Positions 1-32,000 of a DNA stretch of 32,000 nt are shown one piece after another. Origin of the DNA: Candidatus Auribacterota bacterium (lineage in GTDB: Bacteria; Auribacterota; UBA6266); contig JAGLRQ010000064.1 in NCBI GenBank assembly GCA_023136205.1, forward strand, positions 1 through 32,000. Reading direction: 5' to 3'. Numbering within the stretch: position 1 is the first letter of the stretch; every line of letters begins with the position of its first letter. The notes beneath the pieces were generated by a model that ran no database searches, had not been told where the DNA came from, and worked only from the letters and a program-made list of their open reading frames with translations. The position numbers were made by a program, and so were the translations under genes.

Positions 1-9
1 GTTTTAATA

Positions 10-38
10 TTGACAAACAGGTGGAAGTGCGGTTTAAT
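10..38 (+). promoter_or_regulatory. putative sigma70-type promoter for tRNA-Gly
   Basis: TTGACA at 10-15, a 17-nt spacer, then TTTAAT at 33-38, about 15 nt before the tRNA 5' end. Motif match by eye only. Confidence 0.35.
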
Positions 39-53
39 ATCCATCTTGATTTC

Positions 54-126
54 GCGAGCGTAGCTCAGCTGGTAGAGCACCACGTTGCCAACGTGGATGT
101 CGCCGGTTCGACCCCGGTCGCTCGCT
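54..126 (+). tRNA. tRNA-Gly (anticodon GCC), with encoded CCA at 127-129
   Basis: Hand-folded cloverleaf. Acceptor GCGAGCG/CGCTCGC, D-arm GCTC-AGCTGGTA-GAGC, anticodon stem CCACG/CGTGG with loop TTGCCAA (GCC at 87-89). T-arm GCCGG-TTCGACC-CCGGT, discriminator T126, then CCA. Confidence 0.95.
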
Positions 127-138
127 CCAAAAAAACTG

Positions 139-170
139 CGATCCCAAGGTTTCTTGGGATCGTTTATCTT
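139..170 (+). terminator. rho-independent terminator after tRNA-Gly
   Basis: Perfect 10-bp stem CGATCCCAAG (139-148) / CTTGGGATCG (153-162) with loop GTTT, followed by the T-rich tail TTTATCTT. Confidence 0.75.
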
Positions 171-275
171 CGTCCCAAAATGAGCACTTTTTTAAATAAA
201 AAGGTATGTTATTGCCCGAATTTAGCTGTTTTTTGTTCGAAAAACAGTGGTTTCTCTAAATATTTGCGATTACAT

Positions 276-304
276 TTGACAAAATATTTTTGTTTGGGTA
301 GTAT
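276..304 (+). promoter_or_regulatory. putative sigma70-type promoter for the tig-clpP-clpX-lon cluster
   Basis: TTGACA at 276-281, a 17-nt spacer, then TAGTAT at 299-304, about 90 nt upstream of the tig start. Confidence 0.4.
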
Positions 305-392
305 GTAATTTCTTAAAATATTTAATACTAATACTAACTCGTGTAAACTTTCAAATTTCAATTTCTGGTTTGTAAAGGGGTTTTATAAAAAA

Positions 393-1685
393 ATGGCTAA
401 TAATTTGCAGGTAAAAGTAGAAAAAAGCGCTGGCTGTAGAAGGATTTTAACAGTTGAAGTTCCGGCCGAAAGAGTAAACGAAAAGTACGAAGAAGTAAAA
501 AAATCGGTTACAGAGAGTGCCAATGTGCCGGGTTTCAGAAAAGGAAAAGTTCCCGAAAGTATTATAAACGCGAAATACAGCGATTTAATAAAGAAGGAAA
601 CAATTGAGAGGATACTGCCTGATGTTTATCCTGAAGCTGTTAAAGAATCAGATGAAAATCCGGTAACAGAGCCGGTTATTTCGAAATTGGACTATAACAA
701 GGGTGAGAATCTGAGTTTTGTCGCGGAATTTGATGTTTTTCCGGAATTCAGCCTTCCGAAGTGCGAGGGGATTGATATCAATAAAAAAGTTTTTAAAGTT
801 AAGGATAAAGATGTTGATGATGCCGTGAAGCAGATAATGGAAAGGCAGGCCGGCTTTGATGATGTAAAGGATAGAGGGGCCGCGGCGGGTGATATTGCGG
901 TAGTGGACTATAATGTGACGGTTGGTTCAAAGGTGATAGACAAGCGGAGTAATATATGGATGCCTCTTGAAGAGAAAACCCTCTTTCCGTTAAAGTTCGC
1001 GAATATAAAAGGGATAAAGCCGGGCGAGGAAAAAGAGTTTGAAGATAAAGTGCCTGAAGATTATTTTCAAAAGGAATTTACAGGTGAGGTTGCCGCGGTT
1101 AAATTTAAGTTGATTGGTTTGAAGACAAAAAATATTCCTGAATTAACAGATGGCCTGGTTAAAAAAATGGGGAATTATAAAAATATTGATGAATTCAAAA
1201 AAGGATTAAGGCAATACATAACTTCTGACAGGAACCGGGCTCAGGAAGAGGATGTAAAAAACCAGGTTTTTGAGTATTTTCTTAAAAAAACTTCTTTTGC
1301 TTTACCCCAGTTTGTACTGGAGAGGAATAAAAGCCGTGCTTTTGAGAATATGGTAGAGCATCTGAAAAAACAGGGTATGAAAGACACGGATATAGAAAAA
1401 GAGAAACCTTCCATTGAAAAGGCATCCGCGGAGGAAGCCGAAAAGAACCTCAAAATTGCTTATACAATGAGTAGGATTATTACAGAGAACAAACTTGAGG
1501 CTTCAGATGATGAAGTGAGAAATAAAATTGACGATATCGCGAAACATTCGGGACAGAAAACAGAAGATGTTAAGAAATGTCTGGGAACCAAAGATAAATT
1601 CGAGAACTTAAGATATAGTCTAGAACAAGATAAAGTGATGGAATTTATTTTAAACAAAGCTAAAATAAAAGAAATTAAAGAGTAA
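393..1685 (+). CDS. tig: trigger factor (ribosome-associated chaperone / PPIase)
   Basis: 430 aa. The N-terminal ribosome-binding signature GFRKGKVP is present, length and domain order match, and it sits in the conserved position upstream of clpP-clpX. Confidence 0.93.
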   Translation: MANNLQVKVEKSAGCRRILTVEVPAERVNEKYEEVKKSVTESANVPGFRKGKVPESIINAKYSDLIKKETIERILPDVYPEAVKESDENPVTEPVISKLDYNKGENLSFVAEFDVFPEFSLPKCEGIDINKKVFKVKDKDVDDAVKQIMERQAGFDDVKDRGAAAGDIAVVDYNVTVGSKVIDKRSNIWMPLEEKTLFPLKFANIKGIKPGEEKEFEDKVPEDYFQKEFTGEVAAVKFKLIGLKTKNIPELTDGLVKKMGNYKNIDEFKKGLRQYITSDRNRAQEEDVKNQVFEYFLKKTSFALPQFVLERNKSRAFENMVEHLKKQGMKDTDIEKEKPSIEKASAEEAEKNLKIAYTMSRIITENKLEASDDEVRNKIDDIAKHSGQKTEDVKKCLGTKDKFENLRYSLEQDKVMEFILNKAKIKEIKE

Positions 1686-1697
1686 GGAGGTAACCAT

Positions 1698-2291
1698 ATG
1701 CCACTTGTTCCTATTGTGGTTGAACAATCCGGCAGGACAGAACGTTCCTATGATATTTTTTCAAGGCTTTTAAAGGATAGGATTATTTTTCTTGGGACGG
1801 CTATAGATGACAATGTTGCTAATCTGGTAATCGCTCAAATGCTGTTTTTGCAGACTGAGAATCCTGAACGGGATATAAACCTCTATGTCAATTCTCCAGG
1901 GGGTTCCGCGACCGCGGGGTTAGCGATTTATGACACTATGCAGTTTTTAAAATGTGATATAACGACCTATTGCATGGGGCAGGCTGCGAGCGCGGCCGCG
2001 ATTCTTCTTGCCTCAGGCGCGTCTGGTAAAAGGTATGCTCTTCCAAATTCAAGAATTATGCTTCACCAGCCCTGGGGAGGAGCGGAAGGTTCAGCATCGG
2101 ATATTAATATAAGGGCAAAGGAAATTACACGTTTAAAAGAACTTATTAACGATGTTCTTGTGAAACATACCGGACAAGACAGGAAAAAAATTGAGGAAGA
2201 TACCGACCGTGACTTTTTTATGTCAGCTGAAGAAGCAAAAAAGTACGGTGTTATTGACGAAGTTATTTTTCCTAAACATAAAAAAAAGTAG
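1698..2291 (+). CDS. clpP: ATP-dependent Clp protease proteolytic subunit
   Basis: 197 aa. Ser-His-Asp contexts are [17 protein letters not shown] and [16 protein letters not shown] lies upstream at about 1686. Confidence 0.97.
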
Positions 2292-2299
2292 GCTGAAAT

Positions 2300-3565
2300 A
2301 TGAAAAAAGGTACTAGAGGCAATAAACCGCACAGATGTTCATTTTGCGGCAGGGAGCAGTCCAGTACAAAGATTATAGTATCAGGTGTTGGTACAAATAT
2401 CTGCGAGGAATGTGTCAAAATCTGTTCACGGATACTGGCTGGCGAGAAAAACAGCGCCGCGAAAATAGAGAAAGAAGAGGACTTGCCTAAGCTGGTTGTC
2501 CCGAAACCCGCTGTTTTAAAAAAACAGCTGGATGAGTATGTTGTAGGCCAGGAACACGCCAAGAAAATCATATCTGTTGCTGTTCATAATCATTATAAAC
2601 GGATAGATGCTGATAATTTCCGCGATGACGATGTGGACGTGGAATTGGATAAAAGTAATATTTTGATGATCGGCCCTACCGGCAGCGGAAAGACATTGAT
2701 GGCCAGGACACTTGCAAGGATACTGGATGTTCCTTTTGCGATTGTGGATGCCACGACCTTAACAGAGGCCGGGTATGTCGGAGAAGATGTTGAAAATGTG
2801 ATTTTAAAACTTCTGCAGGCTGCTGACTATAATAAGAAGCGGGCCGAAATAGGCATAGTATATATTGATGAGATTGATAAAATAGGCAGAACCTCAAATA
2901 ATGTATCTATAACAAGAGACGTTTCCGGTGAAGGCGTTCAGCAGGCACTGCTAAAAATCCTTGAAGGGACAGTTGCGAATGTTCCTCCGCAGGGTGGACG
3001 CAAACACCCTCATCAGCAATATATCCAGGTTGATACAACCAATATTCTTTTTATTTGCGGCGGCGCGTTTGTTAATCTTGAAGAAGTAATCAGCAGGCGA
3101 ATTGGAAAGAAGATTATAGGGTTTAATTCCATAAAAGAATTGACGAGTGTTAAGAGGGACAATATTGTCGGCCTTGCTGAACCCGAGGATCTTATAAAAT
3201 ACGGGATGATTCCTGAGTTTGTCGGCAGGCTTCCTGTTCTTGCCGATTTTAGAAAACTTACCGAAAGCGATCTGATTAGGATTCTTACCGAACCCAAAAA
3301 CGCTCTTATAAAACAGTACAGAAAACTTCTCTCAACTGAAGATGTAAACCTTGTTTTTGAAGAAGGTTCCATTGAAGCAATAGCTAAAAAGGCTGCATTA
3401 AAGGGAACCGGTGCCAGAGGCTTGAGGAATATTGTAGAATCAATTATGATGGAAGTTATGTATGAAATCCCTTCTATGAAGAATGTTAAAGAGGTTGTGA
3501 TTACCACCGATACAGTAGAGAAGAAAAGCGAACCTGAATTCATAAAACATAAAAAAATAGCATAG
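2300..3565 (+). CDS. clpX: ATP-dependent Clp protease ATP-binding subunit ClpX
   Basis: 421 aa. N-terminal zinc finger CSFCG...CEEC, Walker A GPTGSGKT, Walker [10 protein letters not shown], and sensor/IGF-loop region. Confidence 0.97.
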
Positions 3566-3571
3566 GCCTAT

Positions 3572-5935
3572 ATGGCAAAGATAGAACAGCAGAAAACAAA
3601 AAGAAAATCTTTAAGAGAGGAATTCGGGGATACTTTTTCACTTCTTCCTCTCCGGGATATTGTTGTTTTCCCGTCTATGGTAGTGCCTTTATTGGTCGGC
3701 AGGGAAAAATCACTTGCCGCCATTGAGCATGCGATGATGGAAAACAAGGTTCTGGTGCTGGCAACACAAATTGACAGCGAGAAAGATGAACCTTTGCCCG
3801 GTGACCTTTATAAAATCGGCACAGCATCAAAAATACTTCAGGTCCTTAAGCTTCCTGACGGTTCTGCCAAAGTTCTCATTGAAGGTTATAAGAGAATAAC
3901 CATCTTAAAATATTTATCTACGGAAAAGATGTTTAAGGTGAAGGCCGAGGAGGTATATGTTGATGTCCCGAAAAACAATAAAATAGAAGCTTTGATGAGG
4001 TCCACGACAAGTTTATTTGAAAAATATGTAAACTTAAACCCCAGGATACCTAACGAAATAATGTCTGCCGTTTATGATATTGAGGATATTGACCGCCTGT
4101 CCGATTCAGTAGCTTCGCATATAATGGTAAAAATAAACGATAAGCATAAAGTTCTTGAGATCAAAGATCCTGTTCAAAGGCTTAAAAAATTAGGGGAGAT
4201 TCTAAATTCCGAGATAGAAATCTTACAGATAGAGAGAGAAATCACAGGCCAGGTTAGAAAGCAAATAGAACAGAGCCAGAAAAATTATTATCTTCATGAG
4301 CAGATGAAGGCTATTGAAAAAGAATTGGGCAAAGAGGGTGAATATGTCGGTGAGCTCAAGGAAATAAAAAATAAGATTGAAGCTGCCGGGATGCCTGACT
4401 CCGCGAAGAAAATCGCTTTAAAAGAACTGAACAAGCTTGAGAAGGTTATGCCTGTTTCTCCTGAAGCAACAGTAGTAAGGAATTATTTAGACTGGCTGGT
4501 CGAATTGCCGTGGTCTAAAACAACAAAAGACAATCTTGACCTTAAAAACGCGGAGAAAATACTGGAAGAAGATCATTATGGCTTGAAGAAACCCAAAGAA
4601 AGGATTCTCGAATATCTGGCAGTGAAAAAACTTACCGGCGGGACAAAAGGGCAGATCTTATGTCTCTCAGGCCCTCCGGGTGTTGGTAAGACTTCTCTCG
4701 CGAAATCCATTGCCCGCGCGTTGGGAAGGAATTTTGTAAGAATTTCACTTGGCGGAGTAAGGGATGAAGCGGAAATCAGGGGGCACAGAAGAACTTATAT
4801 AGGATCTCTTCCCGGCAGGATAATTCAGTCTTTAAAAAAGACAAGGACAAAGAATCCTGTTTTTCTTCTCGATGAGATTGATAAGCTGTCAAAAGATTTT
4901 CATGGGGATCCTTCTGCCGCTCTTCTTGAGGTTCTGGACCCGGAACAGAATAGTACTTTCAATGACCACTATCTGGAAGTTGATTTTGATTTGTCCCATG
5001 TTATGTTTATTACCACCGCGAATATTCCGGATATGATACATCCTACCCTGAGAGACAGGATGGAAGTAATTGAGCTCCCCGGGTATACCGATTGGGAAAA
5101 AGTGAAAATTGCTGAAGATTTTCTTGTCAAAAAGCAGTTAAAAGAACATGGATTAGTGTCCGGCAAGGTTATTTTTTCCACCGAAGCGTTAAAAACTATT
5201 ATAATAAGTTTTACCAGGGAAGCGGGTGTTCGCGAGTTAGAAAGGACAATAGCTGCGATATGCAGAAAAGTTGCCATGGAATTTGTTAGAAACGGCATAA
5301 AAAAGCGTAAAATTATAACAAAAAAATCGGTTTTAAGATACTTGCATGTTCCCAAGTATTCTTATGAAAAGAAGGAGCATAAAAGTGATGTCGGAGTTGC
5401 TACAGGCCTGGCATGGACTCAGGCCGGCGGAGATATTATAAAAATTGAAACAGTATTGATGCCGGGAAAGGGAGAGCTTATGCTTACGGGCCAGCTTGGA
5501 GAGGTTATGCAGGAATCTGCCCGGGCGGCTTTGAGTTTTATAAGGACAAGAAGTAAAGATGTGAAAGTTTCAAAGGATGTTCATAAAAACAAGGATATTC
5601 ATGTCCACGTTCCGGAGGGTGCTATACCGAAGGATGGCCCTTCAGCGGGAATAACCATGGCAACAGCCCTCTATTCGGCTATAACAGGAATACCGGTTAG
5701 AAGTGATATCGCTATGACCGGAGAAATTACCTTGAGAGGAAAAGTTCTTGCCGTAGGCGGAATAAAGGAAAAAGTGCTTGCGGCTCACAGGGCAAAGCTG
5801 AGAAAGATTATAATCCCTAAGCTGAACTCAAAAGATCTAATGGAAATACCCTCTAAAATTAAAAAAGATTTAAAATTTATACTTGTTGAGAAAATGGATC
5901 AGGTATTACAATACGCCTGTGTTAAACAAAAATAA
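3572..5935 (+). CDS. lon: Lon protease (LonA type)
   Basis: 787 aa. LON N-terminal domain, Walker A GPPGVGKTS, catalytic Ser context DGPSAGITM and Lys context GGIKEKVLAA. Confidence 0.97.
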   Translation: MAKIEQQKTKRKSLREEFGDTFSLLPLRDIVVFPSMVVPLLVGREKSLAAIEHAMMENKVLVLATQIDSEKDEPLPGDLYKIGTASKILQVLKLPDGSAKVLIEGYKRITILKYLSTEKMFKVKAEEVYVDVPKNNKIEALMRSTTSLFEKYVNLNPRIPNEIMSAVYDIEDIDRLSDSVASHIMVKINDKHKVLEIKDPVQRLKKLGEILNSEIEILQIEREITGQVRKQIEQSQKNYYLHEQMKAIEKELGKEGEYVGELKEIKNKIEAAGMPDSAKKIALKELNKLEKVMPVSPEATVVRNYLDWLVELPWSKTTKDNLDLKNAEKILEEDHYGLKKPKERILEYLAVKKLTGGTKGQILCLSGPPGVGKTSLAKSIARALGRNFVRISLGGVRDEAEIRGHRRTYIGSLPGRIIQSLKKTRTKNPVFLLDEIDKLSKDFHGDPSAALLEVLDPEQNSTFNDHYLEVDFDLSHVMFITTANIPDMIHPTLRDRMEVIELPGYTDWEKVKIAEDFLVKKQLKEHGLVSGKVIFSTEALKTIIISFTREAGVRELERTIAAICRKVAMEFVRNGIKKRKIITKKSVLRYLHVPKYSYEKKEHKSDVGVATGLAWTQAGGDIIKIETVLMPGKGELMLTGQLGEVMQESARAALSFIRTRSKDVKVSKDVHKNKDIHVHVPEGAIPKDGPSAGITMATALYSAITGIPVRSDIAMTGEITLRGKVLAVGGIKEKVLAAHRAKLRKIIIPKLNSKDLMEIPSKIKKDLKFILVEKMDQVLQYACVKQK

Positions 5936-5951
5936 ATCAGGAGATAACAAT

Positions 5952-7097
5952 ATGAAGAAAGAATTCCTGCTTGCTCCCGGGCCTTCCCAGGTGCCTGCTG
6001 AAACATTATTAGAGATGGCAAAACCGGTTTTTCACCATCGGACAAAAAGATTCCAAAACATATTTGCCGAAGTTCAGGAAGGGCTGAAGTATGTTTTTCA
6101 GACTAAAAATCCTGTTCTTGTGTTTGCTTCTTCCGGGACCGGCGCGATGGAAGGATCTGTCTCCAGCGTGCTTTCACCGGGGGATAAAGCTATAACAGTT
6201 ACCGGCGGTAAGTTCGGACAGAGATGGAAAAACCTTTGTAAGGCTTTTGGCGCGGAGGCGATAGAACTTACGGTTGAATGGGGAAAAAGTGTCGATCCTG
6301 AAACTATTAAAGATCTGCTTCAACAACATAAAGATGTAAAAGCCGTTTACGTCACTCTTGTAGAAACTTCCACAGGAACATTAGCTGATATCCGCAAGAT
6401 AGGTGAGATAGTAAAAGATACCGGCGCGATTTTGGTGGTTGACGCGGTAAGCGGCCTTGGCGCCGATAAACTTCTTACAGATGAATGGAATGTAGATATA
6501 GCTGTAGCCGGCTCGCAGAAAGCGCTTATGCTTCCTCCGGGGCTTGCTTTCGCGGCCGTGAGTGAAAAAGCATGGAAGGCCATTGAGAACGCGAAGACAT
6601 CTAATTTCTATTTCAACTATAAGAAAGCTAAAGCTTCTCTTGATAAGAATGACACAGCCTTTACTCCTGCTGTAACTCTGATTATCGGGCTTAAGAAATC
6701 GCTGGATATGATAAAAGAGGAAACAATAGAAAAGGTCTGGAAGAGGCACGCGGATAATGCCGCGTCAATGAGGTCTGCTGTTGAGGCCATAGGATTAAAA
6801 CTTTTTTCCTCAAACCCCGCGAATGCTGTGACCGCGGTTGTTCTTCCTGAAGGTGTTGACGGCCTTGCTTTTGTGAAAAAAATACGTGATGAATACGGTG
6901 TGACCATGGCAGGTGGGCAGGATCATGTGAAAGGTAAAATATTCAGGGTTGCCCAGATGGGATACGCGAATCAGTTTGATACAGTGGTTGCTTCTTCTGC
7001 TGTGGAGATGGTTCTTTCCGAACTGGGATATAAATTTGATAAGGGATCCGCGACGAAAGCCGCGGTTGCCGAGCTTATAAAAAGAGGAGTTAAATAA
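5952..7097 (+). CDS. class-V (AGXT-type) PLP-dependent aminotransferase, probable non-canonical phosphoserine aminotransferase
   Basis: The PLP-lysine motif GSQKALMLPPG is typical of class V. The ATG at 5952 is preceded by the SD CAGGAGA, whereas the track start at 5883 overlaps the lon 3' end. Its stop codon abuts the serA start. Confidence 0.85.
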   Translation: MKKEFLLAPGPSQVPAETLLEMAKPVFHHRTKRFQNIFAEVQEGLKYVFQTKNPVLVFASSGTGAMEGSVSSVLSPGDKAITVTGGKFGQRWKNLCKAFGAEAIELTVEWGKSVDPETIKDLLQQHKDVKAVYVTLVETSTGTLADIRKIGEIVKDTGAILVVDAVSGLGADKLLTDEWNVDIAVAGSQKALMLPPGLAFAAVSEKAWKAIENAKTSNFYFNYKKAKASLDKNDTAFTPAVTLIIGLKKSLDMIKEETIEKVWKRHADNAASMRSAVEAIGLKLFSSNPANAVTAVVLPEGVDGLAFVKKIRDEYGVTMAGGQDHVKGKIFRVAQMGYANQFDTVVASSAVEMVLSELGYKFDKGSATKAAVAELIKRGVK

Positions 7098-9966
<2,869 letters not shown>

Positions 9967-9974
9967 TTTTTATA

Positions 9975-10004
9975 TTGACACAAACATTACTATTGTGTGA
10001 TATT
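9975..10004 (+). promoter_or_regulatory. putative promoter for the first OMP gene
   Basis: TTGACA at 9975-9980, followed about 17-18 nt later by TGtGATATT, an extended -10-like sequence. Weak call by eye. Confidence 0.3.
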
Positions 10005-10053
10005 TATACGGTTTTAACCTACTGTCATTGTCATTTTAAAAGGAGGGCATGAA

Positions 10054-10653
10054 GTGAAAAATGTAATGTTAATTGCAGTTGCGTTGTTGCTTGTAACAAG
10101 TTTTGCATCTGCCGATGGATTGCTTGATGGGGACGAGGTTCTTGAGTGTTCATATCTTAAAGGGTTTGCGTCCTGGGCAGAGCCAACAGATAATGATTTA
10201 AAAAGCGGACTTTATGTCGGCGGCGCCGCGGGATTGGACCTGAATACTTATTTAGCTTTAGAATTTGAAGCAGGGTATTATAAAAACGATGTAAAAGACA
10301 TCGAGGGAATCGATGGTGGAAATGTTTCTACGGTTCCATTACTTTTTAATGCCATTATTGGTTATCCTGCTACGGACATGATTTATCCCTATGGTGTTGT
10401 GGGGCTCGGCGCTGGAATTAATAATTGGAATGATGCTGCCGGCGGCATAGATACCGATGCGGATAGTTCCTTAATCGCTAAATTCGGCATTGGCTGTGAT
10501 TTTTATGTAAATGAAAACGTTGCCCTGTATGTTGAAGGAGCGTATATAATAAACAGAGCCGATCTAACTGCCAAGTCGGGTGGTTTATCGGCAACCGAAA
10601 AAGTAAAGCTTGATACCTGGCTTTTAGGCGGCGGTTTAAAATACCATTTCTAA
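10054..10653 (+). CDS. small outer-membrane beta-barrel protein (OmpW/OmpA-barrel-like), paralog A
   Basis: GTG start after the SD AAGGAGGG. Signal peptide ends in SFASA-DG. Alternating beta-strand pattern with a C-terminal GGGLKYHF ending in Phe, the usual OMP signature. Confidence 0.8.
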   Translation: MKNVMLIAVALLLVTSFASADGLLDGDEVLECSYLKGFASWAEPTDNDLKSGLYVGGAAGLDLNTYLALEFEAGYYKNDVKDIEGIDGGNVSTVPLLFNAIIGYPATDMIYPYGVVGLGAGINNWNDAAGGIDTDADSSLIAKFGIGCDFYVNENVALYVEGAYIINRADLTAKSGGLSATEKVKLDTWLLGGGLKYHF

Positions 10654-10674
10654 ATTTTTTACTATATCTAAAAA

Positions 10675-10704
10675 GGGGGCAGAGAAATCTGCTCCTTTTT
10701 TTTT
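10675..10704 (+). terminator. rho-independent terminator
   Basis: GGGGGCAGA-gaaa-TCTGCTCC hairpin followed by a T9 run at 10696-10704. Confidence 0.8.
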
Positions 10705-10851
10705 GTCTTATCAATTATTATTTTGACAAGTGAGAGGATGTTTTTATAGGATATACCTCACATACTGATATATAGGCATAATTGTTTGGAAATTTTAGGG
10801 AATACATTATTTGTAGTAAATGTAGAGTAATTTACTGTAAAGGATACGAAA

Positions 10852-11814
10852 ATGAAACTAATAAGGATTGTGAGTGTGGTTTTAGCATTTGTTTTTTCAG
10901 GATGTGCAACTGTATCACAAAGAACAAAACCTGTGGAATCGCCTGTTGGAAGAACTGAGCAATTAGAAGCACAGAAAGAGATTTCTATTCCCAAAACAAA
11001 AAATTATAAAAGGAAAATAGCTATCGCCAGATTTAGCAATGAAACGAATTACGGCAGAACATTAATGAGTGACGAGTTTCTGGATAACGTAGGCAAACAA
11101 GCGTCCGATATGCTTGCAGTCCAGTTAATTAAATCAGGTAAATTTTTGGTTCTTGAAAGGCCGGATTTAGAAAGGTTGCAAAAGGAACAAAAGATTTCGG
11201 AAACCAACGATCTTATCGGTGTTGATGCTCTTATATTAGGTTCTGTGACTGAATTTGGAAGATCTGTAGGAGGAAAATCAGGATTTTTAAGCAGAACAAA
11301 ATTGCAGACAGCAAGGGCGAAGGTCAGCATTAGACTTGTTGATCAACAGACAGGACATGCGTTTTTCTCGGCCGTCGGGGCCGGAGAGGCAAGTACTGAA
11401 TCTGGTGAAGTTGCCGGCTATGGCAGCCAGGCTGCATATGATGCAACTTTAAATGATAGAGCAATATCGGTTGCTATATCAGATGTAATTGATAATATTA
11501 TAACGACTTTGGAAAAACGCCCCTGGCGAACAGATATTTTAGATATACAGGACGATAATATCTTTGTTAGCGGGGGAAGATTACAAGGGTTGAAAGTTGG
11601 AGATATGTTAATCGTAATGAAGAGAACCAAAGTTGTAAAAAGCAAACAAAGTGGGTTTAACATAGAACTGCCCCCCGAGAAGATCGCAACCGTAAAAGTT
11701 GTCAAGCTATTTGGAGACAACGAAGTAAACGAAGGGTCAGTCTGCAATCTTGTAAGTGGAGCCATAGATGAAACCATGTTAAAAGATATCTTTGTGGAAG
11801 GAATGGAAAGGTAA
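10852..11814 (+). CDS. CsgG/HfaB-family (LpoB-like) lipoprotein
   Basis: Lipobox VFSGC. The core IAIARFSNETNYG...DMLAVQLIKSGKFLVLERPDLERLQKEQ is typical of the CsgG fold (COG1462). It carries an extra C-terminal beta domain. Confidence 0.75.
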   Translation: MKLIRIVSVVLAFVFSGCATVSQRTKPVESPVGRTEQLEAQKEISIPKTKNYKRKIAIARFSNETNYGRTLMSDEFLDNVGKQASDMLAVQLIKSGKFLVLERPDLERLQKEQKISETNDLIGVDALILGSVTEFGRSVGGKSGFLSRTKLQTARAKVSIRLVDQQTGHAFFSAVGAGEASTESGEVAGYGSQAAYDATLNDRAISVAISDVIDNIITTLEKRPWRTDILDIQDDNIFVSGGRLQGLKVGDMLIVMKRTKVVKSKQSGFNIELPPEKIATVKVVKLFGDNEVNEGSVCNLVSGAIDETMLKDIFVEGMER

Positions 11815-12117
11815 ATGAAAACTATATCATCACTATTATTAATCATTTTGTTAGTTTCGGGATGTGCGGGGTCTTCTACTCAGGTAGTTACCGATGATAC
11901 TCGTCCAACCCTGGCATTTAAAGGTGCTCCAAGATATTCTACCCTATATATCGATGGTTTAAGAATTGGGAATACAAATGATTATAATGGTAAGCCGGAC
12001 GTGTTGATGGTTGAATCTGGGACTCATTATGTTGTAATTGAATCGAGAGATGGAAGCAAGCTTTATTCTAAAGAAATATTTGTGGGAAGCGGGTTAAAAA
12101 TTATACATCTTAAATGA
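11815..12117 (+). CDS. small lipoprotein with PEGA-like beta-sandwich
   Basis: Lipobox LVSGC. The pattern GAP..STLYIDGLRIGNT...ESGTHYVVIE resembles a PEGA domain. Its start abuts the upstream stop codon. Confidence 0.6.
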   Translation: MKTISSLLLIILLVSGCAGSSTQVVTDDTRPTLAFKGAPRYSTLYIDGLRIGNTNDYNGKPDVLMVESGTHYVVIESRDGSKLYSKEIFVGSGLKIIHLK

Positions 12118-12500
12118 TAAGGAATGCTATGAAGAGAGGGTTTTTTTTATTTTTTATTTTGAGTTATTTTGTGTTTTCCGGCTGTGCTTCTCAAATGTAT
12201 GCCTGGAAAAATTATGAATCTTCTTTATATAAATATTATAAAGATCCAACACAGAAAGAGAGATTTATAAAAAATCTGGAAAAAATAATTAAAAAATCGG
12301 AAAGGAAGGGGAAAGTTCCTCCTGGAATTTATGCCGAATATGGATATATGCTTTATGAATCACAAAGATATCCGGATGCTATTGTATATTTTCAAAAAGA
12401 AAAGAACTTGTGGCCGGAATCGCAATGTTTTATGAACAAAATGATCGAAAACGCGGAAAGAATGATGGATAATACTTTTGCAGTTGTGGTAGAAGAATAA
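12114..12500 (+). CDS. DUF4810-like lipoprotein
   Basis: Lipobox VFSGC, then WKNYESSLYKYYKDP. Assigned from memory of the CsgG/DUF4810/DUF799 gene triad. The start may instead be the ATG at 12129 (MKRGFF). The 12114 start overlaps the upstream stop in an ATGA. Confidence 0.6.
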   Translation: MIRNAMKRGFFLFFILSYFVFSGCASQMYAWKNYESSLYKYYKDPTQKERFIKNLEKIIKKSERKGKVPPGIYAEYGYMLYESQRYPDAIVYFQKEKNLWPESQCFMNKMIENAERMMDNTFAVVVEE

Positions 12501-12507
12501 GATAGGG

Positions 12508-13143
12508 ATGATAAAAATGGCAAAAAGATTTTTAATATTTGCATTATTGTTTTTTGTGAGCGGGTGTGCAACAACCGTGAAAAAAGATTATACAAAGTTT
12601 ATGTCCGCAAACCCCAGGTCTATTTTAATAGTTCCGGTTGTCAATGAAACTGTAGATGTCGATGCGCCTGATTACTTTTTATCTACCATTTCTGTGCCTG
12701 TTTCAGAGCAAGGATATTATGTTTTTCCTGTGCATATGGTAAAGAGAGTGTTGGAGGATGATGGGTTGTCAGATGCGGATTTGGTTCACAGTGCGTCAAC
12801 TGAAAAATTGTGTGAATTATTTGGATCCGATGCTGTCCTGTATATCAAAATTAAGCGTTGGGATGCTCAATATGCGTTAATTGCAACAACGGTAACGGTA
12901 GGACTAGAATATATTATAAAAGATGGGAAAACAGGGGTTGTTTTATGGCAGGAGGACTCTGTAGTGAGATATACCTCTCAAGGTGCCGGCTCCGGGAATT
13001 TGCTGGCGGATGTTATTATAGTGGCAGTGAATGCTGCGATGACTAAAGCAGCACCTAATTATATTCCACTTGCAAAACAGGCAAACGAACAGGTTTTTGT
13101 ATATCCTGGACCTGGAATTCCTCCAGGCCCTTATAAAAAATAA
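12508..13143 (+). CDS. DUF799 (GNA1162-like) lipoprotein
   Basis: Lipobox FVSGC, then RSILIVPVVNETVDVDAPDYFLSTISVPVSEQGYYVFPV. About 210 aa and in the expected position within the CsgG-like cluster. The alternative start is 12517. Confidence 0.65.
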   Translation: MIKMAKRFLIFALLFFVSGCATTVKKDYTKFMSANPRSILIVPVVNETVDVDAPDYFLSTISVPVSEQGYYVFPVHMVKRVLEDDGLSDADLVHSASTEKLCELFGSDAVLYIKIKRWDAQYALIATTVTVGLEYIIKDGKTGVVLWQEDSVVRYTSQGAGSGNLLADVIIVAVNAAMTKAAPNYIPLAKQANEQVFVYPGPGIPPGPYKK

Positions 13144-13183
13144 ATAGAAAATGCTTCGTTAAACTAAGATAGGAGTATGTAAC

Positions 13184-13765
13184 ATGAAAAAGTTGTTGTT
13201 AGTTTTTACTGCGCTGTTTCTTATGTCCGGTTTTGCGGCCGCCCAGGACGATTTTACCGAGCATTTATATGGAAAAGGGCAGGCAAGCTGGGCTGTTGCT
13301 TCTGAGAGCGATTTTGAAAATGGTTGGGCAACTCTATTCGGGGTCGGCTATGACTTCAACGACTACATAGCTCTTGAAATAGAATCAGGTTTTGTCACAT
13401 TTGATGTTGAAAATGTTGTTCTGAACAGAGGAACCGGCAAAATCGAAACAGTCCCCCTGCTTTTTAATATTGTCGCGGGATATCCATGGGAACAGTACAA
13501 GCCGTACGCGACGATTGGAATCGGCTACGCGTTTAACGACTTCAACAGCAATACTACGGGTTTAAAAGCTGATCCTAAAAATTCTATCCTCGGTAAATTT
13601 GGTGTAGGTATTGATTATTATTACGCTGATAATGTCGCAATATTTTTTGAAGGTTCCTACCTCTTGAATGCCGGCGATACTACCTTCAAATTGGATGGAA
13701 ACAGTAAAGACTACAGCAACTTAAGCACTTGGCTTATCGGTGGCGGTATTAAATTAAGATTCTAA
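13184..13765 (+). CDS. small outer-membrane beta-barrel protein, paralog B
   Basis: Signal peptide ends in GFAAA-QD. Blocks shared with 10054-10653 include TVPLLFN..GYP, KFG.G.D.Y...NVA...EG.Y and TWL.GGG.K..F. The C-terminal residue is Phe. Confidence 0.8.
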   Translation: MKKLLLVFTALFLMSGFAAAQDDFTEHLYGKGQASWAVASESDFENGWATLFGVGYDFNDYIALEIESGFVTFDVENVVLNRGTGKIETVPLLFNIVAGYPWEQYKPYATIGIGYAFNDFNSNTTGLKADPKNSILGKFGVGIDYYYADNVAIFFEGSYLLNAGDTTFKLDGNSKDYSNLSTWLIGGGIKLRF

Positions 13766-13767
13766 AA

Positions 13768-13793
13768 GAAAATAGGGAAAGTCCCAAGCGAGC
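13768..13793 (+). repeat. partial (left-arm only) copy of the REP-like hairpin element
   Basis: GAAAATAGGGAAAGTCCCAAGCGAGC matches the 5' half of the full copies that follow. Confidence 0.85.
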
Positions 13794-13796
13794 AAG

Positions 13797-13853
13797 AAAA
13801 ATAGGGAAAGTCCCAAGCGAGCGAAGCGAGTGCGTGGACTGTCCCCATTTTTC
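13797..13853 (+). repeat. REP-like hairpin element, copy 1 (terminator-like)
   Basis: Arms GGGAAAGTCC (13804-13813) and GGACTGTCCC (13836-13845) around a 22-nt GC-rich loop, then a T-run. About 49 nt are identical to copy 2. Confidence 0.9.
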
Positions 13854-13919
13854 TCATGGGAGAGATCTTATCTTCTTTTAATCATTGAAGAATGCCCGTT
13901 AATTTGTTAAATTCTCCGC

Positions 13920-15068
13920 ATGTCAAAATTTAAAAGTTTATTTTTTACGTGCATTATTTGTTTTTTGTTTTTTTCTTCTTTTCTTTTTGCCGATATTCTT
14001 TGCGGCAAAACATATCAGCAAACCCTTCGTGAATATATAACCCGGGCTAAAGGCTCGATTGTGGTTGCGATGTACTTCATTATTCTGGAGCCGGGAGGGG
14101 GTGGCCCGATAAATGAACTGGTTGATGATCTCGTAGATGCTAAAAAGCGGGGGGTTGATGTCAGGGTGATTTTGGAAGATTCAAAGTTTAAAGAAAATCG
14201 CCTTGCTTATCAAAAATTAAAAGAAAACGGTATTATTGTATATTTTGATACTCCGGAACATCTCTTACATGTAAAGGGTGTTGTTATTGATGACAGGTAT
14301 GTATTTATAGGTAGTGCCAACTGGTCAAGGGCGGCGATAGAAGATAATTATGAAGTTACATGTTTTTCGGATTCTTTGGAGGATGGCCTTGCTTTTAAAG
14401 AGTATGTTGAGGGGATCCCTTTTCAGAATAAAGATATGTTTCTGCCTTCAGTTGAAGGTGTTGCTATTTCTTCGGATTTCCTTCTTTTGCCTGAAACAGG
14501 CCGCAGGCTTCTTAAAAGCCAGGCTGTAAAGCAGTTAGATCTTTATTTGCTGTTATTCAGGATACGGCGGGAGAGCGGGGAGGCTGCTTTTGATGTTGAT
14601 TATGATGTTTTGGCTAAAGCGATGGGTTATACGGTTCGCGGGAAGTTAGGAAAATACCGTAATCAGCATCATTACTTCTATGAAAGGATACATCGCTTAT
14701 TGGTGCGTCTCAGGCGCTACGGCCTTATTGATTATAAGAAAGGGGTAGTTTCTTTAAATACTAAGGATAGCCCATCTATAATAATTCCTTTTGAATACTG
14801 GGATTATACCGGGGAGCTTTCCATGCGGGCAAAGTATATGTATCTGATTTGTCTATACGAAGCCGGCCGTTCCAGCCGGTATCCTTGCTGGTTCCGCAGT
14901 CAGAAGGATATGGAAAAACTTTACGGTATAAGTGATACTACCATTTCTTTGGGATTGCTGGAACTTGAGGAGAAAGGTATAATCGAAGTTTTTAGGGACA
15001 AGCTAACTCCTCCTGATTTTTCTGATAGGAAAGCTAATGTATATAAAATACTTGGTTTTCCCGGTTAA
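13920..15068 (+). CDS. PLD-superfamily (single HKD, Nuc-like) protein with N-terminal signal/anchor and two C-terminal winged-helix-like domains
   Basis: The HKD motif LHVKGVVIDDRYVFIGSANWS has its His codon at 14268. The N-terminus SLFFTCIICFLFFSSFLFA is hydrophobic. The C-terminal half has wHTH-like segments such as YGISDTTISLGLLELEEKGIIEV. Confidence 0.75.
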   Translation: MSKFKSLFFTCIICFLFFSSFLFADILCGKTYQQTLREYITRAKGSIVVAMYFIILEPGGGGPINELVDDLVDAKKRGVDVRVILEDSKFKENRLAYQKLKENGIIVYFDTPEHLLHVKGVVIDDRYVFIGSANWSRAAIEDNYEVTCFSDSLEDGLAFKEYVEGIPFQNKDMFLPSVEGVAISSDFLLLPETGRRLLKSQAVKQLDLYLLLFRIRRESGEAAFDVDYDVLAKAMGYTVRGKLGKYRNQHHYFYERIHRLLVRLRRYGLIDYKKGVVSLNTKDSPSIIIPFEYWDYTGELSMRAKYMYLICLYEAGRSSRYPCWFRSQKDMEKLYGISDTTISLGLLELEEKGIIEVFRDKLTPPDFSDRKANVYKILGFPG

Positions 15069-15086
15069 GGTGCCTGAGGAAATAGA

Positions 15087-15143
15087 GAAAATAGGGAAAG
15101 TCCCAAGCGAGCGAAGCGAGTGCGTGGACTGTCCCCTTTTTCT
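15087..15143 (+). repeat. REP-like hairpin element, copy 2 (terminator-like)
   Basis: Same sequence as copy 1, with arms at 15094-15103 and 15126-15135 and a T-run at 15137-15141. Confidence 0.9.
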
Positions 15144-15494
15144 TCCTAACTTTCTCGACGACAAACTCCTTCCCATCAGATAAATATCTGGTATAATTTT
15201 TTATTGATAAAGCGATTGTAGTATATCCCGCTTGAACAACCGCATTTTAAATTATCCATTAAGAAAGAAGCGCCTTTTGCGCCAGAAAAATCTCCTCTAA
15301 AAGCCCAAGGGTACCCGCAATTATTCAAAAATGTCAAAATTTTAGAAGATGGAGAAGTGTCCAATTTATGTTAATATGCTTCTATAAAATGAGTTATGTA
15401 TTATGAATAACAAGAAATCTGGATTCGCAGAACGATTTTTCGCTTGGTTATTTGAACCGGTGAATGATATTGTTGAAGATGCAACCGACTCAAA

Positions 15495-15552
15495 GAAAAT
15501 GGGGAAAGTCCCAAGCGAGCGCAGTGAGCGGGTGGACTGTCCCTTTTTTCTT
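15495..15552 (+). repeat. REP-like hairpin element, copy 3 (diverged loop)
   Basis: Arms at 15502-15511 and 15534-15543 are conserved, the loop sequence has diverged, and a T6 run follows. It lies inside the track ORF 15403-15597. Confidence 0.85.
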
Positions 15553-15632
15553 AAAGAAGAGCAGTTGCTGAAAGAAGAAGATGAGGGAAGTGGATAGGAA
15601 ATAGGTGTCTGTTATTAATTCCGAATAATATT

Positions 15633-18155
15633 ATGGCAAAAGAAGCAAAAGCTCGTATACGCATAAACAAATATCTTGAAAATGCCGGATGGTGTTTTTT
15701 CGATACGGATACCGCCAAGGCTAATATATGCCTTGAAACAAACGTAAAGATTACCGAGCAAGTTCTTACTGATCTTGGTGAAGATTTTGAGAAAACAAAA
15801 AATGGATTTACTGATTATATTCTTTTAGATGATAAAGGATTTCCTTTTGTGGTTTTAGAGGCAAAAAAAGAGGACAAAGATCCTTTAGCCGGAAAAGAAC
15901 AAGCTCGCAAATATGCCAAAAACCTTAATGTTCGTTTTGTAATTTTATCTAACGGTAACCTTCATTATTTTTGGGATATTGAAACAGGCAATCCGCATAT
16001 CATTACCGCTTTCCCTACATATGAATCATTAACGTACAAAAAATCTTTCAAGCCTAATCCGGACAATCTAGTCCGTGAGTATATTGATTCAGATTATATT
16101 GCCATTACTCAAAAACCAGATTACAAGAGCGATCCTAATTGGATAGATGAGGATAGAAGAAATGATTTTATTATTGATAATAATCTCAAATTCCTAAGAG
16201 ATTATCAGATAAACGCTGTTAAATCTTTGCAAGACGCGGTAAAAGAAAATAAAAATCGATTTCTATTTGAAATGGCAACAGGCACAGGAAAAACGCTTGT
16301 TGCAGCAGGTGTAATTAAGTTATTTTTAAGAACAGGTAATGCAAAAAGGGTGCTTTTTCTTGTTGATAGGTTAGAGTTAGAGGATCAAGCATGGAAAAAT
16401 TTTGTAAAATACCTTAAAAATGATTATAAATCTGTAATTTACAAAGAAAATCGAGGTGATTGGAAAAAAGCTGAAATTGTAGTTTCCACTGTTCAATCAT
16501 TTCTTTTTAATAACAAGTATAAAGATTTATTCTCACCAACTGATTTTGATTTGGTTATATCCGACGAAGCTCATAGGTCGATAGGCGGCAACAGCCGGGC
16601 AGTGTTTGAATATTTCACTGGTTATAAATTAGGGCTCACCGCAACGCCAAAAGATTATTTAAAAAAGATTGACGAAAAGAAATTAGCTGAGAAAGACCCG
16701 CGTAAATTAGAAAGACGTCAGTTGCTTGATACTTACAAAACCTTTGGATGCGAGGCGAGCAATCCAACATTCAGGTATACTCTTTTGGATGGAGTAAAAG
16801 ACGATTATCTCGTAAACCCTATTGTTGTAGATGCCAGAACAGATATAACAACCGAATTGCTTTCAGAAATGGGCTATTCTGTACTAATAGAAAATGAGGA
16901 AGGCGAAGAGGAAGAAAAGACTTATTTCCAAAAGGATTTTGAACGAAAATTCTACTCAGAAAAGACTAACAGGACATTGTGCCGGACATTTTTAGAAAAA
17001 GCACTAAGAGACCCGTTAACTGGCGAGATTGGCAAAAGTATTATTTTTTGCGTTAGCCAAAATCACGCTTCGAAAATCACACAGATACTTAATGAGCTGG
17101 CACATAAGGTTTATCCGGGTAAATACAAATCTGATTTTGCGGTGCAAGTAATATCCCATATTGATGGCTCCCAGCAAATGACAATTAACTTTTCAAACAA
17201 TAATCTAAATGGGCATACAATCTTTAAGGACGGCTATAATTCCAGCAAGACCCGGGTGTGCGTTACCGTAGGGATGATGACAACAGGTTATGATTGTGAG
17301 GATATTTTAAATTTATGCCTAATGCGTCCTATCTTTTCCCCTCAAAATTTTATTCAGATGAAAGGGCGGGGAACCAGAAAATATGATTTTGTTTATAGCG
17401 AAAGAAACGAGCTGGGAAAGATAGAAAAATATGTGGTTAAAAAGGAGAGGTTTAAACTTTTTGATTTCTTTGCCAATTGCGAATATTTTGAAGAAAAATT
17501 TAATTATGATGAAGTTATAGAACTGCCACCGGAAACCGGAAAAGGGCCGGGGCCGTTTCCCCCGCCGTCACCATCGTATGAATATGAAAATACGCGTCTT
17601 GACCCCTTAAAAGAAATTGCCGAGACGCCTATAGGTTTTGAAGGCATGAAAATTGACCGGAAGTTTTTTGAGAAGTTTGAAGAAGTTGTTAAAGGTAATG
17701 AATATGTTAAAGACAAAATTTATGAAGGCAAATACGAAGAAGCCGAAAGCTATATAAAAAGAGAAGTTTTTGATAAACCGGAAGAATATTTTAACCTGGA
17801 TAAATTAAGAAGGTCAGTTAAACTTGACCGCCGGCTAAGTTTGCGTGAAATATTAGAGAAGATATTTGGACGCATTAAAAAATTTAAAACAAAGGATGAT
17901 TTGCTCGAAGAAGAAATTGAAAAATTTATCTCTCTTTATCATCCCGAAAATAAGTTTATTCATATTATACGCCAGTTTATGAAGGCATATATTTTAGATA
18001 CCGAGTTGCGGGAAATTTTGAACTCTAAAGAATATGGCAGGCTTGAAACTAATCCCGGCTTTACAATGAGGGATTTAAAAGAGCTTGATGGGTGGAAAGA
18101 CCCGGTTGTTGAGTATATAAAAGATTATGTGCCATTGAATGCCTTTGCGGCTTAA
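15633..18155 (+). CDS. hsdR: Type I-like restriction enzyme R subunit (PD-(D/E)xK nuclease plus SF2 helicase), short form
   Basis: The N-terminal nuclease motif is FTDY...VVLEAKK. Helicase motif I is EMATGTGKT (16281-16295), II is SDEAH (D311 at 16563), III is LGLTATP and VI is QMKGRGTRK. It lies directly upstream of the methylase/specificity gene. Confidence 0.88.
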   Translation: MAKEAKARIRINKYLENAGWCFFDTDTAKANICLETNVKITEQVLTDLGEDFEKTKNGFTDYILLDDKGFPFVVLEAKKEDKDPLAGKEQARKYAKNLNVRFVILSNGNLHYFWDIETGNPHIITAFPTYESLTYKKSFKPNPDNLVREYIDSDYIAITQKPDYKSDPNWIDEDRRNDFIIDNNLKFLRDYQINAVKSLQDAVKENKNRFLFEMATGTGKTLVAAGVIKLFLRTGNAKRVLFLVDRLELEDQAWKNFVKYLKNDYKSVIYKENRGDWKKAEIVVSTVQSFLFNNKYKDLFSPTDFDLVISDEAHRSIGGNSRAVFEYFTGYKLGLTATPKDYLKKIDEKKLAEKDPRKLERRQLLDTYKTFGCEASNPTFRYTLLDGVKDDYLVNPIVVDARTDITTELLSEMGYSVLIENEEGEEEEKTYFQKDFERKFYSEKTNRTLCRTFLEKALRDPLTGEIGKSIIFCVSQNHASKITQILNELAHKVYPGKYKSDFAVQVISHIDGSQQMTINFSNNNLNGHTIFKDGYNSSKTRVCVTVGMMTTGYDCEDILNLCLMRPIFSPQNFIQMKGRGTRKYDFVYSERNELGKIEKYVVKKERFKLFDFFANCEYFEEKFNYDEVIELPPETGKGPGPFPPPSPSYEYENTRLDPLKEIAETPIGFEGMKIDRKFFEKFEEVVKGNEYVKDKIYEGKYEEAESYIKREVFDKPEEYFNLDKLRRSVKLDRRLSLREILEKIFGRIKKFKTKDDLLEEEIEKFISLYHPENKFIHIIRQFMKAYILDTELREILNSKEYGRLETNPGFTMRDLKELDGWKDPVVEYIKDYVPLNAFAA

Positions 18156-18169
18156 AGGAAAATTACGAT

Positions 18170-20569
18170 ATGCTAACCAACGGAACAAAAAGACGCATTG
18201 ATACAGCAAGGGATATCCTTGTCGGAAAACTCCCTGACCCCAAGACACAGGTTGAACAGATTACCATAGCTCTTATTTATAAATTTATGGACGATATGGA
18301 CAAACAGTCTGAGGAATTGGGAGGAAGACCCAAATTTTTTACCGGTGAATACAAGAAATACTCATGGAGTAAGATTTTCGATCCTCGTGTGAGTGGGCAT
18401 GAACTTGTTGGTTTATATGGCGAAGCTGTTCAGCGGATGAATCAGAATCCGAATATCCCGCAGTTATTTAGGGATATTTTTAAAAATGCTTATTTGCCGT
18501 ATCGTGATCCTGAAACCTTAAAAAGTTTTCTTAAATGTATTGGCGAGTTTGAATATGACCATAGCGAGAAATTAGGAGATGCCTTTGAGTACCTGCTTTC
18601 TGTAATGGGCTCACAAGGCGATGCCGGACAGTTTAGGACGCCCAGACATATTATTGATTTTATAGTGAAGGTGGTTGACCCAGGAAAAAACGAGACTATT
18701 CTTGATCCCGCCTGCGGTACGGCCGGATTCTTGATTTCTTCGTATAAGCATATCTTAGAAAAAAATAAAAAAGACGGCCGGGTACATTTAACTCCAGCTC
18801 AAAAGAAAAGGCTCATTGAAAACTTTTCAGGTTATGATATTTCGCCGGATATGGTGAGATTGTCATTGGTTAATATGTATCTGCACGGGTTTAAGAATCC
18901 CAAAATCTATGAGTATGATACATTAACCTCAGAGGAAAAATGGCAGGAAGTATTTGATGTAATATTAGCAAATCCGCCGTTCATGAGCCCAAAAGGCGGG
19001 ATAAGGCCGCATAAACGGTTTAGTGTGCAGGCAAAGCGTTCGGAGGTGCTTTTTGTTGATTATATTACTGAGCACTTAAATCCTAACGGCCGGGCGGGCA
19101 TTATTGTTCCCGAAGGCATTATCTTTCAGTCAGGCACTGCTTATAAGAAACTGCGCAAGATGTTAGTCGACCGTTCACTTTATGTGGTTGTATCTTTGCC
19201 CGCGGGAGTGTTTAACCCTTACTCCGGAGTTAAGACATCAATATTGATGTTGGATAAAAATTTGGCAAAAAAGACGAATAGGATTTTATTTATAAAAATC
19301 AACAATGATGGCTTTGGGTTGGGCGCACAGAGAAGAGAGGTTAAGGGAAGCGATTTGCCATTGGCTTTAGAAGTAATCACGAGATACAAGCAGAGCATTA
19401 TTGAAAATAAAGAATTTGAGTTCAGTTCTGATGAAGCGAAGCTTGCCTCTCTGGTTGAGCAAACAAAAATCGCAGAAAGTGGAGATTATAATCTTAATGG
19501 TAATCGGTATTCAGTTTCAGAAATAACTACAACAGAATATCCAGTGGTGAAATTAGAGGAAGTGGCGAAGATTATCGCAGGGCAATCGCCAGAAGGAAAA
19601 TATTATAATTCTAAAAGTAAAGGAACTCCTTTTTATCAAGGGAAAACAGATTTTGGGAATATTTATCTTGGCAAACCTAGTAAGTGGACTACACGTGTTA
19701 CTAAGGTCGCTGTTGCTAATGATATTTTGATGTCAGTCAGAGCGCCTGTTGGCCCTGTGAATATTTGTAGCGATAAAATATGTATAGGAAGAGGTCTATC
19801 TGCTATTCACGTTGGAGATAGGATTAATTATAAATATTTATTTTATCTTCTGAAATCTAAAGAAAATGATATTAAAGGCGGTGGTGGTTCTGTCTTTGAT
19901 AGCATAAGTAGAAAACAGATTGAAAATATAAAAATCCCCCTTCCCTCGCTTGAAGTGCAGGAACAGATTATTGCCGAACTGGACAGTTATCAGAAAATAA
20001 TCGAGGGCGCGTGTCAGGTTGTCGAAAACTACAAACCGCATATTGATATTAATCCTGATTGGGAAATGGTGGAGTTTAAAAAAGTTTGTAGCTTTGAATA
20101 TGGAAGTAGTTTACCTTCAAAAAATCGAAAAGGCACTAAATATCCAGTTATGGGATCAAATGGTATTGCTGGTTATCATGATGATTATATAGTAAAAGGC
20201 CCTGCGATTATTATTGGCCGTAAAGGGTCAGCCGGAGAAGTTGTATGGGTTGACTCAAATTGTTTTCCAATTGATACAACATATTATGTTGAGCTGAAAG
20301 ATAAATCATATAGTTTCAAATTTTTATATTTCGTTCTACAAGGTCTTAACTTACCACAATTAAAAGGTGGTGCAGGTATCCCTGGCTTAAACAGAAACGA
20401 TGTATATAGGATATATAAGTTGCCTTATCCGTCCGTTGATATCCAAAAAAGAATTGTTGCCCAGATCGAAAAAGAACAAAAAGCAGTTGAAGCCACAAAA
20501 GATTTAATCACGCTCTTTGAACAAAAAATAAAACAAAAAATCAGAGAGATTTGGGGTAAAGAAAAATGA
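18170..20569 (+). CDS. hsdM: fused Type I methyltransferase-specificity protein (HsdM-HsdS in one polypeptide)
   Basis: The N-terminal ~440 aa hold the HsdM_N region, SAM motif ILDPACGTAGFL and catalytic NPPF (18971-18982). The C-terminal ~350 aa hold two HsdS-type TRDs (VVKLEEVAKIIAGQSP... and MVEFKKVCSFEYGSSLP...). Each TRD is followed by a conserved helix, LPSLEVQEQIIAELD or PSVDIQKRIVAQIEKEQ. Confidence 0.88.
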   Translation: MLTNGTKRRIDTARDILVGKLPDPKTQVEQITIALIYKFMDDMDKQSEELGGRPKFFTGEYKKYSWSKIFDPRVSGHELVGLYGEAVQRMNQNPNIPQLFRDIFKNAYLPYRDPETLKSFLKCIGEFEYDHSEKLGDAFEYLLSVMGSQGDAGQFRTPRHIIDFIVKVVDPGKNETILDPACGTAGFLISSYKHILEKNKKDGRVHLTPAQKKRLIENFSGYDISPDMVRLSLVNMYLHGFKNPKIYEYDTLTSEEKWQEVFDVILANPPFMSPKGGIRPHKRFSVQAKRSEVLFVDYITEHLNPNGRAGIIVPEGIIFQSGTAYKKLRKMLVDRSLYVVVSLPAGVFNPYSGVKTSILMLDKNLAKKTNRILFIKINNDGFGLGAQRREVKGSDLPLALEVITRYKQSIIENKEFEFSSDEAKLASLVEQTKIAESGDYNLNGNRYSVSEITTTEYPVVKLEEVAKIIAGQSPEGKYYNSKSKGTPFYQGKTDFGNIYLGKPSKWTTRVTKVAVANDILMSVRAPVGPVNICSDKICIGRGLSAIHVGDRINYKYLFYLLKSKENDIKGGGGSVFDSISRKQIENIKIPLPSLEVQEQIIAELDSYQKIIEGACQVVENYKPHIDINPDWEMVEFKKVCSFEYGSSLPSKNRKGTKYPVMGSNGIAGYHDDYIVKGPAIIIGRKGSAGEVVWVDSNCFPIDTTYYVELKDKSYSFKFLYFVLQGLNLPQLKGGAGIPGLNRNDVYRIYKLPYPSVDIQKRIVAQIEKEQKAVEATKDLITLFEQKIKQKIREIWGKEK

Positions 20570-21432
20570 CTACTGAGGAAATAGATCAAAGAATTAAAGG
20601 GTTAAGAGATTTAAATTTAAAAAATGAAATGTCCAAAGCTATATTTGAAGAGGTCTGGGATTTAATGAAGATTGGATATAAATGTATACACTTCCCGGGC
20701 TATCATAAATATGTATATCGAGCCAGGAAAAATGAAAAAACAAAAAACAAATTTACGTTTTTTAAACATGTAAAGAAAATATGGTGCCGCAATCCTGAGG
20801 ATGTATTGGATTTTGGACGTGTACATTGGCCAAAACATCCTGTTTTTTATTGTAGCGGTTCATTGAAAACTGCAATATTAGAAATAAAGCCGGATTATCA
20901 CGGCTTAGTTACTGTTATGAGATGTCGGAGGAAAAACTCGCATAAGATTGAATCTGTTGCTTTCGGATTTCCTGATAGAGCAAAATTTATAGACGGAAAA
21001 GGCAAGATAATTAATTGGGGTGAGTATAAAGAAGTAAAAATCGGGTTAAGTAAAGGCCAGGCTCAAAAGAATAATAAAATTGATAGATTTTTGAATGAAG
21101 TCTATCGGGATGAAGATAAAAATATAGACTCGTACGGAGATGATAAATATAAGATTACTGCAGCGATTGCAAAAATGTACTTTGATAATCCTGCTAAGAA
21201 TTCACATAAACTGGATTGTATATGTTATCCCAGCGTTAGTGAAGTGAAAGGGGCTACTAATTATGCTTTTACCAAAAGGGTTGCGGATACGATTTTAGAG
21301 CCGGACAGTTTTTATGTTTTTGAGATATGTCCGGGTGAGAAGTTTGGAAAGTTTGCGCTTAAACTAATTTGTTTTTCTATGAATGTTGATATGACAGGAA
21401 AAATTGCGTGGGAAAATATAATTATAAAATAA
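20566..21432 (+). CDS. RES-domain protein (predicted NAD+-targeting toxin-type enzyme)
   Basis: RES signature read by eye: YRARKNE, then FGRVHWPKHPVFYCSGSLKTAILEI (R85, E106), then CICYPSVSEVKGATNYAF (S223). Its ATG overlaps the hsdMS stop in an ATGA. Confidence 0.7.
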   Translation: MTTEEIDQRIKGLRDLNLKNEMSKAIFEEVWDLMKIGYKCIHFPGYHKYVYRARKNEKTKNKFTFFKHVKKIWCRNPEDVLDFGRVHWPKHPVFYCSGSLKTAILEIKPDYHGLVTVMRCRRKNSHKIESVAFGFPDRAKFIDGKGKIINWGEYKEVKIGLSKGQAQKNNKIDRFLNEVYRDEDKNIDSYGDDKYKITAAIAKMYFDNPAKNSHKLDCICYPSVSEVKGATNYAFTKRVADTILEPDSFYVFEICPGEKFGKFALKLICFSMNVDMTGKIAWENIIIK

Positions 21433-21565
21433 AATTATTATCGAGAAAAGTAGGGATGGTTTAACAATCTTAAAATTGGCATTCTTTAATCATCAGGCAG
21501 TGAAGCTCATTGAAGCGTGAGTTATGTGTAAAAGGGTTATTTAAAGTACATAAGGAGAAAAGTTA

Positions 21566-22762
21566 ATGATAAAATTGAATCTCGTAAGAGAAATCCGAGA
21601 ACTAAAGAACCAGCTCTCTTATTCGAAAAAATATAGTTTCTTTTTTGGCGCAGGCACATCATGTGCACTTGGCATTCCTAATATAGCTACTTTAACAACA
21701 GAGGTGGAAAAGGCTCTAAAAGATAATTCATTAAATTATTTTAAAAAAATAAAAGAAGATCTAACATCTACATACCCCGATAAAATCATAAATATCGAAG
21801 ATATTCTTAATCAGTTACGCCAAATCAGGTCAATCACTGGGGAAAAAGATGATAAAAGTTATCTGGATATAAGTGGAAAATCAGCAACAGAACTTGATAG
21901 TGAAATTTGCAAAAAAATATATGCTGTCATTAGCACCAGTGAAACAACGGCGGATCTTTCTAATACCAAGAAGTTTTTTGCTTGGTTGAATATGCTAAAT
22001 AGGGATTACTCAAAAGAAATATTTACATCAAATTATGATTTAATTATTGAAAAAGCTCTGGAAGAAATAAAAACTCCATACTTTGATGGATTTGTAGGGT
22101 CATATGAACCTTTCTTTTGGCAGGAAAGTATAGAAAGATTCGTTGATAAGTCTGATTTAACACAAAATTGGATCCGGCTATGGAAGGTTCATGGCTCATT
22201 AAGCTGGTTCTGGAAAAAAAATAGCGAATCAGGTTCTCATAATATCATCCGTGTCGGCATAATCTCAGATATTAAAAATATTGATAATGAACTGGTTATC
22301 TATCCATCAAAAGAAAAATATGATTCTTCAAAGAAGCAGCCGTTTGTCGCTTATTTTGATCGATTAAAAAATGTCCTTTTGAAGGGAGAACTCCTTTTTA
22401 TCTTTACGGGGTATTCATTTTCTGACCAGCATATCAATGAGATTGCATTTAATTCTCTTCGACAAAATAATCGATTATTTATTTTAGTGTTTTTTTATCA
22501 GGACTCTGAAGTGGAAGAATTATTTCGAGTATCTTCATCATACCTAAATTTGACAGTATTTGGCCCTACGAAGGCAATTATAAATGGAACATTAGGTGAG
22601 TGGGAATATAACGAAGACGATTTAAAACCAAACGAGAAGTCAGATAGCTATTGGGATACCGAAAATAAGCAATTGATACTCGGGGATTTTAATCAGCTAA
22701 TTAATTTTCTAATTACAAACTCTGGGAAAAAAGAAAACATAGAGGCAATAGCAAATGGATAG
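21566..22762 (+). CDS. SIR2-family NADase, partner of HerA in the SIR2-HerA defence system
   Basis: SIR2_2-type motifs FFFGAGTSCALGIP, FTSNYDLIIE and WKVHGSLSW (His codon at 22190). A strong SD AAGGAGA precedes it, and it overlaps the downstream HerA gene by 8 nt. Confidence 0.85.
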   Translation: MIKLNLVREIRELKNQLSYSKKYSFFFGAGTSCALGIPNIATLTTEVEKALKDNSLNYFKKIKEDLTSTYPDKIINIEDILNQLRQIRSITGEKDDKSYLDISGKSATELDSEICKKIYAVISTSETTADLSNTKKFFAWLNMLNRDYSKEIFTSNYDLIIEKALEEIKTPYFDGFVGSYEPFFWQESIERFVDKSDLTQNWIRLWKVHGSLSWFWKKNSESGSHNIIRVGIISDIKNIDNELVIYPSKEKYDSSKKQPFVAYFDRLKNVLLKGELLFIFTGYSFSDQHINEIAFNSLRQNNRLFILVFFYQDSEVEELFRVSSSYLNLTVFGPTKAIINGTLGEWEYNEDDLKPNEKSDSYWDTENKQLILGDFNQLINFLITNSGKKENIEAIANG

Positions 22763-24539
22763 TGACATTACCTACCTTGGGAAAATAATACGGGTTGATT
22801 CGAGTACTGTTGAAGTTGAAGTTTCAGATGATATCCCTTCCGCTGCACCAATTATAAACGGTCGTTTATATAAAATTGGACAAATTGGTACTTTTGTAAA
22901 AATGCCAATGGGAAATATTACAACCTATGGAATAGTATCTTCTGTTAGCAATACTCCAGGGAAACCAGATGACAATCAGGCTAGGCAGATTTTTGGATCA
23001 CGTTTTCTTAGCGTTCAGCTTGTCGGTGAAAAAATTGGGGATGATGATTTTGAGAAAGGCATAGGGACGTACCCTACTATTAATGATGCAGTTCATATTG
23101 TAGTTGAAAAGGACTTGTTTAATATATATGGGGAAAAAGATACTGGCTCTATAGAAATAGGAAAGCACTCCTCTTCTGATAATTTATCTGTATGTGTAGA
23201 TATTCATAAACTCATATTGCGTCATTGCGCGATATTAGGTTCTACTGGAAGTGGAAAATCAAATACAACTGTTAGTATTCTTAAGGCAATATTAAACAAT
23301 TATCTTGGTTCAAGAGTTATTTTAGTTGATCCACACGGTGAATATGCTTCAGCATTTCCAGATGCGAAAGTTTATAAAATCAATGATTCTTCCGATCCGT
23401 TGTATATTCCTTTTTGGTTGATGAATTTTGATGAATTGGCATTTTTTCTTGTCGGAGCTAAACCAACTGATGATCAAAGGCCAGAGTATCGATTATTAAG
23501 GGAATGGATAACGGGTTATAAAAAAGAAAATTATCAACTCAAATCAGGTGATGTAAATCGAGACTTTATTACTGCCGATTCGCCAATTCCTTTTAATGCT
23601 AGAAAACTTTGGCATGACATGAACTGGTGGCTGAATGCTACTTTCTCAGAATCTACAAAAGACAAACAAACAAAAGATAATGCGCAATTACAGAAGGATG
23701 AAGATGGCAATCCCAAGAATGGTAATTATGACGAATTAAGACAAGCAGAATTTAAACCCTATCCAATGGGGAGTAATGCACCATATAAATCAAAACACCA
23801 AGATTTTTATTCATATGAAAAAAAGCTTCTATCACGGCTCAAAGATTCTCGGTTTGATTTTATGTTTCATCCTGGAGATTACAAAGATAAATCTTCCTTG
23901 AAGGATTTGCATAATTTGTTAAATGACTGGATAGGAAGTGATAGTAAATTGGTAATACTTGACCTTGGCGGAATCCCATTTGAGGTTTTAGATATTGCAA
24001 TCGGACTAATTACAAGATTTGTGTATGACAGTATGTTTTGGGGGCGGAATGAATCTTACACGGGAAGAAATAGACCTCTTTTGCTTGCTTATGAAGAAGC
24101 TCACACTTATTTGAACAAGAATGATAATAACAGTTATTCAAAAAACGCGGTTGAACGAATTTTTAAAGAAGGTCGTAAATTTGGTGTTGGTGCGTTAGTT
24201 ATATCGCAAAGACCTTCTGAAATTTCAGAAACCATTCTGGCTCAAATTGGAACATTCATAGCTTTGCGATTAACAAATTCAGGAGATCAGTCTATTGTTA
24301 AATCTTCATCACCTGACAATCTAAATAGCTTGATCGATTTATTACCTTCTTTGAGAATTGGTGAGGCCGTTATTGTTGGTGAAGCGATCAAAATACCTTC
24401 TAGAATTAGAGTAAAACTTAATAATCCAAGACCAACGAGTGATGACCCTAAACTTATAGAGTGCTGGAGTAAAACACATTCCACCTCTGATGATAAGTAC
24501 AAATCGGTAGTAACCAAAATAAGAGAACAAAGGAGATAA
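22755..24539 (+). CDS. herA: HerA/FtsK-like (DUF87) hexameric ATPase of the SIR2-HerA defence system
   Basis: 594 aa with an N-terminal HAS-barrel-like region. Walker A is LGSTGSGKSNT (from 23238) and Walker B is PLLLAYEEAH. A C-terminal GRKFGVGALVISQRPS motif is also present. Confidence 0.85.
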   Translation: MDSDITYLGKIIRVDSSTVEVEVSDDIPSAAPIINGRLYKIGQIGTFVKMPMGNITTYGIVSSVSNTPGKPDDNQARQIFGSRFLSVQLVGEKIGDDDFEKGIGTYPTINDAVHIVVEKDLFNIYGEKDTGSIEIGKHSSSDNLSVCVDIHKLILRHCAILGSTGSGKSNTTVSILKAILNNYLGSRVILVDPHGEYASAFPDAKVYKINDSSDPLYIPFWLMNFDELAFFLVGAKPTDDQRPEYRLLREWITGYKKENYQLKSGDVNRDFITADSPIPFNARKLWHDMNWWLNATFSESTKDKQTKDNAQLQKDEDGNPKNGNYDELRQAEFKPYPMGSNAPYKSKHQDFYSYEKKLLSRLKDSRFDFMFHPGDYKDKSSLKDLHNLLNDWIGSDSKLVILDLGGIPFEVLDIAIGLITRFVYDSMFWGRNESYTGRNRPLLLAYEEAHTYLNKNDNNSYSKNAVERIFKEGRKFGVGALVISQRPSEISETILAQIGTFIALRLTNSGDQSIVKSSSPDNLNSLIDLLPSLRIGEAVIVGEAIKIPSRIRVKLNNPRPTSDDPKLIECWSKTHSTSDDKYKSVVTKIREQRR

Positions 24540-24541
24540 TA

Positions 24542-24754
24542 ATGGACAGAAACAACATTGATTCTTCAATGATTCGGAGCATTGGCTATGACGCAAACAG
24601 CTCTACTCTTGAAATAGAATTCAATAGTGGTGCAATTTGGCAGTATTTTGATTTTCCAGAATCATCTTGGTGTGAGTTCAATACCTCAGATTCTAAAGGA
24701 AAGTTTTTTCTTCGAGAAATAAAAAAGCAATATTCTGAATCGCAAGTTGGATGA
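24542..24754 (+). CDS. KTSC-domain small protein
   Basis: 70 aa. IRSIGYDANSSTLEIEFNSGAIWQYFDFPESSW matches the KTSC domain pattern. SD AAGGAG is present and the start lies 2 nt after the HerA stop. Confidence 0.7.
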   Translation: MDRNNIDSSMIRSIGYDANSSTLEIEFNSGAIWQYFDFPESSWCEFNTSDSKGKFFLREIKKQYSESQVG

Positions 24755-24786
24755 AAAGACATAAGGCACTACACCTGACCGCTATT

Positions 24787-24804
24787 CCGCTATGCTCATA
24801 GCGG
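24787..24804 (+). terminator. possible weak terminator hairpin after the KTSC gene
   Basis: Perfect 7-bp stem CCGCTAT-gctc-ATAGCGG, but with no T-run behind it. Confidence 0.3.
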
Positions 24805-25017
24805 CGGATGAGTTTGGTTAGGTGGATAGTTGGGGATAAGTACATTGTGTTTATCCTGTTAATATAGAGTAATAAGAACATTTGATTTATACATGAATTG
24901 GTAAACATATAAAATGGATGACCTTAGAAAACAAGAGGGAGTTAAGCCCAGCTGCACAAACCAGTGCTACAGTTTGCCACACACTTGTTTAGTCCATCTA
25001 TCAGGATTATAATAACG

Positions 25018-25482
25018 ATGACACAAGAAATGACAGAACTCAAAATATTCTTTGATTTGCCAAAGACTTTTGAGATACAGAACATTAAGCCCCTTATGGG
25101 GCTGACGGGATTGTATTTTATTTTCAATGGAAAGACAAAAATTCAATATCCTTTCAAGAAATCGCGACTGCTATACATTGGAATGAGCGAGAAAAAAACA
25201 AACAGCATAGGGAGCCGTCTAGCAGGTCATTTTGAAGGAAAAAGTAAAAACGTTGGAATTGTCAACTATAGAAAAACTAAACAGTTGTTTTTTACCTACA
25301 TCAATTTCGAGATGCTTCGCAAATTCTGGAACCACAGAATAGAAGACCTTGAAAGCTACTTCATTCTGGACTTTGTTGAGAAGTACGGAGTTTATCCCAT
25401 TTGTAACAATAAGTCTGGTTACGAAATATTGAACAAAAAACTAAACGCCAATTTTATTATAGATTGGTTATATTTTGAATAA
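25018..25482 (+). CDS. GIY-YIG nuclease-superfamily protein
   Basis: GLYFIF ... LLYIGMS ... SRLAGH ... EDLESYFILDF ... PICNNKSG fits the GIY / YIG / Arg / Glu / Asn order. The start is uncertain: the track uses GTG 24964, I prefer ATG 25018, and neither has an SD. Confidence 0.65.
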   Translation: MTQEMTELKIFFDLPKTFEIQNIKPLMGLTGLYFIFNGKTKIQYPFKKSRLLYIGMSEKKTNSIGSRLAGHFEGKSKNVGIVNYRKTKQLFFTYINFEMLRKFWNHRIEDLESYFILDFVEKYGVYPICNNKSGYEILNKKLNANFIIDWLYFE

Positions 25483-25493
25483 ACACTTAAGTT

Positions 25494-25703
25494 ATGAATA
25501 AAAAAATAAAAAGTGGTAAAGATGTCATTGATGAGTTCTTCTCAGAAATTCTAAATATAGAAGACGTTGACCAAAAGACAGTGGAAAAGCTGGTTGAATT
25601 GTATAAAGAGAATAACCTAACTGACAGAAAGATTCAGAACGCATTAGAGGAACTGAAACAAGCAGAACTTAATTCAAAAGCGCGAAACGATGGCAAAGAT
25701 TAA
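25494..25703 (+). CDS. 69-aa charged, predicted all-helical protein of unknown function
   Basis: It starts 11 nt after the GIY-YIG stop and overlaps the downstream ATPase start by 14 nt, implying co-translation. No motif recognised. Confidence 0.5.
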   Translation: MNKKIKSGKDVIDEFFSEILNIEDVDQKTVEKLVELYKENNLTDRKIQNALEELKQAELNSKARNDGKD

Positions 25704-28098
25704 ATCAATCAATATAAGCGGAATAAGAGGTGTTAAAGACCTTTTGACACTTGACATCAACAAGAAATCCATTTTGATTTATGGCGACAATGGAACAGGA
25801 AAGAGTTCTCTGACTGATGCCTTTGAATGGTTATTTTACGATCGTATTGGTCATTTATCCAATGAAGAAATTGGAAGAAAAGGTCGAGACGCCTTAAGAA
25901 ACATTTTCGTTCCAGGCAATGAAGATGGTTATATCGAAATCAAGTTTGATAATAACAAACTGGACATAAAAAAGTCAATCGACAGTTCGATAAGTGCTTC
26001 TACTTCTAACATATCAGATGAATTCAATGACTTTATTGCCGCCTCACAATCCGAAAATCTTATTCTTCGCTACCGTGACTTAGTGCAATTTATTATTGCG
26101 AGCAAAACCGAGAAACTAACAAAACTGCAAAACATTATTGGCTTTTCAGAGGTCGCTGATGTCAGGAGCTTACTGAAGAAGAATGCCGGACGAATTGCCC
26201 GCAATATCAAATCTTCTAATTATGACAACCAAAAGAATGTGAAGCAATCAATAATACTTGAAAACCTTGGGAGAAATGCCCATTCAGATGAGCAACTTTT
26301 TGAAGGAGCGAATGAACTCATTAAGCCATTGAAGCTTGGTATCGAAATTAAATCTCGTGAGGATATAAAGAAAGTTTTAAAGAAAATTGAGACCAAAGAG
26401 GACAACGCTTTACTTGAACAAATCAACTTTTTCACAAGAATGTGGGAGGTCTTATCAGAAGTTGTTGGAAATGTTGACAATATTCATGAAAGCTACAAAT
26501 CATATCACACCATTGGCAAAGAGTTGAAAAAAGACCCAGAGAAGATTAAGAAATTGCAGCTGCTTGCTCTTTTGAAAGAAGGCCAGTCAGTTCTTAAGAA
26601 TGATGTTGTGCAGGACAACTATTGCCCACTTTGTCAACAAGAAAAGAGCAAGGTTCAACTAATTCAAGAGTTGAACAAAAGAATTGAGGAATTGGAACAA
26701 CTTGCTGAAGAGAAGAACAAATTAGATGAGCAGGCAGAAGAACTTGAACAATTGATTCAGCCAAACATTAACATGATAGACAGTTTGCTAAGGGAGAAGC
26801 TATTTAAGAAGGATAAATACGAAAAATTGAAAAGTCAGATTGCAGAAGTCAAGAAATCATTAAACAGCTTTCTTTATGAGCTTAAAAAAGGTTTATCGGT
26901 TGCTTTTGCAGAGCCAGGCAAAATCAAGATTGATAAAAACGAATTTTATATAATTGTCAAGCAATCACAAGATACCGCAAAAATTCTTACGGAAAATCAA
27001 TCATCAAACATAAAGTTCCAGATTTATACTAAGTTGTCCCAAGCGGTAACTGCTTATGAAGAATATCAAAGAATAGAAAAAGAGCAAGGCATCCTAAGCA
27101 GGCAGCAAGTTACGTTTGAAGGGCTTTATGCTGATTTCATAAAAAGACAAGAAGAAGCCCTCAACGTATTCCTGACAATGTTCTCTCAAGACATCGATGA
27201 CTATTATACAACTATGAACCCCAACGAGAGAGTTGAGGACATAAAACTTGTGCCAATCAAAAAAGATGGTGATTTGGTAGGAATTACTATTGAATGCAGC
27301 TTTTTTGATGAGGCTAAAACTTTTCCAATTGCTTATTTGAGCGAAAGTCATCTCAATTGTCTTGGACTTTCGTTCTTTTTAGCTTCTGTCAAAGCATTTA
27401 ACAAGGAGAACGAATTTTTCATATTGGATGATATTATATCCAGTTATGACAGGTCTCACCGAGCAAGATTTGCTAAGCTGTTGACCGAAAAATTCTCTGA
27501 CTACCAAGTTATTCTTTTAACCCATGAACAAGAGTTCTTTGAACTGGTGTCCAGTGATGTAAAGAACAAAGGATGGTCAATTAAGAATTTCAAGTGGACA
27601 AAAAATAGTGGTGCAGGTGTAGAAAAAGGAACGGTTAAAATCAAAGAACGAATTCTTAAGAAATTTAAAGAGAAGAATATAGATGGTCTTGGTAATGATA
27701 TCAGAGTTTATACGGAGAAGGTTATGAAAGAAGTCGCATTTAATATAGAAGCCCCTGTAGCATTCCGATATAATGCACTTAATGAGAAGCGAATGGCCCC
27801 AGAATTATTGAATGCTGTTCAAAGTCGAATTTCAAAAAAAGGAAATGGGCTAAAAGAGAAGGCCAACATTACAAGGGTGAAAGGTATGCCTATGTTCATT
27901 GGAAATACGACTTCTCACGACAACGAATTCAATGAGAGTATTGAGGACTTGGAAGTGATGTGGGAAAATATTGAGAACATGATCCGCACATTTTACTGTA
28001 ACAGTTGTAGGAAGTTTATGTCAGTTAAGTATTTCGACAATGTAGAGAGTAAAATCAGGTGTGGATGTGGTAATCTGACCTATGATTGGGAAAAATGA
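25690..28098 (+). CDS. Rad50/SbcC-like ABC ATPase with coiled-coil zinc hook and RloC/PrrC-like C-terminal region plus zinc ribbon
   Basis: Walker A YGDNGTGKSS starts at 25783. A long heptad-rich insert carries CPLC (C312-C315, 26623-26634). Walker B/D-loop is FFILDDIISSYD (about 27424) and the H-loop is LLTHEQEF. The C-terminus has R672-x3-E676, then TSH743D, then C770xxC773...C791xC793. Confidence 0.75.
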   Translation: MAKIKSINISGIRGVKDLLTLDINKKSILIYGDNGTGKSSLTDAFEWLFYDRIGHLSNEEIGRKGRDALRNIFVPGNEDGYIEIKFDNNKLDIKKSIDSSISASTSNISDEFNDFIAASQSENLILRYRDLVQFIIASKTEKLTKLQNIIGFSEVADVRSLLKKNAGRIARNIKSSNYDNQKNVKQSIILENLGRNAHSDEQLFEGANELIKPLKLGIEIKSREDIKKVLKKIETKEDNALLEQINFFTRMWEVLSEVVGNVDNIHESYKSYHTIGKELKKDPEKIKKLQLLALLKEGQSVLKNDVVQDNYCPLCQQEKSKVQLIQELNKRIEELEQLAEEKNKLDEQAEELEQLIQPNINMIDSLLREKLFKKDKYEKLKSQIAEVKKSLNSFLYELKKGLSVAFAEPGKIKIDKNEFYIIVKQSQDTAKILTENQSSNIKFQIYTKLSQAVTAYEEYQRIEKEQGILSRQQVTFEGLYADFIKRQEEALNVFLTMFSQDIDDYYTTMNPNERVEDIKLVPIKKDGDLVGITIECSFFDEAKTFPIAYLSESHLNCLGLSFFLASVKAFNKENEFFILDDIISSYDRSHRARFAKLLTEKFSDYQVILLTHEQEFFELVSSDVKNKGWSIKNFKWTKNSGAGVEKGTVKIKERILKKFKEKNIDGLGNDIRVYTEKVMKEVAFNIEAPVAFRYNALNEKRMAPELLNAVQSRISKKGNGLKEKANITRVKGMPMFIGNTTSHDNEFNESIEDLEVMWENIENMIRTFYCNSCRKFMSVKYFDNVESKIRCGCGNLTYDWEK

Positions 28099-28226
28099 AA
28101 TGGAGTCTAATTAGTATAATTTGAACACTTCCCATATTGTTGAAAAATTCCCTTACTCTCCTTCCCATTGTAACCACCTTTCTTCCGTGCTAAAATATTT
28201 GAATGAAACAGGCTGAAAAAATGAAT

Positions 28227-28374
28227 CCCCCCAGATTTGCATTAGCAAATTTAACAGGGGGACTAGCAAAGATGGAGGGGAACTGGTGGAATGATGCCCC
28301 TAGATTTGTATTAGCAAATCTAGCAGGGGGACTTTATCCCCCTAGATTTTGCAAATCTGACCAGGGGGACTAGC
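28227..28374 (+). repeat. three tandem copies of a ~41-nt imperfect palindrome (CCCCC-TAGATTTG...CAAATCTA-n-GGGGGAC)
   Basis: Copies lie at 28227-28267, 28297-28333 and 28338-28374, and each folds into a hairpin of 12-13 bp. In copy 3 the G-run (28364-28368) is also the only SD-like sequence for the GTG at 28375. Confidence 0.85.
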
Positions 28375-29355
28375 GTGTACGAAATTGACCCGCATAACAA
28401 GATCATCTTCACAAAAACAGGAAGAAAATCAAAACTTCCCAAATACAGAGAAGTTATTGACGGCAGAATCAAAATAGATAAAAACAACTCTTTTATCTAC
28501 CATGTAAAACAACCTCAGGATTCCAAAGTTCCTCAGCAGATTAAACTTTCAGGAAAATGGTCTTTAAATAAAAACCATGACCTTGTGCTTACCTTAGATA
28601 AGAAGCATAAGATGTATGCCGGAGATAAGCTCACAATAAAAGGTGAGATAAAAGACGCGAAAGCAAATAAGCTGGTGTTCTCTGTTGCCGCAAAAGACGG
28701 TTTGAGTCAATACCTGGGATATATTTTAAACCTTAGCGGCAGCTGGCAGGCTGATAAGTATAACCGCCTGACGTTCAACGTAAAAAGAAACAAAGGCGCA
28801 ACAGATGTATTAACTTTTAAGGGTGGCTGGAGCATTAATAAACAGAACCAGATTATTTATACTTATGAAAAAGCACATTTAAAAACTAAGGAGAAGATAA
28901 CAAAGACTATAAGACTCAAAGGGCATTGGAACATAACAGAGAAACACAGGATTTTATACGTTTTAAATAAAAAAATAGATTCACAATTTGATTTTAAAGT
29001 AAGCCTGGGAAAACCGCTTAAAAGAGGACTGCAGTACGAAATAGGGATAGGAAGTGTTCCTTCTAGGGAAAAGATAAATCTTTTCGGTGAATGGAAGGTA
29101 AATAAAAGATTAGGAGTTCTCTTTGAAATGCCGTATGAAAAAGAAAAACTCAAAAGGATTGTCTTTGGAGCAAGCTGTAGGCTGGGCGAGAACAGCACCG
29201 TTGAGTTTAAACTGAAAAATAAACGAGGGCAAGATATGGGAATGGATATTCAGCTTTCAAAGAAAATATTGAAAAGCCAGGGGGCTCTTTTCCTGCGCGC
29301 TATCACATCAAAAAAAGAGAAGCAATTTTTAATCGGCGGCGGGTGGAGGTGGTAG
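28375..29355 (+). CDS. beta-hairpin repeat protein of unknown function
   Basis: About ten ~30-aa repeats of the form h.h.G.W.hN..N.h.F are visible. Examples are KLSGKWSLNKNHDLVLTL, NLSGSWQADKYNRLTFNV, TFKGGWSINKQNQIIYTY, RLKGHWNITEKHRILYVL and NLFGEWKVNKRLGVLFEM. It starts at GTG, shows no signal peptide and ends in GGGWRW. Confidence 0.6.
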   Translation: MYEIDPHNKIIFTKTGRKSKLPKYREVIDGRIKIDKNNSFIYHVKQPQDSKVPQQIKLSGKWSLNKNHDLVLTLDKKHKMYAGDKLTIKGEIKDAKANKLVFSVAAKDGLSQYLGYILNLSGSWQADKYNRLTFNVKRNKGATDVLTFKGGWSINKQNQIIYTYEKAHLKTKEKITKTIRLKGHWNITEKHRILYVLNKKIDSQFDFKVSLGKPLKRGLQYEIGIGSVPSREKINLFGEWKVNKRLGVLFEMPYEKEKLKRIVFGASCRLGENSTVEFKLKNKRGQDMGMDIQLSKKILKSQGALFLRAITSKKEKQFLIGGGWRW

Positions 29356-29768
29356 AAAAGAATGGAGCCAACTGATAAAATGATTGGTTTTAGATAAAAC
29401 AATTTTTATCCTAAAAGGTCACCTAAAAAAATAGGTTCCTAACTTCCGCAACTGCAAGAAGTTACAAAACTCTCTAAAATCCCCCCTTGACATTTATTTG
29501 TTTTTGTAAAGAATGGTAGTATTCATCTGTGATAAATTCAGCGTTTGGCTAATGTCCCATATAATATATTTAAAATAATCTATCTAATCCTAAAAGAAAG
29601 ATTTTTTACATGACATTAAGGCGTCTCATTAACCCTTACCCTCTTTATTCCTCAAATAAAAACTATAGTATTGATTTCAAATTTGCTGATACCTATTATT
29701 TACAAAAAAAGCATTATGTGAGAGAAACTAACAGTTTTGAATAAATAATTTATCAGAAAGGAAAATCT

Positions 29769-32000
29769 ATGCAAAAAACAAAAAGCATAATTTCAGTCTT
29801 TATACTTTCTTTTATATCTCTAATCCTAAACTCCTCAGCAGTTTTGGCAGTTGATGTTGATATGGAAGCAGGCACTACTGCCACTTATACTTTAACGGTT
29901 AAAAACATTGGTATTGTTCCTATGACCGATATAGGGGGAGAAGCTTCCATAGTAAGTTTAGGCCAACACGGCAAATTTTCCATCAAAAAGGGCAAATTTT
30001 CCATTTCTTCGATTTCTGAGGGAAATGAAGCTATTGTGAAATTTCAAGTTACAGCGCCTCCCCAGCCCGATCCGGAAAATCCTATAATTATGAAGGGTGA
30101 AGCAACTTTTACTATAACAAAGGTAAAAGATCAAGACGGCAAGAAAGCTCCTTTTATTTGTACTGATGGGAAAGATACAATTAGCGCTGATCCGACGTTT
30201 ATCCAACGTACAAGAAAAGCTATTATTACCGCAGGTGGCGGTAGCCCAATAAATTCATATAACAAGTATTATAATTATCCGCTGCCTCAAGAAATTTCTG
30301 TTAATCCATCTTTACCAAATGATATTTCCATATATTATATGTACCGGTTTACATCTTTCGATATGGAAGCGCAGATTACAATATCTGAAGGATCCTTGTC
30401 GGAAGATACTGTGATAGCCATAAATAATACAGATAAATCAAATATTGAGATCCAGTTAGTCAAAGCCCAATATGACACTGAGCTATCGGCCTATAATCAG
30501 GGGATTAAATCCGAAGTTAATACTTCTATCAACATTGATACCCAGTCCTATATAAATGAAGCAGTAACAAGAGGTATGGATGAACAGACTGTTACGGATT
30601 ACATTAACAATACCATTTCAACTGCTCAAAATAATCTAAATACTGCAATTGATAATTTGATTAATACCACCCACAACACATTACTTCCAGCTTTAGAACC
30701 TGTTAATGTCCAGATAAGCAGTAAGGTAGGCGCAGTTATTAATGATGTCATTGTTAAAGAAAATCAGTTTATCAGAGATAGAGAAGATGCTATTCAAAAA
30801 GCCCAAGTGGAAAACAATATAGATGATTTAGCCGCACAACTTGAAGCTAACGGCGCCTCAGAGGAAATTATTAATCAAATCCAAGAGGAAGCAGAAGAAA
30901 AAGCCGAATCCCAATCAGCTATAGCTATAAGCCTCTTGGAAGCCTCTAAATTTAACGATATAAAAACACTTCACGATGATGGAAATCTTTTTATCCAAAA
31001 CTTAATCTTTGACACTAATAAAACTGTTACTTCGAAAAATAATACTTTAAGACAGCAAATTCTTGATGGAAAAGACAATTCTCAATCCAATGCTGAAAAG
31101 GATATTATCACCTATATCAGAGGTATTACCGATACTGTTTTATCCATAGCACAGATTAGTTTTCCCGTCGAAGCTCAAAGTATATCAGATGCCGTTAATT
31201 TTAGCGGTACGGCCTCTGATGAAAATATAAAGGAATATACCTTAAGTTATTTTGATGGCGCCAACTGGAATATTGTCAATAACTCCATTACTTCAGTTAC
31301 TAACTCCGCATTGGGCATCTGGAATACTAATACTGTAGCTAATGGTAACTATCCTGTTAGGCTAAGGGTAGTAGATACTGCTGGCAATGTAAGCAAGGCT
31401 ACTATTAATGTAACGGTTAACAATCAGGACTTAACTGTACCGGTTATTACCATAGCTTCTCCGGCCTCGGGGGAAGAATCGGCCGGTGTTATAACTATCA
31501 ATGGTTCTATCACCGAGAACTATTTATCCAGTTACATAGTAGAATACTTCACAGAAGAAGAACCTGAAAACTGGATCCAGATAGGCAGCACTCATAAAGT
31601 GATTGATTCCTCAGGCATCTTAGCTTCTTTCAGCCCATTATTATTATCTAAAGGCAATCATACCCTTAGAATAACTGCTACCGACACAAGCAATAATTCC
31701 TCAAACCAGACGATAACTGTAAATACTGGTCACAAATTCAACAACACAGGCGGGCAGCTCTATGCCGCTAACACCTTAGCAGATGACAGGAGGTTAGAAT
31801 TTGCCTATAAATCATTTGATTTTAAGCCCAATAATCTAATGCTTAATCAACCCGCAGTCATTAAACTTCACTACACAGATGAGGAACTCAGTGACCGCGG
31901 TTATGAAGAAAATTTATTAAACATCTTTTTGTATGATGAAGAAACTTTTACATGGGAGGTAATCTCAACGCAAATTGATTTTGAAAACAATGTTCTAACG
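29769..32000 (+). CDS. large secreted/cell-surface protein with CARDB-like N-terminal domain, helical middle and tandem Ig-like domains (3' end outside the window)
   Basis: I translated it by hand from ATG 29769. The frame stays open for 744 codons to the window edge, so it is absent from the ORF track. The signal peptide is MQKTKSIISVFILSFISLILNSSAVLA. Ig-like repeats end in ...NYPVRLRVVDTAGNVSKATINVTV and ...GNHTLRITATDTSNNSSNQTITVNT. Confidence 0.75.
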   Translation, partial: MQKTKSIISVFILSFISLILNSSAVLAVDVDMEAGTTATYTLTVKNIGIVPMTDIGGEASIVSLGQHGKFSIKKGKFSISSISEGNEAIVKFQVTAPPQPDPENPIIMKGEATFTITKVKDQDGKKAPFICTDGKDTISADPTFIQRTRKAIITAGGGSPINSYNKYYNYPLPQEISVNPSLPNDISIYYMYRFTSFDMEAQITISEGSLSEDTVIAINNTDKSNIEIQLVKAQYDTELSAYNQGIKSEVNTSINIDTQSYINEAVTRGMDEQTVTDYINNTISTAQNNLNTAIDNLINTTHNTLLPALEPVNVQISSKVGAVINDVIVKENQFIRDREDAIQKAQVENNIDDLAAQLEANGASEEIINQIQEEAEEKAESQSAIAISLLEASKFNDIKTLHDDGNLFIQNLIFDTNKTVTSKNNTLRQQILDGKDNSQSNAEKDIITYIRGITDTVLSIAQISFPVEAQSISDAVNFSGTASDENIKEYTLSYFDGANWNIVNNSITSVTNSALGIWNTNTVANGNYPVRLRVVDTAGNVSKATINVTVNNQDLTVPVITIASPASGEESAGVITINGSITENYLSSYIVEYFTEEEPENWIQIGSTHKVIDSSGILASFSPLLLSKGNHTLRITATDTSNNSSNQTITVNTGHKFNNTGGQLYAANTLADDRRLEFAYKSFDFKPNNLMLNQPAVIKLHYTDEELSDRGYEENLLNIFLYDEETFTWEVISTQIDFENNVLT

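Follow-up and report, generated by a model that had tools for sequence, protein, structure and literature searches.

The window analysed here, a stretch of 32,000 nucleotides from a Candidatus Auribacterota bacterium (positions 1 to 32,000 of contig JAGLRQ010000064.1, assembly GCA_023136205.1), carries a gene for an extended RES-domain protein as the third cistron of a Type I-like restriction-modification (R-M) cassette. Judged from its sequence and gene context, this antitoxin-free enzyme, a relative of the stand-alone antiphage RES proteins termed aRES, probably supplies a second line of phage defence, of the suicide type.

All three cassette genes lie on the forward strand. The first, hsdR (15633–18155), encodes a Type I-like restriction subunit with an N-terminal PD-(D/E)xK nuclease and an SF2 helicase, as assigned by matches to Pfam ResIII (2e-39) and HSDR_N/HSDR_N_2 and to PADLOC REase_I (2e-61); an EcoAI/FtnUII-like NCBIfam model was matched with a score under its cutoff. 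The second, hsdMS (18170–20569), encodes an N6-adenine methyltransferase fused to a specificity subunit with two target-recognition domains (TRDs), as assigned by Pfam (N6_Mtase, 3.7e-55; two Methylase_S stretches) and PADLOC (MTase_I, 6e-97; Specificity_I), and the motifs NPPF and DPACGTAGFL can be read directly in its translation. The parts of a Type I R-M system, namely HsdR (nuclease and SF2 helicase), HsdM (N6-methyltransferase), and HsdS (two TRDs), are all present, with M and S joined in a single 799-aa protein, which is atypical for Type I R-M. The third gene (20566–21432) starts with ATG and encodes an extended RES-domain protein of the ART fold with 288 aa, deposited at NCBI as 'RES domain-containing protein' MCK4947535.1 from a Ca. 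Auribacterota MAG. Its start codon is supported by the N-terminal alignment of homologues, which begins at residue 1. The hsdMS/RES junction (20553–20569, forward strand) comprises a Shine-Dalgarno-like GGGG run (20553–20556) followed by an ATGA overlap (20566–20569), reading ...GGT AAA GAA AAA TGA with the RES ATG at 20566–20568 and the hsdMS TGA at 20567–20569 (4-nt overlap); the ORF and the overlap are exactly as given in the initial annotation. A scan for promoters and terminators returned a result no better than that for shuffled sequence. A SIR2-HerA system directly adjoins the cassette in the window.

The 288-aa protein matched Pfam RES (PF08808) with an E-value of 2.7e-7 and above the gathering score (31.2 vs 23.2 bits), with an alignment that spans only aa 84–109 (26 residues). 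Individually, 86 of 91 family members matched the same model (best E-value 1.4e-11), and the alignments of relatives cover profile positions 25–140. Direct counting places the motifs at Y51-R52-A53-R54, G84-R85, V93-F94-Y95-C96-S97-G98, T102-A103-I104-L105-E106, and Y221-P222-S223-V224. Among the 91 aligned family sequences, R52, R85, Y95, and E106 are invariant, and R54, G84, Y195, Y221, P222, S223, and N232 are each conserved in at least 90%. Residue count and conservation both agree with the R85/E106/S223 signature that had been recognised earlier in YRAR, VFYCSG, and YPSV contexts. The corresponding codons, all on the forward strand, are those of R85 (20818–20820; the RES 'R' in the G-R motif), Y95 (20848–20850; VFYCS), E106 (20881–20883; the RES 'E' in the TAILE helix), Y221-P222-S223 (21226–21234; the RES 'S' motif), and N232 (21259–21261). 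R85 and the Y221-P222-S223 motif align with the GR and YPS, respectively, of P0162, a protein that combines PF18870 and RES and serves here as a proxy for the aRES architecture, not as an experimentally tested aRES protein. RES domains carry Y and N in place of the S and E of R-S-E ADP-ribosyltransferases (ARTs) (PMC9503650), and from their positions we infer that Y95 is the tyrosine standing in for the ART serine and N232 the asparagine standing in for the ART catalytic glutamate. A PDB sequence search with the single RES protein gave no matches, and a PDB search with the 91-sequence HMMER profile (E ≤ 10) gave no RES toxin and chance matches only (E-values of 0.46 and 1.2). PADLOC and NCBIfam yielded no model for the RES protein.

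An AF2 model from the 91-sequence alignment, which was needed for a usable prediction, reached a pLDDT of 93.3, whereas the model from the seven closest sequences was unusable (pLDDT 35). The four top-ranked Foldseek matches in the PDB are all RES toxins (6gw6_A, 9r35_A, NatT 8qnl_C, and ParT 6d0i_C). Even the best of these, 6gw6_A, is a modest match (E-value 9.5e-4, probability 1.00, TM-score 0.60 for the target and 0.33 for the query), and the match to ParT has an E-value of 0.12. Extra to canonical RES toxins, the model shows an N-terminal helical hairpin and an insertion of ~80 residues. The RES assignment in the initial annotation, for which a Pfam search and a predicted structure had been proposed as checks, was upheld by both. 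On sequence and model, the product of the ORF is predicted to be an extended RES-domain enzyme with the ADP-ribosyltransferase fold and an intact catalytic site.

The stand-alone antiphage aRES proteins are NAD+ phosphorylases that convert NAD+ to Nam and ADPR-1P (Osterman et al., bioRxiv 10.64898/2026.01.28.702374, January 2026). They are defined by an N-terminal PF18870 (HEPN/RES-NTD1) domain plus RES and a length of 300–600 aa, and their genes are described as being without operonic association and protect against phage singly (bioRxiv 10.64898/2026.01.28.702374). In hhalign, residues 29–239 of the window protein aligned with residues 166–360 of P0162 (98.8%, E-value 7e-17, 179 columns), and the family profile matched P0162 at 1.9e-13; as judged from these alignments, the core of the family and the RES portion of proteins with the aRES architecture are homologous. 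The hhalign match begins past the PF18870 domain of P0162, and PF18870 had no match in the RES protein at E ≤ 0.1 or in its 91 relatives at E ≤ 0.01. A derivation of the N-terminal hairpin from a PF18870 domain, considered as a candidate, was supported by neither hmmscan nor hhalign.

The hsdR-hsdMS-RES cassette was found in three diverged loci, i.e., in the window, in L001, and in L002–L007. Homology of the window to L001 and L002 by blastn spans 15633–21433 only, from the hsdR start codon to the RES stop, and the flanks differ between loci (SIR2-HerA vs RadC); together with the overlap, these borders bear out the earlier reading of the RES gene as the third gene of the R-M cassette. HsdR shares 89–91% amino acid identity with its counterparts in L001 and L002. 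The M part of HsdMS is likewise 87–91% identical, whereas the S part is only 29–33% identical, which indicates that specificities have been swapped. Synonymous sites are saturated between the loci (dS > 1), and the RES gene has a dN/dS of 0.10–0.14 between them, i.e., it is under purifying selection. The hsdMS/RES junctions remain tight, with an overlap of 4 nt in the window (−4), an overlap of 11 nt in L001 (−11), and a 1-nt spacer in L002 (+1), and a TGGGG motif lies upstream of the junction in both L001 and L002. A programmed frameshift that would join HsdMS to RES was rejected on three grounds: a TAA closes the RES frame three codons 5' of the ATG, the zero frame reads no canonical slippery heptamer in the A-run, and the L001 and L002 junctions lack such a run. 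The RES gene thus appears, from these comparisons, to have been captured in this Ca. Auribacterota lineage as a third, translationally coupled cistron of a cassette whose genes are inherited together. In the predicted operon, coupling to hsdMS would secure co-expression and co-transfer, and the strict borders and overlapping junction, kept despite saturated divergence, may reflect more than co-expression. Recurrent hsd linkage, on which the initial annotation had made its proposal depend, was found in the three diverged loci of this one closest subclade (at least 70% identity) and in none of ~13 other contexts examined (19–42% identity). Relatives at 42%, 33–38%, and 19–27% identity lack hsd linkage, and many are solitary; no second independent origin of the linkage was found among the family contexts examined.

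The wider family comprises 1,212 representatives at E ≤ 1e-3 (clusters at 50% identity), mostly of 260–320 aa and with full-length matches, and 261 clusters at E ≤ 1e-10. These sizes derive from an exhaustive search of representatives; word-indexed protein searches found just 7, 16, and 48 relatives, and a locus search with the close alignment retrieved only the 42%-identity clade. In the related loci examined, relatives are mostly solitary or lie 3' of unrelated defence-type genes, which encode Ser/Thr kinases (kinase-RES gaps of 5–14 nt), STAND/HEAT ATPases, Cap4-STAND, AIPR, and TIR-TPR proteins. Solitary copies are located in chromosomes, Tn7-like cargo, and plasmids; overall, family members are often found on plasmids, conjugative elements, and transposon cargo, and their neighbourhoods are defence islands. 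No RES relative was found in phage records and viral contigs. Several relatives are encoded directly 3' of large sensor-like proteins, as with the short kinase gaps, and it is therefore conceivable that RES proteins of this short type might as a rule be controlled by a partner encoded upstream.

The absence of an Xre antitoxin reported by the initial annotation was confirmed: no Xre/HTH/DUF2384 ORF, Rfam RNA, or tandem-repeat array adjoins the RES gene in the window, and no Xre/DUF2384 partner is present among the gene calls and annotations beside relatives in the related loci examined. Other candidates were discarded. An RNA (type III-like) antitoxin had neither an Rfam match nor a repeat array, small ORFs at 15037–15597, which lack a Pfam match, arise from an intergenic repeat, and the window has no equivalent of the HTH_17 gene found 5' of hsdR in L002. 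The further step of the initial annotation, from the missing antitoxin to PrrC-like control by the R-M system, found no support in these comparisons. Relatives are antitoxin-free throughout the examined loci and mostly solitary or associated with other partners, and aRES defends as a single gene, so the family can evidently do without a partner; where RES proteins of ~285 aa are as a rule encoded by solitary genes, an absent antitoxin needs no PrrC-like explanation.

The reading that best accounts for these observations, and to which we give somewhat better than even odds, is that of a RES enzyme with an aRES-like core that is made together with the R-M enzymes, silences itself, and depletes NAD+ upon a phage trigger. 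The RES protein would be produced along with HsdR and HsdMS and kept inactive by its own extra parts, the N-terminal helical hairpin and the ~80-residue insertion; this self-inhibition is conjecture. A phage-derived cue would then turn it on, and the active enzyme would deplete NAD+, with phosphorolysis to nicotinamide and ADPR-1''-phosphate as the probable route, and arrest the infected cell, such that restriction would act first and abortive infection second. The NAD+ chemistry, the phage trigger, and the self-inhibition are all inferred for this protein. ParT, a RES-family toxin, ADP-ribosylates a protein (Prs) and does not degrade NAD+, and the NAD+ chemistry of the window protein is therefore not guaranteed.

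A doubtful alternative, though the most likely of the rivals, is that the RES protein binds the HsdR/HsdMS complex and is held inactive by it, as in PrrC, and that phage anti-restriction proteins or another disturbance of the complex would release it, with NAD+ depletion as a backup once restriction is defeated. The position as third cistron with an ATGA overlap, the retention of the trio and its tight junctions over saturated dS, and the end of homology at the cassette borders while flanks and TRDs change would all fit such a guard, for which precedents exist in PrrC/EcoprrI and in the R-M linkage of at least 16 HEPN clades (PMC3710099). Close relatives in operons behind large proteins (kinase, 5–14 nt) would likewise fit a partner-controlled effector. 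Against it stand the confinement of hsd linkage to the subclade of at least 70% identity, with other members unlinked and many of them solitary, the lack of a second independent origin of this linkage among the family contexts examined, and the aRES relatives, which act alone. Similarly tentative is the extension that the R-M complex serves as the sensor on which RES docks until a phage anti-restriction protein attacks the complex and thereby releases or activates it, in the manner of PrrC but with NAD+ phosphorolysis in place of tRNA cleavage, and with the RES module being interchangeable between this complex and kinase, STAND, or AIPR sensors.

It is rather unlikely that the protein is a RES-fold ADP-ribosyltransferase of a macromolecule (like ParT acting on Prs), or an addiction or stabilisation toxin of a mobile R-M cassette instead of an NADase triggered by phage. 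RES has an ART-superfamily fold, the protein-modifying ParT (6d0i_C) is among the fold matches, and members of the family often reside on plasmids, conjugative elements, and transposon cargo; however, the nearest sequence kin is the core of the aRES architecture and not ParT (Foldseek E-value 0.12), the window offers no antitoxin for an addiction module, and the neighbourhoods are defence islands. Least probable is an independent single-gene defence that is a chance neighbour of hsdMS, its adjacency inherited from the common ancestor of three related MAG lineages with no selection for coupling: the ~90% identical hsdR of all hsd-linked loci does point to one ancestor, defence genes cluster anyway, and the family is autonomous elsewhere, but gene order and an overlapping or 1-nt junction are kept despite saturated dS and homology ends at the RES stop codon with downstream genes exchanged, which argues for a unit that is under selection or mobilised together.

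The antiphage role of stand-alone RES NADases was first demonstrated in 2026, for aRES as defined by PF18870 and 300–600 aa, and the locus described here points to a larger unexamined set of ~1,200 clusters of shorter RES proteins with neither PF18870 nor antitoxins. Should these short proteins prove active, immunity by NAD+ depletion would have to be estimated as more common, and it would have to be asked how a RES enzyme of ~285 aa is kept silent when no antitoxin is present. The hsdR-hsdMS-RES cassette offers a clean example, open to testing, in which restriction is coupled to a putative abortive-infection effector. With SIR2-HerA and RES side by side, the island would hold two NAD+-depleting chemistries, which is relevant because phage NARP1 can repair SIR2-type but not RES-type damage (bioRxiv 10.64898/2026.01.28.702374).

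Among known systems, the Xre-RES toxin-antitoxin modules (Pseudomonas putida Res-Xre 6GW6, MbcTA, ParST, and NatRT) share the Pfam family, the fold, and the R/E/S signature with the window protein, and their characterised members have NAD+-directed chemistry. They differ in having an Xre/DUF2384 antitoxin, which the window protein and its examined relatives lack, and in their compact toxins of ~145–190 aa (PDB matches of 144–250 aa), about half the size of the 288-aa protein and without its N-terminal helical hairpin and ~80-aa insertion. PrrC of the Type Ic system EcoprrI is similar as a suicide-type effector inside an hsd operon, suggestive of layered defence (PMC3710099). However, PrrC is an anticodon nuclease, an HEPN RNase with an ABC-ATPase domain, whereas the window effector is a predicted RES/ART enzyme; the prrC gene lies between hsd genes, whereas the RES gene follows a fused hsdMS at the 3' end; PrrC is documented to be physically masked by its R-M complex, whereas any such masking of the RES protein is hypothetical; and most relatives of the latter are not linked to hsd. 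Compared with aRES, the window protein differs in having ~28 residues before the aligned core instead of the ~165 in P0162, in its length of 288 aa without PF18870, which places it outside the published definition, and in its operonic gene, which overlaps hsdMS of the Type I-like system by 4 nt, many distant family members being solitary. It resembles aRES as a RES enzyme without an antitoxin, in its residence in defence islands at the family level, in its conserved catalytic residues, and in a homologous extended RES core that comprises the YRAR strand, GR..FY...TA..E, the helical insert, YPS, and N.

The RES gene (20566–21432, forward strand; 288 codons, ATG start) is the third gene behind those of an HsdR-type subunit (15633–18155, forward strand; ResIII 2e-39, HSDR_N; PADLOC REase_I 2e-61) and a fused HsdM-HsdS (18170–20569, forward strand; N6_Mtase 3.7e-55, two Methylase_S stretches; PADLOC MTase_I 6e-97). 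Its ATG (20566–20568) overlaps the TGA (20567–20569) that closes the 799-codon ORF before it. A GGGG run precedes the ATG by 10 nt, and RES is very probably co-translated after this Type I-like restriction-modification (R-M) system. The translation has Y51-R52-A53-R54, G84-R85, V93-F94-Y95-C96-S97-G98, A103, E106, and Y221-P222-S223-V224. Both the overlap and all signature residues named in the initial annotation, which had called a RES toxin-type gene, were confirmed; NCBI already lists the protein as 'RES domain-containing protein' (MCK4947535.1).

Pfam RES matched with 31.2 bits (gathering score 23.2, E 2.7e-7) in an alignment limited to residues 84–109, and independent support for the RES identity was therefore sought. 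Exhaustive HMMER searching of 1.84 billion cluster representatives with a profile built from the seven nearest sequences recovered 1,212 proteins at E ≤ 1e-3 (261 at E ≤ 1e-10), most of them 260–320 aa long and aligned full-length. In an alignment of 91 sequences, 86 of which match Pfam RES individually, R52, R85, Y95, and E106 are invariant and R54, G84, Y195, Y221, P222, S223, and N232 are at least 90% conserved; the eponymous R-E-S corresponds to R85, E106, and S223. RES proteins carry Tyr and Asn in place of the Ser and Glu of R-S-E ADP-ribosyltransferases (Iyer et al., PMC9503650), and by their positions Y95 and N232 would fit these replacements. AlphaFold2 with the 91-sequence alignment gave a model of pLDDT 93.3 and pTM 0.90 (pLDDT 35 with a shallow alignment). 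Foldseek ranked four RES toxins first in the PDB, namely P. putida Res (6gw6_A; E 9.5e-4, prob 1.00, TM 0.60 on target), P. putida Xre-RES (9r35_A; E 1.1e-3), NatT (8qnl_C; E 1.3e-2), and ParT (6d0i_C; E 0.12), with noise below. The protein belongs to RES by Pfam family and fold, as initially claimed. Compared with the 145–250-aa toxins, the model has an additional N-terminal helical hairpin (H3–14, H23–35), a strand carrying YRAR, an ~80-residue insertion (~125–210) with three helices, and a C-terminal beta-hairpin; the family sequence profile did not find the solved RES toxins even at E ≤ 10.

The closest RES relatives (70–72% identity) come from two other families of metagenomic contigs (L001 and L002–L007), with hsdR-hsdMS-RES in the same order and orientation. 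Nucleotide homology of the window to L001 and L002 extends from the hsdR start (15633) to the RES stop (21433), becoming patchy over the specificity domains before it picks up again. The flanks differ, with SIR2-HerA 3' of RES in the window versus RadC in L001 and L002, where the RadC gene and the RES 3' end share 25 nt. The hsdMS/RES junction is tight throughout (window, −4 nt; L001, −11 nt; L002, +1 nt), with a TGGGG motif upstream in every case. Synonymous sites are saturated (dS > 1 for every pair), so the three loci are not recent copies. Because of the shared homology borders, exchanged flanks, tight junctions, and saturated dS, hsdR-hsdMS-RES is a co-inherited unit. Amino acid identity across the three loci is 90–93% for HsdR, 87–91% for the M part, and 70–77% for RES, and the S part of the window has 29–33% identity to the others. 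RES is under purifying selection (dN/dS 0.10–0.14), and the enzyme that it encodes is conserved, with its catalytic signature intact. The RES dN of 0.14–0.19 is about three times that of hsdR (0.04–0.06; 0.04–0.085 for hsdR and the methylase part), with the N-terminal 45 residues as the most divergent segment of the window protein (53% identity to L001 and L002); this faster non-synonymous change is compatible with an arms-race surface. Downstream of RES-RadC, L001 also encodes an nSTAND_NTPase5 giant (1,290 aa), an FRG-domain protein, and a UvrD helicase (11721–18387). FRG is another ART-clade NAD+ enzyme family (PMC9503650), and these genes are predicted to form a further NAD+-linked conflict system in the same island as RES.

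Housekeeping genes (tig, clpP, clpX, lon, serA-like, purA) fill the left third of the window, while the region from ~14 kb on is a defence island of lower GC. A complete SIR2-HerA pair directly follows RES (21566–24754 including a trailing ORF), with SIR2 (21566–22762; PADLOC SIR2 3.5e-129) after a 134-nt gap, HerA (22755–24539; PADLOC HerA 5.9e-155) overlapping SIR2 by 8 nt, and a KTSC-domain ORF (24542–24754); the island therefore holds two predicted NAD+-depleting effectors of different chemistries side by side. Further downstream, a GIY-YIG-like ORF (24964–25482, weak match), a 69-aa ORF (25494–25703), and an 802-aa SMC/LmuB-like ATPase with a Cys-rich C-terminal region (25690–28098; PADLOC LmuB 5e-26) may together be an ATPase-nuclease defence module, Lamassu-like or of another, uncharacterised kind. 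Just 3' of the LmuB-like gene lies a 40-nt intergenic repeat with internal dyad symmetry (28225–28349; copies at 28225 and 28294, 88% identical, and a partial third at 28336). Ahead of the R-M cassette, the window (13920–15068) and L002 (858–2042; 54% amino acid identity), but not L001, encode a PLD-nuclease-like protein that ends in an HTH (PLDc_2 3e-22, HTH_36); L002 has a 57-aa HTH_17 gene between it and hsdR, without counterpart in the window. Copies of a ~59-nt intergenic repeat with the core GGGAAAGTCCCAAGCGAGCG (four, versus none expected by chance; listed at 13775–13823, 15086–15144, and 15494–15552) flank the PLD-HTH gene on both sides and sit just 5' of hsdR. The repeat, which generates spurious small ORFs with the common peptide KxGKVPSERSExVDCPxFL, could represent a REP/MITE-like element or mark the boundary of the island.

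Outside the closest subclade the hsd linkage is not seen: of ~16 distinct contexts examined, only the three loci of that subclade have it, and the rest, at 19–42% identity, do not. The linkage recurs but narrowly. At 42% identity (L008, L011, L017, L018), RES occupies a cargo position in a conjugative element, behind a RadC-like gene and a variable gene and ahead of TraE/TrbI/TraC. In this Omnitrophota-type element, RES is fixed before TraE and the gene ahead of it is swapped, being a 412-aa Ser/Thr kinase (gap 5–14 nt; L008, L018) or a large AAA/HEAT-repeat protein (gap 264 nt; L011, L017); the pattern suggests that RES is an invariant effector whose upstream partner can be exchanged. RadC-like JAB genes are repeatedly found close to members of the wider RES clade (L001, 10843–11559; L002, 8119/8200–8916; L017, 1997–2701; L018, 5717–6436), two genes 5' of RES within the conjugative element in the 42%-identity clade, as either a functional association or a mere mobile-element signature. 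Homologues of 33–38% identity follow a 1,952-aa Cap4-nuclease/STAND protein (L019) or an AIPR abortive-infection gene (L021), or stand alone (L023). Those of 19–27% identity stand alone in chromosomes (L012, L014), are Tn7-like cargo with TIR and PIF1 genes (L024), lie beside a TIR-TPR giant (L025), or are found on plasmids of Listeria (by ToxN/AbiQ), Paraburkholderia, Alteromonas, and Hymenobacter (by Fic-VbhA). Some family members bear C-terminal fusions (TPR, Cu_amine_oxidN1-like, DUF5663).

HTH, Xre, and DUF2384 signatures are absent from the ORFs adjoining RES in the window, the small ORFs 5' of hsdR derive from the intergenic repeat and have no Pfam match, and neither an Rfam match nor a repeat array points to an RNA antitoxin. 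An antitoxin is likewise absent at every relative with a readable neighbourhood, in agreement with the missing Xre partner reported initially. The RES call and the antitoxin absence are now explained by known biology. A January 2026 preprint by the Sorek laboratory describes stand-alone antiphage RES proteins (aRES), single genes for which make E. coli phage-resistant through conversion of NAD+ to nicotinamide and ADPR-1''-phosphate; its definition of aRES calls for both PF18870 (HEPN/RES-NTD1) and RES in a protein of 300–600 aa (10.64898/2026.01.28.702374). The family profile matched P0162, a 416-aa protein outside the experimentally tested set with the exact aRES architecture (PF18870 24–161, RES 215–363), and profile comparison linked it to the family with 98.8% probability (E 7e-17). 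Residues 29–239 of the window RES align to 166–360 of P0162, including the YRAR strand, GR..FY...TA..E, the helical insert, YPS, and the Asn. PF18870 gave no signal in the window RES or its 91 relatives, which together with this alignment identifies the former as the extended core of the aRES architecture without its N-terminal domain. The window RES is related to, but shorter than, a known RES defence that works without an antitoxin. It falls outside the preprint's aRES definition and belongs to an NTD-less, aRES-like family, one subclade of which was recruited into a Type I-like R-M cassette as its third gene.

On balance, we lean towards the window RES being an aRES-type abortive-infection effector. 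Upon a phage trigger it would deplete NAD+, it would otherwise be kept silent by its own extra structural elements, and the coupling to hsdMS would provide co-expression and shared mobility of a two-layer defence. The initial annotation had instead proposed a backup effector analogous to PrrC held in check by EcoprrI; in such a scheme, the R-M complex would mask the RES enzyme until attacked by anti-restriction factors. Masking of this kind fits a cassette that has stayed intact over deep divergence and the operonic position of close RES relatives behind other large proteins. The partner independence of the family and the activity of aRES as single genes speak against it, and we consider it rather unlikely; the RES enzyme as third R-M cistron stands, whereas the hsd linkage is confined to one subclade. 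Of the lesser alternatives, a ParT-like protein ADP-ribosyltransferase or addiction toxin is improbable, and mere inherited adjacency of RES and hsd slightly more so. We found no paper pairing 'RES domain' with 'type I restriction'. The short-RES family is uncharacterised and its size a directly testable matter, as is a clean hsdR-hsdMS-RES cassette beside a SIR2-HerA NADase of different chemistry.

Among known systems, Xre-RES toxin-antitoxin modules differ from the window RES, which has no antitoxin and twice the toxin size, and the likeness to PrrC, the suicide effector of the EcoprrI R-M locus, is positional only. The protein departs from aRES as published in lacking PF18870, in its 288 aa, and in being operonic, but clearly has its catalytic core type in common with proteins of aRES architecture.

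Follow-up and report, generated by a model that had tools for sequence, protein, structure and literature searches.

Three tightly packed genes on the forward strand of a Candidatus Auribacterota contig most likely encode an as yet undescribed system related to Lamassu, which acts against phages. They lie within the window, by which we mean the whole stretch of 32,000 nt analysed here, and code in this order for a putative GIY-YIG-type nuclease (g1), a small helical protein (g2) and a zinc-hook ABC ATPase with an additional C-terminal tail (g3). We regard it as probable that the trio is a self-contained operon for defence, which moves horizontally and follows the plan of Lamassu (ABC-three-component, ABC-3C) systems. 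The literature gave no description of a GIY-YIG protein combined with a small protein and a zinc-hook ATPase, and GIY-YIG is not present in the published lists of Lamassu effectors, in agreement with the earlier note on this DNA, which knew of no such description.

Layout and conservation of the three-gene module

The first gene, g1 (25018..25482, + strand), encodes a stand-alone and divergent GIY-YIG-type protein, the putative effector, which has 154 aa when counted from its ATG; the ORF itself opens at a GTG at position 24964, and the ATG at 25018 was taken as the start since homologues have about 154 aa. After a gap of 11 nt follows g2 (25494..25703, +), coding for a 69-aa helical 'middle' protein, which overlaps by 14 nt the third gene, g3 (25690..28098, +), for an LmuB-type ABC ATPase of 802 aa with a coiled coil. 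All the ORF positions, spacings and motif sites listed in the earlier note were found again by computation, with the motifs in frame. In the 263-nt gap located 5′ of g1, a consensus scan gave a promoter-like site (24886..24915, +; 9 of 12 matches) as a possible operon promoter, which is a consensus match only, the 17 such sites of the region being not clearly above those in shuffled sequences (12.2 ± 2.5). Just 3′ of g3, a G/C-clamped hairpin of 40 nt occurs twice as a direct repeat (D1, 88% identical; 28225..28333, no strand assigned), possibly a terminator or a REP-like element, and a terminator-like hairpin occurs at 28326-28341.

Following both upstream genes across genomes had been suggested as a check. 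Among 78 related loci whose upstream DNA was long enough, where the identity of g3 ranges from 39 to 100%, g1 is kept at 76 and g2 also at 76 (77 when a divergent g2 at locus L076 is counted), with an unchanged gene order throughout. Since 75 of these 78 loci keep both genes, the conservation of the trio goes far beyond chance, and we are dealing with a conserved, co-inherited module and not with a chance neighbourhood. In the two loci lacking g1, an IS element occupies its place, and the trio was recovered again when the search started from g1.

The zinc-hook ATPase

Conservation in g3 was followed in 119 close homologues and in 54 diverse members of the family, which reach down to 21% identity. 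The head of the protein contains a Walker A motif (GDNGTGKS; 25783..25806, +), with G32 invariant and G37, K38 and S39 at least 90% conserved among the 54 members, an ABC signature (LSESH; 27337..27351, +) with invariant S551 and E552, and a Walker B followed by a D-loop (FFILDD and IISSYD; 27415..27450, +, the Walker B itself at 27415-27432) with invariant D580, D581 and D587. This Walker B is of the hhhhDD form and lacks the catalytic Glu. The coiled coil bears at its apex a CPLC zinc-hook motif (26623..26634, +), whose C312, P313 and C315 are again invariant in the 54 members, and all the motif residues of the head, the hook and the tail described below (R672, E676, S742-H743 and the ribbon cysteines) are invariant in the 119 close homologues. 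The insert of ~500 aa attributed by the earlier note to the coiled coil was overstated: Walker A and Walker B lie 544 aa apart, but the N- and C-lobes of Rad50 align to residues ~1-175 and ~460-620, from which a coiled coil proper of only ~285-350 aa is obtained, with the CPLC motif (aa 312-315) midway between both head lobes. In any case, and as first proposed, g3 is an SMC/Rad50-type zinc-hook ABC protein with an intact nucleotide-binding head. It is matched by the Pfam families SMC_N (8.8e-15) and AAA_23, by Rad50/SMC heads of the PDB (1e-13) and by a PHROG SbcC-like family (1.6e-14). No gene for an SbcD/Mre11 partner was found within the window, as had been claimed, nor upstream of the trio at the related loci.

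Among defence families, the best match of g3 is LmuB, the ATPase of Lamassu, which bears out the resemblance to ABC-three-component and Lamassu systems originally pointed out. When PADLOC was run on the proteins, another of the checks suggested, the LmuB model PDLC03859 matched g3 with an E-value of 5e-26, covering residues 3-636 of the protein and positions 4-608 of the 611 in the profile, and LmuB models were the top family for 51-52 of the 54 diverse members (best 4e-32). No model for LmuA or LmuC matched at the trio. The link to LmuB stems from the HMMs of PADLOC, whose scores are moderate (about 90 bits), and a search of the PDB with the g3 profile retrieved Rad50/SMC heads and no solved LmuB among the best 60 matches (E up to 0.015).

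The GIY-YIG-type protein and the small middle protein

For g1, the PGAP name is 'GIY-YIG nuclease family protein', and its 1,541 homologues have a uniform size of ~154 aa. The earlier note had called g1 a GIY-YIG nuclease outright; the catalytic residues stand behind this identity and the fold matches are compatible with it, but the Pfam score falls short, with GIY_YIG_2 at 16.7 bits versus a cut-off of 22.4. In a sample of 43 members, GIY_YIG_2 matched 42 and PF01541 matched 26, all of them below threshold (best 6.9e-4), and the family profile gave no match to PDB sequences. An AF2 model of g1 (pLDDT 73) shows strands at residues 31-37 and 51-57 followed by a helix at 63-72, in the order of the β-β-α-β core of GIY-YIG enzymes, and its best fold matches in BFVD are endonuclease and GIY-YIG proteins (probability up to 0.96, E 0.02-0.1), headed by intron-associated endonucleases; among PDB folds, T4 EndoII appears at an E of about 2. 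The residues Y33, G55, R67, H71, E109, E112, N130 and N131 are invariant and Y53 nearly so, and the GIY-YIG catalytic set is present in order (G-L-Y33, Y53-I-G55, R67, H71, E109/E112 and N130/N131), presumably equivalent to the catalytic residues of I-TevI-type enzymes, onto which we mapped them. Altogether, the GIY-YIG identity of g1 rests on convergent weak evidence, below the Pfam cut-off.

None of the PADLOC models for LmuA, the effector subunit of Lamassu, matches g1, for which the sole PADLOC match is a weak one to PDC-M57B (5e-4). Published LmuA proteins combine an N-terminal effector domain with a conserved domain at the C-terminus, by which they dock onto LmuB and LmuC in the solved complexes, whereas g1 is essentially one bare GIY-YIG domain, without room for such a docking region. 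Moreover, g1 is the most conserved protein of the trio, being 61-70% identical where g3 is 39-43% identical, and that the strongest conservation should fall on g1 is unusual for a swappable effector.

With regard to g2, 96 homologues of 58-83 aa share the conserved motif SGKDVIDEFFxEI, and no relative was found in Pfam, the PDB or PADLOC, LmuC models included. The gene sits in the position of LmuC, between the effector and ATPase genes and overlapping g3, and LmuC itself has been described as too diverse for sequence methods. LmuC proteins are typically far larger than g2, with no similarity to it.

The C-terminal tail of the ATPase

Past the end of the LmuB profile, g3 continues with a tail of ~160 aa, composed of a helical domain (aa 645-765; 27622..27984, +) and a C4 zinc ribbon (27997..28068, +). 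The helical domain is family-specific and bears two invariant motifs, R672-x3-E676 (27703-27717, +) and N739-x2-S742-H743 (27904-27918, +), of which the R, E, S and H residues are invariant in proteins of 23-54% identity and, in the set of 54 members, down to 21%. In the ribbon (CxxC-x17-CxC, reading CNSC...CGC), C770 and C791 are invariant and C773 and C793 at least 90% conserved among the 54 members, and zinc-ribbon Pfam models match several proteins of the family. The Arg/Glu motif, the SH743 pair and the four-Cys ribbon were thus present as originally described. The tail domain is restricted to the C-terminus of the ~800-aa proteins of the g3 family (204 clusters).

The earlier note assigned this tail to RloC, an anticodon nuclease related to PrrC. 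RloC has a coiled-coil insert carrying a CxxC zinc hook, a feature of RloC only, and both RloC and PrrC end in a domain assigned to the HEPN fold, with a C-terminal motif R-X3-E-X36-52-[S]H in RloC, where a Ser often precedes the His and where Arg, Glu and His form a catalytic triad validated by mutation. This published architecture had been quoted correctly, and its Arg, Glu and Ser-His do have invariant counterparts in g3, but the assignment is not established: in g3 the Glu-to-His spacing is of 64-68 residues in every member, none of the sequence profiles connects the tail with HEPN or PrrC, and AAA_13, which we take to be the Pfam family holding RloC and PrrC, gave no match to the g3 of the window at E ≤ 0.1. 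By sequence, g3 falls outside the RloC/PrrC (AAA_13) family. Among 10 distant members of the g3 family, a single weak and partial match to AAA_13 was obtained (6.7e-5, in the signature/Walker B region and below the cut-off).

When analysed alone, the helical domain found no match in Pfam or PHROG, AAA_13 being absent even at E ≤ 10, and HEPN-type Pfam matches to the tail were seen in only two members of the family (DUF4145, E 0.057). The canonical HEPN motif Rx4-6H is also absent: position -5 from the tail His is G, A, S or T and not R, and an Asn is conserved at -4. An AF2 model of the tail is helical and of low confidence (pLDDT 58), and about 10 of its 38 Foldseek matches in the PDB are HEPN proteins, including 2q00 (probability 0.80), HepT, Csm6′ and 2hsb, all of them with E > 1 and none significant. 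The tail could be a candidate metal-independent RNase of the HEPN/RloC-like kind, or else a regulatory domain.

These data bear on a different reading of the whole locus, in which g3 would be a RloC-type anticodon nuclease, with the head and the hook sensing DNA damage and the tail, as the main effector, cutting tRNA, whereas g1 and g2 would be accessory, for example with g1 creating or processing the DNA signal and g2 as inhibitor or adaptor. The plan of g3 is almost superimposable on that of the RloC of G. kaustophilus (804 aa, hook Cys291 and R692/E696/H737 with a Ser before the His, versus 802 aa, C312 and R672/E676/S742-H743 in g3), and the family-wide invariance of the triad, the helical tail with HEPN proteins enriched among its non-significant fold matches and the one distant member weakly matching AAA_13 point in the same direction. 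On the other hand, the remaining nine distant members and the g3 of the window lack AAA_13, the spacing of the motif departs from the published one, and LmuB models fit g3 far better than any others. Moreover, RloC is a stand-alone gene, whereas g3 practically never occurs without g1 and g2, and an accessory role is hard to square with g1 as the most conserved component. We consider a RloC-type system unlikely, although it fares better than the other alternatives discussed below.

Distribution and genomic context

The family of the trio is widespread and unannotated. It is patchily spread over at least six phyla, with 65-86% identity between phyla, and no member was found on viral contigs. Its flanks differ at every locus, with no conserved target gene, and they often contain defence or mobility genes: in the window, a type I-like R-M system 4 kb upstream (which the other loci lack), a RES-like gene, SIR2-HerA (PADLOC 3.5e-129 and 5.9e-155) and KTSC, and elsewhere Shedu, toxin-antitoxin genes, Fic, an integrase, methyltransferases and an AbiJ/caspase-like gene with a WYL gene. 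The GC content is 0.36 in the island and 0.405 in the housekeeping part. In Draconibacterium, the trio is bracketed by IS91-type repeats that are 99.9% identical, and in several genomes it is broken by IS elements or a frameshift.

Such mobility may evoke a selfish addiction or mobility cassette, either toxin-antitoxin-like or a homing module, which would further its own upkeep or spread instead of protecting the host, with the GIY-YIG protein as homing or toxin nuclease and g2 as the antidote. GIY-YIG is the classic fold of homing endonucleases, the top fold matches of g1 are of this intron-associated kind, integrases or IS elements adjoin the trio in other genomes besides the Draconibacterium case, and the sequences are very highly conserved between phyla. 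Nevertheless, g1 lacks the DNA-recognition domain of homing enzymes, neither homing nor classical toxin-antitoxin pairs are known to involve an SMC-like ATPase of 800 aa, insertion sites vary, and mobility does not discriminate, as defence systems commonly ride such elements, all of which makes this explanation quite improbable. Even more improbable, if only slightly, is a housekeeping repair function, in which an SbcCD analogue with a GIY-YIG protein replacing SbcD would process host hairpins or breaks: the g3 head is as close to Rad50/SMC as to anything solved, with a zinc hook and the SbcC-like PHROG match, some sources annotate its homologues as SbcC, and GIY-YIG enzymes include the repair nucleases UvrC and Slx1, but a patchy and readily disrupted trio in variable, low-GC neighbourhoods rich in defence and mobility genes, with such identity between phyla, no catalytic Glu in Walker B, a short coiled coil and no SbcD/Mre11 domain argues against it.

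Proposed mechanism

Within the Lamassu-like defence operon that we favour, two g3 chains would dimerise through the zinc hook and hold g2 and the GIY-YIG nuclease g1 in an inactive state. The heads of g3 might then sense DNA ends or replication intermediates of phages or plasmids, as in the solved Lamassu complexes, and ATP binding or slow hydrolysis would reshape the complex, allowing g1 to cut DNA, so that the infected cell would die or arrest (abortive infection). Secondarily, the tail of g3 could be a further nuclease, a metal-independent RNase like those of RloC and PrrC (HEPN-like), and attack tRNA or other RNA. Another option is that the tail stands in for the missing docking domain of LmuA, holding g1 or g2.

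Taken to its end, the former role of the tail would turn the trio into a dual-nuclease immune sensor bridging Lamassu and RloC, where g3 controls both a GIY-YIG DNase in trans and a RloC/HEPN-like RNase in cis. We put this forward only tentatively, as a doubtful proposal. If true, stand-alone RloC and multi-gene Lamassu would be the two ends of one continuum, and an SMC-like DNA sensor could trigger the destruction of DNA and of tRNA or other RNA together.

Comparison with known systems

In PARIS (AriAB), Septu (PtuAB), Gabija and OLD, an ABC ATPase sensor works with a separate or fused nuclease as in the trio, and weaker PADLOC matches to AriA and PtuA were seen in part of the g3 family, confined to the P-loop region. 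Their nucleases, however, are Toprim or HNH, and their ATPases have no coiled coil with a zinc hook like that of g3. SbcCD and Rad50-Mre11, from which Lamassu has been proposed to derive (in the case of SbcCD), similarly place a zinc-hook coiled-coil ABC ATPase, whose head aligns with that of g3, beside a nuclease gene, but they have the Mre11/SbcD phosphoesterase, a Walker B ending in DE instead of DD, a much longer coiled coil and no tail domain, and SbcCD shows a housekeeping distribution in contrast to the mobile and patchy trio.

RloC shares with g3 an ABC head split by a hooked coiled coil and followed by a helical R-x3-E...S-H domain, and the logic of a DNA-sensing head governing a C-terminal RNase is the same one proposed for g3. 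It differs in family membership and motif spacing, in the absence of detectable sequence similarity to the g3 tail, in lacking the extra C4 zinc ribbon, and in its gene context, since RloC stands alone and PrrC lies inside a type I R-M locus, whereas g3 is preceded by g1 and g2.

Lamassu has the same order of effector, small middle gene and SMC-like ATPase as the trio, is likewise set in defence islands, and often bears nuclease effectors (Cap4, Mrr, HNH), in line with the putative nuclease g1. Long LmuB proteins (~800 aa) have a hhhhDD Walker B and one CxxC hook, and the short type reads hhhhD[QSTE] (PMC12663957). The Walker B and the single CPLC hook of g3 are like those of the long type, but the length of the short LmuB (~640 aa) matches the ABC and coiled-coil part of g3, the remainder of its 802 aa being a tail with polar residues and zinc ribbon of a kind not reported for LmuB. 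Altogether, g3 is better described as a LmuB-like ATPase whose tail is possibly RloC-like than as a RloC coupled in translation to partner genes.

Architecture and conservation of the trio

The best-supported reading of the trio is that of a Lamassu-like defence operon, in which a LmuB-type zinc-hook sensor (g3, the ATPase) is combined with a small middle protein (g2) and a nuclease effector of GIY-YIG type (g1). The gene g1 occupies positions 25018-25482 (154 aa counted from the ATG; its ORF starts at a GTG at 24964, homologues, however, have ~154 aa), followed after a gap of 11 nt by g2 (25494-25703, 69 aa), which overlaps by 14 nt with g3 (25690-28098, 802 aa). An ORF check reproduced exactly the three positions of the earlier note, and its motif coordinates all fall in frame. 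In g3 we find the Walker A GDNGTGKS (25783-25806), the hook CPLC (26623-26634), the signature LSESH (27337-27351), the Walker B FFILDD (27415-27432) and, in the C-terminal tail, R672-x3-E676, S742-H743 and a CNSC...CGC ribbon (27997-28068). The two Walker motifs are separated by 544 residues, but the claimed coiled-coil insert of ~500 aa was an overestimate: the head lobes of Rad50 and SMC proteins align with residues ~1-175 and ~460-620 of g3, so that the actual coiled coil measures ~285-350 aa.

A scan of a genome collection gave five loci, and all four that keep upstream DNA show the gene order of the window, with g1 and then g2 before the ATPase; the SIR2, HerA and KTSC neighbours seen in the window are absent from these four. 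Adding the results of a metagenome scan, run with the family alignment, and of look-ups of single homologues gave 96 loci in all; the synteny count uses the 78 in which 720 nt or more precede the ATPase. Among these, g1 is present in 76, g2 in 76 and both in 75. A divergent 58-aa g2 (locus L076), overlooked by tblastn and seen in the ORF list, raises the g2 count to 77. Both loci lacking g1 have a transposase where it would be: an ISL3 transposase in a Scalindua MAG (L007, 6304-7545), and a 619-aa IS transposase that takes the place of g1-g2 and ends just upstream of g3 (L051, 988-2847). The same trio is recovered when the search begins from g1 homologues. Such a degree of synteny (75/78) rules out a chance neighbourhood and bears out the proposal that the three genes form a module.

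Divergence among copies is uneven, with g1 still 61-70% and g2 33-48% identical at a g3 identity of 39-43%; g2 is the fastest-evolving of the three. Copies of the module come from at least six bacterial phyla. Clustered at 90% identity, its ATPase gives at least 560 groups, against 1,541 for g1, and no genuine family members were found on IMG/VR viral contigs at the search sensitivity used. In Draconibacterium orientale the trio is bracketed by two 99.9%-identical 1.8-kb repeats of IS91 type (units at L113 4093-5795 and 9361-11063), and its g3 is frameshifted near residue 662. No conserved neighbour cluster or fourth gene was found among the related loci, either upstream or downstream of the trio.

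The putative nuclease and the middle protein

Pfam profiles recognise g1 only faintly. GIY_YIG_2 matches it at E 0.0074, below the cut-off, and does so in 42 of the 43 family members scanned, with PF01541 matching 26 of them, in all cases below the cut-off; no other enzyme family appeared in these scans. The strand-strand-helix core to be expected is present in an AlphaFold2 model (pLDDT 73, pTM 0.73), and the protein has no further domain. Compared with viral structures, this model found endonuclease, GIY-YIG and intron-endonuclease proteins as its best matches (probability 0.96-0.69, E 0.024-0.12), and in the PDB it reached T4 EndoII at E ~2 only. Residues Y33, Y53, R67, H71, E109/E112 and N130/N131 are invariant or nearly so and are those that an active GIY-YIG enzyme should have.

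The middle protein has 96 homologues of 58-83 aa sharing a conserved segment, SGKDVIDEFFxEI. It gave no family, PADLOC or PDB match, and a search for its relatives among PDB entries, LmuC, SbcD and Mre11 included, returned none.

The ATPase

In Pfam, g3 is matched by SMC_N (8.8e-15) and AAA_23, and not by AAA_13. Its top PADLOC match is LmuB (PDLC03859, E 5e-26), which covers residues 3-636 of the protein and 4-608 of the 611 profile positions. Across 54 members, down to 21% identity, LmuB models match 51-52 (best E-value 4e-32); mad3 equals them in count (52/54) with a far poorer best E-value (4e-20), and PDC-S06, PtuA and AriA rank below. A family profile run against PDB sequences found the heads of SMC3, Rad50 and SMC1 at ~1e-13 and nothing for the tail region, with no solved LmuB chain among the best 60 matches listed (E up to 0.015). 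Residues D580, D581, C312, P313 and C315 are invariant in the same 54 members. According to a recent Lamassu survey (PMC12663957), 'long' LmuB proteins have ~800 aa, a Walker B of the form hhhhDD and always one CxxC hook. Like them, g3 has such a Walker B (FFILDD) and a single hook (CPLC), whereas its length is due to the tail and not to longer coiled coils. The rival view of g3 as an ordinary SbcC is rejected because of the absence of SbcD from the window, as already remarked in the earlier note, because of the double Asp of the Walker B and because of the mobile contexts of the family.

The C-terminal tail of the ATPase

The tail (residues ~645-802) lies past the end of the LmuB profile and has no match in Pfam or PHROG. 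Searched against 1.84 billion representative proteins, its profile retrieved 204 clusters; full-length matches all have 790-820 aa with the domain always C-terminal, and the tail is therefore exclusive to the g3 architecture. A module shared with other architectures can thus be dismissed, as only ~800-aa proteins of the family or their fragments were found in that set.

A set of 26 tails (23-54% identity) has as its sole invariant residues an Arg, a Glu, a Ser, a His and two Cys, in the pattern G-N-x-x-R-x-[YFW]-x-E-x-x-L-K, 64-68 residues, N-x-x-S-H-[DHN]. The RloC paper describes a motif R-X3-E-X36-52-H, with a Ser often preceding the His, and shows that the 804-aa Geobacillus protein cannot do without any one of R692, E696 and H737. 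The g3 tail thus agrees with RloC in residues and differs in spacing (64-68 vs 36-52). The tails of RloC and PrrC are HEPN domains by published classification, and the canonical HEPN motif Rx4-6H is missing from g3 tails because a small residue stands for the Arg; an Asn at -4 is conserved. In an AlphaFold2 model built on a shallow alignment (pLDDT 58), a small ribbon comes after a helical domain. Foldseek gave no significant match for it; about 10 of the 38 PDB matches listed, none of them significant, are HEPN proteins, including SsR10/2q00 (probability 0.80), the HepT toxin, Csm6' and AF_0298. Pfam scans of single members returned zinc-ribbon models alone, which confirms the C4 ribbon and was all that came out of the search for a sequence link with HEPN or PrrC, or with anything in Pfam or the PDB. 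For the RloC-like tail proposed earlier, the invariant R/E/S-H residues count in favour; the spacing, the missing Rx4-6H motif and the lack of a sequence link count against it. Sets of Arg, Glu and His are typical of metal-independent RNases, which makes an RNase function of the tail plausible, though less likely than not. The tail may act as an additional effector, directed at RNA as in RloC, or else it may replace the missing docking domain of LmuA.

Genomic context

The window starts with its sole RNA gene, a tRNA-Gly at 54-129 (none was found inside the trio), and with tig, clpP, clpX, lon, a serA-like gene, purA and outer-membrane genes. A lipoprotein cluster at 10852-13143 (CsgG-like, DUF4810 and GNA1162-like), with small outer-membrane beta-barrel genes on its flanks, belongs to the housekeeping envelope genes and has nothing to do with the trio. 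From ~13.9 kb onward the GC content falls from 0.405 to 0.359, and the genes of this low-GC part, the trio included, are defence-like. At its left edge stands a PLD-like (HKD) nuclease of 382 aa whose C-terminus carries an HTH (13920-15068). There follows a type I-like restriction-modification set (15633-21432) with an 840-aa HsdR-like helicase, a 799-aa N6-methyltransferase fused to two specificity domains and, as last member, a 288-aa protein that matches the RES domain over a short stretch. The module is directly preceded by a SIR2 (398 aa) and HerA (594 aa) defence pair (21566-24539, 8-nt overlap; PADLOC E-values 3.5e-129 and 5.9e-155).

A 70-aa KTSC-domain gene (24542-24754, Pfam 2.8e-23) sits 2 nt after HerA and is separated from g1 by 263 nt. 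Two distant loci (g3 ~41% identical) have a KTSC gene whose end shares 11 nt with the beginning of g1 (L074, 2114-2329; L076, 263-478). Only 3 of 65 distinct loci have KTSC as the next gene before g1; it is therefore no fourth core gene, though it may at times serve as an accessory. Three other loci have, 47-98 nt upstream of g1, a small conserved ORF of ~57-75 aa of the 'ITVQFSTGEIYLYTY' family (L018 1774-1947; L029 3042-3269; L035 199-426), KTSC-like by eye, yet with no match in Pfam or to the KTSC HMM.

Just downstream of g3 there are two 40-nt elements with CCCCC...GGGGG ends (28225-28264 and 28294-28333), 88% identical and 69 nt apart, which account for a repeated peptide in a spurious ORF (28203-28373) and are candidates for a terminator or a REP-like element. 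Beyond them come a 326-aa internally repetitive protein (28375-29355) with weak lipocalin-like/DUF7840 matches alone, and ~2.6 kb (29400-32000) in which the GC skew switches sign and no complete ORF of at least 90 aa lies wholly within the window.

Other copies of the trio lie beside Shedu, toxin-antitoxin genes and Fic in one context, and elsewhere beside an integrase and DNA methyltransferases or an AbiJ/caspase-like gene and a WYL gene. A 41.5-kb Candidatus Auribacterota MAG contig annotates g1 as 'GIY-YIG nuclease family protein' and g3 as 'AAA family ATPase'. A near-identical g1-g2-g3 is found on a 2,013-bp contig (L014, JAGLOC010000233.1) binned to a 'Candidatus Heimdallarchaeota' MAG. 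The archaeal origin prompted by its exact g2 match is rejected, as that record is a 2-kb MAG contig and the window has tig-clpP-clpX-lon, outer-membrane proteins and a match to the 41.5-kb contig; the Heimdallarchaeota copy is probably a binning error.

Comparison with Lamassu and RloC

In the solved Lamassu complexes, a monomeric effector is kept inactive by the LmuB dimer until DNA ends are sensed. By analogy, the ATPase would restrain g1 through g2 and/or the tail, and the sensing of foreign DNA structures would lead it to release or activate the nuclease. GIY-YIG is absent from the published lists of Lamassu/ABC-3C effectors, and a 2024 survey names only single-gene systems among GIY-YIG defences (PD-T4-3, PD-Lambda-1 and Uzume). 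Literature searches, the original ABC-3C paper aside, found no published description of the trio. If confirmed, it would give SMC-based immunity a further, widespread branch, widen the effector repertoire of Lamassu to GIY-YIG, show the LmuA docking domain to be dispensable or relocatable, and offer a compact system (154 + 69 + 802 aa) for how a zinc-hook ATPase licenses a nuclease.

As for known systems, PADLOC scans of the trio recognise the ATPase alone, as LmuB, with no LmuA or LmuC partner. The likeness to Lamassu/ABC-3C suggested by the earlier note is borne out by the ATPase and the gene order, and g2 takes the place of LmuC between effector and ATPase without resembling it in sequence. 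Because g1 does not qualify as a LmuA, and g3 neither belongs to the RloC/PrrC family of ATPases nor stands alone, the trio is counted as a member of neither Lamassu nor RloC/PrrC. Its invariant Arg/Glu/Ser-His tail nevertheless makes the proposed kinship between RloC, a Rad50-like anticodon nuclease, and Lamassu accessible to a test with point mutants.
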